Shown piece after piece: positions 1 to 64,000 of a stretch of 64,000 nt of DNA. The position numbers and the translations under genes are program-made. The stretch lies in the NCBI GenBank assembly GCA_910584195.1, contig CAJTYV010000001.1, positions 239,728 to 303,727 of the forward strand, in the 5' to 3' direction. Position 1 is the stretch's first letter, and every line of letters begins with the position of its first letter. This stretch comes from an uncultured Ruminococcus sp. (GTDB lineage: Bacteria > Bacillota > Clostridia > Oscillospirales > Ruminococcaceae). Under the pieces are notes generated by a model that was not told the origin of the DNA, did not search any database, and saw nothing but the letters and a program-made list of their open reading frames with translations.

Positions 1-257
1 AAGCAGGCATAAAGTCGCGGCTTAAAATTGAACAGGCGGATATTTCACGATTTGTACAACCCGAAAACTCTATCGTCATCTGCAATCCTCCATACGGCGA
101 AAGGCTTTTAGAGCTTCGTGAGGCAGAGGAAATTTATCGTAAAATGGGAAGAGTTCTCGGTCACGGAGGAAATCGGCAAAGCTATATCATCTCCCCTCAT
201 GAACAGTTTGAACAATTTTTCGGCGAAGAAGCAAAAAAACGAAGAAAACTCTATAAC
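1..257 (+). CDS. C-terminal fragment of a THUMP/RlmL-type SAM-dependent RNA methyltransferase (5' end lies outside the window)
   Basis: Frame 3 translates ...SIVICNPPYGERLLELREAEEIYRKMGRVLGHGG... with a stop at 255-257. NPPYGERL is the class I N6-adenine/m2G methyltransferase motif. Confidence 0.5.
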
Positions 258-268
258 GGCATGATAAA

Positions 269-967
269 ATGTCAGCTTTATATGTATTTCTGATGGAGAG
301 CATGTTTAAAAGAAGGATATTGGCGCTTCTTTATCCGGTCAGATGTCCGATTTGCGGCAAAATAATATTTCCGCATGAGGATTTTTGCAGTGAATGTCAT
401 GACAATTTGCCGAAATATTACGGAAATTTTAATATAGAGAATGCCGAAACTTTCATTGCACCGTTTGAATATACAGACAGAATTTCTCCTGCCATAATCC
501 TTATGAAAAACGGCATCAAGGGCAATGCGCCTTACGCCTTTGGAAATGCGGTATCTCAGTGTATCAAAAGCCACGGCATACATCGTAAAACGGATATTAT
601 AATTCCTGTCCCGCTTCATTCTTCCGATAAAAGAAAACGCGGCTTCAATCAGTCGGAGCTTATCGCCATGGAAGTCGGGAGAATACTGAATATAAACGTT
701 TGTGCCGAGTGTATCGAAAAGGTCCGCATCACCGAACCTCAGAAAAGGCTTTCCAAAGCTGAAAGGAAAAACAATCTGAAAGATGCATTTGTACTGACGG
801 CTCCCGAACTTATCCGTGAAAAGCATGTCATGCTCGTCGATGATGTGTGTACTACGGGCAGCACTCTTTCTGAACTGACAAAGATTCTGCGTCAAAACGG
901 CGCGGCGTCAGTTTACTGTGTTTGCTGCTGTAAAACTCCAATAAAAAAGGATGATAAATATGATTGA
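269..967 (+). CDS. comFC: ComF-family phosphoribosyltransferase (competence protein ComFC)
   Basis: N-terminal Cys pairs (CPICG...CSEC) and the C-terminal PRTase motif VMLVDDVCTTGSTL. The start is uncertain (ATG at 269, 293 or 305). Confidence 0.75.
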   Translation: MSALYVFLMESMFKRRILALLYPVRCPICGKIIFPHEDFCSECHDNLPKYYGNFNIENAETFIAPFEYTDRISPAIILMKNGIKGNAPYAFGNAVSQCIKSHGIHRKTDIIIPVPLHSSDKRKRGFNQSELIAMEVGRILNINVCAECIEKVRITEPQKRLSKAERKNNLKDAFVLTAPELIREKHVMLVDDVCTTGSTLSELTKILRQNGAASVYCVCCCKTPIKKDDKYD

Positions 968-1436
968 AAATCACGCTGAAAAGGCTTGCAAACTTTTTGC
1001 CGAAGGACGTAACTGTTCTCAGGCTGTATTTACAGCTTTTACCGATGTTACGGGACTTGACGATGATCTTGCCCTGCGGCTTTCCTCCTCGTTCGGAGGT
1101 GGAATGGGTCGCATGAGGAAGACCTGCGGTACTTGCTCTGCAATGTTTATGATCGTCGGTATACTTTACGGCTATACTTCCAAAAACGATATTAATGAAA
1201 AAGCCGAGCATTACCGGCGTATCCAATACTTAGCAAATGAATTCAAGAAACGGCATGAAACGATAAACTGCTTAGAACTTCTGAAAGGACTTAAAGTCAA
1301 TTCCGACCCTATGCCCGAACAGCGAACCGAGCAATACTACAAGGTTCGTCCGTGTATCAGATTTGTCAGAACTGCGGCAGAAATTCTTGATAAATATATT
1401 GCTGAAAATCCGCCTTATAAAAAAGAGGTTTCCTGA
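960..1436 (+). CDS. C_GCAxxG_C_C family putative redox-active protein
   Basis: Shows the NCSQAVFTAF...SSFGGGMGRMRKTCGTCSA pattern typical of this family. The aaaagga RBS at 944-950 favours the ATG at 960 over the ATG at 951. Confidence 0.65.
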   Translation: MIENHAEKACKLFAEGRNCSQAVFTAFTDVTGLDDDLALRLSSSFGGGMGRMRKTCGTCSAMFMIVGILYGYTSKNDINEKAEHYRRIQYLANEFKKRHETINCLELLKGLKVNSDPMPEQRTEQYYKVRPCIRFVRTAAEILDKYIAENPPYKKEVS

Positions 1437-1504
1437 TATTTTGCCTTTTAAGCTGCTTTGATTTAATTGACGAAGCAATTGTAAGAATTAAATCAAATAA
1501 TATT

Positions 1505-1548
1505 AAAAAGAACTCCTGCATTCCAATACAGAAGTTCTTTTTATTTAT
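1505..1548. terminator. Bidirectional rho-independent terminator between convergent genes
   Basis: aagaactcctg ... cagaagttctt hairpin followed by tttttattt. Confidence 0.6.
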
Positions 1549-1602
1549 ACATATTATATACTGATTTTTTGAAATAACATCAGATAAGCTTGCAGAGCAG
1601 AA

Positions 1603-4353
1603 TCATTCTTTTGTAGGAAGTTTGGTGATAATCTTTGCATCAATCTTTTGGATCGCAAGCGCATCGCTTGTCTTAACGCCGTCGCCCACATTGCAGCAAT
1701 CCGCGTTAAGTGCGCCCTGCTTTGAAAGTCCGTATTTGTCTTGATTTCCCAAAGCCTGAAGAATCGCTGTTGAATCTGCAATAGTGACCTTACCGTCGCA
1801 GTTCGCATCGCCCACGAGTATATCTTCCTCAGTGCTATTTGTAGAGTCCGCAGACTTTCCGTTCGGCTCGACTCCCCAAACAAGCTTATCATCAGCATAA
1901 AGAGTGATCTTATCGGTAATTGCAGCGGCATCGTTATCGTCCTCAAAGCTTACAAGGTCGCTGTAGCTGTAATCGTTTAACGAATCCCAAACAGTATCGT
2001 AGGTTTCAGGATTCATTTTATTAAGCAAACCAAACTGATAAACACGGCTGCCATAGAAATCACAGTTTTGCCATGAAATTTCAATATAATAATTTCCTTT
2101 ATCATCATACTTTACCGGCTCTGAAATAAGCGCCTGATTTTTTCCGTCAGTAAAGCTTTTCTCCTGATCGTAGTCGATACGGGTTTCAATAAAGCTTATA
2201 TCCTCACCTTTTTCAAGCTGTTCACTGATGTTAAAATAGTATCTTGCTTTAAGATTGCTTTCAAATTTAGGCGGATTTACAGTCCTGTTATGAACAACTA
2301 TCTTGATCTGAATACCCGCATCTGTCTCCTGAGATTTTCCTCCTGAAATAAAAAGTCCTGTAGGAAGCGGATTACCGTCCGCATCGATCTGATCGAAGCC
2401 GATAGCGTTCTCGGACATATTGAAATCGGGAATAACATAGTTCTTATCCTCAAGCTCCTTGCCCTTAGCACCATAGAAGTGATAAAGTCCTGCAAGATCT
2501 CCGCAGAAAGCCGCGTTGTAATCGTCTGTAACCTCGTTATAGATAAAGTCCTTTGTTTCGTCACGGTGGAAATCATCGGCATCAGGACCGCCTACCAAAG
2601 CTCCCCAAAGCGTATGAACCTGAACTACCGGATCGTCCATGCTCTGCTTAGCTGAACAATGTGAAGAACGATGATGAGCCTGAGAAGCAAAATTACTTTC
2701 GTAACCTACTTCATAAGCATAACCCATAGGATTGTTGCCGAGAATATACTCCATTTGCCCTTTAGCCCAATCAGCAAAAGTCATGTCGCCCGTTTCCTTG
2801 GCATATACCATTGCCTGTAAACCGGCAGCGGTGTTGTATCGAGCCGAACCGTAATCGTTAAGCATCGCAAAGCCTGCCGGAGTTTTTTTGAGCCATGCTC
2901 CGTCTGCCGTGGGAAGATCGGCAATTTCCTCTGCGGTAATTTTTGTGTTCCAAATAACGTCGTCCTGTCCAAAATATTTATGAGACGTTACAGGTACGTC
3001 AAAATCCGCAGCCGCAGCATCAGCCTCGCCGAGACCCGACCAGAATTCAAGATTCCAGCGGAAGATATACCAGTCACGGGATATATTGGTCACAGGCGCA
3101 AGTTTAGCAAAAACGCCGCCCCATACAGTATCCCAGCAGTGAACCCATATGTTCTGCCAGCAGTTGCCTGTATCTGTAATAATACGTTTCATATAGCCTG
3201 TATAAGGGTGAGCTCCCATTTCACCGGAAACGGATTCGTCAACGGCGATAATATCGTCAATATAATCGTAATTTTCGGTACAATAATAAAGCCACACAGC
3301 CGCCCATGCAAGCTCGTCATAATCATAGCTTGAAGTGTAGAAACCTCCGTCATATCCAAGGCTGGTAGCTGTCGGTGTCATACCGGGTTCCCATTCTTCG
3401 CTGTGAGTTTCAACGGCAAAATCATAAAGCGCCAAAGCATACTTCAAACATTTTTCAGCATATTCGGGATCGCTGTCCTTAAAATTAAGATAATTCACCG
3501 CAAGAGAAGCAGCAGCTCCTGCACACTGATCGGAAGCGGGCATCTCAGTTGTAGCGAAATATGCGGGTCTCTTTACTGCGCAGGACGAAGAAGCAACGAC
3601 AGTACCGTCCACCTGAAGTTCGGGAGGACACCAGTAGTTGTGATCGTTTCCTCCTTCGCCGACTTGATAGCAGTAACCGACTACCTTACCGTCCTCATCA
3701 AGAAAAGTCGCTTTCATGAAGTAGTCGTTTATCCAGCGCAGCTCATCCTCAACATGCTTATCAAGACCCAGCTCCTTATATGCTTCGGGGAACTCATAAT
3801 ACCCCCAACCGAGAGTTGAAGCGGAATAACTTCCCGGAAGACCGAATTTTACATGATCGCCGGCATCGTGCCAACCGCCTGTCAGATCTATCGTCCCGTT
3901 GCCGTCCGGATCAAAATATTTCTTATTGGCATCAATGAATTTCTGAGACATATTAACGCCTTCATAAAGTCCTTCCGCCGCACTTGCACCGCCGTCTCCC
4001 TCGCCGTTGTATTCGCCCCGGTCGTCTTCATCTTCATCCGTTTTTTCGTCATCAACGGGTTTTCCGTGATTTACCGTAGGCATCGGCGTCATTGGCTTAA
4101 GCGGTATTTCGGCATCTTTAACATGACAATCCGCACGCCATGAATAATATCCGTCCTCCGCAACCTCATCGCCGCACTTATTCGCATCATAAAAGCACAA
4201 TCCGAGCTGGAGAGCTTCAGCGAAATTCTGATAATTATTCGGCTTGTCGGGAGTAATTACAGCGGCGTTCGAGACCGTCGGCAAGCATGAAATAAGCACT
4301 GCCGCCGCTGAAACGACTGCCGCAGATCTGCCTAACAGCTTCAACTTCTTCAT
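1603..4353 (-). CDS. GH9 endoglucanase with CBM3c-like module and C-terminal dockerin, signal peptide present
   Basis: Signal peptide and the GH9 motif DAGDHVKFGLP, with the catalytic-region motif NEVTDDYNAAF. The C-terminal dockerin reads DANCDGKVTIADSTAILQALGNQDKYGLS...NADCCNVGDGVKTSDALAIQKIDAKII. Confidence 0.9.
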   Translation of the reverse strand: MKKLKLLGRSAAVVSAAAVLISCLPTVSNAAVITPDKPNNYQNFAEALQLGLCFYDANKCGDEVAEDGYYSWRADCHVKDAEIPLKPMTPMPTVNHGKPVDDEKTDEDEDDRGEYNGEGDGGASAAEGLYEGVNMSQKFIDANKKYFDPDGNGTIDLTGGWHDAGDHVKFGLPGSYSASTLGWGYYEFPEAYKELGLDKHVEDELRWINDYFMKATFLDEDGKVVGYCYQVGEGGNDHNYWCPPELQVDGTVVASSSCAVKRPAYFATTEMPASDQCAGAAASLAVNYLNFKDSDPEYAEKCLKYALALYDFAVETHSEEWEPGMTPTATSLGYDGGFYTSSYDYDELAWAAVWLYYCTENYDYIDDIIAVDESVSGEMGAHPYTGYMKRIITDTGNCWQNIWVHCWDTVWGGVFAKLAPVTNISRDWYIFRWNLEFWSGLGEADAAAADFDVPVTSHKYFGQDDVIWNTKITAEEIADLPTADGAWLKKTPAGFAMLNDYGSARYNTAAGLQAMVYAKETGDMTFADWAKGQMEYILGNNPMGYAYEVGYESNFASQAHHRSSHCSAKQSMDDPVVQVHTLWGALVGGPDADDFHRDETKDFIYNEVTDDYNAAFCGDLAGLYHFYGAKGKELEDKNYVIPDFNMSENAIGFDQIDADGNPLPTGLFISGGKSQETDAGIQIKIVVHNRTVNPPKFESNLKARYYFNISEQLEKGEDISFIETRIDYDQEKSFTDGKNQALISEPVKYDDKGNYYIEISWQNCDFYGSRVYQFGLLNKMNPETYDTVWDSLNDYSYSDLVSFEDDNDAAAITDKITLYADDKLVWGVEPNGKSADSTNSTEEDILVGDANCDGKVTIADSTAILQALGNQDKYGLSKQGALNADCCNVGDGVKTSDALAIQKIDAKIITKLPTKE

Positions 4354-4421
4354 AAATAATTCCTTTCCGGACGAGAAACGTCCATTATATTTTTTAGCAA
4401 AAGACGACCAATATTATCGTC

Positions 4422-4721
4422 TCATAGAAGTCCCTTTTGCTTAAGTCTTTCAAAAACTATATTATACCCGTCGCTTCCGTCCTGTAAAGAACGATTTACT
4501 CGGCTTATGGTTGCGGTACTGGCGCCGGTTTCGGAAACGATACTGTTATACACCCGATGCTCGTCAAGAAGCCTTGCAACATGAAAACGCTGAGCAAATG
4601 ATTTCAATTCTATAGTCGTACAGAGATCAACGAAAAACTTGTAGCAATCGTCAACAGTTTCAAGCGTCAGTATAGCCTCAAAAAGCTTATCCATATTTTC
4701 TGATTTTATCTTTTCGTTCAT
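4422..4721 (-). CDS. YerC/YecD family TrpR-like DNA-binding protein
   Basis: A 99-aa protein of the right size, with the ...SIVSETGASTATISRVNRSL... helix-turn-helix typical of the Trp repressor YerC/YecD family. Confidence 0.7.
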   Translation of the reverse strand: MNEKIKSENMDKLFEAILTLETVDDCYKFFVDLCTTIELKSFAQRFHVARLLDEHRVYNSIVSETGASTATISRVNRSLQDGSDGYNIVFERLKQKGLL

Positions 4722-4981
4722 TTTTTAGCTCCCATCTGCCAAATGGCAAAAAATCCATACAACCATTTTATCACATTAATGTGAAAAAGTAAAGAGCTTT
4801 TCAATATTTTTTAATTCACCTATTGTATATCATATCACAAAATTAACAATTTGTAAACAGGAAATGTTAATTTTTTGTAAATTCGTGAAAATACACAAAG
4901 TCGTCCATTCTGTTATGTGAATTTTCACAACAAGCCATTTCAATAACCTGACTAATATTGTATTTTTTACAAAAAGATAAT

Positions 4982-5046
4982 AAGAACCTGTGTTCATAAG
5001 AAAATACATACGCTTTTGCGCATAATTTCTTATGAACACAGGTTCT
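4982..5046. repeat. Perfect 21-bp inverted repeat (aagaacctgtgttcataagaaa / tttcttatgaacacaggttct) with a 22-nt spacer
   Basis: Read directly from the sequence. It lies just distal to the rnpB terminator hairpin and about 150 bp upstream of the yerC-like promoter. Confidence 0.8.
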
Positions 5047-5055
5047 AAAATAAAA

Positions 5056-5075
5056 AGGAGAAGCAAGTTCTCCCT
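5056..5075 (-). terminator. rnpB rho-independent terminator
   Basis: On the minus strand it reads gggagaacttgcttctcc followed by tttttatttt, immediately 3' of the RNase P RNA. Confidence 0.7.
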
Positions 5076-5080
5076 CTTAA

Positions 5081-5392
5081 TTATGACCAGACCGATAAGC
5101 CGGGTTCTGTCGTGTACGGCAATTTATCTACTCTTATCGTCGCCGATAAGCTTTAGCCGTCATTACTGTACATCCGCCGAGCCGGCGTTAAAATGCACAG
5201 CACCAATAGACGTTGCATCGGGTAGGGTTTACATGGCAGTACGGTCTCCCGCACCCCGGTGAGCTCTTACCTCGCCTTTCCACCATCACCTGATTTCTCA
5301 GGCAGTTTATTTCTGTTGCACTTGCCCTAAGGTCGCCCTCGGCTGCCGTTAGCAGCTACCCTGCTCTATGATGCCCGGACTTTCCTCATAAA
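5081..5392 (-). ncRNA. rnpB: RNase P RNA (bacterial, Firmicute type)
   Basis: The minus-strand sequence contains GAGGAAAGTCCGGGC near the 5' end, GGTAAGAGCTCACC internally, and ACAGAACCCGGCTTATCGG near the 3' end. P1 pairing (ttatga / tcataa) links the two ends. The interval has no credible ORF and is GC-rich relative to its flanks. Confidence 0.85.
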
Positions 5393-5564
5393 CTTTATCG
5401 TTCATGCTGCCGTATAGTCTGCTCAATTGCATTATAACATTTTTATTGCGGATTGTCAAGCAATTTTTTCACAGTCTTTCTATATTTCTTGAATAATGGC
5501 ATTTGACTTTTTTCATATCATGTGATATAATTATACGCATAAAAAATAAAAAGGTGATATTAAT

Positions 5565-6353
5565 ATGAGATCCGTAATTTTTTTCGATATTGACGGTACG
5601 CTTATTTCCGAAGACGGACTTATGACGCTGCCTGAAAGTACGCGGACTGCAATAGCAAAAGCAAGAAAAAACGGTTGTCTGACTTTTGTAAATACAGGCC
5701 GGACGGAATTCAATGTCAATAAAAAAATTCGTTCTCTCGGCTTCGACGGATTAATCTGCGGCTGCGGAACATACATAGAGTATAACGGCAATACGCTTTT
5801 TTATAACAGGCTTTCCGCGGATTTCTGCCGACAAACGGCATATCTGATACGAAAAACAGGTCTTACTCCCGTTTACGAGCATAAGAACGGATATTTCTTT
5901 GATGATTTTGCACCGAAAAATGCCGAGCTTGAATACTTTCTCAACTCGTTTGTCGAAGACGGAATTTCCATTGATAAACGCGTTGAAGATGAAGCTTTTA
6001 TTTTCGATAAATTTGTCGTATGGGAAAATCCTCACTGCGATATGAAGCTTTTCCGGCAAGAAATAGGTAAAAACTTTGAGATCATCGACCGCGGCGGCGG
6101 CTTTTATGAAAACGTTCCGCTCGGCTGTTCAAAAGCTACGGCTATCGAATTTATTCTTGACAAGCTGAATATTCCTATAGAAAACGCCTATGCGATCGGA
6201 GACAGCGCAAACGATCTTCCCATGCTCAAAGCAGTTCCTAACAGCATTGCAATGGGAGGTTCCGAGTCGATCTATCCCTATGTTTCTTACATTACAACGC
6301 CTCTTCTTGAGGACGGGATATATAACGCGCTCGCCCATTATAAACTGATTTGA
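5565..6353 (+). CDS. HAD-superfamily hydrolase, Cof subfamily (HAD-IIB)
   Basis: Motif I FFDIDGTL and motif IV IGDSANDLPML. Confidence 0.8.
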   Translation: MRSVIFFDIDGTLISEDGLMTLPESTRTAIAKARKNGCLTFVNTGRTEFNVNKKIRSLGFDGLICGCGTYIEYNGNTLFYNRLSADFCRQTAYLIRKTGLTPVYEHKNGYFFDDFAPKNAELEYFLNSFVEDGISIDKRVEDEAFIFDKFVVWENPHCDMKLFRQEIGKNFEIIDRGGGFYENVPLGCSKATAIEFILDKLNIPIENAYAIGDSANDLPMLKAVPNSIAMGGSESIYPYVSYITTPLLEDGIYNALAHYKLI

Positions 6354-6464
6354 AATAGTACTTGCTTTTTTTGCGGAAGTATAGTATAATTAAGTACAGC
6401 GATGTTTCAGACGGCATCGTATGCAAACGATTAAAATCATTACCTAAAAGTGGAGATATATGAT

Positions 6465-8804
6465 ATGGAACAGACTATCAAAAGCAGTAAAAATACAGAA
6501 AACGGCAATATCTTTTATGCTGTTGCCATGAGAGGTCTCGTTGCATTTCCCAAAATGGTGATGCACTTCGATGTTTCAAGAGACAGAACCGTCTCTGCTG
6601 TCGAAAAATCTCTCAAAGAAAACGGCAAGCTGTTTTTAATTACACAGCACGAAACATATGTGGAAAACCCCAAGGCATCCGACCTCTACAAGGTAGGCGT
6701 CGTTGCCGAAATAAAACAGGTTCTCAAACTGCCCAATAATGAAGCAAAGGTGCTTGTCGAGGGAATTTATAAGGCTAATCTTGTCCGGCTTATTGACGAG
6801 GGAGACGTACTTCGTGCCGAGATCAAGCGTGTACCGACATATTCGCGCTCTAAATACGATGAAACCGAAGCGGAAGCCTTAATGCGCTCCGTAAAAGACG
6901 CTTTTGAGCGATATACCTCGTTTTTCCCGAAAATGCCGCACGAGCTTCTGAAGGACGTAATGACTCAGGACAATCCTTTCAGCCTTTTCGAAGCAGTCAC
7001 ATTCAACAGCAGTCTGAATTACCGCGATAAACAAACCCTTTTAGAGGAATCCAATATCCTCAACAAGCTTTCTGTTCTGTATGCATGCCTTGCTTCGGAA
7101 ATAGAAATACTGGAGCTTGAAAGCTTTATCAGCGAACAGACACGCAACAGTATTGATAAAGGACAAAAAGAATATTATCTGCGCGAGCAGATGAGAGTTA
7201 TACAGGAACAGCTCGGCGAAGAGGACAGCGAAGATGTATTCGGAACGGTAAATCGTATTATGGAACTGAAAATAGACGAAAAAAGCCGTGACAAGCTTTT
7301 GAAGGAAGCTGACAGGCTGGGCAAGCTTCCGCCCGCGTCACAGGAAGCGTTTGTCATAAAGAATTACCTCGATACCGTTCTTGAACTGCCGTGGGGAAAA
7401 TACACCAAAGCAAAAATTTCAATGGAAAAAGCTGAATCCGTGCTGGAAAGAGATCATTATGGACTAAAAAAAGTCAAAGAACGTATTCTTGAATTTCTTG
7501 CAGTTCACATTCTCAACCCTGATATAAAAGGACAAATAATCTGTCTTGCAGGACCTCCCGGTATCGGTAAGACTTCAATAGCAAAATCTGTTGCCAAGGC
7601 TATGGGCAGAAAATATGTACGTGTTTCTCTCGGAGGAGTACGTGACGAAGCCGATATAAGGGGTCACCGAAAAACATATGTAGGAGCAATGCCCGGACGT
7701 ATAATCACCGCAATCGAACAGGCAGGAACTTCAAATCCGCTCATTCTTTTTGACGAGATAGACAAACTTTGCAGCGATATGAAAGGCGATCCGTCGTCAG
7801 CTATGCTCGAGGTTCTCGACAGCGAGCAGAATTCAACATTCCGCGACCATTTTCTTGAAGTTCCTTTCGACCTCAGCAAAGCAGTTTTCATAACAACGGC
7901 AAACAATGTAGGCGACATTCCGGCGCCGCTTCTTGACCGTATGGAAGTTATCGAGCTGCCAAGCTACACTGCGGAAGAAAAATTCCATATAGCTAAGGAG
8001 CATCTTCTTCCAAAACAGCTTAAGGAACACAGCCTTAAAGGAACTCAGCTTAAAATTCAGGACGAAACTCTGGAAAGTATTATACGCTTCTATACAAAGG
8101 AAGCGGGTGTCAGAGGACTTGAAAGATGCATAGCTTCGCTTTGCAGAAAAGCTGCAAGAAAAATTGCCGACGGCAGCGCAAAAAGGATAACCATTAAAGC
8201 CAAGGAGCTTCATGAGTGGCTGGGAGTAAAAAAATATCTTTCCGACCTTGTTTCAAAAGAAGACCAGATCGGCGTTGTTAACGGTCTTGCGTGGACTTCC
8301 GTTGGCGGAACTGTTATGCCGCTGGAAGTTATGATCCTGAACGGTTCGGGTAAAACGGAAACTACAGGATCTCTCGGCGATGTTATGAAAGAAAGCTCTA
8401 AGATCGCGGTAACTTACGTAAGGAGCGTTGCCGATAAATACGGTATAGATCCGGAATTTTTTACTAAAAAGGACATTCACATACATGCTCCCGAAGGAGC
8501 TGTTCCTAAGGACGGTCCTTCTGCCGGAGTTACTATGACGACTGCTTTGATCTCTGCGCTTTCAGGCAGAAAGGTACGTTCCGATACGGCTATGACAGGA
8601 GAAATAACACTCCATGGCAAGGTTCTCCCTATCGGAGGACTTCGCGAGAAAACCATGGCGGCTTATAAAGCAGGCATCAAAACGGTTATTATCCCCGTTG
8701 GAAACAAACCCGACCTTGAGGAAGTAGATGACGTCGTAAAAGATAACATTAAGTTTGTAACGGCTGAAACTCTTACGGACGTTCTTGATACGGCTCTTAT
8801 CTAA
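6465..8804 (+). CDS. lon: ATP-dependent Lon protease
   Basis: Walker [10 protein letters not shown] and the catalytic serine motif DGPSAG, with a typical Lon N-terminal domain. gtggag RBS upstream of the ATG at 6465. Confidence 0.95.
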
Positions 8805-8813
8805 GGGGGAGTT

Positions 8814-9404
8814 ATGAAACTTAATTACAATAAAGCCGAGTATATAGCCTCTTACGGTAAATACTCCCAAATACCGCCCTGCGACCGCATAGAAATCGCT
8901 TTCGCGGGGCACTCGAACGTTGGCAAATCGACTCTTATAAATAAGCTTTTCAACCGAAAAAATCTTGCAAGAGTAAGCTCCGTTCCGGGAAAAACAGCTA
9001 CCATTAATTTTTACGGACTTGAAAATATATATTTTGCGGATCTTCCGGGATACGGTTATGCCAAGGTTGCAAAATCCGAAAAGGAACGGTGGTCCGGGCT
9101 TATAGACGGCTATCTCAATTCAGACAGAGATATACGGCTTGTGTTTATGCTGGTGGATATGCGTCATGCTCCCACGAAGGACGACGTTAAAATGATAAAT
9201 TATCTGATAGACACTGAAACTCCTTTCATACTTGTACTCACAAAGGCGGACAAGCTGAAAAAAAACGAAAGGATAAAGCGCATGGATGCCTTTAAGACCG
9301 AAATACCATGCTTTGAAGATATACATGTCGTTCCGTTTTCGTCAATGACCTTTGAGGGCGTTGACGAACTGCGTGAAATTGTTGAGGAAATTGCCGAAGA
9401 CTGA
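8814..9404 (+). CDS. engB: Ribosome biogenesis GTPase EngB/YsxC
   Basis: G1 motif GHSNVGKSTLINKL and G3 motif DLPGYGYA. It keeps the conserved lon-engB synteny of Firmicutes. Confidence 0.9.
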   Translation: MKLNYNKAEYIASYGKYSQIPPCDRIEIAFAGHSNVGKSTLINKLFNRKNLARVSSVPGKTATINFYGLENIYFADLPGYGYAKVAKSEKERWSGLIDGYLNSDRDIRLVFMLVDMRHAPTKDDVKMINYLIDTETPFILVLTKADKLKKNERIKRMDAFKTEIPCFEDIHVVPFSSMTFEGVDELREIVEEIAED

Positions 9405-9426
9405 TTTTTAATTAGGAGGGTTTATC

Positions 9427-10725
9427 ATGTTTGTATCGGAAAATTTAAGCGTTAATGAGAAAGGAAACTTAACTATAGGCGGAACTGATACCGTTGAACT
9501 GGCAAAAACTTACGGTACTCCCCTTTACGTTATGGACGAGCAGCTTGTGCGTAAAAACTGCCGCCGTTTTAACGACAGTATCAAGAAGTTTTACGGTGAA
9601 AAGGGAAGAGTTCATTATGCAAGTAAGGCGCTTTCATGTATGGAAATGTGCCGCATCGTAGGAAGCGAGGGTCTCGGTCTTGACGCCGTTTCAATAGGCG
9701 AACTGTATACCGCCGTAAAAGCAGGTTTCGATGTATCGAAAATAGGATTTCACGGCAACAACAAAACAAACGAAGAACTTAGCTACGCTGTTGAAGTCGG
9801 CGTTGGACATATTATCGTTGACAATATCAGCGAACTTCACCGTCTTGAAAAAATTGCTGCCGAGCATAACAAAAAACCTCATATCATGTTCCGCATCAAA
9901 CCGGGTATAGACGCTCATACACACGATTTTGTAAAGACAGGTCAGATCGACAGCAAGTTCGGTTTCGCTCTTGAAACGGGAGAAGCCTACGAAGCCGTAA
10001 AAGAGGCTGTTTCATGCGAAAACGTTGAGCTGTACGGACTTCACTGCCATATCGGTTCACAGATTTTCGATATTGCGCCCTTTGAAGAAGCCGCAAAGGT
10101 CATGCTTAAATTCATAGCTAAAATCAAAAACGACCTGAACTACGAGATACAGGGACTTAACCTCGGCGGCGGATTCGGTATAAAATACCTTAACGAACAC
10201 GACCCACAGCCTTTCGAGGTATTTATGGAACGCGTGGCAAACGTTGTTACCGCAGAATGCTCCGCTTTGAATATTTCCCGTCCATTTATCTACATTGAGC
10301 CGGGACGCTCTATTGCCGCTCCTGCCGGAATTACGCTATATACCGTAGGTGCAAGAAAGGAAATTCCCAATATCAGGACTTATGTTTCCGTTGACGGAAG
10401 TATGGCTGACAGCCCACGCTATATCCTCTATAAATCGGAATACGAGGCAATCGTTGCAAACAAGGCGGACGCGGAGCGCACCGAGCGTGTGACTATTGCC
10501 GGAAAATGCTGCGAAAGCGGCGACCTCATCGGCGAGAATATGCCTCTCCAGCACGCCGAAGCAGGCGATATAATTGCCGTATGTGCAACAGGTGCGTATA
10601 ACTACTCAATGTCCTCCAACTACAACAGACTACAGAAGCCTGCCGTGGTTTTCGTAAATAACGGCGAATCAAGAATTGCAGTAAAGCGTGAAACTCTGGA
10701 CGACATTATCAGAAACGATGTATAA
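9427..10725 (+). CDS. lysA: Diaminopimelate decarboxylase
   Basis: Fold-type III PLP decarboxylase motifs: YASKAL, GGGFGI, EPGRSIAAPAG and CESGD. Confidence 0.9.
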   Translation: MFVSENLSVNEKGNLTIGGTDTVELAKTYGTPLYVMDEQLVRKNCRRFNDSIKKFYGEKGRVHYASKALSCMEMCRIVGSEGLGLDAVSIGELYTAVKAGFDVSKIGFHGNNKTNEELSYAVEVGVGHIIVDNISELHRLEKIAAEHNKKPHIMFRIKPGIDAHTHDFVKTGQIDSKFGFALETGEAYEAVKEAVSCENVELYGLHCHIGSQIFDIAPFEEAAKVMLKFIAKIKNDLNYEIQGLNLGGGFGIKYLNEHDPQPFEVFMERVANVVTAECSALNISRPFIYIEPGRSIAAPAGITLYTVGARKEIPNIRTYVSVDGSMADSPRYILYKSEYEAIVANKADAERTERVTIAGKCCESGDLIGENMPLQHAEAGDIIAVCATGAYNYSMSSNYNRLQKPAVVFVNNGESRIAVKRETLDDIIRNDV

Positions 10726-11002
10726 TAATTATCCTTTTTATGACGCTCCTGATACCGCAGTAATCACCTGCCGTCATATTATTGAGGACGGCGAGCCTGT
10801 CCTTTATGTTTCCCACGACAGCGATGACGGTATGTGGCAGTTTCTGTGCGGAAAATCTCACGATACAGACGATGCAAGAGTTGTCTCGCTCATTGATATT
10901 TTCAGCATAGATAACTCTGTAGGCGAACTGTACGAACTTCCTCTCGGCTGTTGTGCTGAAAGAGATAACGTTGATTCGGAGTGGAGAATTTACAGAAATT
11001 AA
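10718..11002 (+). CDS. Hypothetical small acidic protein; its ATG overlaps the lysA stop (ATGTATAA)
   Basis: An in-frame ATG at 10718 (MYNNYPFYDAP...) overlaps the lysA stop at 10723-10725. Confidence 0.5.
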   Translation: MYNNYPFYDAPDTAVITCRHIIEDGEPVLYVSHDSDDGMWQFLCGKSHDTDDARVVSLIDIFSIDNSVGELYELPLGCCAERDNVDSEWRIYRN

Positions 11003-11021
11003 TAGAATGATTTTATTAAGC

Positions 11022-11050
11022 AGTCCTGAGAAATCGGGACTGTTTTGTCA
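11022..11050 (+). terminator. Rho-independent terminator
   Basis: cagtcc tgagaaatc gggactg hairpin followed by ttttgtcattatttg. Confidence 0.6.
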
Positions 11051-11059
11051 TTATTTGTA

Positions 11060-11095
11060 ATAATATATTAATTGACATTCATTAAAGAATTATGT
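11060..11095 (+). promoter_or_regulatory. Sigma-A-type promoter (TTGACA-17-TAAAAT)
   Basis: ttgacattcattaaagaattatgtaaaat lies upstream of the aaggagg RBS at 11108. Confidence 0.55.
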
Positions 11096-11212
11096 AAAAT
11101 ATAAACAAAGGAGGCGATTTTTATAAAAAAATCTATTGGAATATCTATCATTATTCTTTTCATACCTGTTGTACCGGCACTGGTCATCAGCGGTTTATCT
11201 TCAAATGCTGGT

Positions 11213-11623
11213 TTGGACGAAGGTTCCCGTCTGGGAATAGTTTCATGTTCATTTGCATTTTTCGAACAGATTTTCTGCGCAATTGCCTCAATTATTTTAC
11301 TTATTGTCTTTGACTGCCGATACAGACAGCGTGACAGACAGTGTACTGCATATATTATAACATCATCATTTCTGAATCTGCCGACTTTCGCACTGATTAT
11401 AATGAAAATCGCAAGTTATTTAATCAATTCGTCAGGTCAATATCACAGAAATGGAAACGAGTATAATTATTGGGCTGCATTTGCGGAGGAGGTAAACAGT
11501 TTTTTCGGAGTTGTCGTTCTGGGAATATGTTTTCTGTTCTGTTCAGCTACAACAATCGGCGTACTTCTGAAGTTCTGTTATATTAATCAACGGCTTAAAA
11601 ATCCTAATTATGTATATAAATGA
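11213..11623 (+). CDS. Hypothetical membrane protein; the true start is probably upstream at a non-ATG codon
   Basis: The frame is open from 11105. A strong aaggagg RBS at 11108-11114 is followed by a hydrophobic N-terminus (IKKSIGISIIILFIPVVPALVISG) with no ATG, GTG or TTG start before 11213. Confidence 0.45.
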   Translation: MDEGSRLGIVSCSFAFFEQIFCAIASIILLIVFDCRYRQRDRQCTAYIITSSFLNLPTFALIIMKIASYLINSSGQYHRNGNEYNYWAAFAEEVNSFFGVVVLGICFLFCSATTIGVLLKFCYINQRLKNPNYVYK

Positions 11624-11704
11624 AAACAGTCCCGAATCATCGGGGCTGTTTTGTTGTGCTAACAAATATAAAAAGGCTGACTGATTTTTACATTGTTTAT
11701 TTAT

Positions 11705-11735
11705 TGACAAAGTTCTTAAAATGTAGTAAAATATA
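11705..11735 (+). promoter_or_regulatory. Sigma-A-type promoter (TTGACA-17-TAAAAT) for the aconitase gene
   Basis: ttgacaaagttcttaaaatgtagtaaaat. Confidence 0.55.
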
Positions 11736-11817
11736 AGATGAGCGGATTGTGTCCAAAGACAGATCCCTATTGATGCAAGAATGCAGCGATGCGCTGCCCG
11801 AAAGGATCGTGATTATC

Positions 11818-13755
11818 ATGGGTTTAACACTTACTGAAAAAATTTTGAAAGCTCATCTCGTTGACGGCGAATATATCAAGGGTCAGGAGATCGGCATTAA
11901 GATCGACCAAACGCTTACGCAGGACGCTACGGGTACTATGGCTTATCTCGAATTTGAGGCTATGGGCGTACCGAGAGTCAAAACTGAGCGTTCAGTTGCT
12001 TATATCGACCACAATACGCTCCAAAGCGGCTTTGAAAACGCTGATGACCACCGTTTTATCGGTTCAGCCGCTAAAAAGCATGGTATCTACTTCTCGCGTC
12101 CCGGTAACGGCATCTGCCATCAGGTTCACCTCGAACGCTTCGGCATTCCCGGCAAGACGCTTATCGGCTCTGACAGCCATACTCCCACAGGCGGCGGTAT
12201 CGGCATGATAGCTATCGGCGCAGGCGGACTTGACGTTGCTGTTGCTATGGGCGGCGGCGCTTACTACATAACCTGCCCCAAGGTCGTTAAGGTAAATCTC
12301 ACAGGAAAACTCCGTCCATGGGTAGCTGCTAAGGACGTTATCCTTGAGGTTCTCAAAAGATTGTACGTTAAGGGCGGCGTAGGCAAGGTCATTGAGTACG
12401 TGGGTGAAGGCGTTAAAACGCTGTCAGTTCCCGAACGCGCTACTATTACTAATATGGGCGCAGAACTCGGCGCAACTACGTCTATCTTCCCCTCGGACGA
12501 AATTACTAAGCAGTTCCTCAAAGCTCAGCGCCGTGAGGACGACTGGACTCCTCTTTCTGCCGATGAGGACGCCGTTTACGATGAAGAACTTAATATCGAC
12601 CTCAGCGAACTCGTTCCGCTTGCAGCTTGTCCTCATTCTCCCGACAATGTTAAGAGCGTTGAAGAAATAGGCAAACTTAAAATAGATCAGGTATGTATCG
12701 GTTCATGTACGAACTCATCGCTTCTCGATATGCTGAAAGTCGCTCACATCTTAAAGGGCAAGACCATTCACCCCGATGTTTCTCTCGCTATTGCTCCCGG
12801 CTCTAAGCAGGTTCTTAACATGATGGCTGAAAACGGCGCACTTGCAACTCTTATTGATGCAGGCGCAAGAATACTCGAAAGCGCGTGCGGTCCGTGTATC
12901 GGCATGGGACAGTCCCCCAATTCAAAGGGTATTTCCCTGCGTACCTTCAACAGAAACTTTGAGGGACGCTCAGGAACAAAAGACGGTCAGATCTACCTCG
13001 TATCTCCTGAAATGGCTGCGATCTCCGCTGTAAACGGTTTCCTGACAGACCCGCGCGAAATCGGAGATATGCCCGAATTCAAACTTCCCGAAGAATTTAC
13101 TATCAACGATAATATGGTCGTTCCTCCTGCTTCCGTTGAAGAAATGGACAGCGTTGAGATTCTGAGAGGTCCAAATATCAAACCTTATCCCGAAACTTCT
13201 CCGCTTCTTGAAACTATTGACGCCCCCGTTTCTCTTAAAGTCGGCGACAATATCACTACCGACCACATTATGCCTGCCGGAGCTAAAATTCTTCCTCTGC
13301 GTTCAAACGTACCGAAAATTTCCCAGTATTGCTTTGCGGTGTGCGATGAAAGCTTCCCGAAAAGAGCTGAAAGACTGGGCAAAAGCATTATTGTCGGAGG
13401 TTCAAATTACGGTCAGGGCAGTTCGAGAGAACACGCTGCGCTTGCGCCTCTGTATCTCGGAGTAAAGGCAGTTCTCGTTAAATCATTTGCACGTATTCAT
13501 CGTGCTAACCTTATAAATGCCGGCATACTCCCCCTTACCTTTGTAAACGAAGCCGATTACGATAAAATTAACGAAGGCGATGAACTTCTCCTTGCCGATA
13601 TAAGACAAGCGATCGCTGACGGCAAATCAGAACTTATTGTAGTCGATAAGACAAACGGAGCTGAAATACCTGTACTCTGCGAGCTTTCAGGACGTACAAA
13701 GGATATTATCCTTGCCGGCGGACTTCTTGACTACACAAGAGAAAGTATGAAATAA
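11818..13755 (+). CDS. acn: Aconitate hydratase (aconitase A family, short form)
   Basis: Fe-S ligand motifs SDSHTP, CGPCIGMGQ and NRNFEGRSG. The likely start is MGLTLTEKILKAHL at 11818. Confidence 0.9.
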   Translation: MGLTLTEKILKAHLVDGEYIKGQEIGIKIDQTLTQDATGTMAYLEFEAMGVPRVKTERSVAYIDHNTLQSGFENADDHRFIGSAAKKHGIYFSRPGNGICHQVHLERFGIPGKTLIGSDSHTPTGGGIGMIAIGAGGLDVAVAMGGGAYYITCPKVVKVNLTGKLRPWVAAKDVILEVLKRLYVKGGVGKVIEYVGEGVKTLSVPERATITNMGAELGATTSIFPSDEITKQFLKAQRREDDWTPLSADEDAVYDEELNIDLSELVPLAACPHSPDNVKSVEEIGKLKIDQVCIGSCTNSSLLDMLKVAHILKGKTIHPDVSLAIAPGSKQVLNMMAENGALATLIDAGARILESACGPCIGMGQSPNSKGISLRTFNRNFEGRSGTKDGQIYLVSPEMAAISAVNGFLTDPREIGDMPEFKLPEEFTINDNMVVPPASVEEMDSVEILRGPNIKPYPETSPLLETIDAPVSLKVGDNITTDHIMPAGAKILPLRSNVPKISQYCFAVCDESFPKRAERLGKSIIVGGSNYGQGSSREHAALAPLYLGVKAVLVKSFARIHRANLINAGILPLTFVNEADYDKINEGDELLLADIRQAIADGKSELIVVDKTNGAEIPVLCELSGRTKDIILAGGLLDYTRESMK

Positions 13756-13851
13756 TAACTGAATTGTATCAGCTTACTGATATTGCCGGTATATTACTGT
13801 TTCTTTCTTGAATAATCATATTGGCGGTACCTTTGATATAGGGGTGACATA

Positions 13852-14214
13852 ATGAAGATAATTGATATAATCAAAGACGTTTTTTATGATTTGGATCATA
13901 ATTATAACGATGCAAGAGATTTTTACAAAAGCCAAGGCGACTATTCATTAAGAGGAAGCCGAGGTGCGGCAGGAGCATCATTCTTTAAAACATTTTTACC
14001 GAATTTTGCAGGTTTCTTTGTAGGTCTTGCCTTCACTAAGCTCATGGGATTTGAGGGAATAGCTTACCTTATTCTCGGTATCATCGGAGCTATGGGAATC
14101 GGAGTTCTCAACAGTGTTCTTTTTCAGGGAATAAGTTTGAAATATGCTGTCATCAGGCACGTTATCATTGTGCTGGGATTAAGCCTGATTTTTGGATTAC
14201 TAATGCTGCTTTAA
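13852..14214 (+). CDS. Hypothetical small membrane protein
   Basis: A 120-aa ORF with three predicted hydrophobic helices. I recognised no family motif. Confidence 0.4.
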   Translation: MKIIDIIKDVFYDLDHNYNDARDFYKSQGDYSLRGSRGAAGASFFKTFLPNFAGFFVGLAFTKLMGFEGIAYLILGIIGAMGIGVLNSVLFQGISLKYAVIRHVIIVLGLSLIFGLLMLL

Positions 14215-14357
14215 GAACATGTTTAAAGAAACACCGATCATATTACGTCTGACGGCTTGACATACATCTTGCTTGCAATTTTCGCTGTATTGCTTTTAAC
14301 AGCATGCTTTAAAGTGGAGAAAAGCAGATAGTAAATTATTTACGGAGGTATAAATCA

Positions 14358-15569
14358 ATGGCAAAAATTACCATGAAGACTCCCTTGGTGGAAATGGACG
14401 GAGACGAAATGACCCGAATCCTCTGGCAGTGGATTAAGGAAATTCTTCTTGAACCATACGTTGAACTTAACACGGAATACTACGATCTCGGACTTGAATA
14501 CCGTGAAAAAACAAAAGATCAGGTTACTATTGATTCCGCCGAGGCTACGAAAAAATACGGAGTTGCCGTAAAATGTGCGACAATTACTCCCAACGCAGCA
14601 AGAATGCCAGAGTACAACCTTACACAGATGTGGAAATCCCCCAACGGAACTATCAGAGCCGCGCTCGACGGAACTGTTTTCAGAACACCCATTATTGTTA
14701 AGGGAATCGAACCGTATATCCCTACATGGACGAAACCTATCACTATCGCCCGTCACGCTTACGGCGATGTTTACAAAAACTCTGAAATGCGCGTTGAAAA
14801 AGGATGTAAGGCGGAACTTGTAGTTACTGACGAAAACGGAAACGAAACGCGTGAGCTTATTCACGATTTTGCAAAATCAGACGGTATCATTCAGGGACTT
14901 CACAATCTTGATGATTCTATCGCAGGTTTTGCAAGAGCATGCCTTAACTACGGTCTCGACCTGAAACAGGACGTATGGTTCGCTACAAAGGATACCATTT
15001 CCAAAAAATACGATCACCGTTTCAAGGATATTTTCGCTGAGATCTACGAAAACGAATATAAAGAAAAATACGAGGCTGCCGGAATTGAGTATTTTTATAC
15101 TCTTATTGACGATGCAGTTGCCCGTGTTATACGTTCCAACGGAGGATATATCTGGGCTTGCAAAAACTATGACGGAGACGTAATGTCTGATATGGTTTCA
15201 ACTGCTTACGGTTCGCTTGCTATGATGACATCTGTTCTTGTATCTCCTGACGGCATTTACGAATATGAAGCGGCACACGGCACTGTACAGCGTCATTACT
15301 ATAAGTATCTCAAGGGCGAAGAAACATCTACCAACTCTGTTGCTACTATTTTTGCATGGTCCGGCGCACTCCGCAAACGGGGAGAACTTGACGAAACTCC
15401 GGAACTATGCGAATTCGCGGATAAACTTGAAAAAGCTACCGTTCAAACTATTGAAAGCGGAATTATGACAGGCGATCTTTACCTTATTTCCAAGCTTGAA
15501 AACAAGAAAAAGGTTGACTCTAAAACATTCCTTGAAGAAATCAAGGTAAATCTCGATAAGCTTATTTAA
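14358..15569 (+). CDS. icd: NADP-dependent isocitrate dehydrogenase (eukaryote-like homodimeric type, about 400 aa)
   Basis: The N-terminus [15 protein letters not shown](L)W and the overall length match IDH1/IDH2-like enzymes. Confidence 0.85.
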
Positions 15570-15857
15570 AGAGGAACGCTGACTATGAACTGCGCCCTCT
15601 CCGCACATTCCAAATGCAGGTCAGCTCGCAGTTCAGTCAGCGGTTTCCAAGAATACATATCTGTAAATACAGATTTATACTCGCCGCTATTGCAAAATGT
15701 CCAAAGGATGCCGAACAGAAATTTTGTATGTTAAAGCGGAGGAGAAAAGCATACTGTCGTATGGTAACGACGACAACGCAGAAAGACAAAATTTGTGTCA
15801 GCATAACTGGATATTTTGTAACAGCGGCGAGTATATGTATTCCGGGAGGGCTAAATA

Positions 15858-16499
15858 ATGTCAAAAAACACAATTTCTAATTCCGTTATCAGACGTTTAC
15901 CGAGATACCACCGTTTTCTCGGTGAATTGGAAGCCAACGGATATGTTCGGATCTCTTCGAGAGAACTTGCCGAAAAAATGGGACTTACCGCTTCTCAGAT
16001 ACGTCAGGACTTTAATTGTTTCGGTGAATTCGGTCAGCAGGGTTACGGCTATAATGTCAGTGCTCTCAAAGGAGAGATTGGAAGAATATTGGGGCTTGAC
16101 AGAGTGACCCCAATGATACTGCTCGGTGCAGGCAACCTCGGAAGAGCTATCGCTTCCCATGTTGATTTTCGCAGCAAAGGCTTTGAGCTGATCGGCATTT
16201 TTGATTCAAGCAAAGAGATTATCGGCAAAAAAATCGGCGATATCACTATATCAGATATAAGCGAACTTGATGCTTTTTGCAGCAAAACAAAACCTCAGGG
16301 AGCTGTTCTCTGTATTCCAAAAGAGGCTGCTGCAAAGGAAATAGAAAAACTTATTGGATTTGGAATACGGGCTTTCTGGAATTTCACTCACTATGACCTG
16401 CGTATTGACCATGCGGATATTGCGGTGGAAAACGTTCACCTTGGCGACAGCCTTGCTACATTATCCTATCGTCTCAATCCGAACAGCAACGTTTGTTAA
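15858..16499 (+). CDS. rex: Redox-sensing transcriptional repressor Rex
   Basis: N-terminal RRLPRYHRFL winged-helix motif and a Rossmann motif GAGNLGRA. Confidence 0.9.
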   Translation: MSKNTISNSVIRRLPRYHRFLGELEANGYVRISSRELAEKMGLTASQIRQDFNCFGEFGQQGYGYNVSALKGEIGRILGLDRVTPMILLGAGNLGRAIASHVDFRSKGFELIGIFDSSKEIIGKKIGDITISDISELDAFCSKTKPQGAVLCIPKEAAAKEIEKLIGFGIRAFWNFTHYDLRIDHADIAVENVHLGDSLATLSYRLNPNSNVC

Positions 16500-16561
16500 A
16501 AAAATCACTAACTTTTGGAAAGTGAATAAATAAATTCTTTAATTAAAGGTGGTAACTTTAA

Positions 16562-17938
16562 ATGGATTATCGTATTGAACATGACTCTATGGGAGAGGTC
16601 AGAGTACCTGCTGATAAATACTGGGCAGCTCAGACCGAACGAAGTCACGAAAATTTTCTTATCGGAGTTGGTATAGAGACTATGCCTCGTGAGATAACTC
16701 ACGCTTTCGGTATTTTAAAAAAGGCTGCTGCTATTGCAAATCATGAGCTTCGTCCCGAAAAAATGACGGATGAAAAGCTTTCCGCAATTTCTCAGGCTTG
16801 CGACGAGGTGATCAGCGGTTCTCTCAACGATCATTTTCCGCTTGTCGTATGGCAGACAGGCAGCGGAACTCAATCCAATATGAATGCTAACGAGGTAATT
16901 GCCAACCGCGGAAATGAAATTGCCGGAAGCAAACTTCTTCATCCAAATGATGACATTAATATGAGCCAGTCATCAAACGACACATTCCCTACGGCAATGC
17001 ACATTGCCGCTGTAATAGCAATTGAAGATAAGGTCATTCCAGCTGTTAACACGCTCATTGATACTTTTAAAAGACTTGAAGCTGAAAACGACGGTATCGT
17101 AAAAAGCGGACGCACACATCTTCAGGACGCTACTCCCATTAAGTTCTCTCAGGAAATAAGCGGCTGGAGAGCGTCTCTTGAAAAAGATAAGAAAATGATA
17201 CTTTCTTCCTGCGAAGAGCTTAAAGAACTTGCTCTCGGCGGAACTGCCGTTGGTACAGGACTCAATGCTCCGAAAGGATTTGCCGAAAAATCTGCAGCTG
17301 CTATAAGCGAACTTACAGGGAAGAAGTTTATTACAGCCGAAAATAAGTTCCACTCGCTTACTTCGAAGGACGAAATCGTTTTCGCTCACGGCGCATTAAA
17401 AGCTTTGGCTGCCGATATGATGAAAATAGCAAACGATGTACGCTGGCTGGCTTCGGGTCCCCGTGACGGTCTCGGAGAAATATTCATTCCCGAAAATGAA
17501 CCCGGTTCATCTATCATGCCCGGCAAAGTAAATCCTACTCAATGTGAACAGGCTACAATGGTTGCGGTACAGGTAATGGGCAATGATGTAGCCGTTGGAA
17601 TGGCAGCTTCTCAGGGTAACTTTGAACTTAACGTATTTATGCCCGTTTGTGCATATAATTTCTTACAGTCGGCTCGTCTGCTTGCCGAATCAATAATGTC
17701 CTTCAACAAAAACTGCGCCGTCGGCATTAAGGCAAACAAGGAGAAAATGCATCATAACCTGCATAATTCCCTTATGCTCGTTACTGCGCTCAATCCCTAC
17801 ATCGGCTATGAAAATGCCGCTAAAACCGCAAAAAAAGCTTTCAAGGACAATATTTCACTTAAAGAAGCCTGCGTGGAGCTTGGATTCCTCACGGAAGAAA
17901 AATTCGATGAGGTTTTCCATCCCGAGCAAATGGCGTAA
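16562..17938 (+). CDS. fumC: Fumarate hydratase class II
   Basis: Fumarase/aspartase family signature GSSIMPGKVNPTQCE. The SSNDTFPTAMHIAA motif favours FumC over AspA. Confidence 0.85.
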   Translation: MDYRIEHDSMGEVRVPADKYWAAQTERSHENFLIGVGIETMPREITHAFGILKKAAAIANHELRPEKMTDEKLSAISQACDEVISGSLNDHFPLVVWQTGSGTQSNMNANEVIANRGNEIAGSKLLHPNDDINMSQSSNDTFPTAMHIAAVIAIEDKVIPAVNTLIDTFKRLEAENDGIVKSGRTHLQDATPIKFSQEISGWRASLEKDKKMILSSCEELKELALGGTAVGTGLNAPKGFAEKSAAAISELTGKKFITAENKFHSLTSKDEIVFAHGALKALAADMMKIANDVRWLASGPRDGLGEIFIPENEPGSSIMPGKVNPTQCEQATMVAVQVMGNDVAVGMAASQGNFELNVFMPVCAYNFLQSARLLAESIMSFNKNCAVGIKANKEKMHHNLHNSLMLVTALNPYIGYENAAKTAKKAFKDNISLKEACVELGFLTEEKFDEVFHPEQMA

Positions 17939-17960
17939 TCTGTCATGAAAGGAAGATATT

Positions 17961-18755
17961 ATGCAGACATTTACATACTATCCCGGCTGTACGCTGAGAA
18001 CTAAGGCCAAGGATCTTGACGCTTACGCAAGAAAGTCTGCCGAAGCTCTTGGAATCAGCCTTGTCGAGCCTGAAAACTGGCAGTGCTGCGGCGGAGCGTA
18101 CACATCGGCAACAAACGAGCCTGCTACAAAACTTTCCGCCGTAAGAACTCTTATGGCTGCTAAAGAAACAGAGGGACTCGTTACCGTATGCTCCGCATGT
18201 CATAATGTCATTAAACAGACTAACTATGATATTTCCCGTAATGAGGCTATGGCTGTCAAAGTACAGAGATACCTCGGTCTGGAAGAAGCTTACACAGGTG
18301 ATACCAAGGTATATCATTATCTCGAACTGCTCCGAGACGTTGTAGGCTTTGACAATCTTAAAACCAAGGTTGTGAATCCTTTAAAAAACAAGAAGATCGC
18401 CGCTTATTACGGCTGTCTCCTGCTCCGCCCGTCTAAGGCACTTGCTATGGACGATCCGGAAAATCCAACGATTATGGAAGATTTCATCAGAGCGATAGGC
18501 GGAACTCCCGTTATCTACGCTCAGAGGAACGAGTGCTGCGGCGGTTACATCACATTGGAGGATAAAGCTCAGGCGGCTAAACGAAGCAATGCAGTTATGG
18601 AATCAGCCGAAAGCATGGGAGCAGATATGATAATAACAGCTTGTCCGCTTTGTCTGTACAACCTGAAAAAAAATTCAGGCAGCAGTCTGCCTGTGTACTA
18701 CTTCACAGAGCTTCTTGCGGAAGCTTTAGGTTTGAAGGAGGTCAGCAATGAATAA
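17961..18755 (+). CDS. hdrB: HdrB-like subunit with two CCG domains (heterodisulfide reductase B / SdhE-TfrB-like)
   Basis: Two CCG domains: YYPGCTL...CCGGAY...CSAC and YYGCLL...CCGGY...CPLC. Confidence 0.8.
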   Translation: MQTFTYYPGCTLRTKAKDLDAYARKSAEALGISLVEPENWQCCGGAYTSATNEPATKLSAVRTLMAAKETEGLVTVCSACHNVIKQTNYDISRNEAMAVKVQRYLGLEEAYTGDTKVYHYLELLRDVVGFDNLKTKVVNPLKNKKIAAYYGCLLLRPSKALAMDDPENPTIMEDFIRAIGGTPVIYAQRNECCGGYITLEDKAQAAKRSNAVMESAESMGADMIITACPLCLYNLKKNSGSSLPVYYFTELLAEALGLKEVSNE

Positions 18756-19131
18756 GAACGAAAAGGACTGGATAGATATTACAAGCGGAGTAAACGTCCG
18801 CAAGTGTATGAGATGCGGAAAATGCTCGGCGACTTGTCCCTCATATGATGAAATGGAATATCATCCTCATCAGTTTGTTTATATGGTCGAAAAGGGAAAC
18901 ATAGAGCCGCTTTTGAACTCAAAATCTCTGTACAAATGCCTGACCTGCTTCGCCTGCGTTGAAAGGTGTCCGCGCGGCGTTGAGCCTGCAAAGGTCGTTG
19001 AGGCTGTACGTCTCACGGCAGTCCGCAAACAAGGGAACAATCACCTGCTTCCCGACCAAATACCCGATATGCTCGATGACGATCTTCCGCAGCAGGCGAT
19101 CGTTACGGCATTCAGAAAATACACAAAGTAA
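18748..19131 (+). CDS. hdrC: HdrC-like 2x[4Fe-4S] ferredoxin subunit
   Basis: Cluster motifs CMRCGKCSATCP and CLTCFACVERCP. Its start overlaps the hdrB stop. Confidence 0.8.
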   Translation: MNKNEKDWIDITSGVNVRKCMRCGKCSATCPSYDEMEYHPHQFVYMVEKGNIEPLLNSKSLYKCLTCFACVERCPRGVEPAKVVEAVRLTAVRKQGNNHLLPDQIPDMLDDDLPQQAIVTAFRKYTK

Positions 19132-19143
19132 GGAGGAGCGGCT

Positions 19144-21135
19144 ATGCAGAAAATAGGTGTTTTTGTCTGCCATTGCGGTACTAATATCGCTGCTACGGTA
19201 GACGTTAAAGCTGTTGCAGAGGCTCTTTCCCATGAGCCGGGAGTAGTCATCTCTCAGGATTATCAATACATGTGCTCCGAATCAGGACAGGAACTTGTAA
19301 AAAATGCAATCAAAGAACACGGACTGACAGGAGTCGTTGTATGCTCCTGCTCGCCGAGAATGCATGAAAATACATTCAGAAAAGCGGCAGCTTCCGCAGG
19401 ACTTAACCCATATCTTGTAGAGATCGCAAATATCCGCGAACAATGCTCCTGGATCCACAAGGATATTGCCTCCGCTACGGATAAAGCCGTTATCCTCGGA
19501 AAAGCGGCTGTTGCTAAAGTCCACCTGAATACGCCTCTCACAGCAGGAGAAAGTCCGGTTGTAAAGCGTGCGCTTGTTATAGGCGGCGGAATAGCGGGAA
19601 TACAAACGGCTCTTGATATTGCCGAAGCCGGATTTGACGTTGACATTGTTGAAAAAGAACCTACTATCGGCGGAAAAATGGCTCAGATCGACAAAACCTT
19701 CCCCACACTCGACTGTGCCGCATGTATACTTACCCCTAAAATGGTAGAGGCTGCTCAGAACGAACATATCACTATCCATTCTTTCAGCGAAATCAGCGAT
19801 GTCAAGGGTTTTGTGGGCAACTTTACCGTTACTATAAAGAAAAAGGCACGTTACGTTGACGAAACAAAATGTACCGGATGCGGACTTTGTACCGAAAAAT
19901 GCCCTATGAAAAAAGTTCCCAACGAATTCAATATGGGACTTGACAACAGGACAGCCGTATATATTCCTTTTGCTCAGGCAGTTCCGAAAGTAGCAACAAT
20001 TGATCCGAATTACTGTATGATGCTGAAAAACGGCAAGTGCGGCGTATGTTCAAAGGTCTGCTCGGTCGGCGCGATCGACTATAAGCAGAAAGATAAGCTT
20101 ATAGAACAAAAATACGGCGCAATCGTTGTCGCTACAGGTTTCAATCCCATTAAGCTCGACAAATACGATGAATTTGCATACAGCTTCTGCCCCGATGTCG
20201 TTACGTCTCTTGAACTTGAAAGACTTATGAACGCAGCAGGTCCTAACGGAGGAACGCTGCTTCGTCCCTCTGACAAAACTCATCCTCATACAATCGTTTT
20301 CGTACAGTGCGTTGGTTCGCGGTGCGATGATGAAAAGGGCAAACAATACTGCTCTAAGATCTGCTGTATGTACACCGCAAAACACGCTATGCTTATCCGT
20401 GAGAAATACCCGGATACAGAGGTTTACGTATTTTACATAGATGTGCGTACACCCGGAAAGAATTTCGACGAATTCTACCGCCGTGCAGTTGAACAGTACA
20501 ACGTTCATTATATCAAAGGAATGGTCGGCAAGGTAACCCCAAAAGCTGACGGCAAAATTGATGTTCAGGCTTCTGATCTTATTTCAAACGAACAGCTTCA
20601 CATCAACGCCGATATGGTAGTTCTTGCGGCGGCAATCGAGCCTGACAAGACCGCACGTCCTCTTGCTACCATGCTCACAACTCAGATGGATACAAACGAC
20701 TTCTTCACAGAAGCTCACCCGAAGCTGCGCCCCGTAGAATCGGCTACGGCAGGCATCTTCCTTTCGGGAGCATGTCAGGGTCCGAAGGATATTCCTGAAA
20801 CTGTCGCTCAGGCAAGCGCCGCTGCGGCTAAGGCTATCGGACTTCTCTGCAAGAACAGCATTACATGCAATCCCTGCGTTGCTCATTCGGACGAACTTAT
20901 GTGCAACGGATGTTCAGCCTGCGAAAAGGTATGTCCTTACGGAGCTATAACATATCAGGATAAGGAATTCAGAATGCCTGACCGCTCCACAGCAATACGC
21001 CGCGTTGCGAGCGTAAACCCTGCCGTATGTCAGGGCTGCGGCGCATGTACGGTAGCATGTCCTTCGGGAGCTATGGATCTTAACGGCTTCTCAAACAGTC
21101 AGATTATGGCGGAGGTAGACGCGATATGCAAGTAA
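19144..21135 (+). CDS. hdrA: HdrA-like FAD-containing iron-sulfur subunit
   Basis: N-terminal KIGVFVCHCGTNIA, FAD motif ALVIGGGIAGIQTALDIAEAG, and several CxxCxxCxxxCP ferredoxin motifs across its 663 aa. Confidence 0.85.
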   Translation: MQKIGVFVCHCGTNIAATVDVKAVAEALSHEPGVVISQDYQYMCSESGQELVKNAIKEHGLTGVVVCSCSPRMHENTFRKAAASAGLNPYLVEIANIREQCSWIHKDIASATDKAVILGKAAVAKVHLNTPLTAGESPVVKRALVIGGGIAGIQTALDIAEAGFDVDIVEKEPTIGGKMAQIDKTFPTLDCAACILTPKMVEAAQNEHITIHSFSEISDVKGFVGNFTVTIKKKARYVDETKCTGCGLCTEKCPMKKVPNEFNMGLDNRTAVYIPFAQAVPKVATIDPNYCMMLKNGKCGVCSKVCSVGAIDYKQKDKLIEQKYGAIVVATGFNPIKLDKYDEFAYSFCPDVVTSLELERLMNAAGPNGGTLLRPSDKTHPHTIVFVQCVGSRCDDEKGKQYCSKICCMYTAKHAMLIREKYPDTEVYVFYIDVRTPGKNFDEFYRRAVEQYNVHYIKGMVGKVTPKADGKIDVQASDLISNEQLHINADMVVLAAAIEPDKTARPLATMLTTQMDTNDFFTEAHPKLRPVESATAGIFLSGACQGPKDIPETVAQASAAAAKAIGLLCKNSITCNPCVAHSDELMCNGCSACEKVCPYGAITYQDKEFRMPDRSTAIRRVASVNPAVCQGCGACTVACPSGAMDLNGFSNSQIMAEVDAICK

Positions 21136-21566
21136 ATGAAAATTTTGAACCTGTAGTAGTAGCATTCTGCTGTAACTGGTGTTCATATGCAGGTGCCGAC
21201 CTTTCCGGTACCAACCGATTGAATTATCCCACAAACGTCAAGATCATCCGAGTCCCCTGCTCATGCAGAGTAAACCCGATGTTCATTCTCCGCGCTTTCC
21301 AGAGAGGTGCGGACGGCGTTATTCTTTGCGGCTGTCATCCCGGAGACTGTCACTACACTTCGGGAAACTATTTCACAAGAAGAAGAATCACGCTTCTTTA
21401 CAGTATGCTTGATTTTCTCGGTATTGAGCGAAGCAGAACACGTCTTGAATGGGTCTCGGCAGCCGAGGGCGCAAAGTTTGCGGCTGTTATGAATCAGTTC
21501 GTTGAGGACGTTAAAAAGCTTGGCCCTAACCGTAGATTGGAGGATCTGAGATGCAGGAAGCAATAA
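21126..21566 (+). CDS. mvhD: MvhD/FlxD-like [2Fe-2S] subunit
   Basis: Motifs VVAFCCNWCSYAGAD and LCGCHPGDCHY. Confidence 0.8.
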   Translation: MQVNENFEPVVVAFCCNWCSYAGADLSGTNRLNYPTNVKIIRVPCSCRVNPMFILRAFQRGADGVILCGCHPGDCHYTSGNYFTRRRITLLYSMLDFLGIERSRTRLEWVSAAEGAKFAAVMNQFVEDVKKLGPNRRLEDLRCRKQ

Positions 21567-22522
21567 TCAAAAGAGCAAAGGAGCTGCTTGCAGACGGCAC
21601 GGTCAATCGTGTTATGGGCTGGAAAAAGGGCGAATTTGCCTACGATGCAACACCTGCCGTTTTTGAAACGGCGAAAGAAATCGACAGGGACTTTGTGTAT
21701 AATGACTTCACTCAGAACAACCTGTCAAAATATCTAATCAAGGAATCACGGAAAGATGGAAAAATTCTTGCCCTGTTGAAACCCTGTGACACTTACAGCT
21801 TCAATCAGCTCGTTAAGGAACACAGAATTATCCGCGAGAATGTCTACGTTATCGGCATTCCCGGAGGTCCTAAAATAGATATTGAAAAAATAAAGGCAAA
21901 GGGCATCACAGGTATACTCAGCGTGAAAAACGAGAATTATACTCTGAAAATCGAAACTCTTTACGGAGTTGAGACTATGCCTTTCTATGAAGCAGTAAGC
22001 GTTAAATGCGAAAGCTGCAAAAGCAAAAAGCACGTTGTATATGACGAACTTATCGGAGAGGACGGTGACGTCCTTGAATCCAACCGCTTCGATATGGTTG
22101 AAAAGCTTGAAAATATGACTGCTCAGGAACGTTACGATTTCTGGAGGAGCGAGCTTTCAAAGTGCATCCGCTGTAATGCCTGCCGTAATGTATGTCCTGC
22201 ATGTACGTGCGAAAACTGCGTATTTGACAATCCTAAGTCAGGTATCGACCAAAAAGCGGCTGCCGATTCCTTTGAGGAAAATATGTTTCACATTATCCGA
22301 GCTTTTCATGTAGCCGGAAGATGTACAGACTGCGGCGAATGCTCCAGAGTATGTCCTCAGAATATTCCGCTTCATCTGCTTAACAGAAAATTTATTAAGG
22401 ATATTAACTGCCTTTACGGCGAATATCAGGCAGGCGCTGACACTACTTCAAAAGCTCCTCTTACCGATTATAAAACAGACGACTGCGAACCGTCTGTCGT
22501 TCATGAAAGGGGCGCTGAATAA
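21551..22522 (+). CDS. FlxC/HydB-like iron-sulfur subunit
   Basis: Motifs CIRCNACRNVCPACTCENC and CTDCGECSRVCP. Confidence 0.65.
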   Translation: MQEAIIKRAKELLADGTVNRVMGWKKGEFAYDATPAVFETAKEIDRDFVYNDFTQNNLSKYLIKESRKDGKILALLKPCDTYSFNQLVKEHRIIRENVYVIGIPGGPKIDIEKIKAKGITGILSVKNENYTLKIETLYGVETMPFYEAVSVKCESCKSKKHVVYDELIGEDGDVLESNRFDMVEKLENMTAQERYDFWRSELSKCIRCNACRNVCPACTCENCVFDNPKSGIDQKAAADSFEENMFHIIRAFHVAGRCTDCGECSRVCPQNIPLHLLNRKFIKDINCLYGEYQAGADTTSKAPLTDYKTDDCEPSVVHERGAE

Positions 22523-23541
22523 TGCTTAAAATTTCTGCTTCAAATTTAAACTTGCTTTTTGACAGAATTGCCGGAAAACAGACCTTGTATATCCCGGTTG
22601 ACCGCGAACCGAACACTTCCGAGTATAAAAAATACAAGAGCGGAATGATTATGAGCAAAGCTCTTAACACGGTTCGCAGCGCTAAGGACTTCTTCTTTCC
22701 GCAAACTGAAAATCTTGCCGAATTCAAAGTAAGCGGCAAAACTATTGAAGTCAAGGACATCCGTGAGGAAAACGAAGATTTCGTTGTATTCGGAGTACGT
22801 GCCTGCGATGCAAGGAGCTTCGGCATTCTCGATAAAGTATTTCTTTCAGAACCTGTTGACAGCTTCTACAAAAACCGCCGTGAACACGGTACAATTGTAA
22901 CAATGGCATGTACGCGTCCTTCTGAAACCTGCTTCTGCACGGCATTCGGTATTGACCCCACTGTTCCGGGAGGAGATGTTTCGGTATTCTTTGACGGAGA
23001 AAATTATTTCTTCCTTGATAATACGCCGAAAGGCGAAGCCTTTATAGCTTCGGTTTCCGATATGCTGGAGGACGGCGATGCTTCAAAGCTTGCAGAAGTT
23101 CAGGAAAATGCACGAAATACCATGAAAAAGCTTCCACTTGCAAATCTTTCGACCGATTCTTTCGGCGGAGACAGACTTATGGAGCACTTCAAATCAGAAA
23201 AATGGGCTGAACTTTCAGAATCCTGCATAGGCTGCGGCACATGTACTTTCGTATGCCCAACCTGCCAATGCTATGATATTCGTGACTTTGACACTGGAAA
23301 CGGCATAAAGCGTTTCCGCTGCTGGGATTCATGTATGTATTCTGATTTTACGAAAATGGCTCACGGAAATTCCAGAAACTCTCAGCTTGAACGGTTCAGA
23401 CAGCGTTTCATGCACAAGCTTGTATACTTTCCCGCAAACAACAACGGTGAATTCGGCTGTGTAGGCTGCGGACGCTGCTTGTCAAAATGCCCCATATCCA
23501 TGAATATCGTTAAGGTTATGAAAGCGCTGGAGGATAAGTAA
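22522..23541 (+). CDS. FlxB/AsrA-like iron-sulfur subunit
   Basis: Motifs CIGCGTCTFVCPTCQC and CVGCGRCLSKCP. Confidence 0.65.
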   Translation: MLKISASNLNLLFDRIAGKQTLYIPVDREPNTSEYKKYKSGMIMSKALNTVRSAKDFFFPQTENLAEFKVSGKTIEVKDIREENEDFVVFGVRACDARSFGILDKVFLSEPVDSFYKNRREHGTIVTMACTRPSETCFCTAFGIDPTVPGGDVSVFFDGENYFFLDNTPKGEAFIASVSDMLEDGDASKLAEVQENARNTMKKLPLANLSTDSFGGDRLMEHFKSEKWAELSESCIGCGTCTFVCPTCQCYDIRDFDTGNGIKRFRCWDSCMYSDFTKMAHGNSRNSQLERFRQRFMHKLVYFPANNNGEFGCVGCGRCLSKCPISMNIVKVMKALEDK

Positions 23542-24368
23542 TGAATAATGATACTTTAATACCGCTCATCGGAGTGGTTACGGATATACGTCAGGATACT
23601 CCCGATGTCAAAACATTCAGGGTAAATGCTATCGAGGGCGGAAAAGTTTTCGAGCATATGCCCGGTCAATGCGCAATGCTGTCCATTCCCGGTGTGGGCG
23701 AGGGTATGTTTTCAATTACCTCATCTCCTACAAACAAGGAATTTATGGAATTCAGCATAAAAAAATGCGGCTGCCTTACCACTTGGCTTCATGCGATGGA
23801 CGTAGGTCAGCAGATAACCATAAGAGGTCCCTACGGCAACTATTTCCCTGTTGATACTGACCTCAAAGGCAAAGATCTGCTCTTTATTGCCGGAGGTATC
23901 GGACTTGCACCTCTCCGTTCCGTTATAAATTATGTGCGTGATAAAAGAGAAGATTACGGCGATGTTCAGATCGTCTACGGTTCACGTTCTAAAGACGACC
24001 TCGTTGACTATAAGGAAATTATCGATGAGTGGACAGCCGACCCTAATATCGAAGTCAACCTCACCATAGATAATCCGCAGGAGGGCTGGGACGGTCATGT
24101 CGGCTTTGTTCCGAACTATGTCAAGGAGCTTGCTCCATCTACTAATAAGACCGTTCTTGTATGCGGTCCGCCTATTATGATCAAATTTACCCTTGCCGCT
24201 CTCAAGGAACTCGGTTTTACCGATACCCAGGTCTATACAACTATGGAGCTTCGCATGAAGTGCGGCGTTGGCAAGTGCGGCCGCTGCAATATCGGCGATA
24301 AGTACGTCTGCAAGGACGGTCCTGTTTTCCGATTTGATCAGCTTGACGCGCTTCCCGATGAATATTGA
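23541..24368 (+). CDS. FlxA/AsrB/PyrK-like NAD(P)H:FAD oxidoreductase subunit with a C-terminal [2Fe-2S]
   Basis: FNR-like FAD and NAD domains (LFIAGGIGLAPL) and the C-terminal motif CGVGKCGRCNIGDKYVCKDGPVF. Confidence 0.75.
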   Translation: MNNDTLIPLIGVVTDIRQDTPDVKTFRVNAIEGGKVFEHMPGQCAMLSIPGVGEGMFSITSSPTNKEFMEFSIKKCGCLTTWLHAMDVGQQITIRGPYGNYFPVDTDLKGKDLLFIAGGIGLAPLRSVINYVRDKREDYGDVQIVYGSRSKDDLVDYKEIIDEWTADPNIEVNLTIDNPQEGWDGHVGFVPNYVKELAPSTNKTVLVCGPPIMIKFTLAALKELGFTDTQVYTTMELRMKCGVGKCGRCNIGDKYVCKDGPVFRFDQLDALPDEY

Positions 24369-24395
24369 CCCACTATAAAATTACTATCTGCAATT

Positions 24396-24448
24396 TTATC
24401 GGGGGACTCTGTCCCCCGCCCCCCCTGCCAAAGGGGTGACCCCTTTGG
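24396..24448 (+). terminator. Two consecutive perfect GC-rich hairpins downstream of the flxA-like gene
   Basis: gggggac tct gtccccc followed by ccaaagggg tga cccctttgg. Confidence 0.5.
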
Positions 24449-24654
24449 AATCTCTGTTGTCGTAAGTGAGACGGTATAAAGTCTCCGTATTTATTAATAG
24501 CTCATATTTCAATGACTTTATACCGTCTAACTTACGATAATGGGTTCAAAGAATTATCCCTTGACAAGAAGTACGAGGAATAAAGCTCTCGTTAAATTGC
24601 GGATAGTATTTACAGAGGGTCTGCCTAAATAGAAAATTACAAAGGAGTTAAAGC

Positions 24655-25329
24655 ATGGATAATATGGTTAATGTCTACCTGTTCGGCAAAAAATACAGCG
24701 TGCCGTCAGGACTGACTATTATGACAGCTATGGAATATGCCGGCTATGAGCTTGTTAGAGGCTGCGGATGCAGAAACGGCTTCTGCGGCGCATGCGCCAC
24801 TATATACAGAATCAAGGGACAGCAGCAGCTTAACGCCTGCCTTGCATGTCAGACTGAGGTTCAAGAGGGAATGTACGTTGCTGCACTTCCTTTCTTTCCC
24901 CTTGTCAAGCAGGTCTACAACATTGAAGAAATAAAACCCACTGAACAGATCATGATGCAGCTTTATCCTGAAATATACGCCTGCATCGGCTGTAACGCAT
25001 GTACAAAGGCATGTACTCAGGAGCTTAACGTTATGCAGTATATCGCATATGCTCAGAGAGGCGAATACGAAAAATGCGCTGAGGAAAGCTTTGACTGCGT
25101 AATGTGCGGCGTATGTTCATCGCGTTGTCCCGCCGGCATCTCACACCCTCAGGTAGCTATGCTTGCACGCCGTCTTAACGGTAAATACCTTGCTCCCGGC
25201 TGCGGTCATCTTGAGGATCGTGTAAAGGAGATCAACGAGGGAACTTTCGAAGAACTCATCGAAAGCCTTATGCAGAAGCCCATTGACGAGATCAAGGAGC
25301 TTTACAATACGCGCGAAATTGAAAAGTAA
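24655..25329 (+). CDS. frdB: Fumarate reductase / succinate dehydrogenase iron-sulfur subunit
   Basis: N-terminal [2Fe-2S] motif CGCRNGFCGACA, then CIGCNACTKAC and CVMCGVCSSRCP. Confidence 0.8.
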   Translation: MDNMVNVYLFGKKYSVPSGLTIMTAMEYAGYELVRGCGCRNGFCGACATIYRIKGQQQLNACLACQTEVQEGMYVAALPFFPLVKQVYNIEEIKPTEQIMMQLYPEIYACIGCNACTKACTQELNVMQYIAYAQRGEYEKCAEESFDCVMCGVCSSRCPAGISHPQVAMLARRLNGKYLAPGCGHLEDRVKEINEGTFEELIESLMQKPIDEIKELYNTREIEK

Positions 25330-25342
25330 GGAGGAGCTGGCA

Positions 25343-26947
25343 ATGTATAAAATTGAAAAGCTTAACGAACTGGCAAAAATAGTTGCAGAAAAAAGAGCCG
25401 CAAATGCCGAATTAGAGCCGAAAAGAATGACCGCTGAAGAAAAGGACACTCTCCTTGCCGCTTTTCATCCCGATTATAAGCAGGACGAATTTACCGTGCT
25501 TTCCGCGGGAGTGAACAAAGGCGAAAAAGTTCCCTCACAGCTTGCAGAACTTTTACAGGGAAAAAGCAGAATTTCCGCCGATGACGTTGACCTCTCATCT
25601 CCCGACTATGAAACCGACGTTCTTATAATCGGAGGAGGCGGAGCAGGCGCATCTGCTGCCATTGAAGCCGATGAAGCCGGCGTAAAGGCTATGATCGTTA
25701 CAAAGCTTCGTATAGGCGATGCCAATACAATGATGGCGGAAGGCGGCATACAGGCTGCTGATAAACCCAACGACTCCCCCGCTATCCATTATATAGACGC
25801 TTTTGGAGGAGGTCACTTTGCCGCTAAGCCCGAGCTTGTAAAGAATCTTGTTACAAAAGCTCCCGAAGCAATTCTTTGGCTCAATAAGCTTGGCGTTGAG
25901 TTTGACAAGGAAGCTGACGGAACAATGGTTACAACTCACGGCGGCGGTACTTCAAGAAAAAGAATGCATGCCGCAAAGGATTATTCCGGAGCTGAGATAA
26001 TGCGCACTCTCCGCGATGAGGTTCTTAACAGAGGTATTCCTGTTATTGATTTCACATCTGCTATCGAGATAATTCTCGATGAAAACGGCAGGGCGGCAGG
26101 CGCAGTCCTTATGAATATGGAAACAAAGGAACTTCTTGTTGCCCGCGCAAAAACTGTTATTATTGCTACAGGCGGTGCAGGTCGTCTGCATTATCAGGGA
26201 TTTCCGACCTCAAATCATTACGGAGCAACTGCGGACGGACTTATACTCGGTTACCGCGTCGGCGCAGGTCTGCTTTATGCAGATACGCTTCAATATCACC
26301 CAACAGGCACAGGCTATCCCGAACAGATTTTCGGTGCGCTTGTTACGGAGAAAGTCCGCTCACTGGGGGCAAAGCTTGTTAATATTGACGGAGAAGTTTT
26401 CATGAACCCGCTTGAGACCCGTGATGTAACAGCTTCTTCAATTATACGCGAATGTACGGAAAGAAACAAAGGCGTTGAAACACACCTCGGCAAGGCTGTA
26501 TGGCTCGATACACCTATGATCGAGCTTATCCACGGCGAAGGTACTATTGAAAAGAGAATACCTGCAATGATGCGTATGTTCGGTAAATACGGCATCGACA
26601 TACGCAAAGAGCCTATCCTTGTTTATCCTACGCTTCACTATCAGAACGGAGGACTTAATATCTCGGTTGACTGCTCGACAGACGTTGAAAATCTGTATGC
26701 GGCAGGCGAGGTTGCAGGCGGTATTCATGGCAGAAACCGTCTCATGGGCAATTCTCTGCTTGACGTAATCGTATTCGGAAGAGATGCAGGCAAGAATGCG
26801 GCTGCAAAGGCTAAGGACATATCAGCGCCTGAAAAGCTTACTCTTGCTCATATCGAAAGATTCAATAAGGAACTTGCAGAAGCAGGCATTGCAAGCGATA
26901 CCGTATCCCCGATGCTTCTTCCGCATTATGCAAGAAAATCAAAGTAA
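25343..26947 (+). CDS. frdA: Fumarate reductase flavoprotein subunit, soluble type with non-covalent FAD
   Basis: aaggagg RBS at 25328-25334 and an ATG at 25343. FAD fold VLIIGGGGAGASAAIEA and the QYHPTG and HYQNGGL motifs. The covalent-FAD site reads DANTMMAEGG with no histidine. No FrdC/FrdD anchor is encoded. Confidence 0.8.
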   Translation: MYKIEKLNELAKIVAEKRAANAELEPKRMTAEEKDTLLAAFHPDYKQDEFTVLSAGVNKGEKVPSQLAELLQGKSRISADDVDLSSPDYETDVLIIGGGGAGASAAIEADEAGVKAMIVTKLRIGDANTMMAEGGIQAADKPNDSPAIHYIDAFGGGHFAAKPELVKNLVTKAPEAILWLNKLGVEFDKEADGTMVTTHGGGTSRKRMHAAKDYSGAEIMRTLRDEVLNRGIPVIDFTSAIEIILDENGRAAGAVLMNMETKELLVARAKTVIIATGGAGRLHYQGFPTSNHYGATADGLILGYRVGAGLLYADTLQYHPTGTGYPEQIFGALVTEKVRSLGAKLVNIDGEVFMNPLETRDVTASSIIRECTERNKGVETHLGKAVWLDTPMIELIHGEGTIEKRIPAMMRMFGKYGIDIRKEPILVYPTLHYQNGGLNISVDCSTDVENLYAAGEVAGGIHGRNRLMGNSLLDVIVFGRDAGKNAAAKAKDISAPEKLTLAHIERFNKELAEAGIASDTVSPMLLPHYARKSK

Positions 26948-27004
26948 ATAAATTTATGGGACGCCCTTAAAAGCGTCCCACTAATTTGTAAAAAGAAAGT
27001 AAGA

Positions 27005-28225
27005 GTGATAAAAATGGATTTTTTTAATGGAATACTTTCCATTCATGGAGTTTCATTCCTTATGGTCTCGGTTATCGCAATTGCGGCTCTGGGATATGTA
27101 ATTGGCAGAATAACGATAAAAGGCATTTCACTTGGAACAGCCGGAGTTTTCCTTGTTGCCCTTGCATACGGCTGCTTTTTCCACAAAGAGCTTTCAAATG
27201 AAATAAATGCAGACTTTGTAAGCGATGCATTAAAGATAGTAGATAATCTTGGACTTATTCTTTTTGTTACGGCAGTAGGCTTTATTGCAGGTCCTAATTT
27301 TTTTGGTAATTTTAAGAAGAATTTCAAGTCGTATGTAGTTCTTGCAGTTATAATAATTTTCAGCGGCGGTCTCGCATGTGCCGGCTGCATTCTTGCAGGA
27401 CGCAATTTCACGGATCGTTCACCGGAGGAATTTACAGCAATACTCACGGGAATACTTTCGGGTGCGCTTACAAGTACGCCCGGATTTTCAGCGGCAAAAG
27501 ACGCAGTAGGTACAAAGGAACTTCAGGACGCAGTTTCTGTAGGCTACGCTATCGCCTATATCTTCGGAGTTATCGGAGTTGTTCTCTTTGTTCAGCTCAT
27601 ACCAAAAATGTTAAAAGCCAATATGTCAGACGAACGTAAGCTTCTCGCTAACATCGACTCCAAAAGTGAAAGGAAAGCTGAAAAAGGCAAGCTTCTTGAA
27701 ATGGACGATTTTGGAATTATGCCTTTTGCGCTTGCGGCGTTTATCGGTATTTTTATCGGTTCTTTCAAGTTCAGGAATTTCTCGCTTTCAACAACCGGCG
27801 GCTGTCTGCTGGCATCTTTGATATTTGGTCATTTCGGAAAAATCGGAAAAATAAACTTAATGCCCAAAGACGGAACTCTTAAGGTTTTCCGTGAACTCGG
27901 TCTGATGTTCTTCCTAATAGGAGCAGGAGTATCAGGCGGAGCTAAATTCGTGAAATATTTTGATCCTATATATTTTGTGTATGGAATAATCATGACGATC
28001 GTTCCCATGATATTAGGTTTCCTGTTTGCTAAATATGTGCTTAAGCTGAGTCTTTTAAACAATCTTGGCTCTATCACCGGCGGTATGACTTCTACTCCTG
28101 CGCTCGGTACTCTTATCAGCACAGCCGGTACCGAGGACGTTGCTTCCGCTTATGCTGCAACTTACCCTGTAGCTCTTATATCGGTAGTTATAGTTTCTCA
28201 GGTATTGATAATGCTCTTCAAATAA
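27005..28225 (+). CDS. AAE-family (AspT/YidE/YbjL-like) transporter, two tandem transmembrane repeats
   Basis: Polytopic 406-aa protein with a two-fold repeated architecture and no TrkA-C domains. Candidate C4-dicarboxylate or aspartate exchanger. Confidence 0.6.
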   Translation: MIKMDFFNGILSIHGVSFLMVSVIAIAALGYVIGRITIKGISLGTAGVFLVALAYGCFFHKELSNEINADFVSDALKIVDNLGLILFVTAVGFIAGPNFFGNFKKNFKSYVVLAVIIIFSGGLACAGCILAGRNFTDRSPEEFTAILTGILSGALTSTPGFSAAKDAVGTKELQDAVSVGYAIAYIFGVIGVVLFVQLIPKMLKANMSDERKLLANIDSKSERKAEKGKLLEMDDFGIMPFALAAFIGIFIGSFKFRNFSLSTTGGCLLASLIFGHFGKIGKINLMPKDGTLKVFRELGLMFFLIGAGVSGGAKFVKYFDPIYFVYGIIMTIVPMILGFLFAKYVLKLSLLNNLGSITGGMTSTPALGTLISTAGTEDVASAYAATYPVALISVVIVSQVLIMLFK

Positions 28226-28244
28226 AAATATAATAGGAACAGAT

Positions 28245-28721
28245 ATGGATATAGAATTTTATTTTCCTATTATAATGGTATCTTTTGGAATTCTGTTTAT
28301 ATTATGGATGTTTTGTAAATGCTATTTTGATAATAAAAAAGATAAAGCCATAATAACGGAAATTTATAAAAAATATGGTGTAAAAACAACAGCGAAAATT
28401 ATTCGCTGCGGCAAACACATTAACACGCAAAGAACTATGCCGTACAAATACGAGTTGTTAGTTGAGTTCAATTACAATAGTCCTATAAAAGGGTGTTTAT
28501 GTCCTTGTCTGGCAAAGATATTAACAAATAATCCAAATTATAAAAATTACGAAAGTTTTATTCCCATAATATACATTCCTCAGTATGCTGATTATGTTAA
28601 TGAATTTGATGATTCAAAAAAATTGTGTCAGAATATAGGCATTAATGTATATCAGTATTCAGATGAAATGATAATATGTACTGATGATATAAATATCCAT
28701 ACAAATTTGAGCGAACTCTAA
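28245..28721 (+). CDS. Hypothetical AT-rich protein with an N-terminal transmembrane helix
   Basis: A 158-aa ORF that is Lys/Asn/Ile/Tyr-rich, with lower GC content than its neighbours. Confidence 0.35.
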   Translation: MDIEFYFPIIMVSFGILFILWMFCKCYFDNKKDKAIITEIYKKYGVKTTAKIIRCGKHINTQRTMPYKYELLVEFNYNSPIKGCLCPCLAKILTNNPNYKNYESFIPIIYIPQYADYVNEFDDSKKLCQNIGINVYQYSDEMIICTDDINIHTNLSEL

Positions 28722-28751
28722 GTCAAAAATTATAACTTATGAGCATAAAAC

Positions 28752-28796
28752 AAACCCGAAAGCAGTTTTAATTACTTTCGGGTTTTACTTCCTTAT
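28752..28796. terminator. Bidirectional terminator (aaacccgaaag ... ctttcgggttt)
   Basis: An 11-bp perfect stem with T/A-runs on both sides, between convergent genes. Confidence 0.6.
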
Positions 28797-28871
28797 AAGC
28801 GTCTGAACTTAAAAATGAAGTTTTAAGGCAACACCGCACAAAACTGTCAAGAGATGTTGCCTTAATATTTT

Positions 28872-29309
28872 CTACTCTTCTAAAATCTGACGTGCCTTTG
28901 TATACTTATTATTCCAGTATTCTATTTTTTCGTCAGAGACAACATTTTTGTCCGTTATTCTGCTTTGATCTGAATTATGAAGCAAATCAGCCATTTTTAC
29001 AGCCTTGGCAATGGGATTTGATTTTATTGCCCTTACATATTCAAAATAATCCGTATCATCACTGTGAGTAAGCAGTTTCAAAGCTTCCGTAACTTCTTTC
29101 GGGAAATCCTTTTCAAGCTGTTCAATGGTAATTTCAGTATCTTCTACAACATCGTGCAGTAAAGCAACGCAGACTGTAATTTCATCGTCCATCTGTTCTG
29201 CAAGATGATACGGATGAAAAATATACGGCACTCCATTACAATCATACTGACCGTGATGCGCATTATAGGCTGTCTGCATTGCCTTATTCGTAAGTGAAGT
29301 ATAAATCAT
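28872..29309 (-). CDS. Small HD-domain (p)ppGpp hydrolase-like protein (RelA/SpoT hydrolase-domain-only, SAH/Mesh1-like)
   Basis: The HD motifs H...HD...LLHDVVEDT and the 145-aa length. Confidence 0.7.
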   Translation of the reverse strand: MIYTSLTNKAMQTAYNAHHGQYDCNGVPYIFHPYHLAEQMDDEITVCVALLHDVVEDTEITIEQLEKDFPKEVTEALKLLTHSDDTDYFEYVRAIKSNPIAKAVKMADLLHNSDQSRITDKNVVSDEKIEYWNNKYTKARQILEE

Positions 29310-29342
29310 ATAGCAGACCCCTTTCCTGAGTTGTATAGAACG

Positions 29343-29371
29343 TTAAGTGGGAGACGCTGTCTCCCACTTAA
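29343..29371 (-). terminator. glmS terminator hairpin
   Basis: ttaagtgggagacgctgtctcccacttaa lies immediately 3' of the glmS stop. Confidence 0.5.
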
Positions 29372-29382
29372 ATATTATTAAA

Positions 29383-31221
29383 TTATTCAACAGTAACGCT
29401 TTTCGCAAGATTTCTCGGCTTATCGACATCGTATCCTTTAGCGACTGAAACATAATATCCAAGAAGCTGGAGAGGAATTACCGAAAGACTTCCGGCAAAG
29501 TGAGGATCTGTCTTGGGAATATATACGGTAAAGTCTGCCAGATCCTCCATACCGTAATTTCCGTATGTGGTAAGTCCCATAAGAGACGCCCCCCTGCTCT
29601 TTACCTCAACCATATTGCTGACTGTCTTTTCATAAAGCTCAGGCTGAGTAAGTATTCCTATAACGGGCATTTTATCCTCGATGAGGCTTATAGGTCCGTG
29701 TTTAAGCTCACCTGCCGCATACGCCTCAGAGTGAATATAGCTTATTTCTTTCATTTTAAGACTGCCCTCAAGACCTATGGCATAATCTATTCCTCTGCCG
29801 ATAAAAAATGCGTCCTTACATCCCGAAAGCTTGTTGGCATACCACTGGATACGCTCCTTATCCTCTAAAATCTTCTTTATTTTTTCGGGAATGGTATTTA
29901 TCTCCGCAAGCAGCTCGTTATAATTTTCCTGCTCCATTTCACCCCTTGCAAAGGCAAACTGCATCGCAAGGAGATAGCCTGCAATAAGCTGCGTGCTGTA
30001 TGCTTTGGTAGTCGCAACTGAAATTTCAGGACCTGCCAGAGTATAAAACACACTGTCAGCCTCGCGCGCTATAGACGAGCCGACAACATTCACGATTCCG
30101 AATGTCTTCACACCCATATCCTTAGCCATTCTGAGAGCTGCAAGGCTGTCCGCAGTTTCTCCCGACTGACTTACTATAATTACAAGACTGTTTTTGGCAA
30201 GCTTCATTTTCCTGTATCGGAACTCCGAAGCAAGCTCAACGCGAACCAAAATAGATGTAAACTCCTCGATAACGTATTGTACTGCCATACCGACATGATA
30301 AGCCGAACCGCATGCAACTATATATATTTGCTGAATGCCTTTCATTTCTTCATCGGTAAGACCATGTTCTCCGAAATCAATTCTTCCGTCCTTAACGACA
30401 GAATTTATAGTATCCTTGATAACCTTAGGCTGTTCGTGAATTTCTTTGAGCATGAAATGCTCATATCCGCCTTTTTCGGCAGCCTCTGCATCCCACTTTA
30501 TCTCAACAAGCTCTTTTTCGATCTCTTCACGGTCAATATTATAGAAAACAGCATTGCCCTTTTCAAGTTTTGCAATTTCCATATTGCCTATGTAATAAAC
30601 GTTTCTGGTATATTTCAGAACAGCCGGAACATCTGATGCAACGTATGTCTCGCCGCCCGTTATGCCTATTATCATAGGACTGTCCTTACGTGCGGTATAG
30701 ATCTCGCCGGGATAATCTCCGAACATAACACAGAGAGCATAAGAACCTCTTATGCGTATCATTGCGCGGGCAATTGAATCCACCGGTCCCTGACCGTACT
30801 TTTTATAGTAATAATCTATCAGCTTAACGGCAACCTCCGTATCAGTCTGAGATTTAAAGCTGTAGCCGTTTTTCATCAGCTTTTCCCTAAGCTCCTGATA
30901 ATTTTCGATAATACCGTTATGAACAGCAACAACATTTTCATCGTCGCTGGCATGCGGATGAGCATTAAGGGTAGACGGCTCTCCGTGAGTAGCCCAACGT
31001 GTATGACCGATACCGCAGCTTCCTACGACAGCCTCGCCGTCATTTGTCATTTTTTTAAGAACTTCAAGCTTTCCCTTTGCTTTTATAACGGTCACAGGGT
31101 CAGAACCTCCGCGGACGGCAATTCCTGCCGAATCATAACCTCTGTATTCAAGTTTTGACAAACCGTCAAGAAGAATTGGAGCAGCCTGATGTTCACCTGT
31201 AAATCCAACTATTCCGCACAT
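29383..31221 (-). CDS. glmS: Glutamine--fructose-6-phosphate aminotransferase
   Basis: N-terminal MCGIVGF (class II glutamine amidotransferase) and two SIS domains, ending ...VTVE. Confidence 0.95.
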   Translation of the reverse strand: MCGIVGFTGEHQAAPILLDGLSKLEYRGYDSAGIAVRGGSDPVTVIKAKGKLEVLKKMTNDGEAVVGSCGIGHTRWATHGEPSTLNAHPHASDDENVVAVHNGIIENYQELREKLMKNGYSFKSQTDTEVAVKLIDYYYKKYGQGPVDSIARAMIRIRGSYALCVMFGDYPGEIYTARKDSPMIIGITGGETYVASDVPAVLKYTRNVYYIGNMEIAKLEKGNAVFYNIDREEIEKELVEIKWDAEAAEKGGYEHFMLKEIHEQPKVIKDTINSVVKDGRIDFGEHGLTDEEMKGIQQIYIVACGSAYHVGMAVQYVIEEFTSILVRVELASEFRYRKMKLAKNSLVIIVSQSGETADSLAALRMAKDMGVKTFGIVNVVGSSIAREADSVFYTLAGPEISVATTKAYSTQLIAGYLLAMQFAFARGEMEQENYNELLAEINTIPEKIKKILEDKERIQWYANKLSGCKDAFFIGRGIDYAIGLEGSLKMKEISYIHSEAYAAGELKHGPISLIEDKMPVIGILTQPELYEKTVSNMVEVKSRGASLMGLTTYGNYGMEDLADFTVYIPKTDPHFAGSLSVIPLQLLGYYVSVAKGYDVDKPRNLAKSVTVE

Positions 31222-31318
31222 AAAAACCTCCGATTTTCATTATTTTAATTAATGTCATCATACTAAAGCAACCTCTAAGATCTGTTTTGCCTTATGAGGT
31301 TGCCTTTAATTATGTAAA

Positions 31319-32683
31319 TTACTTTACAATATCTTCGTCACCAAACGGATCTCCGCATTCTGCGCAGAATTTCGGAGGATTATAAGGGTCGGCAGGTTCC
31401 CAGCCGCATTTATCGCACTTATAGAGCGGCTCTCCCACAGGTTTCGCCTTACCGCATTCGGCACAGAATTTCCCTTTATTTACCACGCCGCATGAACAAG
31501 TCCAGCCGTTTTCAGCTGGCTTTGGATTACCGCAGTTTGAACAGAATTTTGAAGTATTCTGCTGACCGCACGAGCATTTCCAGCTGCCGTCATCGGGCTT
31601 CGACTTACCGCAGTTCGCACAGAATTTGCCATTATTTGAAGTTCCGCATGAACATTTCCAAACGCCTGACTGAGCCTGCTGCGCACCCATGGAGTAAAGA
31701 TTCTGAGTATTTAGTCCGCCTGCCTGCTGAGCCATATTCATACCGAAGAATCCCATAGCCGCACCGCCCTTGTTGTCCGCCGCCTTGACCATTGCCTCGT
31801 TCTGAGCTTCGACCATTTTTGCGGCAGCATTGAGGGGATCTCTGTTCCATGCAAGATCTTCGTATTTCTTTATTCTGTCCTCGTCTTCTTTTGGAATAGA
31901 AACGGATCGGATAGCTACCTTGCAAATCTCAATACCTCTGTCCTCAAGCCATTCTTTTTTCAAAACTTCTTTCATGGCGTTAGTGATAGCAACGGTATTA
32001 TTCGGAAGCTGATCATATGTCACAAGAGTGGAAAGCTTTGCAAAAGCAGGCTGAAGCTGATTCATAAACTCACTGTAAAGCGTATTGTCGAGCTGATCGC
32101 GATTATAGACTGCCGTAACGTTTCCGCACACATTTGCATAAAACTTCATAGGATCTGCAATCTTATACGAATAAACGCCATTGCAGCGAAGTCCGACAGT
32201 AAAGCTTCTGCCAAGATCGGCATAGCTCACACGGAACGGAACCGGCTGAGAAGTTCCGAATTTATTATCGGTTATTTCTTTTATGTTAAAGTAATAAATA
32301 CGCTGGTCGTGACCCGTATCACCGCCGAATGAAATACGCTTTCCAATAGTTTTGAAAGTATCCTTTATACCGCTGCCAAGACTTCCTGCGAAAATACTTG
32401 GTTCTGTTGACATATCATAAGTGTATTCGCCCGGAACTGCACATATTTCAACAACCTGTCCCTGATCGATGATTATCATACACTGTCCTTCGTTAACAAC
32501 TATAACGCTGCCGTTTGTAATAATGTTATCGCTGCCCCGGGTATTGGATGATTTTTTTCCCGTCCTTTTATAACCTTTAACAACAAGAGTTGAGGGAGGG
32601 ATAGCATCGCAGCAGAAAAATTCTTTCCACTGATCTGAAAGCGCCGAGCCTGCTCCTGTGAAAACTGCCTTTATAAGACCCAT
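31319..32683 (-). CDS. SPFH/band-7 (COG4260, YdjI-like) protein fused to four C-terminal zinc-ribbon repeats
   Basis: N-terminal SPFH-like domain, then four repeats of W(K/T)CSCGxxNxGKFCxxCGxxKP, then CDKCGW...KFCAECG. Confidence 0.7.
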   Translation of the reverse strand: MGLIKAVFTGAGSALSDQWKEFFCCDAIPPSTLVVKGYKRTGKKSSNTRGSDNIITNGSVIVVNEGQCMIIIDQGQVVEICAVPGEYTYDMSTEPSIFAGSLGSGIKDTFKTIGKRISFGGDTGHDQRIYYFNIKEITDNKFGTSQPVPFRVSYADLGRSFTVGLRCNGVYSYKIADPMKFYANVCGNVTAVYNRDQLDNTLYSEFMNQLQPAFAKLSTLVTYDQLPNNTVAITNAMKEVLKKEWLEDRGIEICKVAIRSVSIPKEDEDRIKKYEDLAWNRDPLNAAAKMVEAQNEAMVKAADNKGGAAMGFFGMNMAQQAGGLNTQNLYSMGAQQAQSGVWKCSCGTSNNGKFCANCGKSKPDDGSWKCSCGQQNTSKFCSNCGNPKPAENGWTCSCGVVNKGKFCAECGKAKPVGEPLYKCDKCGWEPADPYNPPKFCAECGDPFGDEDIVK

Positions 32684-32852
32684 ATTAAAACTCCTTTCGA
32701 TAACAAGTACGAGCTTATTACCTATATCATTTACCGAAATTTATCGGTCTGATTTAATTATAACACATTTTCTCTGATTATGCAAGACTTTTTTCCTGCA
32801 AACAATGCAACGCACAAAGCCGTTTTCAAAACCTTGTGCGTTGTTTTATTAA

Positions 32853-35240
32853 TTATTTATCTGTAACTTCGGGAAGTTCTTTAAGTATTTTCGCGTCTAA
32901 TTTCTGAATTGCAAGAGCATCGCTTGTCTTAACTCCATCGCCGGTATTGCAGCAATCAGCATTTTTAGCACCGAGTGCCGAAAGTCCATATTTATCTGAA
33001 TTTCCAAGAGCCTGCAAAATCGCTGTAGAATCGGCAATAGTTACCTTACCGTCACAATTTGCGTCGCCGTAAAGAATCTTAGGCGCTTCTCCCAGAGATT
33101 CAAAAGTATTGCCGTTTTCCTCGGCATAAGCTTGTGCAGTAGAATTATCATATCCGCAGATTATAACATCGCTATCCAAATTATCTATTTTACAGTTTTC
33201 ATTTCTGATAATAATTTTTTCAATATTGTATAAGTTACTTATTTCATTTACGGAACTTGCAGCGTCTACTACTTTGACATTGCCCCATTCATAGCAATAA
33301 TCATCAAGTACATCTGTACCCTGATACATTACAAATTCGTCAATAACGGAACCCGAAAAAATTCCATACTCCATAACGCTCAGATATTCGGGCATATTTA
33401 TCCTTTTAAGATTTTCGCATCCTGCAAAAGCCATAACGCCCAGTCTGGAAAGTCGTTTTGGAAGAATTACCTCCTCCAAATAATTGTTATTGCTAAATGC
33501 ATAACCGTATACCCAGTCAACGTCATTCGGAACGGTAAACGAAATTCCTTTTTTAGATTCGGGATACATTACGAGAACCTTTTTACCTTCTCTTTCTCTG
33601 TACAATACGCCGTCCTCTGAAAAATAAGCAGGATTCCCTTTTTCAACTTCAACTCTGCCGATATTTGAATCGTCCAGTGCAAATCTTCCTATATTTTCAG
33701 CCGATGCCGGTATCTTGACGGAATTTATCCCGCTTCCGCTTAATGCACCGTCACATATTGCAGCCGTGCCGGGTTTTATCTCAATATCCTGACCGGATAT
33801 ATCGCCCTTGAATCCAAGCAGCGTTGTTCCAAAATATATCGGTCCATCAGGAAGATTTTCAATAAATGGAATATATTCCATATAATATGTCCAACTGTCA
33901 TCATCTTCATTGTATTGAGAGTGTCTGCGTCCGAATGCGTCAAGCGAAAACAACGTTGAATCCGTATTAAGAAGATTGATCTCTTCAAGAGATATACATC
34001 CCACAAAACAATTTTGATTCCAACCCCAATGTCTGACAGAATCGGGGATCGTTACATTAGTCACCTTGCGGCAGTTCTCAAAAGCAGCTCCGCCGATGTA
34101 GTCCGTTCCGTCAAAAATTTCTACACCGCCCTCTTTTCCCTCGGGACACACTTTCAAACCGTCAACCAGACCATCATATCCTTTGCTGTACAAAATGCCG
34201 TCATGGGATTCATAACGTTCATTTTTTTCATCAACATTGATGGCAGTCAGGTTAGGACAATCTGCGCCAAAATACCAATTAATATATTCAACGCTTGCCG
34301 GAAGATTTACCGAAGTTACATTCGGAAGATTGCTGAAAACTCCATAACCTATGTCTATAACGCCGTCCTCAATAGTAACATCACCCTCTAATGCTGTCCG
34401 CATAACCCATATTAAATCTTTGCCTTCACTGTAAGAAGAATTCTTATAAAACATTCCGTTTGAAAATGAATAATTTTGATTGTTTTCATCTATGTTGATT
34501 TCTTCAAGAGCGCTGAGTTCAGCAAACATATAACTATTCATATACTCTACCGATTCCGGAATAGTTATTGATTTAAGAGAATAACAATAGCGAAAAGCGT
34601 CATTTATATCAGTTACGCCGTTCGGTATTTCAATTTCAGTAATTCCAATACAATTAGAAAACGCATCTCCGCTGATATAAGTAAGCGTTGAAGGCAGTAT
34701 GACAGACGTAATTTCTTCACAATATGCAAAAGCATTTGTACCTATTCTCTCTACCCCTTCGGGAACAATATACTCGCCCTGCATTTTTCCCGGACACCTT
34801 ATAAGCTTAGTCATATCTTTGCTGAAAAGCACACCGTCCAAAGAAACGAAATTCTCATTTTCACTGCTTACGATTATCTCCTCAAGGGAACTGCACCCAT
34901 TAAATGCATATGAATCAATTTCTGATATAGTATCAGGCAAACTTACGGAAACAAGAGAAGAGCAATTACTAAAAGCGCGATAACCTATCTCTTGAACTTT
35001 TATGTCGTCAATTTCCGAAGGTATCACAAGTTCGGAAGCGTCCCCGGAATAACCTGTGATTTCAATATAGCTATCGTCCCAGTCGCTTATATAATACTCC
35101 AGACCATCTTCTGTCACATAATCAGCCGCGTTAACATTTGTCAAAGGCAGCCGTTCTGTAAAACAGACCTTATTCACAGCAACCGCAAGACTCATTACAG
35201 CAGCAATCCCGAATAAAGCCGCTTTTGTTGTTTTTTTCAT
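32853..35240 (-). CDS. Secreted BspA-type leucine-rich-repeat protein with a C-terminal dockerin
   Basis: Signal peptide, repeated ...AF.NC.SL..I.IP..V..IG..AF... LRR units, and a C-terminal YGDANCDGKVTIADSTAILQALGNSDKYGLS...NADCCNTGDGVKTSDALAIQKLDAKIL dockerin. Confidence 0.8.
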   Translation of the reverse strand: MKKTTKAALFGIAAVMSLAVAVNKVCFTERLPLTNVNAADYVTEDGLEYYISDWDDSYIEITGYSGDASELVIPSEIDDIKVQEIGYRAFSNCSSLVSVSLPDTISEIDSYAFNGCSSLEEIIVSSENENFVSLDGVLFSKDMTKLIRCPGKMQGEYIVPEGVERIGTNAFAYCEEITSVILPSTLTYISGDAFSNCIGITEIEIPNGVTDINDAFRYCYSLKSITIPESVEYMNSYMFAELSALEEINIDENNQNYSFSNGMFYKNSSYSEGKDLIWVMRTALEGDVTIEDGVIDIGYGVFSNLPNVTSVNLPASVEYINWYFGADCPNLTAINVDEKNERYESHDGILYSKGYDGLVDGLKVCPEGKEGGVEIFDGTDYIGGAAFENCRKVTNVTIPDSVRHWGWNQNCFVGCISLEEINLLNTDSTLFSLDAFGRRHSQYNEDDDSWTYYMEYIPFIENLPDGPIYFGTTLLGFKGDISGQDIEIKPGTAAICDGALSGSGINSVKIPASAENIGRFALDDSNIGRVEVEKGNPAYFSEDGVLYREREGKKVLVMYPESKKGISFTVPNDVDWVYGYAFSNNNYLEEVILPKRLSRLGVMAFAGCENLKRINMPEYLSVMEYGIFSGSVIDEFVMYQGTDVLDDYCYEWGNVKVVDAASSVNEISNLYNIEKIIIRNENCKIDNLDSDVIICGYDNSTAQAYAEENGNTFESLGEAPKILYGDANCDGKVTIADSTAILQALGNSDKYGLSALGAKNADCCNTGDGVKTSDALAIQKLDAKILKELPEVTDK

Positions 35241-35417
35241 GTAAGCTCCTCCTCTTATACAACATCGCTTTTTAAGCTAAGCCTATTGTCACTCTTAATA
35301 TTAATATAATTAAACAAAATATATTGTTTCAATTAATTATAACATATTTAAAAATATCTTGCAAGTAAAAAGTTCATATTTTAAATATCGACGCACAAAT
35401 ATTGTGCGTCGATGCTT

Positions 35418-35759
35418 TTATTCCCAGTTTTTCCAGATTTCAGGGCAATAACCAACAGTTGCTTTTTTTCCGCTGCGAACAACGGGAGTTTTTATAAGCT
35501 GCTGATTTTCAAAGAGTTTTTCCTCGCGGTCGCTGTCTGAAAGGTATCTCATAAGGGTAACCGTTTCCTTATCCTTCGATTTATCGTTTATCATAGCGTC
35601 AATTTCTCCGACAGACTGCATAACCGAATTAAACTCTCCCCTGCTCATTCCTTTTTCTTTCATATCTATAAACTGGACTTTTATATTGCGCTCTTTAAAA
35701 TAACGCTCGGCTTTTTTCGTATCAAAGCACTTTTTAACTCCAAATATCTGTATATTCAT
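35418..35759 (-). CDS. ArsC/Spx/YffB-family thioredoxin-fold protein
   Basis: A 113-aa protein with the NIQIFGVKKCFDTKKAERYF N-terminus typical of the family. Only 3 nt separate it from the downstream GH3 gene. Confidence 0.6.
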   Translation of the reverse strand: MNIQIFGVKKCFDTKKAERYFKERNIKVQFIDMKEKGMSRGEFNSVMQSVGEIDAMINDKSKDKETVTLMRYLSDSDREEKLFENQQLIKTPVVRSGKKATVGYCPEIWKNWE

Positions 35760-35761
35760 TC

Positions 35762-38509
35762 TTAAAATTCTCCCGCATCCATTGGTCTGTCCGTTCTTGC
35801 AGTCTTTTCAAAATCTATGCTTATCATGTCAAGACCGTTCTGCGCAAAGTATATGCGTACTGCCGTAAAATGTGAAAACATTGGAATCTCGCTTGAATAA
35901 GACACTGCTTTACCGCCTGTTCCGTTCCATGTAAAAACAGCATTTGCCGTTCCCATTGTAAAAAGCGTTACCGGAATCTGCGCCAGTTCACTTTGTTCCG
36001 ATGAAGCAGTAACAGTTACCTTATACCAACCGGGACGGTTTACCTCCAAAGCAAAACTGTAATTTTTTCCTTTTTCCGACTTTACATCGCTCAGATCCAA
36101 AGTAAACTTCTCGTTTATTTCATAAAAAACAACATTTTCGTCAGAAGAAATATCCTCATCCGGTCGATTAATAACCTCTATCGTATCATCTTCGCCTATC
36201 GTGCGTTTAAATGCGTTCGTTCCGAGAATAAACGTACAAATATTTTTTGCGTTTCTCTGAATCTCACACCGCCTTAAATCACCGTTTTTGAGACTTTCAA
36301 GTGTATTATCCCCGTTTTTTCCGCCATCGGCGCACACCATGTACAAATCGTTCTGTGCCATTGCCATTGCAGCAAAATCAGTCTTATCGGCATTTTGTCC
36401 CCGGCGGTTGATATTCGCCCACCAGTCGGTCATGGTAATTCCCGAAAATCCCCATTCATTGCGAAGAATAATCGTATTCAAATCGAAATTTCCGGCAGTC
36501 CACACTCCGTTTACCTTTCCGTAAGTTGTCATAACGCTGTCGGCGCTTCCTTGTTTTACGGCAATTTCAAAACCCTTCAGATATATTTCGCGCAATGCTC
36601 TTTCAGAAGCAACAGTATCTATAAAGTGACGATTGGTTTCCTGATTGTTACCGCAGAAATGCTTTATAGTCCCCGTAACTCCTGATTTATGAAGTCCCCT
36701 CAGTTCCGCGGCAGCCATAGTTCCCGTCAGGTACGGATCTTCGGAAAAATACTCAAAATTACGTCCGTTCAAAGGGTGACGGTGAATGTTCATGCCCGGT
36801 CCGAGCAGACAATCAACCTTATTTGCAGCCATTTCAAGTCCCATAAACCCGAAAAGCTCCTCGGCAAGCTCTTTATTAAAAGTCGATGCTATCATAGTTC
36901 CGTTAGGCAGACTAAATGCCTTTGTACCACAGTCAAGCCTCATTCCAGATGGTCCGTCGGAACAACATGCCGCAGGTATGCCGTATTTTGTAAGGCAGTC
37001 TGCAACTCCGCCGAACGCCGAAGCGGTACCCGCCGTAACTCTCGGACTTCCCATACCTTCGCCCCTGATAATGCAGGACAGTTCCTCATCGGAAAGCTGA
37101 GCAATAAATTCGTCCATAGTATTTTTGCCCGAATGCACATCAGCAAGCTTGATTTCCCTGTCGCCCGTATAAGGAATTTCTTTCGGCAGATTCTCCAGTC
37201 GTCTTGCAGTTTCGTCCACTTCACTGAGAGGAACGTCCTCAAACGTCAGTCCGCCGTCATTCTTCATTCTCTTGAACGCTTCTACAGGCGCAAGAGCCTG
37301 AACGCATTTTTCTATCACTCTGTCTCGCACAATACCAACACAAATGGACTTTCCAATATCAGGCGTTATGTAAAAATTATATTCTCCCGATTCAAGAAGA
37401 AAACAATTTTTATGCCCGGTAATTCCCGAATCATCGTAGGACGCAAGTTCGTCCAGATTTACCACGACGCATATGTCCTGAGATTCTCCGGGAGCAAGCG
37501 TTTTGGTTTTTTCATATCCGCATAGCACTCTTTTCGGCTGCCCGAGTTTACCCTGTGGCTTTTCAACATATACCATAACAACTTCTTTGCCGCTGTACCT
37601 GCCTGTATTCTTAACCTCCACATATATCGCAACAGTATTTTCATCATAATCGGAAGAAATATACTTTGTTTCAAAAGCGGTGTATGAAAGTCCGTATCCA
37701 AAGGGATAACGCACTTTTTCCGGAGCAAACGTATCAAAATACCGATACCCAACGTAAATATCTTCAACGTAGCGATTGCTATTCAAATCGCCGAAATATT
37801 GGTGAGACGGATAATCTTCGATATTGTATGCGATAGTATCGGGAAGCTTTCCCGACGGCGAGACCTTGCCTGTAAGAACGTCCGCAGTACCTGTGCCACC
37901 CGTCATACCGCCCTGCCATACATAAAGCAGAGAATCAACGTCAAGGCTTTCAATAAATTCAATGTCGATAAGTCCGCCAACATTCAGCAGAACAACAACC
38001 TTTTCAAAGTTTTTGCGGACTTTTGTCAGCATATCTTTTTCAAGCTCCGTCAGAAGATACGAACCTTCACTCAAGGTAACTTCCTGCTCCTCGCCTGCCG
38101 TTCTTCCGATAATTACAATGGCTGTGCTTCCCGTTTCAGAAGCTTTTTTCACGATCTCATCAGAAAGGGGCATTTCTTTCTGCGACCAAGGTTCAGCTCC
38201 CCAGCCTGAACCTAAGTCGTAAGGATTTTTCTTGTCCCATTTTCTGTAAATCTCAAGAAGCTCCTCATTAAGCTTTACGCCTGCTTCAAGAAGTCCGTCC
38301 GTAATACCCGTAACTTTTGAAACGTTAACCATTCCTCCCGAACCCGTTCCGCTCTTGTAATAATGAAGCTGTATGCGTCCGAAAACCGAAACAATCTCTT
38401 CCTTTTTCAGCGGCAGAGCCGAATTGTTGTTTTTCAGCATAACTATTCCCTCGGCTACAGTATCGGCAGCAACTTTTAAGTATTTTTCCCAATCAAGAAT
38501 TTTATTCAT
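35762..38509 (-). CDS. GH3 beta-glucosidase/beta-xylosidase
   Basis: GH3 motifs SDGPSGMR, KHFCGNNQE and GYGLSYTAFE, across 915 aa. Confidence 0.9.
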   Translation of the reverse strand: MNKILDWEKYLKVAADTVAEGIVMLKNNNSALPLKKEEIVSVFGRIQLHYYKSGTGSGGMVNVSKVTGITDGLLEAGVKLNEELLEIYRKWDKKNPYDLGSGWGAEPWSQKEMPLSDEIVKKASETGSTAIVIIGRTAGEEQEVTLSEGSYLLTELEKDMLTKVRKNFEKVVVLLNVGGLIDIEFIESLDVDSLLYVWQGGMTGGTGTADVLTGKVSPSGKLPDTIAYNIEDYPSHQYFGDLNSNRYVEDIYVGYRYFDTFAPEKVRYPFGYGLSYTAFETKYISSDYDENTVAIYVEVKNTGRYSGKEVVMVYVEKPQGKLGQPKRVLCGYEKTKTLAPGESQDICVVVNLDELASYDDSGITGHKNCFLLESGEYNFYITPDIGKSICVGIVRDRVIEKCVQALAPVEAFKRMKNDGGLTFEDVPLSEVDETARRLENLPKEIPYTGDREIKLADVHSGKNTMDEFIAQLSDEELSCIIRGEGMGSPRVTAGTASAFGGVADCLTKYGIPAACCSDGPSGMRLDCGTKAFSLPNGTMIASTFNKELAEELFGFMGLEMAANKVDCLLGPGMNIHRHPLNGRNFEYFSEDPYLTGTMAAAELRGLHKSGVTGTIKHFCGNNQETNRHFIDTVASERALREIYLKGFEIAVKQGSADSVMTTYGKVNGVWTAGNFDLNTIILRNEWGFSGITMTDWWANINRRGQNADKTDFAAMAMAQNDLYMVCADGGKNGDNTLESLKNGDLRRCEIQRNAKNICTFILGTNAFKRTIGEDDTIEVINRPDEDISSDENVVFYEINEKFTLDLSDVKSEKGKNYSFALEVNRPGWYKVTVTASSEQSELAQIPVTLFTMGTANAVFTWNGTGGKAVSYSSEIPMFSHFTAVRIYFAQNGLDMISIDFEKTARTDRPMDAGEF

Positions 38510-38534
38510 AAAACAGTATCCTCATTTCATGATA

Positions 38535-38575
38535 TAATCAGATACTACAATTATAACAAATATTTCATTATTTTG
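38535..38575 (-). promoter_or_regulatory. Sigma-A promoter (TTGCAA-17-TATAAT) for the GH3 gene; copy 1 of a duplicated promoter/leader cassette
   Basis: The minus strand reads cttgcaaaataatgaaatatttgttataattgtagtatc. Confidence 0.55.
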
Positions 38576-38619
38576 CAAGAGTTTTTATAAAAATGCAGAC
38601 TTTTTTCGCCAAGCATTAA

Positions 38620-39006
38620 TTAAATATATTTATAAATTTCAAGATATTGCTTTAGTTTTTTTGCTTTATGAGCAGGAACAGTAATTTTTCTATCATAAAC
38701 AAAGATGCGAAATGCAGGTTCTAAAATAAAACCGCTCTGCCTGCCTTTAAGAATACGGAAGTCCCTGATTTCAGAAGCATGAAAAGACCAGTTATGCCTG
38801 AAAGGTTCCCTGCAATAAAATTCACCTGTATCTGTATCAATTTTCATTTTCCAGATTGTCAGATAAAAAGCACGAATCAAGCCAATAAATACCAAAATTA
38901 CACCTGTTACCGGATTGTCAAAATGAACTAAAACAAAGCCGAATATTATTAAATATCCTACTATTATAACATTTAACATTGAAATTTTTCCGACTTTTAT
39001 TTTCAT
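38620..39006 (-). CDS. Hypothetical small membrane protein (two TM helices plus a PH-like C-terminal domain)
   Basis: An aaggagg RBS sits 7 nt before the ATG at 39006 (MKIKVGKISMLN...). The hydrophobic N-terminal half is apparent. Confidence 0.55.
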   Translation of the reverse strand: MKIKVGKISMLNVIIVGYLIIFGFVLVHFDNPVTGVILVFIGLIRAFYLTIWKMKIDTDTGEFYCREPFRHNWSFHASEIRDFRILKGRQSGFILEPAFRIFVYDRKITVPAHKAKKLKQYLEIYKYI

Positions 39007-39049
39007 AAAATAATACCTCCTTTCATAATCTAACAAGATACTGCAATTA

Positions 39050-39090
39050 TAACAAATATTTCATGAATTTGCAATAGTTTATAAAAAATC
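39050..39090 (-). promoter_or_regulatory. Sigma-A promoter (TTGCAA-17-TATAAT); copy 2 of the duplicated cassette
   Basis: The minus strand reads attgcaaattcatgaaatatttgttataattgcagtatc. Confidence 0.55.
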
Positions 39091-39127
39091 AGCCTTGGAG
39101 TAATCCTCAGCTGATAAAACAATATAT

Positions 39128-40000
39128 TTAATGTTTAAATGCAAAATACGCAAGTACCAATGCTCCCAGCACTATTCTGTACCAACCGAATATCTTGAAA
39201 TCATGCTTCTTAATGTAATCCATAAGGAATTTGATAACGAAGATCGAAACCGCAAATGCTACTAACATACCAACTGCAAGTATTCCTGCCTGAGTACCGG
39301 TGAAGCCTCCGTCATACTTTATAAGTTTCAGCAAACTTGCTCCGAACATTACCGGAACTGCAAGGAAAAAGGTAAATTCCGCTGCAACCGTTCTCGAAAT
39401 CCCTATCATCAATGCGCCGACGATAGTCGAACCGGATCTGGATGTTCCGGGGAAAAGAGCCGCTATAAGCTGAAACCCTCCTATTATCAAAGCCGACCTA
39501 TAAGTCAGTTCATCTATGGAATTAACCTTTGCCTTAGTGTGTTTATTGTGATTTTCAATTATAATAAACGCTACGCCGAACACGATAAGAGCTATTGCAA
39601 CAACCCATGGATTATAAAAATGCTCATCTATCCACTCGTCCAAAATAAGACCTATAACTGCCGCAGGTATACAGGCAACAAGCACCTTGAACCACATTTG
39701 CATTATATCCGCTTTTATGTATGAACCTATCCCCTCCTGCCTGAAAGGATGAGAATTGTTCTTTTTGCCGAATGGAAACAGCTTTTTCCAAAAAATCACA
39801 ACTACAGCCATAATAGCTCCCAGCTGTATAACAACGTCGAACATCTCGATAAACGCATCATTCACCTTCAAATCGCTGCTGACGTTCAGTTTAAGAAATT
39901 CATTCACTATTATCAAATGTCCCGTACTGCTGACCGGCAGCCATTCCGTAACGCCTTCCACAATACCGAGTATAATGGATTTAATAAATTCCCAAATCAT
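39128..40000 (-). CDS. uppP: Undecaprenyl-diphosphatase
   Basis: BacA/UppP signature VEGVTEWLPVSSTGHL and a polytopic membrane layout. Confidence 0.9.
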   Translation of the reverse strand: MIWEFIKSIILGIVEGVTEWLPVSSTGHLIIVNEFLKLNVSSDLKVNDAFIEMFDVVIQLGAIMAVVVIFWKKLFPFGKKNNSHPFRQEGIGSYIKADIMQMWFKVLVACIPAAVIGLILDEWIDEHFYNPWVVAIALIVFGVAFIIIENHNKHTKAKVNSIDELTYRSALIIGGFQLIAALFPGTSRSGSTIVGALMIGISRTVAAEFTFFLAVPVMFGASLLKLIKYDGGFTGTQAGILAVGMLVAFAVSIFVIKFLMDYIKKHDFKIFGWYRIVLGALVLAYFAFKH

Positions 40001-40089
40001 AAATTTTCCTTTCTTTGGTCATTGTCCGCATTTGCAGACAGTAATTTACAATAATAATTATTATATCATATTTTTATTTATATGTCAAT

Positions 40090-40755
40090 TTAATTTTCAG
40101 AATTCACCGAAAGTCTGAATTTCCTTTTGGAAATTGTCAGAACGCCTGATTTTTTCAGCTTAGCTATCTCTCTTTGCAGCGCGCTTCGGTTCACACAAAG
40201 ATAATCGGAAAGAACTGTTGTGGAAAAAGGTATCTGCGGGTCTTTTCCTTCTGCTGTTTTATCTTCTGTTATTTGCAGGAAGCTTATAAGCTTTCCCTCT
40301 ATTGTACGCTGACTCAGCACTTCTATGCGTTCGCTCAGCGAAACTGCCTTTTCCGTCATAAGCTCCAGCATATTTTCTACTACCATTGAATGACAGCGGC
40401 ATGCTTTTTCACATCGTTTCACAAGCTCCGAGCGTCTGACAAAAAGTATCTCACAGTCCTTTTCCGCTACTATTTCCATATAGCTTCTCCCGGAAGAAGG
40501 ATAAGTAAAGAATTCTCCGAATATTCCCTGCTCCCCTAAATTCTCAATTATTGTACGCACCCCGTTTATATCGTAACGAACTACGTCCGCGCTGCCGCTT
40601 AACATTATCCCTATCTTGTCATCACCCTGCACCGTACAATTGGCAATACAGCTTCCCGCACGGAACTTTTTCACATCCGCATCAAAACACTCTATCATTC
40701 TTCGGCAGCTTTCCTTGTCAATTCCTTTAAATAATATGTTATCTTCAGGTAACAT
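40090..40755 (-). CDS. Crp/Fnr-family transcriptional regulator
   Basis: A cNMP-binding-like domain plus a C-terminal helix-turn-helix (SRSALQREIAKL). A gggag RBS supports the MLPEDNILF start at 40755. Confidence 0.75.
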   Translation of the reverse strand: MLPEDNILFKGIDKESCRRMIECFDADVKKFRAGSCIANCTVQGDDKIGIMLSGSADVVRYDINGVRTIIENLGEQGIFGEFFTYPSSGRSYMEIVAEKDCEILFVRRSELVKRCEKACRCHSMVVENMLELMTEKAVSLSERIEVLSQRTIEGKLISFLQITEDKTAEGKDPQIPFSTTVLSDYLCVNRSALQREIAKLKKSGVLTISKRKFRLSVNSEN

Positions 40756-40768
40756 AATTTCACTCCCT

Positions 40769-40784
40769 TGTTGCAATTGCAACA
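40769..40784. promoter_or_regulatory. 16-bp perfect palindrome TGTTGCAATTGCAACA in the 5' region of the Crp/Fnr gene, within a divergent promoter region
   Basis: Read directly from the sequence. It is flanked by an agtgaaa direct repeat. Confidence 0.5.
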
Positions 40785-40934
40785 GATTTTTTCACTATAT
40801 TATGATACAATAAAAAAAGAAAATTGTCAAGCGTTTGATGACGATTTAACAATGTTTACTGCTCAAGATGATAACCGCGGAAAATCTCTTGAGATCCTTG
40901 CTGCATATTTCCAAACATCAGGAGGTATTCTCAA

Positions 40935-41197
40935 TGAAAATAAATATTATCGGCGAACAACTCCCTCAGCAGGAGATCAATGCTTATATCGACTATGGAA
41001 TGAAAAAATATCCGGACAGAACAATAAGCGAAATGACAGTTAAAGCAGACGGAGATTTCGTTGACCTTAAATTTAATTTTGCAGATGTTCCATTCGACCG
41101 CGTTCGCCGTATCACAGGTTATCTTGTCGGCACTCTCGACCGTTTCAATAACGGGAAACGCGCTGAGGAACATGACAGAGTAAAGCATAATGTTTAA
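40935..41197 (+). CDS. Hypothetical 87-aa protein
   Basis: caggagg RBS and an ATG at 40935 (MKINIIGEQLPQQ...). Confidence 0.45.
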
Positions 41198-41358
41198 AAC
41201 ATAATCTCAGCAGCCGAAAATCGGCTCTGCGTATTATGTATTATAAAAAACTTGTATTCACAAACAGCGTCTGCGTTGGAAACCCGCGCACATATCTTGC
41301 GAATACAGGCAATAAGGGTCTTTGAATTGACCCGAATTAAAACAATGGAGGTTTTATT

Positions 41359-41910
41359 ATGGCTAAATATGTATGTCCCGTTTGCGGTTATGTTCACGAG
41401 GGAGATTCTGCTCCCGAAAAATGTCCTCAGTGCGGTGTTCCCGGCTCTAAGTTCATCGAAAAGAAGGAGGACGGAAAACTTACTTTCGCATGCGAGCATG
41501 AAGTCGGAATTGCAAAAGCTGTAACAGATACTGAGATCATCGAGGGTCTTAAGGCTAATTTCTCCGGCGAATGCACAGAAGTCGGCATGTACCTTGCAAT
41601 GGCAAGAGTTGCTCACAGAGAGGGTTACCCCGAAATAGGTCTTTACTGGGAAAAGGCTGCTTACGAAGAAGCAGAGCATGCCGCTAAGTTTGCCGAGCTG
41701 CTTGGAGACGTTGTTTCCTCTTCTACCAAAGAAAATCTCGAAAAAAGAGTTGCGGCAGAGCATGGCGCTACACAGGGCAAGCTTGATCTTGCTAAGAGAG
41801 CAAAGGAGCTTAACCTCGATGCTATCCATGATACGGTTCACGAAATGGCTAAGGACGAGGCTCGTCACGGCAAGGCTTTCGAGGGACTTCTTAAAAGATA
41901 CTTCGGTTAA
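41359..41910 (+). CDS. Reverse rubrerythrin (N-terminal rubredoxin domain plus diiron ferritin-like domain)
   Basis: N-terminal CPVCG...CPQCG rubredoxin motifs. The C-terminal diiron ligands EEAEH...EARHG are present. Confidence 0.85.
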
Positions 41911-41977
41911 TTCTATATACATAAAATCAGCCGATAAAAGCGCTGCCGCACAGAAATTTTCTGCGCGGCTTTCGCAT

Positions 41978-42529
41978 TTATTCTGCTTTTTTTGCAGTTT
42001 GGCAGAACATTTCCTCATAATCCTCACGTATAAATCGGTGATATATAACATGACATCCTCCGATGCATGGTTCTTCGGCAAGGCAGTAAAAGTATTCATC
42101 GGGATATTTATCGGGAAAATATGCCAGCACGTCAAAATCCCCCGTATTGCTGCTTTCGATAACTGCATTTTCGGCATACTTCTTAAAAACAGCCGTTACA
42201 TCATCCATAAAAATACCATGACAAGATACTTTCTTTATAAGCTCCTCGAGAAAATCATAGCCTGCCAAATCGTTTACATAAGCAGTTCCGTCAGCAGGAA
42301 TCGTTATACATATACCGTCCCTTATTTCATGAAAGGAAAGTTTTCCCATACGCGGAAACGTAAAGTCTGCAAATTCCGATAAAATATCGTTTGAAGGCTC
42401 TGCACACAGCAGTTTTCTCAGAGAACCCAACGTGTAGTTCAGACTCATGGGACGATTATCGAAGCCGAGCTTCAACTGCGCTTCTTTTATATTGTCGGTT
42501 AAATTTTTTTCAAGTCTTGCAAAATCCAT
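41978..42529 (-). CDS. Hypothetical protein
   Basis: A gggagg RBS supports MDFARLEK... at 42529. I recognised no family. Confidence 0.45.
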   Translation of the reverse strand: MDFARLEKNLTDNIKEAQLKLGFDNRPMSLNYTLGSLRKLLCAEPSNDILSEFADFTFPRMGKLSFHEIRDGICITIPADGTAYVNDLAGYDFLEELIKKVSCHGIFMDDVTAVFKKYAENAVIESSNTGDFDVLAYFPDKYPDEYFYCLAEEPCIGGCHVIYHRFIREDYEEMFCQTAKKAE

Positions 42530-42670
42530 AAAACAACCTCCCAAATAATTACAATTAAATTATATCATTTTCTTTTGAAAAAATCAAGTCGCAAATTTTT
42601 TGCAAATCCTGTTTACAAAAGTCGAAATTTATGTTATAATAATAAAAACACAGCTTGGAGGACATTTTGA

Positions 42671-43615
42671 ATGAAAATCAACAAAGTCAATTTTCTGAAA
42701 GCGCTGGCAGTTTTGGAAGGATTTATCATTATTGCGCTTGCGGTTACAACAATTTTGCTTGCCGTCAAATATAATGCTACCGTACCGGCAAATGCAAACA
42801 CCGATATTCGTATACGTCCATATATAGACAAAGAACAGACCTTTTACCAGCTTGACGGAAAAAAGATACTAACGCACAATGACACCATGGGAGAAACATT
42901 TATGCCAGTTTTCAGCGATGTACCCGCAAGCACGATCACTCAGCAGGATATACAGCTCAATGAAAAAGGTTATGCTAAATACGTTGGAAACGAAGGTCTT
43001 GCCTCTAAGGTCGGAATTGACATTTCCGAACATCAGGGCGCTATAGATTGGGAAAAAGTAAAATCTTCCGGCATTGATTTTGCTATGATAAGAGTAGGAT
43101 ACCGTACATACGGCGGAGGAATAATTACGCTTGACAATAATCTCCTGACAAACCTTGACGAAGCGTCAGCCGCCGGACTTGACATCGGAGTTTACTTTTT
43201 TTCTCAGGCTATCAGCACCAATGAAGCTATCGAGGAAGCCGATGCCGTTTTGAACGCTATTGCGGGACACAATATTACATATCCTGTTGTTTTCGACTGG
43301 GAATTAATATACGATGATCAGGCGCGCACAGACTCTGTTTCGGTAGAAACTCTTGCGGACTGCTGCGTTGCGTTCTGTGAACGTGTAAAATCGGCAGGAT
43401 ATATACCCATGTTATATCAAAATACATCTACTGCAACACATAAACTCGACCTCCCCAGAATAAAGGAATATGATTTTTGGTTGGCGGAATACACTGATTT
43501 CCCAAGCTTTTATTATAAATATGATATGTGGCAGTACAGTTCGACAGGCACAGTACCGGGTATTGAGGGCTCGGTAGATTTAAATATTTCATTTAAAGAT
43601 TACTCCGCGGTCTGA
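42671..43615 (+). CDS. GH25 lysozyme/muramidase with an N-terminal membrane anchor
   Basis: GH25 motifs GIDISEHQG.IDW, DFAMIRVGYR, DWE and MWQYSS. Confidence 0.8.
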   Translation: MKINKVNFLKALAVLEGFIIIALAVTTILLAVKYNATVPANANTDIRIRPYIDKEQTFYQLDGKKILTHNDTMGETFMPVFSDVPASTITQQDIQLNEKGYAKYVGNEGLASKVGIDISEHQGAIDWEKVKSSGIDFAMIRVGYRTYGGGIITLDNNLLTNLDEASAAGLDIGVYFFSQAISTNEAIEEADAVLNAIAGHNITYPVVFDWELIYDDQARTDSVSVETLADCCVAFCERVKSAGYIPMLYQNTSTATHKLDLPRIKEYDFWLAEYTDFPSFYYKYDMWQYSSTGTVPGIEGSVDLNISFKDYSAV

Positions 43616-43692
43616 TGCTTTTTAATCCGAAACTTACGGCGAAAATCCCGTATATATGCGGTTATAAAAATATTGATATTGGAGGTTTTATT

Positions 43693-44379
43693 ATGGCATT
43701 TTGTAAATTCTGCGGCAAAGAATTGGGAGAGGACGGCAAATGTACCTGCGCCGAATTCGGAGATTATGAAAAAAACGCAGGAATTCTCAACAATTCTATT
43801 GAAAAAACGACAGAAAAACCTATAAAAAGAGGAAGTATTTTTAAATATATTATTATTGCCATAATTATTATTCTTGCGGTTATAACAACCTTTAGTATAA
43901 TTTCTTTAATCAATTCATATAAAAAACCAATTGATACACTTGCTAAAGGAATTCGTAAGGCTGACACAGAGCTTCTTATCGAGTCAATGTATACCGAATC
44001 AACAGCGGCTGAACTTCGCTTACAAGCTAAGGAAAACGGTTTAACATGGAAAGAATATATTAAAAAGAACGATAAGGCTATCGAATCAGCTATGGACGGT
44101 CTTGGCGTAAAACGCGTAAAGGCAGACGTACTTGCAAAAGAAAAGCTCAGCGGCAGCAATCTTGAAAACGTTAAAAAGTTCTATCAGGATAACTACAACA
44201 TCGACGTTAAAAAGGCATACCGTGTCGAAGTAGAATTTTCTTTAAAGATCAACGGCGAAAAAACAACCCGCACCGGATGGCTTTGCGTTGCCAAGCTTAA
44301 AGGCGAAGGCTGGAAATACTGTCCGCAGTGCAGTTCCGATACTTTTGATTTCTTGGATTCAGCCGTCAGATTTGAATAA
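43693..44379 (+). CDS. Hypothetical membrane protein with an N-terminal zinc-ribbon
   Basis: ggagg RBS and an ATG at 43693. Zinc-ribbon motif CKFCGKELGEDGKCTC, one TM helix and an extracytoplasmic domain. Confidence 0.5.
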   Translation: MAFCKFCGKELGEDGKCTCAEFGDYEKNAGILNNSIEKTTEKPIKRGSIFKYIIIAIIIILAVITTFSIISLINSYKKPIDTLAKGIRKADTELLIESMYTESTAAELRLQAKENGLTWKEYIKKNDKAIESAMDGLGVKRVKADVLAKEKLSGSNLENVKKFYQDNYNIDVKKAYRVEVEFSLKINGEKTTRTGWLCVAKLKGEGWKYCPQCSSDTFDFLDSAVRFE

Positions 44380-44475
44380 TTCTCTGTTTTACGGAATAAA
44401 TCAATAAGAACCTGTTTATAGGTTTTAAAAATACTGCCGGGGCTGACGCTTCGGCATTTTTTAGGAGTTTTCAAC

Positions 44476-45405
44476 ATGTCGCATATAATTTTAAATCAAA
44501 CTGTAATAATGCTTCTCCTTATGCTTGTCGGAATTCTTTGCAGCAAAACCAAAATAATAAGTTCCTCTGCCAACAGAGAACTTTCAAAATTCGTACTTCA
44601 AGTTGTCAATCCTGTTGTAATATTCATGTCGTATCAGACGGAACTGCAAGGCGAATTGGTAAAAAATCTTATTATAGCTTTTGGATTATCCGCAGCAGCA
44701 TTTGCTGTAATGATATTGATTTCATATCTGCTTATTCCTCAAAAGGAGGGCAGAGAAACCGCAATAGAACGCTTTTCAGCCATATACTCCAATTGCAGCT
44801 TTATGGGGATTCCTCTCGCAAAAGCGATGTTCGGCATGGAAGGAGTATTTTACCTCACAGCATTTATAACCATATTTAACCTTATTGTTTGGACTCATGG
44901 AATAATTCTGTTAACAGGAGAACGCGATTTAAAACGGGTGTTAAAAGTATTCTACTCCCCTACCATTATTGCCATAGTTTTGGGAATTATTGCATTCTTT
45001 ACTCAATTTAAAATTCCGGAGCTTCCTTCAAAGGTTCTTACATATATATCGGAACTCAATACCCCGTTGGCAATGATAGTTTCGGGTGTCAGCATGGCTG
45101 AAACCAAGACTTCGGATATGATAAAAAACATTGGAGTATACCGAACGTGTTTTATACGTTTGGTTATACTTCCTATAGCGCTCGCTTTCGGACTGTCATT
45201 TCTGCCTGTCAGCGAAAAGGTCATACTAACGATCTTAGTAGCTGCCGCATCACCTCCGGCGGCCATGTGTACGCTTCAATGTCTTCGTTTTGGCAAAAAT
45301 TATTTATACTCTTCGGAAATTTTTACCGCAGGAACAATTCTTTCTGTTGCCACACTTCCATTAGCAGTAAAGCTTACGGAATATTTAACAAAAATAATAA
45401 GTTAA
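44476..45405 (+). CDS. AEC-family (auxin efflux carrier / MleP-like) membrane transporter
   Basis: A 309-aa polytopic protein with the characteristic two-half architecture. Confidence 0.65.
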   Translation: MSHIILNQTVIMLLLMLVGILCSKTKIISSSANRELSKFVLQVVNPVVIFMSYQTELQGELVKNLIIAFGLSAAAFAVMILISYLLIPQKEGRETAIERFSAIYSNCSFMGIPLAKAMFGMEGVFYLTAFITIFNLIVWTHGIILLTGERDLKRVLKVFYSPTIIAIVLGIIAFFTQFKIPELPSKVLTYISELNTPLAMIVSGVSMAETKTSDMIKNIGVYRTCFIRLVILPIALAFGLSFLPVSEKVILTILVAAASPPAAMCTLQCLRFGKNYLYSSEIFTAGTILSVATLPLAVKLTEYLTKIIS

Positions 45406-45762
45406 GTTTGTTAATAACGCTGATTTTTATAAAAATTAATAAAAAAAGGTTTTATTTTTATCGCTTTTGTGTTATAATATAAATGTTAATCAGAGGCAGG
45501 ATAAAACTTATATTTGCGCTAAAAAAATTTAATACAACTACTTTTGGCTTAAAATAGCTTTTTTGAATCATTGCTATAAGTTGTAACTTAACAACAGACG
45601 TGAAATGCTGTCAGCTTTTAAATATACAGTTATGTCCACCGTACTCTGCAAATATTAATAATATCTCTCCTCAAACGCCGCGTAATCTTTTTCTTTGGAT
45701 TACTCCTCACGGTCTTGAATTTCAGACTTGCGGCAAATACTTAAAAGAATGGAGTTTTTTAA

Positions 45763-46983
45763 ATGGAAAAAAGAGGAATCAGCAAACTGGATCTCAAACG
45801 TCGCAACAGAATGCAGATCCTGCGTATTATCAGAGAATATGGTCCAATCTCAAGAGTTGATGTGGCAAGCGCTCTTGAAATTACCCGCGCAGCAGTAACT
45901 ATCATCACCAATGAAATGATCGAAGAAGGAGTTCTCGTTGAAATAGGCGAAGCTCCGATAAATGCCGAAAAGCTTCAGAAAGGCAGAAGAAAGATCCTAA
46001 TTGATATTAATGTCAACAGCCGTTTCGCTCTCGGAGCAACCGTTGATGAAAAGGAAGTCAGTGTCGGTCTTACTAATCTCAATTCCGAAATCCTCGATAA
46101 ATCAAGCATGATAGTTGACGAGAGGACAACAAGTAAGGATATTATAAATTACATAATCAAATCGTGTAATACAATGATTGAAAATTCCGCTCTTACCAAA
46201 GACAAGATACTCGGTCTTGGCGTGGGCGTTGTTCCGTCAATGTGGGGCAAATTGAAAATTTTCTACAAAGACGGTATTCTTGATTTTACCAGCTTTATAG
46301 ACAAGCTTTCAAGCGGACTCGATGTCGATATAGACTGCGGAAACGCTATCGGTCTTATGGCTCTTGCAAGCAATGACTTCAGAACACAGAGCGGTTATCA
46401 GACAAATACAGCGTTTCTCCATAACGGAAATCAGGTCAACCTTGCTATTGTAAATAAAAACGAACTGTCAAGCGATTATATTTCCTACACTTCAATGATA
46501 GAGAAATTTATTGTTTGTCCCAATGGCAGAAGCTACGAAGGATACCCCAATGGATCGGTAAAAGCTGAGCTTTCGCGTACCGCTATGCTTTCGGCTATCT
46601 GTGAGGTCTACTCCAAGGACAAGACGCCTCTTCTTTGGGATCTGACTGAAGGCGACAAAAATAAGATTTCCATAGATACTGTTTTTATGGCGCTTATGAG
46701 AGGCGAAGAGTCCGTTAAAACTATTGTTGATGATATTATTGCTAAGTATACAATACTTATCAACAATATTGCAATCAGCCATTTCGCGAAAAAAATCGTC
46801 CTCCATAACTACAAACTCAATGAGAAACAGTTTGATTACGTTAAACGAGAAATGATACATCTTGTAAGTGAAGAGATAGCTGATAGAGTGGTTCTCTCGA
46901 AACTTGACGGAAAGAACAATTTCCTTGGCGGCTGCGCGCTTATCATTCAGAACAACTTCTATACCAAGGGCGGTATGAGGTAA
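45763..46983 (+). CDS. ROK-family transcriptional regulator (NagC/XylR-like)
   Basis: N-terminal helix-turn-helix (RRNRMQILRIIREYGPISRVDVA...) and a ROK sugar-kinase-like domain. An extended -10 box tgtgttataat lies upstream. Confidence 0.75.
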   Translation: MEKRGISKLDLKRRNRMQILRIIREYGPISRVDVASALEITRAAVTIITNEMIEEGVLVEIGEAPINAEKLQKGRRKILIDINVNSRFALGATVDEKEVSVGLTNLNSEILDKSSMIVDERTTSKDIINYIIKSCNTMIENSALTKDKILGLGVGVVPSMWGKLKIFYKDGILDFTSFIDKLSSGLDVDIDCGNAIGLMALASNDFRTQSGYQTNTAFLHNGNQVNLAIVNKNELSSDYISYTSMIEKFIVCPNGRSYEGYPNGSVKAELSRTAMLSAICEVYSKDKTPLLWDLTEGDKNKISIDTVFMALMRGEESVKTIVDDIIAKYTILINNIAISHFAKKIVLHNYKLNEKQFDYVKREMIHLVSEEIADRVVLSKLDGKNNFLGGCALIIQNNFYTKGGMR

Positions 46984-46990
46984 AATTAAT

Positions 46991-47016
46991 AATACCGCAC
47001 TAATCAGTGCGGTATT
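46991..47016 (+). terminator. Terminator hairpin aataccgcac taatca gtgcggtatt
   Basis: A perfect 10-bp stem after the ROK gene. Confidence 0.55.
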
Positions 47017-47191
47017 TAGCTTGTATATAAAGTCTGACAAAATTGGAACGCGCTCTTGCAGACAGCTGACAGTTATATATGCGACTTCGCTGCACACTTC
47101 ACCAAGAGGCTCTGCTTCTGAACTGCGTCAAAGTGACAACGTCCCCTTGAAATCATATTTTTCTTTTTTACGAACTGAATACCCAAAATAA

Positions 47192-47220
47192 AAATCCCTT
47201 TTGTAAACAAAAGGGATTTT
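47192..47220 (-). terminator. Terminator for the pspA operon
   Basis: aaaatccctttt gtaaac aaaagggatttt with a T-run on the minus strand. Confidence 0.65.
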
Positions 47221-47236
47221 GTCTTAATCAAAAAAT

Positions 47237-47407
47237 TTAAACACCACAGTCCTCGTAATCTTTCCACTTTTCAAAATAGATTTTGTTGCTCCAACTCTTA
47301 TACAGGATGTACAAAATTGAAGCTACTGCAATGAACACAGCTCCTACGATAGGCAAGAACATATTGAGAACTCTGTTCGGGTTAATATCTTGATTTTTAC
47401 TTCTCAT
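47237..47407 (-). CDS. 56-aa single-TM membrane protein translationally coupled to pspA (absent from the ORF track)
   Basis: Its ATG lies 3 nt after the pspA stop. Translation reads MRSKNQDINPNRVLNMFLPIVGAVFIAVASILYILYKSWSNKIYFEKWKDYEDCGV. Confidence 0.5.
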   Translation of the reverse strand: MRSKNQDINPNRVLNMFLPIVGAVFIAVASILYILYKSWSNKIYFEKWKDYEDCGV

Positions 47408-47410
47408 AGC

Positions 47411-48088
47411 TTATTCTGCTGCTCCGCCGTTCATCTCAGCCATCAGTCTGGCGAGTTCGGCATCTACTTTTGCATCCTTTTCAATTTGGTCAAAAGATTC
47501 GACAAGCTCGTTATCATTTCCGCCTATCTCTGCAAAAGCGTCAGCTTCTGCCTCCTTACGCTGTATCTTTTCTTCCATACGGTCAAACTTTTCCAACGCG
47601 CTTGCTCCGTCAAAACCGCCCTGAGACTTTGCCAAAGCTTTTCTTGTATCCGCCATCTGAGAACGTGCAATAAGCATAGCCTGGCGAGATTTTGCCTCAT
47701 CAAGCTTTGATTTCAGCACCTCGACCTGATCCTCGATCGCTTCAGTCTGAGTAGAAATCGACTGATACATCTCTGTATATGCAGAAACATCATCATCAGC
47801 CTTGACCTTCTTTGCCAAAGCCTGCTTAGCCATTTCCTGATTGCCTTGTGAGAGCGCCGCCTTAGCCTTAGCTTCCCAACCTTGCGAAACCTTAACGGCA
47901 TCATCCATTTTCTTCTGCGCAAGACGCTCGCTCGCTTTTGCCTTGCCCAAATTCTGAGTAGCTATAGTAAGCTCTTTCTGCATATCAATAATGATCTGCT
48001 TGACCATTTTCTCTGGATCTTCCGCCTTGTCGAGAAGATCGTTGATGTTTGACTTAAGAATATCACTAATTCTGCTGAATACTCCCAT
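47411..48088 (-). CDS. pspA: PspA/IM30-family protein (phage shock protein A / LiaH-like)
   Basis: aggagg RBS and MGVFSRISDILKSNINDLLDKAEDPEKMVKQ. The coiled-coil composition is rich in A, K, E and Q. Confidence 0.85.
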   Translation of the reverse strand: MGVFSRISDILKSNINDLLDKAEDPEKMVKQIIIDMQKELTIATQNLGKAKASERLAQKKMDDAVKVSQGWEAKAKAALSQGNQEMAKQALAKKVKADDDVSAYTEMYQSISTQTEAIEDQVEVLKSKLDEAKSRQAMLIARSQMADTRKALAKSQGGFDGASALEKFDRMEEKIQRKEAEADAFAEIGGNDNELVESFDQIEKDAKVDAELARLMAEMNGGAAE

Positions 48089-48237
48089 TATTAATCCTCC
48101 TGTTTCATGTAAAAAATATTGGACGGCAAACCCCATTGTGAACGTATCACAACATTCACACCGTACCTTTATTATACAGCATTTTTTATAGTTTGTCAAG
48201 TAATTTTTTCATATATTTCATAAATACCGATTACAAA

Positions 48238-49296
48238 TCAATTACGAAGCTCCTTTTTGAAATAAAGAGCTACCGGCTCAAGTGCGGACATTGAAATGAA
48301 AACAATCAGAGTACATATAATTGAAACAGCATAAAGCGCAGCCACAAGACCAATGCTTCCTTCATGCTGCGGTATCATGACTACCCCCGGAAATATCTGA
48401 GCAATTGCTGATAAAAGATATATCAAATTTGCAAGCGTCTTGAAAAGGCTGATACCCGTCATAAGCAGGAGTCCCGAAATTGCCATGCCGAGCGCGATAT
48501 AAAGCGATGTATCTTTCAGTACGTTTGCGATCTTGCTTATGCCGTCTTTATATACAAGTCCCAGAGAGCCGCTGTATAATAAATAAAATGCAACTGCCGC
48601 AATAACTCCGACAACTCCCAGTAAAATACATATTTTAAAGCCCTTTTGAGCCATTTCACGCCTGCGTTCTTCTTTAAGCTCCAGCATCATGCGGAGACTT
48701 TCCTTAGAGTCTTTTTGGTCGGAAACAAGCTGTCCTGCAATAGCTTTTTTAGCCGCTTCACGCTTAGCGCGTTCGAGATCCTCATCGACATATTTCGGTT
48801 TGTAAGCCGTTGGCTGAGGCGCATCGTCCAAAACGGGCGCTTTTATCGGAGCGTCGGATTTCGGAGGTTCGGGCTTTTCTTCTTTCGGAGGCGGAGTATA
48901 AGTATCCTCATCGAGAACAGGCGCGGTAACCTCTACAGGCGGCGCTTCCACACCAAGCTGTTTTCTCATAAGGTCAAGAACCTTTTGACGATTAACCTCA
49001 GGAAGCTTTTCATAAGTCTCCCTCTGCTCGGGAGTAAATTTTTCAATTATCTCCTCGTCCGTCATTATCGTGACCTGTGACTTTTTAGCCTCGTACGGAG
49101 CGGTATCATCATCCAGAACAGGTGCGGAAACTCCGGTAGGAGCACCCTTTTTCTTTGACGGCGGAGGAACATAAGCGTCCATATCGTCCAAAACAGGAGC
49201 AGAAACCCCGGTAGGTCCGCCCTTTTTCGGTGTGGGAGCAGTATAATCTATGTCGTCAAGCACAGGCGGAGCAGCATAATTTTTCTCTTCGTTCAT
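48238..49296 (-). CDS. Membrane protein with six N-terminal APVLDD-containing proline-rich repeats and a C-terminal four-TM domain
   Basis: The SAPVLDD / TAPVLDE / KAPVLDD units repeat about 6 times, followed by four hydrophobic helices. It lies immediately upstream of pspA in the same orientation. Confidence 0.6.
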   Translation of the reverse strand: MNEEKNYAAPPVLDDIDYTAPTPKKGGPTGVSAPVLDDMDAYVPPPSKKKGAPTGVSAPVLDDDTAPYEAKKSQVTIMTDEEIIEKFTPEQRETYEKLPEVNRQKVLDLMRKQLGVEAPPVEVTAPVLDEDTYTPPPKEEKPEPPKSDAPIKAPVLDDAPQPTAYKPKYVDEDLERAKREAAKKAIAGQLVSDQKDSKESLRMMLELKEERRREMAQKGFKICILLGVVGVIAAVAFYLLYSGSLGLVYKDGISKIANVLKDTSLYIALGMAISGLLLMTGISLFKTLANLIYLLSAIAQIFPGVVMIPQHEGSIGLVAALYAVSIICTLIVFISMSALEPVALYFKKELRN

Positions 49297-49333
49297 CTGT
49301 TCACCCTCTTTTTATTGCTATAAATTAAATCTA

Positions 49334-50608
49334 TCATCTTTCCAGTATCTGAGATCTGTCAGGACCTATACCTATCATGCTCACTTTACAGCCAACATAT
49401 TCTTCAAGTCTTGCAATATATTCTTTGCAGTTATCAGGCAGTTCTTCAAAGCTTGCACACTTTGAAATATCTTCGGTAAATCCGGGGAATTCCACGTAAA
49501 CAGGCTCACAGCCCTCAAGCTCCTCCAATGCGGCAGGGAAATTCTCCGTTATCGTTCCGTCAGGCATTTTGTAAGCTATGCAAATTTTCAAAATCGGAAT
49601 ATTGGCAAGAGTATCAAGTTTATTTATAGCAAGGCTGTCAAGTCCGTTCACTCTTACGGAATGACGTACTATGACCGCGTCAAACCAGCCTGTTCTTCTG
49701 GGTCTGCCTGTAGTTGTTCCGAATTCTCCGCCTACATTTCTTATCTGATCTCCTGTCTCATCGTCAAGCTCTGTAGGGAAAGGACCTTTTCCGACACGGG
49801 TAGTATAAGCCTTGGCAACGCCGATAATGTTAGTTATCATTTTCGGTCCTACGCCCGTACCTACGCAAACGCCTGCCGAAAGGGGGTGAGACGACGTAAC
49901 ATAGGGATAGGTTCCGAAATCAATATCGAGCAGAGTAGCCTGAGCACCCTCAAACATTATAGTTTTTCCCGCTTTGTCAGCCTCAAATGTTAATACGGAA
50001 ACATCTGCGACATAGGATAAAAGCTTTTTGCCATATTCGGTATACTCAGCCGTCACTTCATCAAGATCAAAAGCTTCGCCGCCGTAAACCTCGGTAATTA
50101 TCTTATTTTTCAGCCTGCCGGTTGCCTGTATTTTTTCGGCAAGTACCTCGGGATGTACAAGGTCGTAAATTCTTATTCCGCATCTCTCGTACTTATCCAT
50201 ATATGTAGGACCTATACCTCTTTTAGTTGTACCGATGTCCTTTCCTCCTCTGAAAGACTCCGAAAGTCCATCAAGAGCTATATGCCAAGGCATTACCACA
50301 TGCGCTCTGGGATCAATTTTCAGATTTGCGGTGGAAATACCTCTTGCTTCAAGTCCTTCAAGCTCGCTGATAAAATCTTTAGGATCAAGAACAACTCCGG
50401 CACCGATAAGGCACAGAGTATCTTTATAAAGTATTCCTGAAGGTATAAGGTGCAATTTATATACCTCTCCGTTATTCACTACCGTGTGACCTGCGTTGTT
50501 TCCGCCCTGCGAACGGACTACAACATCTGCACGAGAGGAGATGATGTCGATTATTTTACCTTTACCCTCGTCTCCCCACTGAGTTCCAACTACAATATTA
50601 GCAGGCAT
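49334..50608 (-). CDS. purA: Adenylosuccinate synthetase
   Basis: Motifs GTQWGDEGKGK, GIGPTY and GTTTGRPRR. Confidence 0.95.
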   Translation of the reverse strand: MPANIVVGTQWGDEGKGKIIDIISSRADVVVRSQGGNNAGHTVVNNGEVYKLHLIPSGILYKDTLCLIGAGVVLDPKDFISELEGLEARGISTANLKIDPRAHVVMPWHIALDGLSESFRGGKDIGTTKRGIGPTYMDKYERCGIRIYDLVHPEVLAEKIQATGRLKNKIITEVYGGEAFDLDEVTAEYTEYGKKLLSYVADVSVLTFEADKAGKTIMFEGAQATLLDIDFGTYPYVTSSHPLSAGVCVGTGVGPKMITNIIGVAKAYTTRVGKGPFPTELDDETGDQIRNVGGEFGTTTGRPRRTGWFDAVIVRHSVRVNGLDSLAINKLDTLANIPILKICIAYKMPDGTITENFPAALEELEGCEPVYVEFPGFTEDISKCASFEELPDNCKEYIARLEEYVGCKVSMIGIGPDRSQILER

Positions 50609-50753
50609 TATTAAAAACCTCGTTCCTTTATTATTGAGAGACTGTCAATCTCCACACTTTATTATATCACAGTATTAAATATATTTCAAGTACTTATTTA
50701 CAAAAAAATAGTCTCCCCGACTTTTTCGGAGAGACATATGAATATCATTAAAA

Positions 50754-53700
50754 TCACCACGGTCTCTGACCGCCGCCTGTTGAGCCGCTGCCTGCTGTAA
50801 CCGCTGTTCCGCCTGAAATGGTTCCGCTTGCATATACAAGCTGCGAATCGTCTAACGTAATAAGGTCAGTACCACCCGAAATTGTTCCGCCTGTGTATGC
50901 GTTTACGGTTCCGTCTGTGTGCTTGTATGAAATAGAACCCATAGAGCGTACGGTTTTGAACGATACAATGACGCTGCCATTTCCGTCTGCAAGAGTAAAC
51001 TGAGTACCCTCAGCAATAGCTCCCGAACCCTGTGAAGAAGCTGTTACAACTGTTCCGCCTGTTGCGCTGTTCGTTCCGTCACTGTCGAGAGGTTCCTGAC
51101 CGTTTGCAATAACAACGCCGCCTGTGATAAGCAAATCTCCGTTTGAATCGAACGCATCGTGATCGCCGCTTGCCGACTGTACAATAGCGATACCTCCCGT
51201 TATCTGAAGCGTATTATCGCCTGCCGAGCCAAAGCCTCCTCCGGGTCCCCAGCCGCCGGGATTGTTATTTCCGCTGCCATCAGCGCCGCCTGCCGCATTG
51301 TAACCGTCATCATCTGCCTTGATAACAACAGTACCGCTGTGCTGATAGATGTTCTGTCCCTCAACGCCTTCGTAACACTTAGTAACATATATACCGAAAT
51401 CACTTACTGAACCGCTGTCTTTTCCGAGTGTCAGATCATGATCCGAATGAAGCGCATCATCAGCTGTGGCAAGCTTAAAAGCTCCGCCGCTGACATTTAT
51501 GTTTCCGCCGCAGTGTATACAGTCATCCGAACTGTCAATAATAATATTTCCGCCGTTTATCGTAATGTCGCCGCCGCTCTGCCATGTCGTTCCTGCCGCA
51601 TCGTAAATGCCAACAGCCTTTATGCCTTTTGCGGATATGTCAGTTTTATTGGAGTTTCCGTCTCCCATTCCGCCCATTCCGCCGCCCCACGGATTACTTC
51701 CTGTGTTTCCGCCGGCAGTGCCGGTAAAACCCGAACCCTCGTATGTATAAATATCAATATCGCCGCCGTTGATGATCACACTCTGTTCAGCCTGAATGCC
51801 GTCCGCGTATGAATTTATATCGAGAGTTCCTCCGTTTACCGTAACGATACCGCACGATTTGCCCGATGCCGTATCTGTACTCGTAGACTTTATACCGTCT
51901 CCCTGCTTTGTGTTTATGGTAAGCTTCAAAGCTGAAAAATCAACAGCAGTATCATTGCCGATAGTCACGCTGTCCTTGCCTCTAATACCGTCGTCAACCG
52001 CATTTACCGTGAGACTTCCGTTATATATTTTTACATCGTTTTTGCAAACTATAGCGTCATCGGTATTTCCATTAACGGTAAGCTCGCCCGTTCCCTTGAA
52101 TTTAATGTCATCTCTTGCAAAAACCGCGCCTTCGACTGTATTAACGTTTCCGTCAGAATCAGTGTATGTCTCCGTATGAGACGTACCGTCCGAAATGGTA
52201 TTGACAGTTCCTTTCTTGGCAACGATCTGTACCTCGTCTCCAACAGATTTTACATAAATCGGAGAAGTAGAACTGTTTGATATATTCGCTCCTTCAAGGT
52301 CAAGCTCAACTATGCCGTCAGGATAAGCTGTTTTGTCAACATCGACAATTATCTGAACTTCGGAAGCTTCTCCCGAAACAGCAAAAATTCCGGGCTTTGA
52401 TATAGTCAGTTTACCGTCTGATGCTGAAGCGGTATCAGCAGGAGCGTCAGACATGACAGACGCACCGTTCAGAGTTACGGTATATGTACCGTCAGACGGA
52501 GTTGGCGGCGGATCAACAGTGCCGCCGTTTCCTACGGGATCAACATCAGAAAATACCGTAACAATTCCAGTCATATTAAATTCGGATAAGCCGCCTGCTG
52601 TCGCATTCGTGCCTGTAGACGCATTTGTAACAGTATATTTACCGTCTGCTGAAAGGGAAGCGTCGCTGATAACTGCAAATGCATATTTTTTTGTCCATGC
52701 GTCAAATTTCACGCTGCCGACTTTAAGAGCGTTTGCTTTTTTCCAGCAGCCGTCAGTTTCAGAAGACGCTATGCAGTTAAGAAGCATCGTTCCCTGAGTT
52801 GTACCTGACATAAGAGCAGAATCAGTTTGATTATCGGTAGCTGTTACCGCAATAGTACCTCCTGTAATATTAGTTCCTGTAAGCGATGTAAGACCTCTGT
52901 CTCCTCCTCCGAGAACAGTACCACCCGAAATATCAATGGTAGTTTCTGCCTGTACAGCGTCATTTCCGGCTTTTATCGAAACAGTTCCGCCTGAGATCGC
53001 AACATTTCCCTTCGAGGACTTTAAACCGTCTCCCTCTGCATCTATATTGACAACAGCCGTGTCCTTGACTGTAACGGACGTTTTACCCTTAACCGCATCG
53101 GTTTTGTCGACTGCATTGAGAGTTTTAATATTAGTAACGCCGCCCGTAAACTTGATGTCGTTATTGCAGACAAATGCGTCCTGAGTATTGGCGGTGATAG
53201 TGAGAGTGCCCGTATTCTCTGCACCGCCCTTTATAGTAATATCGTCCTTAGCCTCTATAACAGCCGCACCGAGCCATTCACCGGAATAAGCCGTATCGCC
53301 GTCCGAAATAGTGTTTACAGTACCGTCCATAATATTTATTGAGGTATTCTCAGCGTTTGTCACAAGAATCGCCGGAGCTGATTTTCCTGTAATGCTTACG
53401 CCGTTAAGGAAAAGCTTTACTGTTGCAGAATCGACAGTTTCGTCCGCAATATTAACGTTTATCTGACCATCGTCAAGAGTTCCGTCAACATAAAATTCTC
53501 CCGAATGAGAGAGCGTGATTATTCCGTCGTTCACTTCAGCATAATCGCCCTCAACAGACGCCGATGCACCGTTAAGGTGAATATATGTCTTTGAGACTGC
53601 CGGATCAGGATCAGTCTCTTTCCACGATTCGGGAAGTGAAGAAATTATCTTTGCATCAATCTTTTGAATTGAGAGTGCATCGGACGTAGTAACGCCGTCC

Positions 53701-53939
53701 CCTCTGTTGTAAACGTCGGCATTGTTCGCCCCCTGTTCTGAAAGACCATATTTATCAGGATTTCCAAGAGCCTGAAGTATGGCTGTTGAATCTGCAATAG
53801 TCACATGACCGTCGCAGTTTGCGTCTCCGTACATCACACCGTCCTCAGCAGCCATTGACGATACCGCCGTAAGTGACAATGCTGCCGCAGCAGCGGCAAC
53901 TGCGGTTGAAATTCCTGCCAGCAGATTAAGCTTTTTCAT
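50754..53939 (-). CDS. Secreted Gly/Thr/Asn-rich parallel beta-helix-like protein with an N-terminal dockerin (Cthe_2159-like carbohydrate-binding/lyase-like family)
   Basis: Signal peptide, then the dockerin YGDANCDGHVTIADSTAILQALGNPDKYGLS...NADVYNRGDGVTTSDALSIQKIDAKII. After that come about 900 aa of repetitive G/T/N/D-rich beta-strand-like sequence that appears internally duplicated. Confidence 0.7.
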   Translation of the reverse strand: MKKLNLLAGISTAVAAAAAALSLTAVSSMAAEDGVMYGDANCDGHVTIADSTAILQALGNPDKYGLSEQGANNADVYNRGDGVTTSDALSIQKIDAKIISSLPESWKETDPDPAVSKTYIHLNGASASVEGDYAEVNDGIITLSHSGEFYVDGTLDDGQINVNIADETVDSATVKLFLNGVSITGKSAPAILVTNAENTSINIMDGTVNTISDGDTAYSGEWLGAAVIEAKDDITIKGGAENTGTLTITANTQDAFVCNNDIKFTGGVTNIKTLNAVDKTDAVKGKTSVTVKDTAVVNIDAEGDGLKSSKGNVAISGGTVSIKAGNDAVQAETTIDISGGTVLGGGDRGLTSLTGTNITGGTIAVTATDNQTDSALMSGTTQGTMLLNCIASSETDGCWKKANALKVGSVKFDAWTKKYAFAVISDASLSADGKYTVTNASTGTNATAGGLSEFNMTGIVTVFSDVDPVGNGGTVDPPPTPSDGTYTVTLNGASVMSDAPADTASASDGKLTISKPGIFAVSGEASEVQIIVDVDKTAYPDGIVELDLEGANISNSSTSPIYVKSVGDEVQIVAKKGTVNTISDGTSHTETYTDSDGNVNTVEGAVFARDDIKFKGTGELTVNGNTDDAIVCKNDVKIYNGSLTVNAVDDGIRGKDSVTIGNDTAVDFSALKLTINTKQGDGIKSTSTDTASGKSCGIVTVNGGTLDINSYADGIQAEQSVIINGGDIDIYTYEGSGFTGTAGGNTGSNPWGGGMGGMGDGNSNKTDISAKGIKAVGIYDAAGTTWQSGGDITINGGNIIIDSSDDCIHCGGNINVSGGAFKLATADDALHSDHDLTLGKDSGSVSDFGIYVTKCYEGVEGQNIYQHSGTVVIKADDDGYNAAGGADGSGNNNPGGWGPGGGFGSAGDNTLQITGGIAIVQSASGDHDAFDSNGDLLITGGVVIANGQEPLDSDGTNSATGGTVVTASSQGSGAIAEGTQFTLADGNGSVIVSFKTVRSMGSISYKHTDGTVNAYTGGTISGGTDLITLDDSQLVYASGTISGGTAVTAGSGSTGGGQRPW

Positions 53940-54265
53940 TGTTAAAAACTCCTTTTGTTTATTTTTGAAACTCGTACATTGATTTCTCTATGGTAATGAT
54001 TATATATCTCTTGTCTTAAAATAGTCTTAAAGATTTAGTAATATCTCGAAAAAATTTCAGAATTGCATAGCTCTCCCTACGAAAAAATTTTTAAGGCAAT
54101 ACCGTACAAAGACGTCAGGCGTGCTTTGTGCGGTGTTGCATTAGGTAAGCGGTATTGATTCAAACGATTTGACACGGCTTTTACACGCTGACTGTCCGCC
54201 TCTCACGTACAAGCGTATTCACTAAAAAAACATTTAAGGCATGTTTATTTTCTGTATTTATGTCA

Positions 54266-54294
54266 ATTGATTTTTGGCTGAAATTGGGATATAA
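54266..54294 (+). promoter_or_regulatory. Sigma-A promoter TTGATT-17-TATAAT for the aspartokinase gene
   Basis: ttgatttttggctgaaattgggatataat, about 100 nt upstream of the ATG at 54397. Confidence 0.6.
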
Positions 54295-54396
54295 TAAATA
54301 TTGTTGCAGAAATAACAACGGCTTTGTTCGATAATTTTATAAAAACTGTGTTTACAGGTTTATTGAACAGACCTGATAATTAAAGGTGGAAAAAGT

Positions 54397-55731
54397 ATGG
54401 CAAATAAAGTTGTAAAATTCGGCGGCAGTTCTTTAGCGGATGCAAATCAGTTCCGCAAGGTTGCCGACATCATAAAATCTGACGATAAACGCAGATACGT
54501 TGTTCCCTCAGCTCCCGGAAAACGCTGTTCCGATGACATCAAGGTCACGGATATGCTGTATAAATGCTGCGAACTTGCTGGAAGCGGCGTGGACTTCACT
54601 GAAGATTTCCAGCTAATAAAGAACCGCTACAACGGTATCATATCAGATCTCGGAATTGATATGAATCTTGACAGCGAGTTTGATACGATCATTTCAGAGC
54701 TTAAAGCCCGCCCTGCCAAAGATTACGCTGCCAGCCGCGGAGAATACTTAAACGGAAAGGTTTTGGCAGCATATCTCGGTTTCACTTTCGTTGACGCAGC
54801 CGACGTTATCGTATTTGACACTAAAGGACGGCTGATGCTCGATGAAACGGTAAGAGCAGTCCGCAAAAAAATTAAGGGACTTGAAAACGCAGTTATTCCC
54901 GGTTTCTACGGACGTACCACAGAAGGTATTATCAAAACATTTTCAAGGGGCGGTTCAGATGTTACAGGTTCTATAATCGCAAATGCCGTAAACGCTGAAA
55001 TTTACGAAAACTGGACAGATGTTTCGGGATTTTTGGTTGCCGACCCCAGAATCGTTGACGAGCCTGAAGCTATAGAAACAATAACATACCGCGAACTTCG
55101 TGAACTTGCGTACATGGGGGCTTCCGTACTTCATGAGGACGCTATTTTCCCCGTTCGTTCCGCAGGTATACCGATAAATATCCGCAACACCAACAAGCCT
55201 GAAGATAAGGGAACAATGATAGTCTCAAACGACTATGATTTCAGCCATGAAAGTCTTGGTCACACCATTACGGGAATTGCAGGCAAAAAAGGGTTCAGTA
55301 CCATTAATATTGAAAAAGCTATGATGAACAACGAACTCGGCTTTGGCATGAAAGTACTGAACGTATTGTATTCAAACGGCATTTCATTTGAGCATATGCC
55401 ATCCGGTATTGACACTATGAGCATAACTGTCGACAGCGCAAAGCTTGAACCGGTTCGCGAAAAAGTGATTTCGGAAATTCGCCGTGAGGTCAACCCCGAT
55501 CATCTTGAAATTGAAGACGGAATCGCCATTCTTGCAATTGTCGGCAGACGAATGAAAAACACACGCGGAACTGTTGCACGTGTTTTCGCCGCTATGGCTC
55601 ACGCACGCATAAATGTAAAACTTATAGATCAAGGATCGAGCGAATTGAACGTTATTATAGGAGTAAGCGAAAGCGACCTCCCGGAAGCTATCCGCCGCAT
55701 TTATGACATGTTTATAAACTCTGAAAAGTAA
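54397..55731 (+). CDS. lysC: Aspartate kinase (monofunctional)
   Basis: N-terminal VVKFGGSSLAD and C-terminal ACT domains. Confidence 0.9.
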   Translation: MANKVVKFGGSSLADANQFRKVADIIKSDDKRRYVVPSAPGKRCSDDIKVTDMLYKCCELAGSGVDFTEDFQLIKNRYNGIISDLGIDMNLDSEFDTIISELKARPAKDYAASRGEYLNGKVLAAYLGFTFVDAADVIVFDTKGRLMLDETVRAVRKKIKGLENAVIPGFYGRTTEGIIKTFSRGGSDVTGSIIANAVNAEIYENWTDVSGFLVADPRIVDEPEAIETITYRELRELAYMGASVLHEDAIFPVRSAGIPINIRNTNKPEDKGTMIVSNDYDFSHESLGHTITGIAGKKGFSTINIEKAMMNNELGFGMKVLNVLYSNGISFEHMPSGIDTMSITVDSAKLEPVREKVISEIRREVNPDHLEIEDGIAILAIVGRRMKNTRGTVARVFAAMAHARINVKLIDQGSSELNVIIGVSESDLPEAIRRIYDMFINSEK

Positions 55732-55778
55732 CTCAAAATAAACGCCTCTGCGAAATTTTAAATTCCGCAGAGGCGTTT

Positions 55779-56426
55779 TCATATTTTAAAGCATTTTTGA
55801 ATAGCCTGTTCCGTTCCGAGAACAAGAAGATTATTTTCGGAATGCATTACGGTGTCAGCTGTAATATTCGGATTAAGCACACCGTTCGCAACAACGGCAA
55901 GTATATTTATACCATATTTTTTACGTATGTCAACTTGCAAAACAGTTTTTCCGCTCCACTTTTCAGGTACAGAGATTTCAAAAATGGCATAATCTCCTTC
56001 AAGGTCGATGTAATCGAAAACATGATCCGAACTGTAACGGATAGCCGACCATGCCGCAAGCTGTTTTTCGGGATAAATTACTTCGTCAGCGCCGTTTTTT
56101 AGCAGAAACTTTTCATGAACATCCGATGCTGCACGAGCTACTACCTTAACTGCTCCAAGCTCACTGAGCAAAGATGTGGTTTCAAGAGAATTTTGAAAAT
56201 TATCCCCTATTGCAACAATGCAGACATCAAAATTACGTACTCCCAAAGAATTCATAAACAAGTGACTTGTAGAATCCCCTATCTGTGCACTTGTAACATA
56301 ATCGAGAACATTCTGAACACGCTCCTCCACAGAATCGACGGCAAGCACTTCATGACCGAGTTCGTTAAGCTTCTTAGCGATATGACGACCAAAACGTCCA
56401 AGACCTATAAGCAAAATTGATTTCAT
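55779..56426 (-). CDS. trkA: K+ uptake system NAD-binding subunit TrkA/KtrA
   Basis: Rossmann motif ILLIGLGRFG and an RCK_C-type C-terminal region. Confidence 0.8.
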   Translation of the reverse strand: MKSILLIGLGRFGRHIAKKLNELGHEVLAVDSVEERVQNVLDYVTSAQIGDSTSHLFMNSLGVRNFDVCIVAIGDNFQNSLETTSLLSELGAVKVVARAASDVHEKFLLKNGADEVIYPEKQLAAWSAIRYSSDHVFDYIDLEGDYAIFEISVPEKWSGKTVLQVDIRKKYGINILAVVANGVLNPNITADTVMHSENNLLVLGTEQAIQKCFKI

Positions 56427-56556
56427 TGATTTCTCCTCTTTATAATAACATAAATCTTAGGCAGCACACAAAGAGATCATGCCGAAAAAGCACAAACTTA
56501 TTCGGTTTAAAGACATCGGACATTCTTTGTGCGGAGCTGCTCTAACATTAAACGCA

Positions 56557-57900
56557 TCAACCCACTGTTATTTTTTCCTCAGGCAGACGTGAAACGTTTG
56601 AATGATTGCCGGAAACAGCAGCATATATAACTGTCAAAGTACCAACACGTCCCAAAAACATCATTATAATTAAAATAATATGAGACGCTGTTCCAAGCTG
56701 AGGTGTAAGCCCCAAAGAAAGTCCTACCGTTGCAATCGCTGATGAAGTTTCAAAAAGGCATTCACGTATCGGCTGATCGTCAATAATACTTATCGCCGCA
56801 GCTCCGGTAAGAAATATCGTAACATACATAAGCAGAATTGCGGCAGCCGTTTTGACAGTTTCATCAGATATGCGGCGACCGAAAAACTTCGTTGACTTCT
56901 CTTTACGGAAAACGGAAAACGCAGCCGAATACAGTACCGCAATAGTAGTTGTTTTCATGCCGCCTGCCGTAGAACCGGGAGAGCCGCCTATAAGCATAAG
57001 CGCTATCATGATTATCATACCGCCGCCGCCAAGCATACCGAGATCTACTGTATTGAAACCCGCAGTTCTCGGTGTTACCGCCTGAAACATAGCCGCCGTA
57101 ATACGCTGCCCGATAGTCATATCCCACTTTTCACCGCCGAATTCAAAAAAGTAGTATACAGCAGGCAGCAGGATAAGAATGCCCGAAGTCGCCAATATAA
57201 CCTTGCTTTGCATTCTGTATTTTTTCATACGGAACTTATGGACACGTATATCATCCCAAGTAAGAAATCCAAGTCCGCCGATGGTTATAAGAAGCATGAT
57301 AACGATATTTACCGGAATGTTAAATGCAAAAGACGTCAGGGAAGAAAATTTCTCTCTCGTACCCATAAGGTCAAAACCCGCATTGCAAAAAGCGGATACA
57401 GAATGGAAAACAGAGTACCATATACCTTTTCCAATTCCAAATTCTTTGATAAACGACGGCATCATCAGCAGAGCCCCTGCCGCTTCGACTGCAAGTGTGA
57501 TTTTTATAGCAAAAGCAGTAAATCGAACTATGCCTCCGACCTGCGGCGCAGAAATGGAATCCTGCATCGTACTTCTCTGCATAAGTCCTATTTTACGTCC
57601 CGAAACCATAGCAAGAGCTGCGCCTATAGTAACAACGCCGAATCCGCCGATCTGTATCAGCAGAAGAATGATCGCCTGACCAAATTCCGTCCAGTACGTT
57701 GCCGTATCCTGCGTGATAAGTCCCGTTACGCATGCGGCTGATACAGCGGTAAACAACGCGTCCTCAAACTTAGCCGAACCATCGTTCCGTGAAGCGAAAG
57801 GCAGCATCAATAATAACGTGCCTGTCAGTATCACTCCCATAAAGCCAAAAATTATTATTTGAAACGACGATAACTTTCTGTTAAAAAATTTTTTCTTCAT
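56557..57900 (-). CDS. trkH: K+ transporter membrane subunit TrkH/KtrB
   Basis: A 447-aa polytopic protein with repeated selectivity-filter-like GG motifs. Confidence 0.8.
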   Translation of the reverse strand: MKKKFFNRKLSSFQIIIFGFMGVILTGTLLLMLPFASRNDGSAKFEDALFTAVSAACVTGLITQDTATYWTEFGQAIILLLIQIGGFGVVTIGAALAMVSGRKIGLMQRSTMQDSISAPQVGGIVRFTAFAIKITLAVEAAGALLMMPSFIKEFGIGKGIWYSVFHSVSAFCNAGFDLMGTREKFSSLTSFAFNIPVNIVIMLLITIGGLGFLTWDDIRVHKFRMKKYRMQSKVILATSGILILLPAVYYFFEFGGEKWDMTIGQRITAAMFQAVTPRTAGFNTVDLGMLGGGGMIIMIALMLIGGSPGSTAGGMKTTTIAVLYSAAFSVFRKEKSTKFFGRRISDETVKTAAAILLMYVTIFLTGAAAISIIDDQPIRECLFETSSAIATVGLSLGLTPQLGTASHIILIIMMFLGRVGTLTVIYAAVSGNHSNVSRLPEEKITVG

Positions 57901-58112
57901 ATATTCCCCATAAAATCACTGTCAGCCAATTTATGCGCTAAAACTTGCGTTCATAGGAAAGATGTGCGGATTTTTGAGACAATTTTATCGAAAAGACGCA
58001 AAGCCTATTTTTTGAACACAAGTTCTAAAGGAGCTGATATTACCAGCTCCTTTAAAGCATATTTTCTGTTAATATTCCAAAATAAAGAGTGAAATTTTGT
58101 ACAAACGCTTAA

Positions 58113-59711
58113 TTAAAGCTTAACAAATCTCATAACCGAGCCATCGCTTGATTTTCCGCAGAATATAGCCTTTGGTCTCGCCCATACACTTCCGTCCGAG
58201 AGATTTTTGTAGACAACAAGCTCTTCATTATTTTCACTGTGACGTGCAACTGCGATGATCTCATATTCATTGCCCTTATAATGACGATAACGACCTCCGA
58301 CAATTACCTCTGTTTCATGAATTTCTTCTTCATGCGCCGGCTTTGCCTCAGGTTCTGTATTTACTATGTCGTCTGAAACGATTATCATGGAAGAAAACGG
58401 CGGCATAGTAATATGGGCACTGCCGTTATCGACCTGTATCTGATTTGCACTGAGAACGTCAACAAGAGCAGCAAGGTGAGTGCCAAAATTAAAGTCATAC
58501 GGATAATCGGCAAGATTCAGCGCAATATAAACCGTCTGGTCGCCTTGAACCTTTTTGAAAAGCAGCTGCTGATTTGTTATCTGAATTCTCTCGTATCCGC
58601 CTGTTCTGAGTGCAGGATAAGCCTTATAAATTCTGCCGAGCTTTACGATGTGCTTGTAAAGATCGGTATTTTCCCGTTCCATATCTGCAAGATGCAGACA
58701 CGGACGCAAACCGTCATCGGAATTATTCTCCTTACGACCCTGAATTCCGTATTCGCTTCCATAGTAAACAGACGGAATACCCGGCATCGTATACATAAGA
58801 GTATATATAAGCGGCAGATGAGCCGGATTCGATACCGTACTTGCAAGACGGTTAACATCATGGTTGTCAACAAAATTGTATAAGTTGATGTTTCTGTATA
58901 TACCGCCGTTTGCACCGGATTGACGGTTAATGGAGTAATCTATCTCGTAGTAGTTTTTATCATTATGAGAAGAATAAATGCCCTTATAGCATTCGTAATT
59001 CGTAACACTGTCGAGCATTTCGGGATTTGCCCAACGATTGTAATCGCCGTGAATAATTTCTCCCATAAGCCAAAAATCACGTTTTTTACCCTTACAGAAA
59101 TCGCGGATCCTCTTAAAGAAATTAAAATCAATACAGTCGGCTGCATCAAAACGTATACCATCAATATTGAAAGATTCGATCCAATAGTTTACAGCGTCTA
59201 TAATGTGATCGCATACGCCTACGTTACGAAGATTCAGCTTAACGAGATTGTAGTGACCGTTCCAGCCCTCATACCAAAACGGGTCGCCGCATGGCGACTG
59301 TCCGCCAAAATTGAGATTCTGAAACCAGTCACAGTAACCGGAACCCTGTCCCTTTTCCTGAATATCCACAAACTGAGGAAATTTTCTTCCAACATGGTTA
59401 AAAACGCCGTCAAGTATTACCCTGATACCTGCTTCATGGAAACGATCGCAAATAAAACGGAAAGAATTATTGTCTCCGAGACGCCTGTCGATCTTTTTAT
59501 AATCAACGGTATCGTAACCATGTTCCACAGACTCAAAAACAGGACCGAAATATACGGCGTCAACGTTCATTTCCTTAAGATGAGGAATCCAGTCCAGTAC
59601 CTTGTCAAGACGATACGACACATCGTTATTGCTGAAATCGTTGAACTTAGGCGCACCGCAGAAACCGAGAGGATAAATGTGATAAATTATGGCGTTATCA
59701 TACCAATTCAT
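58113..59711 (-). CDS. GH13 alpha-amylase-family enzyme with a C-terminal DUF1653-like domain
   Basis: GH13 region I-II motifs DAVYFGPVFES...HGYD..DY. The C-terminal tail GGRYRHYKGNEYEIIAVARHSENNEELVVYK resembles DUF1653. Confidence 0.75.
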   Translation of the reverse strand: MNWYDNAIIYHIYPLGFCGAPKFNDFSNNDVSYRLDKVLDWIPHLKEMNVDAVYFGPVFESVEHGYDTVDYKKIDRRLGDNNSFRFICDRFHEAGIRVILDGVFNHVGRKFPQFVDIQEKGQGSGYCDWFQNLNFGGQSPCGDPFWYEGWNGHYNLVKLNLRNVGVCDHIIDAVNYWIESFNIDGIRFDAADCIDFNFFKRIRDFCKGKKRDFWLMGEIIHGDYNRWANPEMLDSVTNYECYKGIYSSHNDKNYYEIDYSINRQSGANGGIYRNINLYNFVDNHDVNRLASTVSNPAHLPLIYTLMYTMPGIPSVYYGSEYGIQGRKENNSDDGLRPCLHLADMERENTDLYKHIVKLGRIYKAYPALRTGGYERIQITNQQLLFKKVQGDQTVYIALNLADYPYDFNFGTHLAALVDVLSANQIQVDNGSAHITMPPFSSMIIVSDDIVNTEPEAKPAHEEEIHETEVIVGGRYRHYKGNEYEIIAVARHSENNEELVVYKNLSDGSVWARPKAIFCGKSSDGSVMRFVKL

Positions 59712-59737
59712 AATAAAAACTCCTTTTTACTTTCAGA

Positions 59738-60334
59738 CTATTTTTTGCTTCCTTCAATAAAATAAGAAGCCTCCATATCCGCAACATGAAGCGCAAAAGC
59801 AAGCGGATACGTTTCCAAAGCCTTTCCGATAAGGTTTTTGTCCTCAATACCTGAAAATCCCATATGCCAGCGGATAGCGCAGGCTTCATCACGAGTGAGT
59901 CTGCCATCTCCGAAAAGATAGCCAGAGATTATATAAACCGATTTTTCGCCGTGACCGTAAGGCAGTGTCTCGTTAATCGTATAGGCATTGTATTTTTCCC
60001 ATTTACCCGTAATATCGTTTTTGCGGTTGCGGACTTCAGTAGTATAGAAGTTGACCTTACAAAGATCGTGAAGCAGAGCAACTATAGCGATAGTTTCTTC
60101 CGAAAAATCCATTCCGTAAAGTTCCTTTGCACGGGGACGTGAGAGATAATCTTTCAGGCAATGATAAACATTTACGCTGTGTTCAACCAATCCGCCCTCG
60201 TAAGAGCCGTGAAATCTTGTGCTGCTCGGTGCTGTAAAAAAGTCTGATTTTTTTAAATACTCCAACAATTTATCCGCACCGGGACGCTTTATATTTTCAG
60301 TGTATATTTTTATAAATTCTTCTTTTGGCGACAT
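59738..60334 (-). CDS. HD-domain phosphohydrolase
   Basis: aaggag RBS and MSPKEEF... at 60334. HD metal ligands appear in ...RFHGSYEGGLVEHS... and ALLHDLCK. Confidence 0.65.
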   Translation of the reverse strand: MSPKEEFIKIYTENIKRPGADKLLEYLKKSDFFTAPSSTRFHGSYEGGLVEHSVNVYHCLKDYLSRPRAKELYGMDFSEETIAIVALLHDLCKVNFYTTEVRNRKNDITGKWEKYNAYTINETLPYGHGEKSVYIISGYLFGDGRLTRDEACAIRWHMGFSGIEDKNLIGKALETYPLAFALHVADMEASYFIEGSKK

Positions 60335-60534
60335 TGATACACTCCTTATGTACAGCAGACTATGCAATAGATCAGCCTTGATTTTGCCGGACGATCTGCC
60401 TAAAAGACATGCCCAAAACACCTGCAGCAGCTTACGGCAGAAAACTATAGTTACATTATATCATATTCAAGACAAAATTTCAAGGGTTTTTGTTGATTTT
60501 TACGTATAAATTTTATTAACAAAATTGTATATTT

Positions 60535-60852
60535 TCACGTTTTGTACCTTATTTCATATTTTTTCGCATATTCTATTCCGAATTTTTCGGAAAGAAATTC
60601 CTTATCTGAAACAAGAAGAAGCTTTTGTGGACGTTTCAGTTTCTTCACTGCACATTCAAGTTTTAAAGCGTCCGATCTGCTGTCACAGCTCCATACGGCG
60701 AGAATTTTTTCGGGAGGATTTGCACGGGTAAATTTTGCGCCTTTTTTTCCTCCCGAATGCTCTGCAAAACGTCGTTCCATATCAGTCGTTATCCCTGTAT
60801 ACAGCCTGCCGTCACGGCATTGTATAACATATATAAAGTATGCTTGGGTCAC
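60535..60852 (-). CDS. GIY-YIG nuclease-domain protein (UPF0213/YhbQ-like)
   Basis: YFIYVIQC.DGRLYTGIT.D..RR..EH GIY-YIG core. It overlaps the tex stop by 4 nt. Confidence 0.75.
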   Translation of the reverse strand: MTQAYFIYVIQCRDGRLYTGITTDMERRFAEHSGGKKGAKFTRANPPEKILAVWSCDSRSDALKLECAVKKLKRPQKLLLVSDKEFLSEKFGIEYAKKYEIRYKT

Positions 60853-63113
60853 TTTGTTTTTATTCTGAAAGCACTGTTATTTATCTTTGACGGGTCAAAT
60901 CCCTTCTGTTCGCGTTTTTCACGGCGTGGACGGTCGTTTCTCTTTTTCTTCTGCTCTTTTTTCTCCGCCTCATCGTCAAGTTTCATAGTCAAAGAGATAC
61001 GGCTGCGCTTTACGTCAACTTCCAGAACGCGGACTTTAACGACCTCTCCTACCTTTACAGCTTCAAGAGGATGCTTTATAAATTTATTGCAGATCTGAGA
61101 AATATGAACGAGGCCGTCCTCATGAACTCCTATATCAACAAATGCGCCGAAATCAATGATATTGCGTACAGTTCCCACAAGCTCCATTCCGGGTTTCAGA
61201 TCCTTTATCTCCATAACATCGCCGCTTCTGAGCAGAGGCGGAGGAAGTTCGTCACGAAGGTCGCGTCCGGGTTTTTTCAATTCTCCGATAATGTCTGTCA
61301 GCGTAGGAACACCGATTCCGAGCTTTTCGCTTACATTATTGACGTTTACCGAATCTGAAACCAAAATTCCGCCCCCAGCAACATCTGCAAGAGTAAAACC
61401 GCATTCGCTTATAAGAGCTTCGGCCGCTTTATAGCTTTCGGGATGAACCGCTGTATTATCCAGAGGATTCTTTCCATCGCGGACACGCAGGAATCCGGCG
61501 CACTGTTCAAAAGCTTTTTTGCCCAGCTTCGGAACTTTCATAAGTTCCTTACGATCGGTGAATTTTCCGTTTTCCTCACGGTAAGCCACAATATTTTTAG
61601 CCACTGCCGAATTGATACCTGCAACATATGAAAGAAGCGAATGTGAAGCTGTGTTAAGGTCAACGCCTACAGAGTTAACGCAGTCCTCTACAACTCCCGA
61701 AAGAGCATCATTCATGCGTGCCTGAGGCATATCATGCTGATACTGACCGACTCCGATTGCCTTCGGCTCTATTTTAACAAGCTCGGCAAGCGGATCCTGC
61801 AAGCGGCGCGCAATGGAAACCGCGCTTCTCAGGGAAACATCATAATCGGGGAATTCCTCAGCTGCAAGCTTGGATGCCGAATACACTGAAGCTCCTGCCT
61901 CGCTGACTACGATGTAGCTTACAGGCTGAGACAGTTCTTTTATAAGCTCGGCAGCAAACTGCTCTGTTTCACGCGACGCCGTGCCGTTTCCGATAGAAAT
62001 TGTAGTAACGTTATGTTTCTGAATAAGGTCTTTGATTATTTTTTTAGAAAGCGCTATATTCGTTTTCGGTCCGGGAGTACAGTAAACCACGTTTGTATCA
62101 AGGACCTTTCCGGTAGAGTCGATAACGGCAACCTTGCATCCCGTTCTGTACCCCGGATCAAGACCGAGTATGACGCTGTTTTTGAGAGGCGGCTGGAGAA
62201 GAAGCTGACGGAGGTTAGAAGCAAAAACCTTTATAGACTCCTCAGCGGCATTAGCTGTCATTTCCGAACGCACCTCACGCTCAATAGACGGAAAGATAAG
62301 CCTTTTATATCCGTCCTCTGCAGCAGCGCGTACAAGTTCACCGCATGGATTGTTCGCCTTGATATACTTGCTGAAAATTATATCGGTCGCAGCCGTTTCG
62401 TCAAGTGAAAGAGAAACTTTAAGGAACCCTTCTTTCTCTCCTCTGTCAAGAGCAAGAACACGATGATTAGCCACCTTTGACACCGGTTCCGAATATTCGT
62501 AGTAATTAGTGTAAACGCTTTCTGCTTCGGGGTCGGAAGCTTTTGAAACGATCTCACCTTTTTCCGATGCGGCGGAACGGAGCTTCTTACGCAGCTCTGC
62601 ATCGTCCGAAATATCCTCGGCGATAATATCCATTGCTCCCTGAATAGCAGCGGCAATATCGGGAACTTCCTTTTCCTCGTTTACAAATTTAGCTGCTTCC
62701 GCTTCGGGATCGGAAGAGTTCTCCTGAGCCATGATTATCACCGCAAGAGGTTCAAGACCTTTTTCACGGGCAATACTTGCTCTCGTACGTCTCTTGGGCT
62801 TGAAGGGACGGTAAATATCCTCAACCTCAACAAGAGTTACGGCAGCCGAAATAGCATTTTCGATCTCGGGCGTCATTTTTTCCTGTTCGGTTATAGCTGC
62901 GCGTACTTCCTCCTTGCGCTTTTCAAGATTGCGCAGATAGGTAAGGCGCTCGGAAAGCTCACGCAGGATCTGATCGTCCAGTGAACCGGTAACTTCTTTA
63001 CGATACCGCGCAATAAAAGGAATGGTCGCACCCTCGTCTATAAGTCCGACGGTATTATCGACCTGCTCCTGTCTCAGATTAAATTCTTTAGCTAATTCTT
63101 TGTTAATATCCAT
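60849..63113 (-). CDS. tex: Tex-like RNA-binding transcription accessory protein
   Basis: Tex N-terminal HTH, YqgF-like region, HhH region and a C-terminal S1 domain (...GMELVGTVRNIIDFGAFVDIG...). Confidence 0.9.
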   Translation of the reverse strand: MDINKELAKEFNLRQEQVDNTVGLIDEGATIPFIARYRKEVTGSLDDQILRELSERLTYLRNLEKRKEEVRAAITEQEKMTPEIENAISAAVTLVEVEDIYRPFKPKRRTRASIAREKGLEPLAVIIMAQENSSDPEAEAAKFVNEEKEVPDIAAAIQGAMDIIAEDISDDAELRKKLRSAASEKGEIVSKASDPEAESVYTNYYEYSEPVSKVANHRVLALDRGEKEGFLKVSLSLDETAATDIIFSKYIKANNPCGELVRAAAEDGYKRLIFPSIEREVRSEMTANAAEESIKVFASNLRQLLLQPPLKNSVILGLDPGYRTGCKVAVIDSTGKVLDTNVVYCTPGPKTNIALSKKIIKDLIQKHNVTTISIGNGTASRETEQFAAELIKELSQPVSYIVVSEAGASVYSASKLAAEEFPDYDVSLRSAVSIARRLQDPLAELVKIEPKAIGVGQYQHDMPQARMNDALSGVVEDCVNSVGVDLNTASHSLLSYVAGINSAVAKNIVAYREENGKFTDRKELMKVPKLGKKAFEQCAGFLRVRDGKNPLDNTAVHPESYKAAEALISECGFTLADVAGGGILVSDSVNVNNVSEKLGIGVPTLTDIIGELKKPGRDLRDELPPPLLRSGDVMEIKDLKPGMELVGTVRNIIDFGAFVDIGVHEDGLVHISQICNKFIKHPLEAVKVGEVVKVRVLEVDVKRSRISLTMKLDDEAEKKEQKKKRNDRPRREKREQKGFDPSKINNSAFRIKTK

Positions 63114-63201
63114 ATTTTATCCTTTCAGCGTAATAATTATTTTCAGAACCTGTCTGTAATTCAATGTGTACTGCTGTCCCCCGTTCAAATTAAAAACAGT
63201 A

Positions 63202-64000
63202 CTAATTATTAAGCCTGTCTATCCATGAAAAAAAGGTTTTTGCAATGTCACGATAGACGGCGAGATTATTTTTTTCATTCAGCACCTCATGACGCATATT
63301 GTCAAAAAGTCTGTGAGATATACTTTCGTAGCCTGCCGTACGGAGATTCTCTATAGACCGGAAAAATCGCTTTTCCGACAGCATTACGGGGTCTTCTTTG
63401 CCCGATATGAACCGTATCGGAAGATTCCGATTTTTCATCTGCCACCCTTTGCCGCTGTAGGTTTCTTTTAAAAGATACAGCAAAGCTTCATAGCCGTTGA
63501 GCGTATAAATGAAGTTTGAACGCGGATTTTCATTGAACTCTTCTACGACTTCCTTTCGGCTGCATATCCATGAATGAGGAATCGTCCCGAAATTTTTGTT
63601 GAAAAGCTTTTCCGCCGCTTCACTTACGCTTTCGCTGCGGTAACGGCTTTTCCGGCGTTTGGCAAGAGCGGAATTTATAGCTCTTACAAGTCCCGAAAAA
63701 CGGCTGTATGAAGGCGAACCAAGAATAATAAGTCCGTTTATTTCATCGTCATGCTCCTTTAAAAAGCACCTTGCCCCCAGCGATCCCATGCTGTGAGCTG
63801 CCATAAAGCACGGCAGATCCGGATACGCCGTGTGAATCATGCGGTTAAGCTGCGCTATATCCGAAACAAACCCCTTTCCTCCGTTTTTAAACAGAAAGCC
63901 GAGATCATCCTCGGTAACAACACTGCTGCCATGACCGCGATTGTCATGAATAACGGTAATAAAGCCTTGTTCAGCAAGATAATCCATAAAATCATAATAA
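63202..64000 (-). CDS. Alpha/beta-hydrolase (lysophospholipase/monoacylglycerol-lipase-like), 5'-partial at the window edge
   Basis: Nucleophile elbow AHSMGS. The frame stays open beyond the listed Met (...YYDFMDYLAEQGF) to position 64000, so the N-terminus lies outside the window. Confidence 0.7.
   Translation of the reverse strand, partial: YYDFMDYLAEQGFITVIHDNRGHGSSVVTEDDLGFLFKNGGKGFVSDIAQLNRMIHTAYPDLPCFMAAHSMGSLGARCFLKEHDDEINGLIILGSPSYSRFSGLVRAINSALAKRRKSRYRSESVSEAAEKLFNKNFGTIPHSWICSRKEVVEEFNENPRSNFIYTLNGYEALLYLLKETYSGKGWQMKNRNLPIRFISGKEDPVMLSEKRFFRSIENLRTAGYESISHRLFDNMRHEVLNEKNNLAVYRDIAKTFFSWIDRLNN

What the first reader, a model, noticed from the sequence alone, without database searches (positions are those of the whole stretch)
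16562..28225. rex-fumC-hdrBCA-mvhD-flxCBA-frdBA-transporter locus: candidate soluble electron-bifurcating NADH:fumarate reductase
An 11.6-kb co-directional block has a Rex repressor, then fumarase, then (22-nt gap) an HdrB-like CCG protein, HdrC, HdrA, MvhD, and two Fe-S subunits. Next comes a PyrK/AsrB-like NAD(P)H-FAD-[2Fe-2S] subunit, followed after a structured spacer by FrdB and a flavoprotein FrdA. No membrane anchor is encoded, and the next gene is a dicarboxylate-type exchanger. From D. vulgaris the FlxABCD-HdrABC module is known as an NADH-linked flavin-based bifurcating system. Archaeal TfrAB and type-E Sdh show that CCG-domain (HdrB-like) proteins can partner fumarate reductase or Sdh catalytic subunits. 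My inference is that this is a cytoplasmic complex coupling NADH oxidation to fumarate reduction (+30 mV) and ferredoxin reduction (low potential). That would let a succinate-producing Ruminococcus-type fermenter conserve extra energy through Fd_red (Rnf/Ech). I am not aware of a characterised bacterial Flx-Hdr-FrdAB assembly.
Basis: partly seen in the sequence, partly recalled or inferred. Interest (0 to 1): 0.88.

Follow-up and report, generated by a model that had tools for sequence, protein, structure and literature searches.

The report
Soluble Flx-Hdr-linked fumarate reductase operon
A rumen Ruminococcus carries a tightly conserved operon that joins a membrane-free fumarate reductase to an NADH-dehydrogenase/heterodisulfide-reductase module, probably so that succinate formation also yields energy-rich reduced ferredoxin; this idea has already been published for a related bacterium and is still untested biochemically.

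Summary
On the + strand lie rex, fumC, hdrB, hdrC, hdrA, mvhD(flxD), flxC, flxB, flxA, frdB, frdA and an AspT/YidE-type transporter. None of the ten redox proteins has a membrane segment. FrdA is closer to TfrA/FrdA than to NadB and keeps every fumarate-site residue. FrdB has the SdhB-type [2Fe-2S] motif and occurs naturally fused to FrdA. In 54 of 55 species-level genomes with enough flanking DNA, frdBA sits behind the same seven hdr/flx genes; 52 also have fumC. The most likely mechanism is NADH to FlxABC to MvhD to the HdrA flavin, which splits electrons between ferredoxin and HdrC/HdrB to FrdB to FrdA to fumarate. This is inferred, not shown. It is not new. The same "succinate operon" and the same hypothesis were published for Pseudoclostridium thermosuccinogenes (2019 preprint; BMC Microbiol 2020). 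An equivalent idea was published for rTCA clusters of tubeworm symbionts (2019, 2024, 2026). No biochemical proof was found. The "structured spacer" is a strain-private MITE-like insertion, not part of the system. New here: wide distribution in gut and rumen Oscillospirales, and FrdBA pairing with other donor modules elsewhere.

The parts
15858..16499 (+). rex, redox-sensing (NADH/NAD+) repressor
   Evidence: NCBIfam NF003990 Rex equivalog scores 278 bits against a cutoff of 233. Pfam Put_DNA-bind_N plus CoA_binding. The gene is adjacent to fumC only in the R. flavefaciens-group loci L001, L002, L005, L006, L008 and L081.
16493..16510 (+). weak candidate Rex box TTGTTAAAAAAATCACTA, 52-69 nt upstream of the fumC start
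   Evidence: It matches TTGTGAA-N4-TTCACAA at 11 of 14 positions. The same site occurs in L002 and L006. Enrichment over shuffles is only weak. Inconclusive.
16562..17938 (+). fumC, class II fumarate hydratase (malate to fumarate)
   Evidence: TIGR00979 scores 708 bits against a cutoff of 665. It is present directly upstream of hdrB in 52 of 55 species loci.
17961..18755 (+). hdrB-like subunit with two complete CCG motifs (two non-cubane [4Fe-4S] sites); proposed electron exit toward FrdB
   Evidence: PF02754 occurs twice. It aligns full length to HdrB 7bkb_B, E 7.6e-31. Its NCBIfam scores are about equal for SdhE of type-E fumarate reductase (134 bits) and HdrB (131 bits). Cysteine motifs were read.
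18748..19131 (+). hdrC, 2x[4Fe-4S] ferredoxin-like subunit
   Evidence: TIGR03290 HdrC E 6e-19; Fer4_8/Fer4_17. It overlaps hdrB by 8 nt.
19144..21135 (+). hdrA, FAD/Fe-S flavoprotein; presumed bifurcating flavin
   Evidence: 697 bits, residues 3-660, to M. thermolithotrophicus HdrA 5ODC_A. It matches the HdrA2 model at 801 bits.
21126..21566 (+). mvhD / flxD, [2Fe-2S] electron-entry adaptor to HdrA
   Evidence: PF02662 FlpD E 1.7e-54. It matches the C-terminal part (644-774) of the fused HdrA2 model.
21551..22522 (+). flxC-like Fe-S protein
   Evidence: Fer4_8/Fer4_9 over residues 200-272; 16 Cys.
22522..23541 (+). flxB-like Fe-S protein (AsrA / sulfhydrogenase beta type)
   Evidence: Fer4_22 E 3e-30; ShyB/HydB/AsrA models E 1e-52 to 3e-40, all below cutoff.
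23541..24368 (+). flxA-like NAD(P)H-binding FAD/[2Fe-2S] subunit (AsrB/PyrK/HydG type); electron entry from NADH
   Evidence: FAD_binding_6 plus NAD_binding_1 plus DHODB_Fe-S_bind. AsrB and HydG models score E 1e-58 to 1e-67.
24366..24621 (.).
   Evidence: It has imperfect terminal inverted repeats of about 28 nt, read directly from the sequence, plus an inner 27-nt inverted repeat. RNA fold z = -8.8. It is absent from all relatives: flxA-frdB gaps there are 12-35 nt. No other copy was found in the window, the loci or a metagenome 22-mer scan. Rfam gives only generic hairpin hits.
24655..25329 (+). frdB, iron-sulfur subunit with [2Fe-2S] plus 2x[4Fe-4S]
   Evidence: CRNGFCGAC...C plus CIGCNACTKAC plus CVMCGVCSSRCP. 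Twelve Cys are invariant across the family. The N-terminal domain hits TfrB residues 19-94 and E. coli FrdB 1kf6_B, E 2e-7, with a family profile. It is fused to FrdA in P0122.
25343..26947 (+). frdA, fumarate reductase flavoprotein: non-covalent FAD, no C-terminal domain, family-specific N-terminal extension of about 90 aa
   Evidence: FAD_binding_2 E 1e-70. TfrA 347, Sdh/Frd 279 and NadB 278 bits, all below cutoff. The catalytic equivalents of E. coli H232, E245, R248, R287, H355 and R390 are invariant, and His44 is replaced by Asn. The AF2 model has pLDDT 89, and its best PDB match is E. coli FrdA, TM 0.72.
26957..26980 (+). hairpin between frdA and the transporter gene (possible attenuator or weak terminator)
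   Evidence: Terminator-like scan: 8-pair stem with 6 GC pairs and a poor T tail.
27005..28225 (+). AspT/YidE/YbjL (AAEx) family transporter; probable succinate exporter or dicarboxylate exchanger
   Evidence: PF06826 occurs twice, E 4e-62; TIGR01625. Nine TM-like segments. A homologue lies within 2.5 kb downstream of frdA in 47 of 69 loci.

Best explanation
The operon encodes the cytoplasmic, quinone-independent fumarate reductase system of a succinate-forming Ruminococcus.

Proposed path:
- FumC makes fumarate from malate.
- NADH is oxidised at FlxA (FAD, [2Fe-2S]).
- Electrons pass through the FlxB/FlxC Fe-S clusters and the MvhD(FlxD) [2Fe-2S] to the HdrA flavin.
- There the electron pair is split. 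One electron goes uphill through the HdrA ferredoxin domains to ferredoxin. The other goes downhill via HdrC and the CCG clusters of HdrB into FrdB ([2Fe-2S], 2x[4Fe-4S]), then to the non-covalent FAD of FrdA, which reduces fumarate.

Overall reaction: 2 NADH + fumarate + Fd(ox) gives 2 NAD+ + succinate + Fd(red, 2 e-).

Succinate leaves through the AAEx transporter. Reduced ferredoxin is cashed in elsewhere (Rnf, Ech or hydrogenase; none is encoded in this window).

Shown here: gene identities, cofactor motifs, solubility, catalytic residues and near-universal co-conservation.

Inferred: physical complex formation, direct HdrB-to-FrdB electron transfer, and bifurcation with its stoichiometry.
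For: - Every subunit of a Flx-Hdr module and of an FrdAB catalytic pair is present, with intact cofactor motifs.
- No membrane anchor is present.
- FrdA keeps all fumarate-site residues but has Asn in place of the covalent-FAD histidine. By established knowledge, this is typical of enzymes that reduce fumarate rather than oxidise succinate.
- The FrdA model matches E. coli FrdA best.
- In 54 of 55 species loci the order hdrBCA-mvhD-flxCBA-frdBA is kept, and 52 of 55 also have fumC. Junctions are overlapping or short. Partial loci show no unexpected absences.
- A more distant relative (FrdA 56% identical) keeps hdrA-mvhD-hdrC-hdrB directly fused in order to frdB-frdA, although it has no flx genes. 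The Hdr-Frd link is therefore older than the Flx link.
- The archaeal TfrB model is matched piecewise by FrdB (19-94), HdrC (126-220) and HdrB (264-487). CCG domains wired to an FrdB-type cluster chain therefore already exist as one polypeptide.
- Thermodynamics, from established potentials: NADH -320 mV, fumarate +30 mV, ferredoxin about -450 mV. The mean acceptor potential of about -210 mV makes the coupled reaction exergonic.
- Literature: the orthologous-looking operon of P. thermosuccinogenes is transcribed and is about 4-fold up at low CO2. High H2 abolishes succinate formation there, as expected if the reductase makes reduced ferredoxin.
Against: - No biochemical or structural datum exists for any member.
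- Even for Desulfovibrio Flx-Hdr, bifurcation is a proposal.
- In HdrB the CCG clusters are a catalytic disulfide-reducing site, not a proven protein-to-protein relay.
- One species (L075) has frdBA with a CitMHS transporter but no hdr/flx within 10 kb. Relatives pair FrdBA with a NuoF-like subunit, or with nothing. FrdBA therefore does not intrinsically need Hdr.
- In this strain a 256-nt hairpin element with a terminator-like stem separates flxA from frdB. This could uncouple transcription.
- The ferredoxin sink is not in the window.
Confidence: 0.58

Rival explanations
1. A non-bifurcating soluble NADH:fumarate reductase. Flx and Hdr subunits act only as a long Fe-S wire from NADH to FrdAB, no ferredoxin is reduced, and the free energy is dissipated. 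By the literature, this is how the five-subunit NADH-dependent enzyme of Hydrogenobacter thermophilus behaves.
For: Soluble NADH-dependent fumarate reductases exist and are described as irreversible (PMC13147460). Relatives L084-L086 pair FrdBA with just a NuoF-like NADH module, so a simple NADH-to-Frd design is viable.
Against: A full-length HdrA with all its ferredoxin domains (697 bits to 5ODC_A) plus MvhD is conserved at 73-96% identity across species. That is a costly addition if it serves only as a wire. The H2 inhibition of succinate formation in P. thermosuccinogenes fits ferredoxin reduction.
Confidence: 0.17
2. A thiol-mediated two-step system. Flx-Hdr bifurcates NADH electrons to ferredoxin and to an unknown disulfide carrier. 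The thiol is then re-oxidised at a CCG site that feeds FrdBA, so that HdrBC plus FrdBA form a split thiol:fumarate reductase.
For: TfrA is the best-scoring model for FrdA. HdrB, HdrC and FrdB together cover the TfrB model. The published schemes for P. thermosuccinogenes and Endoriftia allow thiols or a DsrC-like carrier.
Against: FrdB has no CCG domain of its own. No DsrC/TusE-like or other small thiol-carrier gene is conserved in the operon: the only extra ORF, 28245-28721, has no homologue in 80 loci. CoM and CoB are not known in Clostridia (established knowledge). A single HdrB would have to both reduce and re-oxidise the carrier.
Confidence: 0.12
3. Confurcation or ferredoxin disposal. Reduced ferredoxin from pyruvate:ferredoxin oxidoreductase, together with NADH, is funnelled into fumarate, so that succinate serves as an H2-independent sink.
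For: HdrA-type enzymes are reversible in principle. The gene content does not fix the direction.
Against: It wastes low-potential electrons on a +30 mV acceptor. It also predicts that high H2 would favour succinate, which is the opposite of what was reported for P. thermosuccinogenes.
Confidence: 0.05
4. The flavoprotein does not act on fumarate. It could be an L-aspartate oxidase or another enoate reductase, or frdBA and flx-hdr could be functionally independent neighbours.
For: FrdA is below the curated cutoff of every NCBIfam model, and NadB scores about as well as Sdh/Frd. The catalytic residues are shared with NadB.
Against: It has an obligatory Fe-S partner, which is even fused to it. 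fumC is adjacent in 52 of 55 loci, and dicarboxylate transporters lie downstream. No NadB structure appears among the top 50 fold matches. The 54 of 55 synteny argues against independence.
Confidence: 0.05

Closest known systems
'Succinate operon' of Pseudoclostridium (Hungateiclostridium) thermosuccinogenes: fumarate hydratase, Flx-Hdr (7 genes), novel fumarate reductase (2 genes), putative succinate transporter (Koendjbiharie & van Kranenburg 2019 preprint; PMC7282089)
   Same: It has the same 1+7+2+1 gene architecture and the same proposed function: fumarate reduction linked to ferredoxin reduction through Flx-Hdr. It also comes from a succinate-forming member of the Clostridia.
   Different: It is a different genus, a thermophile. 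I could not retrieve its sequences, so orthology rests on the published description. It has RNA-seq evidence; this window has none. The window adds rex upstream and carries a private hairpin insertion between flxA and frdB.
rTCA gene clusters of Candidatus Endoriftia persephone / Thioflavicoccus mobilis: tfrAB and korABCD interspersed with flxABCD-hdrABC (PMC6315080; PMC11636981; PMC13147460)
   Same: An AB-type soluble fumarate reductase is co-located and co-expressed with Flx-Hdr. The authors propose that NADH electrons reduce fumarate and ferredoxin simultaneously. Locus L082 found here (kor-hdrA-mvhD-hdrC-hdrB-frdB-frdA) resembles it.
   Different: It belongs to an autotrophic CO2-fixation context in Gammaproteobacteria and includes 2-oxoglutarate:ferredoxin oxidoreductase. 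The window belongs to a fermentative succinate pathway and has no kor genes.
FlxABCD-HdrABC of Desulfovibrio vulgaris (Ramos et al. 2015)
   Same: All seven subunit types are present with the same domain content, in mirrored gene order.
   Different: The proposed high-potential acceptor there is the DsrC disulfide, in ethanol metabolism. Here it would be FrdBA and fumarate. No DsrC is in the operon.
Thiol:fumarate reductase TfrAB of Methanothermobacter (Heim et al. 1998)
   Same: TfrA is the best-scoring model for FrdA (347 bits). Both are soluble with no membrane anchor. FrdB has two [4Fe-4S]-type motifs, as TfrB does. TfrB combines an FrdB-type domain with CCG domains.
   Different: The score is far below the TfrA cutoff of 718. 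FrdA lacks the C-terminal domain: the match covers only 6-412 of 546 model positions. FrdB has no CCG domains. The electron donor there is CoM-SH plus CoB-SH.
HdrABC-MvhAGD of methanogens (PDB 5ODC; Wagner et al. 2017)
   Same: HdrA, HdrB, HdrC and MvhD align full length. It is the structural paradigm for flavin-based bifurcation at HdrA.
   Different: The donor is H2 via the MvhAG hydrogenase, and the acceptor is CoM-S-S-CoB.
Quinol:fumarate reductase FrdABCD of E. coli and type-E (SdhE, CCG-anchored) enzymes
   Same: It has the same catalytic fold and residues (1kf6_A is the top fold match). The [2Fe-2S] motif of FrdB is shared. In type-E enzymes a CCG protein (SdhE) partners SdhAB, and the window HdrB scores as well on the SdhE model as on HdrB.
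   Different: The window system has no FrdC/D, no quinone site, no covalent FAD and no C-terminal domain. FrdB has a second [4Fe-4S] motif instead of the [3Fe-4S] motif.
Five-subunit soluble NADH-dependent fumarate reductase of Hydrogenobacter thermophilus (Miura et al. 2008)
   Same: It is a soluble, multi-subunit, NADH-linked fumarate reductase with an FrdA-type catalytic subunit (as summarised in PMC13147460).
   Different: It is not reported to reduce ferredoxin, and its genes are dispersed.

Membership tests
FlxABCD-HdrABC NADH dehydrogenase/heterodisulfide reductase | FlxA with NAD(P)H-binding, FAD-binding and [2Fe-2S] domains | tested here: met
   PF00970 plus PF00175 plus PF10418 in 23541-24368.
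FlxABCD-HdrABC NADH dehydrogenase/heterodisulfide reductase | FlxB and FlxC Fe-S proteins, and FlxD homologous to MvhD | tested here: met
   Fer4_22 and Fer4_8 proteins; PF02662 E 1.7e-54.
FlxABCD-HdrABC NADH dehydrogenase/heterodisulfide reductase | HdrA (FAD plus Fe-S), HdrB with two CCG motifs, and HdrC, clustered with the flx genes | tested here: met
   The genes are contiguous, with overlaps.
FlxABCD-HdrABC NADH dehydrogenase/heterodisulfide reductase | NADH-dependent, ferredoxin-coupled reduction of a high-potential acceptor | not testable with these tools
   Needs an enzyme assay.
Flx-Hdr-linked 'novel fumarate reductase' operon (P. thermosuccinogenes type) | Operon of fumarate hydratase, 7 Flx-Hdr genes, 2 fumarate reductase genes and a putative succinate transporter | tested here: met
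   The window gene order matches the description in PMC7282089.
Flx-Hdr-linked 'novel fumarate reductase' operon (P. thermosuccinogenes type) | Sequence orthology of FrdA/FrdB to CDQ83_RS03325-20 | not tested
Complex II-type Sdh/Frd flavoprotein (SdhA/FrdA) | FAD_binding_2 fold with catalytic His/Arg/Glu/Thr residues | tested here: met
   PF00890 E 1e-70. Equivalents of H232, E245, R248, R287, H355 and R390 are invariant. 1kf6_A is the top fold match.
Complex II-type Sdh/Frd flavoprotein (SdhA/FrdA) | Covalent 8-alpha-N3-histidyl FAD (the His of the SHT motif) | tested here: not met
   GDANTMMAEGG: Asn128 is invariant in the family.
Complex II-type Sdh/Frd flavoprotein (SdhA/FrdA) | C-terminal Succ_DH_flav_C domain, and curated model score above cutoff | tested here: not met
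   No PF02910 hit. TIGR01812 scores 279 bits against a cutoff of 567.
Complex II-type Sdh/Frd (holoenzyme) | Membrane anchor subunit(s) and a quinone site | tested here: not met
   No TM-like segment in any redox subunit. No FrdC/D-like gene.
SdhB/FrdB iron-sulfur subunit | N-terminal plant-type [2Fe-2S] motif Cx4Cx2C...C followed by two cubane-cluster motifs | tested here: met
   The profile hits 1kf6_B (E 2e-7) and several SdhB chains. Curated dhsB score is 29 bits against a cutoff of 88, so this is a divergent member.
Thiol:fumarate reductase TfrAB | TfrB carrying C-terminal CCG domains on the same polypeptide as the FrdB-type clusters | tested here: not met
   FrdB (224 aa) has no CCG domain; the CCG domains are on the separate HdrB.
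Thiol:fumarate reductase TfrAB | TfrA curated model above cutoff | tested here: not met
   NF004900 scores 347 bits against a cutoff of 718, covering 6-412 of 546 model positions.
L-aspartate oxidase NadB | Curated model above cutoff; stand-alone flavoprotein in a nadA/nadC context | tested here: not met
   TIGR00551 scores 278 bits against a cutoff of 453. It has an obligate adjacent or fused Fe-S partner and fumC context.

The most novel reading that the evidence does not exclude
FrdBA is a portable, soluble fumarate-reducing cartridge that docks onto the CCG subunit of an HdrABC core. The non-cubane clusters of HdrB would then work as a protein-to-protein electron exit rather than as a disulfide-reducing site. 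With FlxABCD as the NADH input, this gives quinone- and cytochrome-free 'fumarate respiration' that makes reduced ferredoxin. In other lineages the same cartridge is plugged into other donors, namely Kor-Hdr or a NuoF-like subunit.
Probability: 0.45. Interest if true: 0.75.

Novelty: new member of a known kind. Interest (0 to 1): 0.5.

Why it matters
Succinate is a major product of rumen and gut fermentation and the precursor of propionate. How cytochrome- and quinone-free ruminococci gain energy from fumarate reduction has not been settled experimentally. If the operon works as proposed, each fumarate reduced would also yield one pair of low-potential electrons on ferredoxin. Those electrons could drive Rnf or Ech ion pumping, or H2 formation. 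That would change ATP-yield and hydrogen-budget models for a very abundant group of fibre degraders. It would also add a new acceptor class, a C=C bond reductase, to HdrA-based electron bifurcation. The operon is compact, soluble and very widespread, which makes the published but untested hypothesis directly testable.

Tried and rejected
- Rex operator scans gave no convincing site. TTGTGAA-N6-TTCACAA and TTGTTAA-N4-TTAACAA in the window, and TTGTGAA-N4-TTCACAA upstream of fumC in 53 loci, gave only 11-12 of 14 matches, with weak enrichment over shuffles.
- Rfam at gathering threshold found only RNase P in the window. E-value mode on the two structured spacers gave only generic hairpin (miRNA-precursor) hits, or nothing. 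A riboswitch or known-sRNA reading of the spacer is therefore rejected.
- The idea that the spacer is a conserved regulatory element is rejected, because it is absent from all relatives.
- Copies of the spacer element were sought in the window, in 80+ loci, and by an exact 22-mer scan of metagenome contigs. None was found.
- The two hairpin elements E1 and E2 are not related to each other.
A family-profile search of the PDB was used instead.
- The 2019 preprint and Miura et al. 2008 are not held in the library.
- The NadB reading was considered and rejected on HMM ranking, Fe-S partner, context and fold ranking.
- More distant FrdA relatives (40-48% identical; L088-L090) have other small partners and no Hdr. 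They were not pursued.

Full report
**Observation.**

The + strand between 14.3 and 28.3 kb carries a compact, co-directional set of genes. Pfam and NCBIfam scans identify them as follows:

| Gene | Coordinates |
|---|---|
| aconitase (further upstream) | 11749-13755 |
| NADP-isocitrate dehydrogenase | 14358-15569 |
| Rex | 15858-16499 |
| class II fumarase | 16562-17938 |
| HdrB-like protein with two CCG domains | 17961-18755 |
| HdrC | 18748-19131 |
| HdrA | 19144-21135 |
| MvhD | 21126-21566 |
| Fe-S protein (flxC-like) | 21551-22522 |
| Fe-S protein (flxB-like) | 22522-23541 |
| AsrB/PyrK-type FAD/NAD/[2Fe-2S] protein (flxA-like) | 23541-24368 |
| 2Fe-2S plus 2x4Fe-4S protein (frdB) | 24655-25329 |
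| FAD_binding_2 flavoprotein (frdA) | 25343-26947 |
| Asp-Al_Ex (AAEx) transporter | 27005-28225 |

- Junctions from fumC to flxA are overlaps or gaps of at most 22 nt.
- A Kyte-Doolittle scan finds no transmembrane-like segment in any of the ten redox proteins, and nine in the transporter.
Minor corrections: rex lies just outside the stated start, and frdA most likely starts at ATG 25343.

**Organism.**

FrdA is 90-96% identical to proteins of Ruminococcus sp. and R. flavefaciens. The window also encodes a GH9-CBM3 cellulase and other fibre-degrading proteins. It is a rumen or gut cellulolytic Ruminococcus of the flavefaciens group.

**The catalytic pair.**

FrdA:
- It scores best on the TfrA model (347 bits), then Sdh/Frd (279) and NadB (278). 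All are below their curated cutoffs.
- It aligns with E. coli FrdA over residues 89-491. It keeps the equivalents of H232, E245, R248, R287, H355 and R390, and these are invariant in an alignment of ten family members.
- The histidine that carries covalent FAD is an invariant asparagine.
- The C-terminal Succ_DH_flav_C domain is missing.
- A family-specific N-terminal extension of about 90 residues is present.
- An AlphaFold2 model (pLDDT 89, pTM 0.91) superposes best on E. coli FrdA (1kf6_A, TM 0.72), followed by other complex II flavoproteins and flavocytochrome c3. No NadB structure is in the top 50.

FrdB:
- It has the SdhB-type motif CRNGFCGAC...C and two CxxCxxCxxxC(P) motifs. Twelve cysteines are invariant in the family.
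- Its N-terminal domain matches TfrB. With a family profile, it matches E. coli FrdB and several SdhB chains.
- One relative (P0122, 727 aa) is a natural FrdB-FrdA fusion.

Together these results reject the NadB reading and the "unrelated ferredoxin" reading.

**The Flx-Hdr module.**

- HdrA aligns end to end with the structurally characterised bifurcating HdrA (5ODC_A, 697 bits).
- HdrB aligns end to end with methanogen HdrB and has both CCG motifs complete.
- On NCBIfam, HdrB scores as well on SdhE, the CCG subunit of type-E fumarate reductases, as on HdrB.
- MvhD, the two Fe-S proteins and the FAD/NAD/[2Fe-2S] protein correspond to FlxD, FlxC, FlxB and FlxA.
- The archaeal TfrB model is hit piecewise by FrdB (positions 19-94), HdrC (126-220) and HdrB (264-487). 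Nature has therefore already fused an FrdB-type cluster chain to CCG domains.

**Conservation.**

The best 80 loci (73-92% identity) were kept. All come from gut or rumen Clostridia such as Ruminococcus, Yeguia, Congzhengia, Faecousia, Acutalibacteraceae and Oscillospiraceae. tblastn of the window proteins against these loci gave the following:

| Test | Result |
|---|---|
| Loci with at least 8.7 kb upstream that carry hdrB-hdrC-hdrA-mvhD-flxC-flxB-flxA-frdB-frdA in the same order and spacing | 54 of 55 |
| Of those 55, loci that also have fumC | 52 of 55 |
| Unexpected absences in the 25 partial loci | none |
| AAEx transporter downstream of frdA | 47 of 69 |

- The single exception (L075) has a CitMHS carboxylate transporter followed by frdBA.

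**Deeper relatives show modularity.**

- A 56%-identical FrdA sits in korDABC-hdrA-mvhD-hdrC-hdrB-frdB-frdA with no flx genes. Its Hdr subunits are 38-48% identical to those in the window.
- A 46%-identical one, in proteobacterial-type contigs, forms frdB-frdA-nuoF-like.
- Others are a fused FrdB-FrdA or a bare frdA-frdB pair.
- FrdBA therefore behaves as a portable soluble reductase module. Its association with Hdr is older than its association with Flx.

**The spacer.**

- The 286-nt flxA-frdB gap folds very stably (z = -8.8).
- It has imperfect terminal inverted repeats of about 28 nt and an inner 27-nt inverted repeat (sequence).
- In the 12 relatives inspected, and in the closest one (L081, 95% FrdA identity), the gap is only 12-35 nt and contains just a ribosome-binding site.
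- The element is thus a strain-private, MITE-like insertion between the flxA stop and the frdB ribosome-binding site.
- It has no other copy in the window, in the loci, or in a metagenome 22-mer scan, and no Rfam family.
- A second, unrelated long-hairpin insertion lies between icd and rex at 15570-15857 (z = -10.0). Relatives have 22-119 nt there.
- These are the only two such elements in the 64 kb.

**Regulation.**

- Rex is a confident call.
- It is adjacent to fumC only in the flavefaciens clade.
- The best candidate operator is 16493-16510, with 11 of 14 matches. It is weak, and its enrichment across loci is marginal.

**Mechanism.**

The best-supported reading is as follows. NADH is oxidised by FlxA. 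Electrons reach the HdrA flavin via FlxB/C and MvhD. There they bifurcate to ferredoxin and, via HdrC/HdrB to FrdB to FrdA, to fumarate. With standard potentials (NADH -320, fumarate +30, ferredoxin about -450 mV) the coupled reaction is exergonic.

- The non-covalent FAD fits a dedicated fumarate-reducing direction (established knowledge).
- The steps from gene content to complex formation, direct HdrB-FrdB contact, and bifurcation are inferences.
- Rival readings are a non-bifurcating wire, a thiol-carrier-mediated split Tfr, confurcation, and a non-fumarate substrate. They are less well supported but are not excluded.

**Prior knowledge.**

- The same operon was described as the "succinate operon" of Pseudoclostridium thermosuccinogenes: fumarate hydratase, seven Flx-Hdr genes, two fumarate reductase genes and a putative succinate transporter. 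RNA-seq showed about 4-fold induction at low CO2. [quoted passage not shown]
- Independently, tfrAB and korABCD interspersed with flxABCD-hdrABC were noted in tubeworm symbionts and Thioflavicoccus. The proposal there was a complex that reduces fumarate and ferredoxin with NADH (PMC6315080). Co-expression was shown in 2024 (PMC11636981).
- A 2026 survey still calls the idea "suggested" and asks for verification (PMC13147460).
- A 2024 preprint noticed a STRING link between HdrA and Sdh/Frd in Ruminococcus champanellensis without explaining it.
- Nine full-text searches found no biochemical characterisation, and no discussion for R. flavefaciens.

**Verdict.**

However, it re-derives a published, still unproven proposal. 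This work adds four things:
- the breadth and rigidity of the operon in gut and rumen Oscillospirales;
- the definition of the divergent FrdA/FrdB family features;
- evidence that FrdBA is a modular cartridge used with different donor modules;
- the demonstration that the spacer is incidental.

Noticed in passing
window 15570-15857: A second strain-private, extremely structured intergenic element lies between icd and rex. It has nested inverted repeats with 28-nt arms at 15676-15703 and 15808-15835, and RNA fold z = -10.0. Relatives have only 22-119 nt here. It is unrelated in sequence to the flxA-frdB element. The 88-aa ORF 15614-15880 lies inside it and is probably spurious.
   Followed up: partly
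window 24366-24621: A MITE-like hairpin element is inserted exactly between the flxA stop codon and the frdB ribosome-binding site. It contains a terminator-like stem at 24428-24448 and weak promoter-like hexamers at 24609-24637, so it might alter frdBA expression in this strain.
   Followed up: partly
L084, L085, L086 (9366-12891 in each): Proteobacterial-type contigs, with cytochrome c, flagellar and sigma-54 genes nearby, carry a three-gene operon: frdB, frdA, and a NuoF-like gene (Complex1_51K plus NADH_4Fe-4S). This is a candidate soluble NADH:fumarate reductase of a different design, built on the same FrdBA family.
   Followed up: no
L082 811-9771: korDABC (2-oxoacid:ferredoxin oxidoreductase) is followed directly by hdrA-mvhD-hdrC-hdrB-frdB-frdA, without flx genes. 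It resembles the rTCA clusters described for tubeworm symbionts. The electron donor is unclear.
   Followed up: partly
L083 5250-7433 (protein P0122): A natural fusion of FrdB (N-terminal 215 aa) with FrdA in one 727-aa protein, with no hdr or flx genes on the 7.7-kb contig.
   Followed up: partly
L075 8079-11605: This Congzhengia sp. locus is the only one of 55 where frdBA lacks the hdr/flx genes. Instead a CitMHS-family carboxylate transporter precedes frdB.
   Followed up: partly
window 11749-15569: Aconitase and NADP-isocitrate dehydrogenase sit directly upstream of rex-fumC. The oxidative branch (toward 2-oxoglutarate) and the reductive branch (toward succinate) of a split TCA pathway are therefore neighbours. 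icd-rex-fumC adjacency is conserved in the flavefaciens clade.
   Followed up: partly
window 28245-28721: A 158-aa ORF downstream of the transporter has 8 Cys and one hydrophobic segment. It has no Pfam or NCBIfam match and no homologue in any of the 80 related loci.
   Followed up: partly
window 5080-5425 (- strand): Bacterial RNase P class A RNA (265 bits). A near-perfect 24-nt inverted repeat (4983-5006 / 5023-5046) lies just beside it.
   Followed up: no
L088-L090: More distant FrdA-family members (40-48% identical, 480-500 aa) are each followed by a conserved small 106-116-aa ORF with no Pfam family. One of them (L089) also has a 183-aa Fe-S protein and an ECF riboflavin S-component nearby.
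   Followed up: no

Follow-up and report, generated by a model that had tools for sequence, protein, structure and literature searches.

A FrdA-like flavoprotein without the flavin-linking histidine as the most likely catalytic subunit of a soluble, Flx-Hdr-coupled fumarate reductase in an uncultured Ruminococcus

In this study, we analyzed a 64,000-nucleotide stretch of DNA from an uncultured Ruminococcus sp. (the whole of it is called the window below) and found that the frdA-like gene at 25343-26947 on the plus strand, whose predicted product has 534 aa and the FrdA/SdhA/NadB fold, most likely encodes the non-covalent-FAD catalytic subunit of a soluble NADH:fumarate(/ferredoxin) oxidoreductase that is coupled to Flx-Hdr. 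Among the main fermentation products of rumen and gut Clostridia is succinate, the precursor of propionate; there is no settled view of how fumarate is reduced, and energy conserved in the process, by bacteria in which quinones and cytochromes may be lacking. The best explanation of our results is a joint one, which we hold to be reasonably probable as a whole: the protein would be the flavoprotein of a soluble cytoplasmic fumarate reductase, FrdBA would form the terminal of a bifurcating Flx-Hdr complex, succinate would be exported via an AAEx transporter, and an N-terminal extension would dock FrdB. This rumen Ruminococcus probably makes succinate by means of this enzyme while recycling NADH and charging ferredoxin.

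The frdA-like open reading frame is evidently no chance reading frame. A strong Shine-Dalgarno sequence (AAGGAGG) was found 8 nt 5' of its ATG, more than 8000 database relatives of the protein were scored, at least 587 stretches were matched in species-representative genomes, and the full-length identity of the relatives was 75-96%. The FAD-binding and capping domains (residues 92-472; 25616-26758, plus strand) were recognized as Pfam FAD_binding_2 (E 8.7e-71), with the Rossmann strand DVLIIGGGGAG running from residue 92. These domains carry H319, T335, E336, R339, H432 and R466, which align with the fumarate-site residues H232, T244, E245, R287, H355 and R390 of E. coli FrdA. All six were unchanged in 80 of 80 related loci, and H319, E336, R339, H432 and R466 were also invariant in a 16-sequence family alignment. 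The QYHPTG and HYQNGG motifs, which a preliminary description of this DNA had reported as kept, are both present in the translation (QYHPTG at residues 317-322, LHYQNGG at 431-437). By these alignments, the protein keeps each residue that binds and protonates fumarate.

With regard to family placement, the best Foldseek match of the modelled structure was E. coli FrdA (1kf6; E 3.6e-36, TMq 0.72). The protein scored far below the cut-off of every FrdA/SdhA equivalog model (for example, 279 vs 567 for TIGR01812, SdhA/FrdA). Its top-scoring curated family was TfrA (NF004900), still below the cut-off (347 vs 718 bits, with profile positions 6-412 of 546 matched); the homologue P0214, used as a positive control for this model, reached 765 bits. 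The flavocytochrome c model TIGR01813 gave 208 bits vs a cut-off of 285, and the haem domain is absent; the protein appears to resemble this family in flavin chemistry, yet is apparently no member of it. Pfam, NCBIfam, alignment and Foldseek all gave the FrdA/SdhA/NadB superfamily, so the earlier placement in this group holds. By sequence comparison, the protein lies firmly within that superfamily but is a member of no curated family.

A NadB-like L-aspartate oxidase, or a reductase of another enoate, is a very improbable identity for this protein; the AAEx transporter would in that case carry aspartate, in line with the naming of its family for an aspartate:alanine exchanger. NadB also lacks the flavin-linking His and has active-site residues in common with our protein, and the nadB model (TIGR00551) did give 278 bits, which is however well below its cut-off of 453. 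Furthermore, an FeS partner gene is adjacent in 80 of 80 loci, whereas NadB is not known to require such a partner, and each locus with flank also encodes fumarase. The two carboxylate-binding His/Arg pairs are retained, and the column of Glu121, the aspartate-specific residue with which NadB handles the amino group, holds His199 or Gly200 and no Glu.

The residue at the flavin attachment position departs from canonical FrdA. The motif DANTMMAEGG occupies residues 126-135 (25718-25747), and the HMMER alignment to E. coli FrdA sets the query 'klrigdaNtmmaegg' against 'kvypmrsHtvaaegg'. Asn128 (codon AAT, 25724-25726, plus strand) thus falls in the column of His44, the 8-alpha-histidyl-FAD His of FrdA/SdhA, and three His-bearing SdhA/TfrA-like homologues likewise showed H opposite N in this column. 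The absence of the covalent-FAD His had been claimed in the preliminary description and is confirmed by both kinds of alignment. Since the protein has no His within 20 residues of position 128, the flavin-linking His is absent and not merely shifted, a possibility that had been left to be checked. In Shewanella frigidimarina flavocytochrome c3 ('iekepviggNaklaagg'), Asn stands opposite Asn128, residue for residue, and in P0214, which is above the TfrA equivalog cut-off, the flavinylation position likewise holds a residue other than His (GKGGCTPMAEGG); the suggested resemblance to soluble, non-covalent-FAD fumarate reductases is consistent with both. The FAD of Shewanella flavocytochrome c3 is non-covalent. 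We infer that the FAD of the FrdA-like protein is non-covalent too, and therefore of low potential, which would make the enzyme a one-way fumarate reductase. Among the 80 loci, position 128 was Asn in all but one, a single MAG (L078, RGIG9453) in which the codon is CAC (His).

Such a flavin also bears on the direction of the reaction. A succinate dehydrogenase that feeds Hdr in confurcation is scarcely credible here, even though SdhA belongs to the same superfamily and genes for aconitase and isocitrate dehydrogenase lie upstream. Loss of the covalent His should leave the flavin at too low a potential for succinate oxidation, as is known from His44 mutants of E. coli FrdA. In addition, with potentials of +33 mV for fumarate/succinate and -320 mV for NAD (PMC5861303), succinate cannot reduce NAD+, even if assisted by ferredoxin. 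In the literature searched, Ruminococcus flavefaciens is treated as a succinate producer, and Pseudoclostridium thermosuccinogenes expresses a matching gene layout during succinate production (PMC7282089).

The second unusual feature is the N-terminal extension (residues 1-88; 25343-25606, plus strand). The preliminary description had put it at 60 aa; the extension is indeed present, but its length is about 88 aa, as FAD_binding_2 begins at residue 92. It had also been said to have no counterpart in FrdA, which is borne out, as the alignments to FrdA, SdhA and NadB begin at about query residues 77-93. The alignment to flavocytochrome c3 alone extends back to residue 67, and in it the last helix and linker of the extension (residues 67-91) match the segment just before the flavin domain; we take this segment to be the linker from the cytochrome domain. 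Neither Pfam at E<=10 (nine members) nor a PDB profile search with the extension alone gave anything significant. In an alignment of nine divergent members, His42-Pro43 (nt 25466-25471), Gly56 and Gly60 of the extension were invariant; position 42 is Arg in one locus (L035). A paired swap of His42 and Asn128 was considered and rejected: the R42 variant and the H128 variant (L078) sit in different MAGs, so there is no coupling of the two positions. Mean identity over the 80 loci was 64% in the extension vs 86% in the core, and the AF2 model had a pLDDT of 73 over residues 1-10 and of 87-96 beyond them. The extension is thus conserved and, in the model, ordered.

At the other end, a short C-terminal tail (residues 496-534; 26828-26944, plus strand), with a modelled helix at 502-513, replaces the canonical domain of roughly 130-160 aa. 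The protein stops about 40 aa past the FAD domain, whereas the homologues P0183, P0201 and P0209 run on for about 150 aa, and no match to Succ_DH_flav_C was found in it by Pfam. The loss of this domain is a further feature that the preliminary description did not include. We rejected the idea that the extension is a relocated C-terminal domain (hhalign profile-profile probability of 0.2% for the extension vs C-terminal domains). The extension would most likely shape the docking surface for the FrdB-like subunit, and it might also make up for the lost C-terminal domain. Only one extension-less short homologue had a readable context, and it had no FrdB neighbour there.

The genes around frdA-like, all on the plus strand, provide the context for the proposed reaction. 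First, the redox-sensing (NADH/NAD+) transcriptional repressor Rex (15858-16499; NCBIfam NF003990, 278 bits vs a cut-off of 233) is followed by fumC, a class II fumarate hydratase gene (16562-17938; TIGR00979, 708 bits vs a cut-off of 665), which lies 23 nt 5' of hdrB. Second, an Hdr module follows. The HdrB-like protein (17961-18755) has two CCG domains (Pfam CCG x2), corresponding to non-cubane [4Fe-4S] sites, with 10 of 10 motif cysteines invariant in 58 loci; its top NCBIfam matches, MFR SdhE (134 bits) and HdrB (131 bits), are both below cut-off. The HdrC-like protein, with 2x[4Fe-4S] (18748-19131; Pfam Fer4_8/17; TIGR03290, 68 bits, below cut-off), overlaps the end of hdrB. HdrA (19144-21135; 663 aa) is the presumed bifurcating flavoprotein, with FAD and multiple [4Fe-4S] clusters (NCBIfam HdrA2, 801 bits, E 8e-241, cut-off 1100). 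Third, the Flx-like part comprises an MvhD/FlxD-like [2Fe-2S] connector (21126-21566; Pfam FlpD, E 1.7e-54), a 323-aa 4Fe-4S dicluster protein in the FlxC-like position (21551-22522; Pfam Fer4_8/9; collinear in all loci), an AsrA/sulfhydrogenase-beta-like, FlxB-like FeS protein (22522-23541; Pfam Fer4_22; NCBIfam ShyB 179 and AsrA 139 bits, both below cut-off), and an AsrB/HydG-like, FlxA-like protein (23541-24368; Pfam FAD_binding_6, NAD_binding_1 and DHODB_Fe-S_bind). The last of these is of the FAD, NAD(P)-binding and [2Fe-2S] type and is the putative NAD(P)H entry point.

Finally, directly before frdA-like, the 224-aa FrdB/TfrB-N-like FeS subunit (24655-25329; Pfam Fer2_4 and Fer4_7) has a [2Fe-2S] motif and two CxxCxxCxxxC motifs of the [4Fe-4S] type, and its cysteines C39, C44, C47, C65, C110, C113, C116, C120, C148, C151, C154 and C158 were invariant in 80 loci. 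NF004898 (TfrB) matched this protein at positions 19-94 only, and Pfam found no CCG domain in it. Downstream of frdA-like lies an AAEx-family (Asp-Al_Ex) transporter gene (27005-28225; Pfam Asp-Al_Ex x2, E 4e-62), whose product is a putative succinate exporter. Because the FrdA-like protein, HdrA, HdrB and HdrC reach no curated cut-off, the subunit names used here rest on similarity.

A comparison of 80 related loci, from genomes labelled as several clostridial groups, revealed that the order fumC, hdrB, hdrC, hdrA, mvhD, three Flx-like genes, frdB-like and frdA-like is collinear in each locus with enough flank. The genes overlap or are separated by short gaps, fumC is directly 5' of hdrB in every locus with a detected hdrB, and the AAEx transporter gene follows frdA-like in most loci. 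HdrA and MvhD were 73-98% identical over all loci reaching that far. The frdB-like gene adjoins frdA-like in all 80 loci and in four of five divergent unfused members, and P0122 is a natural FrdB::FrdA fusion. Beyond these loci, the partners appeared to differ: P0121 (56% identical) is found in a korDABC-hdrA-mvhD-hdrC-hdrB-frdB-frdA context, and Gammaproteobacteria have a frdB-frdA-nuoF-like operon in which a NuoF-like NADH-binding protein is the sole partner. Near some FrdBA pairs that do bear the extension, Hdr and Flx genes are absent, so coupling to Hdr is no inherent property of the flavoprotein.

In the mechanism that we propose, FrdBA would be the high-potential terminal of the Flx-Hdr complex. 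The FlxA-like subunit would oxidize NAD(P)H, and the FlxB/C-like and MvhD-like FeS proteins would relay the electrons to the flavin of HdrA, which would split each electron pair. The downhill electron would pass from HdrC to HdrB, FrdB and the FrdA FAD and on to fumarate, which the co-encoded fumarase would supply, and the uphill electron would go to ferredoxin. The net reaction would be 2 NADH + fumarate + 2 Fd(ox) -> 2 NAD+ + succinate + 2 Fd(red), and the adjacent AAEx transporter would export the succinate.

Two other modes of coupling have to be weighed against this scheme. In one of them, the enzyme is simply a soluble NAD(P)H:fumarate reductase that does not bifurcate, with Flx and Hdr serving as a wire only and no ferredoxin being reduced. 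We consider this unlikely. The gammaproteobacterial operon suggests that a simple NADH:fumarate enzyme is possible on the FrdBA module, and the soluble NADH-fumarate reductase of Hydrogenobacter thermophilus, as it is cited in PMC13147460, offers a precedent. However, the retention at 73-98% identity of MvhD and of a complete HdrA would be hard to explain if the bifurcating flavin were idle, and the roughly 350 mV between NADH and fumarate would go to waste.

The other mode, to which we also assign a low probability, is coupling by way of thiols, on the model of Tfr and Hdr in methanogens: a disulfide would be reduced at HdrB, and re-oxidation of the thiols would drive FrdBA. Both CCG motifs of HdrB are complete, as in true disulfide reductases, and TfrA is the nearest curated family of the flavoprotein, as described above; but the thiol-oxidizing CCG domain of TfrB is missing from the FrdB-like protein, so one CCG protein must serve both half-reactions. 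The Flx-Hdr complex of P. thermosuccinogenes is described as passing electrons 'to ferredoxin (and thiols)' (PMC7282089), and in Ca. Endoriftia, where an Hdr-Flx plus tfrAB cluster is co-expressed, the published model permits a DsrC-like carrier (PMC11636981). On the other hand, no thiol-carrier or DsrC-like gene was found within the conserved cluster, and the gammaproteobacterial FrdBA pairs with its NuoF-like partner and no CCG protein. An FrdB-like subunit without CCG, together with the pairing of FrdBA with NuoF-like alone in Gammaproteobacteria, suggests direct wiring with no thiol shuttle.

A broader reading of the direct wiring, which we put forward only tentatively, is that FrdBA is a portable, thiol-independent fumarate-reducing cartridge, the FeS chain of which may be plugged directly into Flx-Hdr (gut/rumen Clostridia), OFOR-Hdr or a lone NuoF-like protein. 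The HdrB clusters would then be a relay to FrdB with no disulfide site, and His42-Pro43 would lie in the FAD/FeS interface. In that case, a bifurcating enzyme of the Hdr type would use a carbon-carbon double bond, instead of a disulfide, as its high-potential acceptor.

Among the closest known systems is the 'succinate operon' of P. thermosuccinogenes (Koendjbiharie & van Kranenburg preprint 2019), which consists of a fumarate hydratase gene, seven Flx-Hdr genes, two FR genes (subunits CDQ83_RS03320/25; PMC7282089) and a putative succinate transporter gene, and which is expressed and proposed to bifurcate (PMC7282089). According to the published description, its gene inventory and order are the same as those of window positions 16562-28225. 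Its host, too, is a fermentative, succinate-forming member of the Clostridia, and bifurcation from NADH to fumarate and ferredoxin is proposed alike; by comparison, the window has Rex upstream as an addition, and its cluster contains a 286-nt insert. Because this layout has already been described, our cluster is a new member of a proposed, biochemically unproven kind, and neither a purified bifurcating fumarate reductase nor an assay of NADH-dependent ferredoxin-reducing activity was found in the literature searched. What appears to be new here is the FrdB::FrdA fusion, the occurrence of FrdBA with NuoF-like or OFOR-Hdr partners elsewhere, and the one MAG with His128. The same seven protein types and the same proposed NADH bifurcation are found in FlxABCD-HdrABC of Desulfovibrio vulgaris; there, a protein disulfide (DsrC) is the presumed high-potential acceptor (Ramos et al. 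2015, cited in PMC7282089), whereas fumarate via FrdBA is proposed here.

The soluble Methanothermobacter TfrAB (NF004900/NF004898) is similar in that the TfrA-scoring protein also lacks the flavinylation His, and in that a second [4Fe-4S] motif replaces the 3Fe cluster of the FeS subunit in TfrB as in the FrdB-like protein. TfrA, however, retains the C-terminal domain and lacks the N-terminal extension, the reverse of the FrdA-like protein, and holds Gly/Cys at the flavinylation position, where our protein has Asn. Moreover, TfrB has fused CCG domains, whereas in the window the CCG protein (HdrB-like) is encoded by a separate gene six genes upstream. The periplasmic flavocytochrome c3 of Shewanella is also a soluble one-way enzyme, with Asn in the Asn128 column, no SdhA-type C-terminal domain, and an N-terminal segment before the Rossmann fold, the last part of which aligned with query residues 67-91 (1qjd, 1d4c). 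Identity is about 28%, and electrons enter flavocytochrome c3 by a fused tetrahaem domain but would enter the FrdA-like protein by the FeS subunit. E. coli FrdA (1kf6) and complex II SdhA have an identical catalytic His/Arg/Thr/Glu set and a [2Fe-2S]-containing FeS partner. In contrast, E. coli FrdA binds its FAD covalently (8-alpha-histidyl) through His44 and has a helical domain at its C-terminus; our protein lacks both this His and this domain. Nor are the membrane anchoring, the link to quinol and the reversibility of the E. coli enzyme ascribed to the FrdA-like one. The NADH-fumarate reductase of Hydrogenobacter thermophilus reportedly has five subunits. This enzyme (Miura et al. 2008, cited in PMC13147460) resembles the proposed complex in being a soluble, NADH-driven, multi-subunit and quinone-free fumarate reductase.

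If ferredoxin coupling is true, each succinate formed would bring additional low-potential electrons, to be spent on H2 or on ATP synthesis driven by Rnf, and this would alter the redox and ATP balances of rumen models and of succinate bioproduction. With at least 587 stretches matched by the cluster in species-representative genomes, the enzyme would be important in quantitative terms. The Asn in place of His, the lost C-terminal domain, the His-Pro extension and the FrdB::FrdA fusion offer handles for mutagenesis and purification.

Some minor features of the locus concern its transcription. Between flxA-like and frdB-like, where the gap in relatives is mostly about 15-60 nt, the window has a strain-specific, highly structured insert of 286 nt (24369-24654, no strand assigned) with nested inverted repeats and terminator-like hairpins (MFE -104.6 kcal/mol, z -8.6). 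No Rfam family matched it at threshold, the sub-threshold hairpin matches being to miRNA models only, and the 22-mer of the insert formed no further copy pair elsewhere in the window and had no exact counterpart in the metagenome contigs. The insert could uncouple transcription of flxA-like and frdB-like in this strain. A scan for terminator-like structures also gave a GC-rich hairpin between frdA-like and the transporter gene (26957-26980, plus strand). For the Rex operator TTGTKAANNNNTTMACAA, four matches with <=2 mismatches were found vs 1.9 expected, which is not significant; one weak site lies between rex and fumC. The Rex gene itself is upstream in Ruminococcus loci, and a weaker Rex homologue is found downstream in more distant relatives.

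The 534-aa translation of the ORF at 25343-26947 (+) was identical to the protein cited in the preliminary description, and AAGGAGG preceded its ATG at the expected spacing. Homologue matches begin at residue 1; thus, the N-terminus is real. HMMER alignment paired 'klrigdaNtmmaegg' with 'kvypmrsHtvaaegg' of E. coli FrdA, and therefore Asn128 (codon AAT, 25724-25726, (+)) replaces the flavin-linking His44. Among 16 aligned sequences, His occupied this column in three canonical homologues and Asn in all members of the query family, which confirmed the earlier observation that the covalent-FAD His is absent. A genome scan found at least 587 matching stretches in species-representative genomes, and the best 80 (75-96% identity; labeled as Ruminococcus, Oscillospiraceae, Christensenellales-like or other Clostridia) were used as related loci. 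His was found at this position in only one of the 80, a MAG from yak caecum (RGIG9453; L078:8374-8376, CAC, GDAHTMMAEGG). It differs from the Asn codon by one base; either an assembly error or a true reversion that might allow covalent flavin binding could account for it.

With regard to family placement, none of the curated NCBIfam models was passed (score/cut-off: TfrA 347/718, sdhA_frdA 279/567, nadB 278/453 and flavocytochrome c 208/285). The AlphaFold2 model was confident (pLDDT 93, pTM 0.92), and its top solved-structure matches, over approximately 450 columns, were E. coli FrdA, complex II SdhA and Shewanella flavocytochrome c3, a soluble fumarate reductase with non-covalently bound FAD. 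The last of these has Asn ('viggNaklaagg') in the column of Asn128, and P0214, a homologue passing the TfrA equivalog cut-off (765 bits), likewise lacks the His, so the proposed resemblance to soluble, non-covalent-FAD fumarate reductases is supported. FrdA residues H232, T244, E245, R287, H355 and R390, which bind and protonate fumarate, correspond to H319, T335, E336, R339, H432 and R466; all six were constant across the 80 loci and, except for T335, invariant in the 16-sequence alignment. His44 mutants of E. coli FrdA show that fumarate reduction survives when the covalent bond is lost, but that the flavin potential falls and succinate can no longer be oxidised. This suggests a one-way fumarate reductase.

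The earlier account is right with two amendments. First, the N-terminal extension exists but comprises about 88 residues, not 60, as FAD_binding_2 (the sole structural family identified by Pfam; residues 92-472, E 8.7e-71) begins at residue 92. Second, the C-terminal domain is missing: Pfam did not detect Succ_DH_flav_C, and a tail of about 40 residues stands in for the entire C-terminal domain of SdhA/FrdA/NadB/TfrA in the alignment. The extension and the lost domain are unrelated. No match to the extension was found among Pfam families or PDB sequences. In the AlphaFold2 model it forms three helices (2-22, 31-41 and 65-71) and two short strands (pLDDT 73 for residues 1-10 and 87-96 beyond them), and residues 67-91, the last helix and linker, align to the flavocytochrome c3 segment directly before the flavin domain, presumably the linker from its haem domain. 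Mean identity over the 80 loci was 64% for the extension versus 86% for the core. His42, Pro43, Gly56 and Gly60 were invariant in nine members, down to 23% identity over the extension (motif HP(D/E/N)(Y/F)...G-x-N-x-G), and His42 was present in 79 of the 80 loci. The gene adjoining the extension-bearing member is FrdB-like in the window and at each of the 80 loci, and also in four of the five divergent contexts where the two are unfused (the exception being homologue P0154). Moreover, in homologue P0122 the two proteins are naturally fused (FrdB::FrdA), with the junction directly before the extension, and P0168, the only extension-less short homologue with a readable context, has no FrdB neighbor. 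These observations tie the extension to the FeS partner, and from this genomic evidence we infer that it is probably a FrdB docking surface. P0122 itself is a single 727-aa polypeptide (L086:5250-7433), and no Hdr or Flx genes were found on its 7.7-kb contig.

The gene cluster encodes, in order, Rex, class II fumarase (708 bits vs. a cut-off of 665), HdrB-like (two CCG domains), HdrC-like, HdrA, MvhD-like, a 4Fe-4S protein, an AsrA/sulfhydrogenase-beta-like FeS protein, an AsrB/HydG-like FAD/NAD(P)/[2Fe-2S] protein, FrdB-like, FrdA-like and an AAEx transporter. The order fumC-hdrBCA-mvhD-flx-frdBA was the same in the best 80 loci wherever the contig reaches, usually with the transporter next. 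Aconitase, NADP-isocitrate dehydrogenase and Rex (11749-16499) lie directly upstream of fumarase; thus, the oxidative branch (to 2-oxoglutarate) adjoins the reductive branch (to succinate), beside a redox sensor. The interval between rex and fumC contains a single weak site resembling a Rex box (16493-16510, two mismatches).

The enzyme is most simply read as a soluble fumarate reductase driven by NAD(P)H, because of the co-encoded fumarase, intact fumarate site, FeS partner and NAD(P)H-binding Flx-like subunit. The universal presence of full HdrA and MvhD suggests that the enzyme may carry out flavin-based bifurcation, with the putative net reaction 2 NADH + fumarate + 2 Fd(ox) -> 2 NAD+ + succinate + 2 Fd(red), which is feasible given the potentials of fumarate/succinate (+33 mV) and NADH (-320 mV) (PMC5861303). 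Electrons would pass directly from HdrC via HdrB and FrdB to FAD. A diffusible thiol linking Hdr to fumarate reduction is kept alive by the intact CCG motifs of HdrB, whose cysteines were all invariant (10/10). However, the FrdB-like protein, whose cysteines are invariant in one [2Fe-2S] and two CxxCxxCxxxC motifs, contains no thiol-oxidising CCG domain, the cluster has no conserved carrier gene, and the FrdBA module is paired with a NuoF-like protein alone in Gammaproteobacteria and with OFOR-HdrA-MvhD-HdrCB in a second lineage. Direct wiring is therefore favored.

An example of the former pairing is a three-gene operon in a gammaproteobacterial MAG (L081:9366-12891), containing frdB-like, extension-bearing frdA-like (46% identical) and NuoF-like (Complex1_51K + NADH_4Fe-4S) genes, which has the appearance of a minimal, Hdr-free soluble NADH:fumarate reductase. 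The latter was observed in a contig from Logan SRR24270839 (L085:811-9771), where a korD/A/B/C-type 2-oxoacid:ferredoxin oxidoreductase, hdrA, mvhD, hdrC and hdrB precede frdB-like and frdA-like (56% identical) and Flx genes are absent; this order is similar to that of the reported Ca. Endoriftia rTCA cluster.

The layout in the window is that of the 'succinate operon' of Pseudoclostridium thermosuccinogenes, which comprises genes for fumarate hydratase and a putative succinate transporter, with seven Flx-Hdr and two fumarate reductase genes between them (PMC7282089). The same paper, citing a 2019 preprint, describes this operon as expressed and CO2-responsive and proposes coupling of fumarate reduction to ferredoxin reduction (PMC7282089). 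For Ca. Endoriftia, a similar Hdr-Flx + tfrAB cluster has been proposed and is co-expressed (PMC11636981, PMC13147460). Our literature search found no purification or assay of a Flx-Hdr-linked fumarate reductase. Thus, the window enzyme is a further member of a proposed, unproven kind rather than a new kind. It is widespread, bears on the energy metabolism of rumen and gut, and is directly testable through the features of its FrdA-like protein.

Other features of the window were also observed. A 286-nt insert (24369-24654) separates the flxA-like stop from the frdB-like start, and most relatives lack it (gap usually ~15-60 nt). Its fold is highly stable (MFE -104.6 kcal/mol, z -8.6), with outer inverted repeats, two GC hairpins and a long hairpin (24461-24484/24514-24537). 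It matched no Rfam family, and a 22-mer from it had no exact match in metagenome contigs; the insert may be MITE-like or may act as a terminator/promoter cassette. A 454-aa protein (31319-32683, (-)) carries about five tandem zinc-ribbon-like repeats in its C-terminal half, reading 'W-x-C-x-C-G...GKFC-x-x-CG'. Finally, a 795-aa protein (32853-35240, (-)), apparently of the secreted leucine-rich-repeat type, ends in a C-terminal dockerin-like 'GDANCDGKVTIADSTAILQ' module, which would suit a cellulosome-bearing genome of the Ruminococcus flavefaciens group.

Follow-up and report, generated by a model that had tools for sequence, protein, structure and literature searches.

A hairpin upstream of aspK in an uncultured Ruminococcus is very probably a short member of a MITE family with IS5-type ends

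Several short, hairpin-forming repeats described in bacteria resemble the one analysed here in individual features. The Correia elements of Neisseria are short, non-coding MITEs with terminal inverted repeats, a TA duplication and many intergenic copies, which occur in size classes formed by internal deletion and can form a hairpin over the whole element; we know of no parent for them. The bcr1 repeat of the Bacillus cereus group is reportedly MITE-like, with a length of ~155 bp and a TTTAT duplication, and the compensatory changes and one-strand G·U pairs of its predicted hairpin are said to have been interpreted as pointing to an RNA-level function; to our knowledge, no transposase has been identified for it. 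REP sequences are imperfect palindromes of 20-40 nt that carry a conserved head tetranucleotide and are associated with a Y1 (HUH) transposase, and we know of no target duplication in REP/REPIN or IS200/IS605-type elements. Finally, IS5 and the IS5 group have 16-18-bp repeats that start with GG and a 4-bp (C/T)TA(A/G) duplication (PMC5009759; PMC3281130 Table 2), as does the family described below.

Here we analyse a palindrome upstream of the aspartate kinase gene (aspK) in a 64-kb stretch of DNA from an uncultured Ruminococcus sp. (the window), together with the family to which it very probably belongs. Like the Correia elements, this family has intergenic copies, discrete size classes, a whole-element hairpin and a TA-containing target, but it shows no sequence similarity to them, and it has a 4-bp duplication and a candidate parent insertion sequence (IS). 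With bcr1 it shares the character of a Firmicute MITE-like repeat with a target duplication and a hairpin that displays compensatory changes and one-strand G·U pairs, while differing in sequence, duplication and host group. Its copies are interspersed, extragenic, hairpin-forming palindromes, as REP and REPIN sequences are; however, they possess terminal inverted repeats, a duplication and a match to a DDE IS, whereas REPs lack these and have a Y1 transposase instead. The ISs found here with the ends of the family encode transposases of 319-325 aa with DUF772 and DDE_Tnp_1 domains; unlike IS5, the element in the window is geneless, measures 52 bp (178 bp in the full form) and has only the 15-17 terminal bases in common with these family-ended ISs. 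MITEs with IS5-family ends are already known as a kind, and it is for the family itself that we found no earlier description: literature searches, by sequence as well as for repeats or MITEs of Ruminococcus and Faecalibacterium, returned none, the one related item being a large automated MITE survey in which Ruminococcus is named in passing.

The palindrome, hereafter copy A, reads TTAA-GGCAATACCGTACAAAG-ACGTCAGGCGTG-CTTTGTGCGGTGTTGCA-TTAG over positions 54091-54144 of the window, all of its parts being given on the + strand. A left target-site duplication, TTAA (54091..54094), adjoins the left terminal inverted repeat GGCAATACCGTACAAAG (54095..54111), which matches the family repeat GGCAAYACCGCACAAAG at 16/17 positions and equals the left repeat of the IS5-family element L296 except at Y10 and T14. 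The 12-nt centre ACGTCAGGCGTG (54112..54123) aligns with CCGTCAGGCGGT at positions 147-158 of the full-element profile, a segment retained in every copy of the 52-bp class. It is followed by the right terminal inverted repeat CTTTGTGCGGTGTTGCA (54124..54140), whose reverse complement TGCAACACCGCACAAAG also matches the family repeat at 16/17 positions and which pairs with the left repeat by way of two G·U pairs on the + strand. The right target-site duplication, TTAG (54141..54144), has one change relative to TTAA, which leaves the flanks matching at 3/4 bases, and the element ends there rather than at 54158, to which an earlier note on this DNA had extended it. With 46 bp plus flanks, copy A falls in the 52-bp size class.

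That the palindrome is real, as the same note had claimed, is confirmed by folding. The + strand, with a stem of ~20 bp that includes the two G·U pairs and a 12-nt loop, folds at -30.4 kcal/mol, compared with -13.3 +/- 2.6 for shuffled sequences (z = -6.6; 0/200 shuffles equal), and the - strand folds at -19.5 kcal/mol, a polarity in the same direction as that of the full copies. Up to three mismatches being allowed, the 21-mer arm TTAAGGCAAYACCGYACAAAG is found at three sites in the window (28823 +, 54091 + and 54124 -; expected 0). A profile built from 49 full-length relatives and run against the 64-kb window with nhmmer recovers copy A at 54084-54142 with E = 4e-10. Copy A is very probably a 52-bp member of a family of non-autonomous DNA transposons (MITEs).

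The locus is a 457-nt spacer with divergent genes on both sides, namely a gene for a 1061-aa dockerin/Cthe_2159 protein to the left (- strand, start 53939) and aspK to the right (+ strand, start 54397). Both neighbours point away from copy A, and a terminator scan of 53850-54450 detected no terminator-like site, in agreement with the previous assertion that the hairpin is not a terminator. A perfect-looking dyad in a divergent intergenic region of this size might instead be an operator, bound by a dimeric protein that regulates either aspK or the dockerin protein gene. We regard this as very improbable, since the same sequence lies beside unrelated genes in at least 82 genomes, another sequence occupies the site in strains whose flanking genes are 99% identical, a 95% relative has none, and the dyad is 124 nt upstream of the aspK -35 box. 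The latter belongs to a promoter-like site, TTGATT-17-TATAAT (54267..54295, + strand), which lies 124 nt downstream of copy A and so places copy A upstream of it and probably outside the aspK transcript.

When assemblies of the window's own species with 99-100% identical AspK were compared, two of them (L126 and L127) were found to have the same TTAA and TTAG but another filler of 58 nt between them, which is similar to the decayed copy D described below. The 95% relative L128 is without ~130 nt that include copy A, and is also without copy C. Copy A sits upstream of both divergent promoters, and close relatives have another sequence in its place or none at all. Nothing points to a regulatory role for it, and it is most likely a neutral relic rather than a regulatory site. 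L128 also has, at 2900-3000, an aspartate kinase leader with ~110 nt that are missing from the window and that could be a candidate leader or riboswitch. The protein on the other side of the spacer shares with two others in the window a 217-nt repeat of 71-73% identity (1616-1832, 32872-33088 and 53632-53848), which looks like a dockerin module. Its hosts are three genes for secreted proteins (GH9+CBM3, BspA-type LRR and Cthe_2159); two of the proteins have the repeat at the C terminus, and in the 1061-aa protein it directly follows the signal peptide.

A scan of one genome per species with the 19-mer TAAKGCAAYACCGYACAAA gave matches in at least 120 stretches from at least 82 species genomes. 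Among the matches listed, the hosts are mostly Ruminococcus and other Oscillospiraceae, along with Acutalibacter, Neglectibacter and Christensenella-like bins, and many of them are gut and rumen Ruminococcus-like bacteria. With mismatches allowed, these stretches hold at least 256 ends and at least 90 complete elements, which bears out the view that the hairpin is part of a family of interspersed palindromic repeats. Often the matches occur as +/- pairs with a spacing of ~160-180 bp, or they are found no more than 100 bases from the end of a contig, facing outward. By length, the 90 complete copies among the matches listed group at 39, 52, ~166, 176-179 and ~200 bp, with 176-179 bp as the main class; copy lengths span 39-204 bp, with a full element of ~178 bp, and all are non-coding. 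Full copies end in 17-bp inverted repeats GGCAAYACCGCACAAAG, the element proper beginning with GGCAAY and finishing with RTTGCC. The left (L) end of the full element continues …AAAG ATTGTGCG…TTTTTCGTCAGATTG… and the right (R) end …AAAG ACCGCCTGACGG CTTTGCAC…TTTTCCGTCAT…; the two are distinct and the full element is asymmetric, so that each copy can be oriented. The core (A)CGCACAAAG by which the family had been defined in the earlier note does not single it out: the 8-mer GCACAAAG occurs three times in the window against 2.2 expected (39/100 shuffles equal), and this shared core was dropped as a family signature.

Some copies lie outside the main host group. Those in bins labelled Bacteroides faecis, Barnesiella and Coriobacteriaceae (L009, L011, L044, L055, L005 and L080) come from one project and sit mostly at contig ends, and mis-binned contigs are the more likely explanation for them than transfer across phyla. 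Full 178-bp copies occur in Subdoligranulum variabile replicons of 60% G+C (L146, OY725839.1; L147, OY725879.1), and such copies also turn up in 65 stretches of IMG/VR as well as on ~20 contigs of uncultured 'Bacteriophage sp.' derived from human faeces (hits H3-H22). The plasmid and phage collections yielded only further unannotated copies, in these S. variabile replicons and 'Bacteriophage sp.' contigs. The copies in L025, L059, L084, L087 and L092 enclose a nested palindrome of ~25 nt, CGCCCGAAGGAAGTGCCCTTGGGGTAC, which may be another small inserted element.

The sequences that flank the inverted repeats have the properties of a target-site duplication. Among the matches listed, 57/82 complete copies have identical 4-nt flanks and 25 have imperfect ones, whereas 2000 permutations of the right flanks gave a mean of 25 and a maximum of 36 identical pairs. 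Registers of 2, 3, 5 and 6 bases give at most three matches, and only the 4-nt register works. TTAA is the most frequent left-flank tetramer (47 of the 82 copies listed), followed by CTAA (8) and TTAG (7), the others being mostly TTAT or ATAA. The 21 perfect pairs other than TTAA comprise CTAA (6), TTAG (5), TTAT (3), ATAA (2) and one each of TATA, TTAC, CTAT, CTTG and GATA. These flanks are direct and not inverted repeats, which makes them target-site duplications and not part of the terminal repeat; a duplication of TA or TTA, and the assignment of TTAA to the inverted repeat itself, were both excluded by the register test together with the direct non-palindromic pairs. The target of these elements, which we term type 1, is essentially (C/T)TA(A/G) with a preference for TTAA. 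IS5 of E. coli duplicates (C/T)TA(A/G) (PMC5009759), and the two motifs are the same. Inverted repeats combined with a 4-bp duplication uphold the suggestion that the family is mobile DNA.

These inverted repeats are also found at the ends of ISs of 1143-1168 bp, which encode an IS5-family DDE transposase and are flanked by YTAR duplications. A scan of viral contigs for the 17-bp repeat revealed a 1166-bp element with an IS5-type transposase ORF at L296 247-1412. Its left repeat GGCAACACCGCACAAAG is the MITE repeat at 17/17 positions, and its right repeat GGCAACACCGCACAATT is a variant also present in Subdoligranulum MITE copies. The ORF has thousands of homologues of 319-325 aa with the Pfam domains DDE_Tnp_1 (PF01609) and DUF772 (PF05598), some of which are named 'IS5 family transposase' in their sources; several homologue clusters have more than 1000 members on contigs of ~1.2 kb, which is the signature of a multi-copy IS in metagenomes. 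The contigs of two homologues with 81% identity (L333-L341) contain a 1143-bp IS with the repeat GGCAACACCGCACA and ends GGCAACACCGCACAGAA…, bounded at different sites by the perfect 4-bp duplications CTAG, TTAA (two sites) and TTAG, and at another site by CTAA/TTAA. L342 holds a 1168-bp copy with a 94% homologue and the flanks CTTA/CTAA.

MITE and IS have only their terminal 15-17 bases in common and nothing internal, which indicates that the MITE is not a simple deletion derivative of the IS; it is an unrelated hairpin that carries IS ends. The occurrence of the same repeats around IS5-family ISs with YTAR duplications implicates an IS5-like mobiliser and not the REP-associated tyrosine transposase (RAYT) that the earlier note had in mind. 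We tentatively propose that an IS5-like transposase supplied in trans, predicted from the identity of the inverted repeats and of the duplication, would bind the inverted repeats of the element, excise or copy it, and insert it at a staggered 4-bp cut. The window itself encodes no transposase gene among the ~50 of 55 ORFs covered (40 by Pfam scans, the rest by precomputed Pfam hits). In the first 120 genome loci, no autonomous copy was found among end pairs 0.6-3.5 kb apart, inspection of the sequence inward of solo ends showed no transposase, and no ORF was repeated between loci; a candidate at L065 2069-5011 encloses ordinary host genes and was rejected. Parents surfaced only in the viral-contig scan (type-1 ends) and in the metagenome scan (ends of the type-2 family described below).

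It was previously suggested that the palindromes are REP/BOX-type elements, and in this reading they would be extragenic palindromes of the REP/REPIN type spread by a RAYT (a Y1 HUH transposase). The elements are indeed interspersed, palindromic and mostly intergenic, and their hairpin favours one strand, a polarity typical of elements handled as single-stranded DNA. However, they have 4-bp direct duplications, with 21 perfect pairs other than TTAA, and true 17-bp terminal inverted repeats common to ISs with DDE transposases, both of which contradict a REP/REPIN label; moreover, the conserved GTAG-type head is absent from the family ends, and no Y1 transposase is present among the window ORFs scanned. 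We therefore give almost no credence to a REP origin. Single-strand transposition of the IS200/IS605 type, raised by the strand polarity, was likewise dropped in view of the duplications on both sides. Copy A is very probably an ordinary kind of selfish DNA, and neither a REP element nor a regulator.

The structure of the full element suggests how the MITE family may have acquired its short forms. There, GCACAAAG closes the left repeat, and GTGCAAAG precedes CCGTCAGGCGGT-CTTTGTGCGGTGTTGCC near the right end. A deletion between the two CAAAG direct repeats would join the left repeat, CCGTCAGGCGGT and the right repeat, which is the layout of the 52-bp class, and the 39-bp class may similarly have arisen by deletion between two TTGTGCGG repeats. 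The long hairpin could bring the direct repeats together and so favour slippage. This deletion origin of the 52-bp class is suggested by the repeat structure. Alternatively, the short forms could themselves transpose, with which a near-identical 52-bp copy at a non-homologous site in L028 is in keeping.

Apart from copy A, the profile identifies three family copies in the 64-kb window, which brings the number to four. Copy B (28823..28865, + strand; profile match 28824-28846, E = 2e-3) is an internally deleted element that sits between convergent genes; with TTAA on either side, it retains the left repeat GGCAACACCGCACAAA, followed by 13 remaining nucleotides and by GTTGCC, the outermost bases of the right repeat. 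Copy C (56456..56545, + strand; profile match 56479-56542, E = 3e-5) is a decayed 82-bp element with the flanks CTTA/CTAA that matches profile positions 112-176 and lies in the trkH-trkA spacer, antisense to both genes. This spacer measures 130 nt in the window, compared with 38 nt in the 95% relative (L128/L129) and 293 nt in L127, and copy C is the window copy with the best prospect of affecting a transcript. Copy D (14223..14312, - strand; profile match 14226-14293, E = 7e-4), which the earlier note did not include, is a decayed element with TTAA on both sides, located between a 120-aa ORF and the isocitrate dehydrogenase gene. It matches profile positions 107-176, and its + strand resembles the R end of the family. 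Both copy C and copy D are antisense to their neighbouring genes.

Thus, of the relatives of copy A listed previously, those at 28823-28865 and 56456-56545 belong to the family alongside 54091, and those at 32795, 35388 and 46991 do not. The first of the three non-members, listed as 32795-32835, gives a profile match at 32798-32845 with E = 0.87 and is a terminator-like hairpin of 14 pairs (32808..32843, - strand) after the stop codon of the LRR protein gene. The second, listed as 35388-35416, matches at 35392-35412 with E = 0.41 and is a hairpin of 13 pairs (35386..35414, + strand) with the tail CTTTTATT by the stop codon of an ArsC-like gene. The third (46991..47016, - strand; 11 pairs) lies between convergent genes and gives no match to the family profile. 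A terminator scan flags exactly these hairpins, 32808, 35386 and 46991, which have T-rich tails next to stop codons; they are ordinary terminators with GTGCG/CGCAC in their stems by chance. The window also contains other repeats. A 73-nt block is duplicated with 85% identity (38520-38592 and 39016-39088; also 32756-32793) and precedes small ORFs that lack Pfam matches; it includes a promoter-like site, TTGCAA-17-TATAAT, on the - strand. Three tandem 78-nt units of 65-77% identity (31440-31660), in an SPFH/Band_7 gene, would encode a repeated Cys-containing motif.

In some features the family goes further than a routine MITE. All 34 copies of 176-179 bp have the same 56-pair hairpin, in which 95.4% of the cells are paired, compared with 85.4% in shuffled controls (0/500 reach the observed value) and 35-50% in slid controls, and changes on both sides are seen in 31 pairs against 16.2 expected. 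On the L-to-R strand, wobble pairs comprise 188 G·U, spread over ~14 pair positions, versus 20 A·C at a single position. Every one of the 34 copies folds better on this strand (mean -91.5 versus -68.2 kcal/mol), and the same polarity is found in the 52-bp class and in 6/6 type-2 elements. Where the neighbouring genes are co-directional, the stable strand is the sense strand in 27/38 cases, the p value of 0.014 resting on crude gene calls; the contexts also include 11 antisense copies, 12 copies between divergent genes and 8 between convergent genes.

The type-2 elements, a second family of MITEs, are 160 bp long and have the ends GAGCCTGTTTAGTATCTC; in 7/7 copies they are flanked by a 3-bp duplication of TTA or TGA. 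Copies lie at L127:5064-5223 and L124:2351-end, and also in L022, L026, L035, L070, L095 and L118. Their interior is the type-1 scaffold (profile positions 24-146, E down to 1e-19), and in 5/8 copies the insertion point is precisely the TTA that adjoins a type-1 end. Type-2 ends bound ISs of ~870 bp with two overlapping ORFs and the domains DUF4096 and DDE_Tnp_1 (L205:4619-5488; also L202 and L258), a layout that we take to be of the IS427/IS1031 type of the IS5 family. These ISs are the likely parents of the type-2 MITEs, their own flanks fitting a TA duplication better than TNA.

It is conceivable that the element, or its scaffold, is retained for its structure as one-strand RNA or DNA, with copy A as a remnant, which would be compatible with its being a MITE; it might stabilise an mRNA or serve as a site of mRNA processing, act as a small RNA, or provide a structure that transposition requires. 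The excess pairing and both-side changes of the 56-pair structure, the one-strand G·U bias with its uniformly better folds, the shared polarity of the 52-bp class and type 2, the sense-strand excess in co-directional contexts, and one scaffold in two families with different ends would all be expected of such a function. On the other hand, Rfam 15 provides no family match: in the window it finds RNase P and nothing on the element, the 18 loci with full copies gave none, and at E <= 10 only chance-level matches appeared. The RNase P RNA is of bacterial class A (5080-5425, - strand; 265 bits). Nor is there a conserved promoter or U-tract terminator in the copy A region, which was scanned, or in the full elements as judged by eye; every orientation and context is occupied; copy A is located upstream of the promoters on both sides, and copies C and D have an antisense orientation. 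The sequences are also related, so covariation and polarity may be partly inherited, and palindromic transposons can hold their symmetry through DNA-level processes. On balance, we consider a functional hairpin unlikely.

A more specific version of this idea, to which we likewise attach little confidence, is that selection acts on the conserved ~120-nt internal hairpin in single-stranded form and always with the same polarity, be it as RNA or as a DNA intermediate of transposition; this module would have been fitted with the ends of two IS5-family ISs, one giving type 1 with its 4-bp YTAR duplication and the other type 2 with GAGCCTGTTTAGTATCTC and a 3-bp TNA duplication, both of which would have spread it through Oscillospiraceae. 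The features of the scaffold fit selection on a single-stranded form, a fit that falls short of proof, with shared ancestry and DNA-level palindrome maintenance as alternatives.

Comparisons within and between genomes bear on the activity of the MITEs. The copies in R. flavefaciens FD-1 are 93-98% identical and have unrelated flanks, whereas the mean identity between genomes is 72%; between genomes the inverted repeats are conserved at 94% and the interior at 66%. The copy of a rabbit-gut Ruminococcus (L028) mentioned above is 92% identical to copy A. Within the window's species, copy C is present in the TrkA-TrkH spacer of all assemblies compared, and type 2 is polymorphic: L127 and L124 have an extra 160-bp type-2 insertion at the left end of copy C, flanked by TTA, which is absent from the window, L121-123 and L126. 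Copy B is fixed, an identical copy being present in each of the six further assemblies of the species that were compared. In the comparison with close strains, which had been proposed as a check, the copy A site does differ in L126, L127 and L128, but a clean empty site was not found for any type-1 copy: joined flanks blasted against all loci gave self matches only, the copy B locus was identical in the orthologues L133-138 and no longer syntenic in L142-145, with no empty allele, and copy C is absent from a diverged spacer in L128/L129. Short-read contigs (L122-125) and Logan contigs terminate within copy A, and those of an 89% relative (L139-141) within a full copy.

The elements thus break short-read assemblies and metagenome bins, which explains many contig ends, and since they are polymorphic between strains of one species, they are usable as strain markers. 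Hundreds of such hairpins in Ruminococcus, Subdoligranulum, Acutalibacter and their gut and rumen relatives can be annotated as IS5-type MITEs, a label that prevents them from being mistaken for terminators, operators or REP elements. The elements can also sit inside operons, as copy C does in the trkH-trkA spacer. Furthermore, the one-strand polarity, together with a single scaffold that carries the ends of two ISs, provides a concrete system for asking how bacterial MITEs originate and whether the hairpins have a role as RNA.
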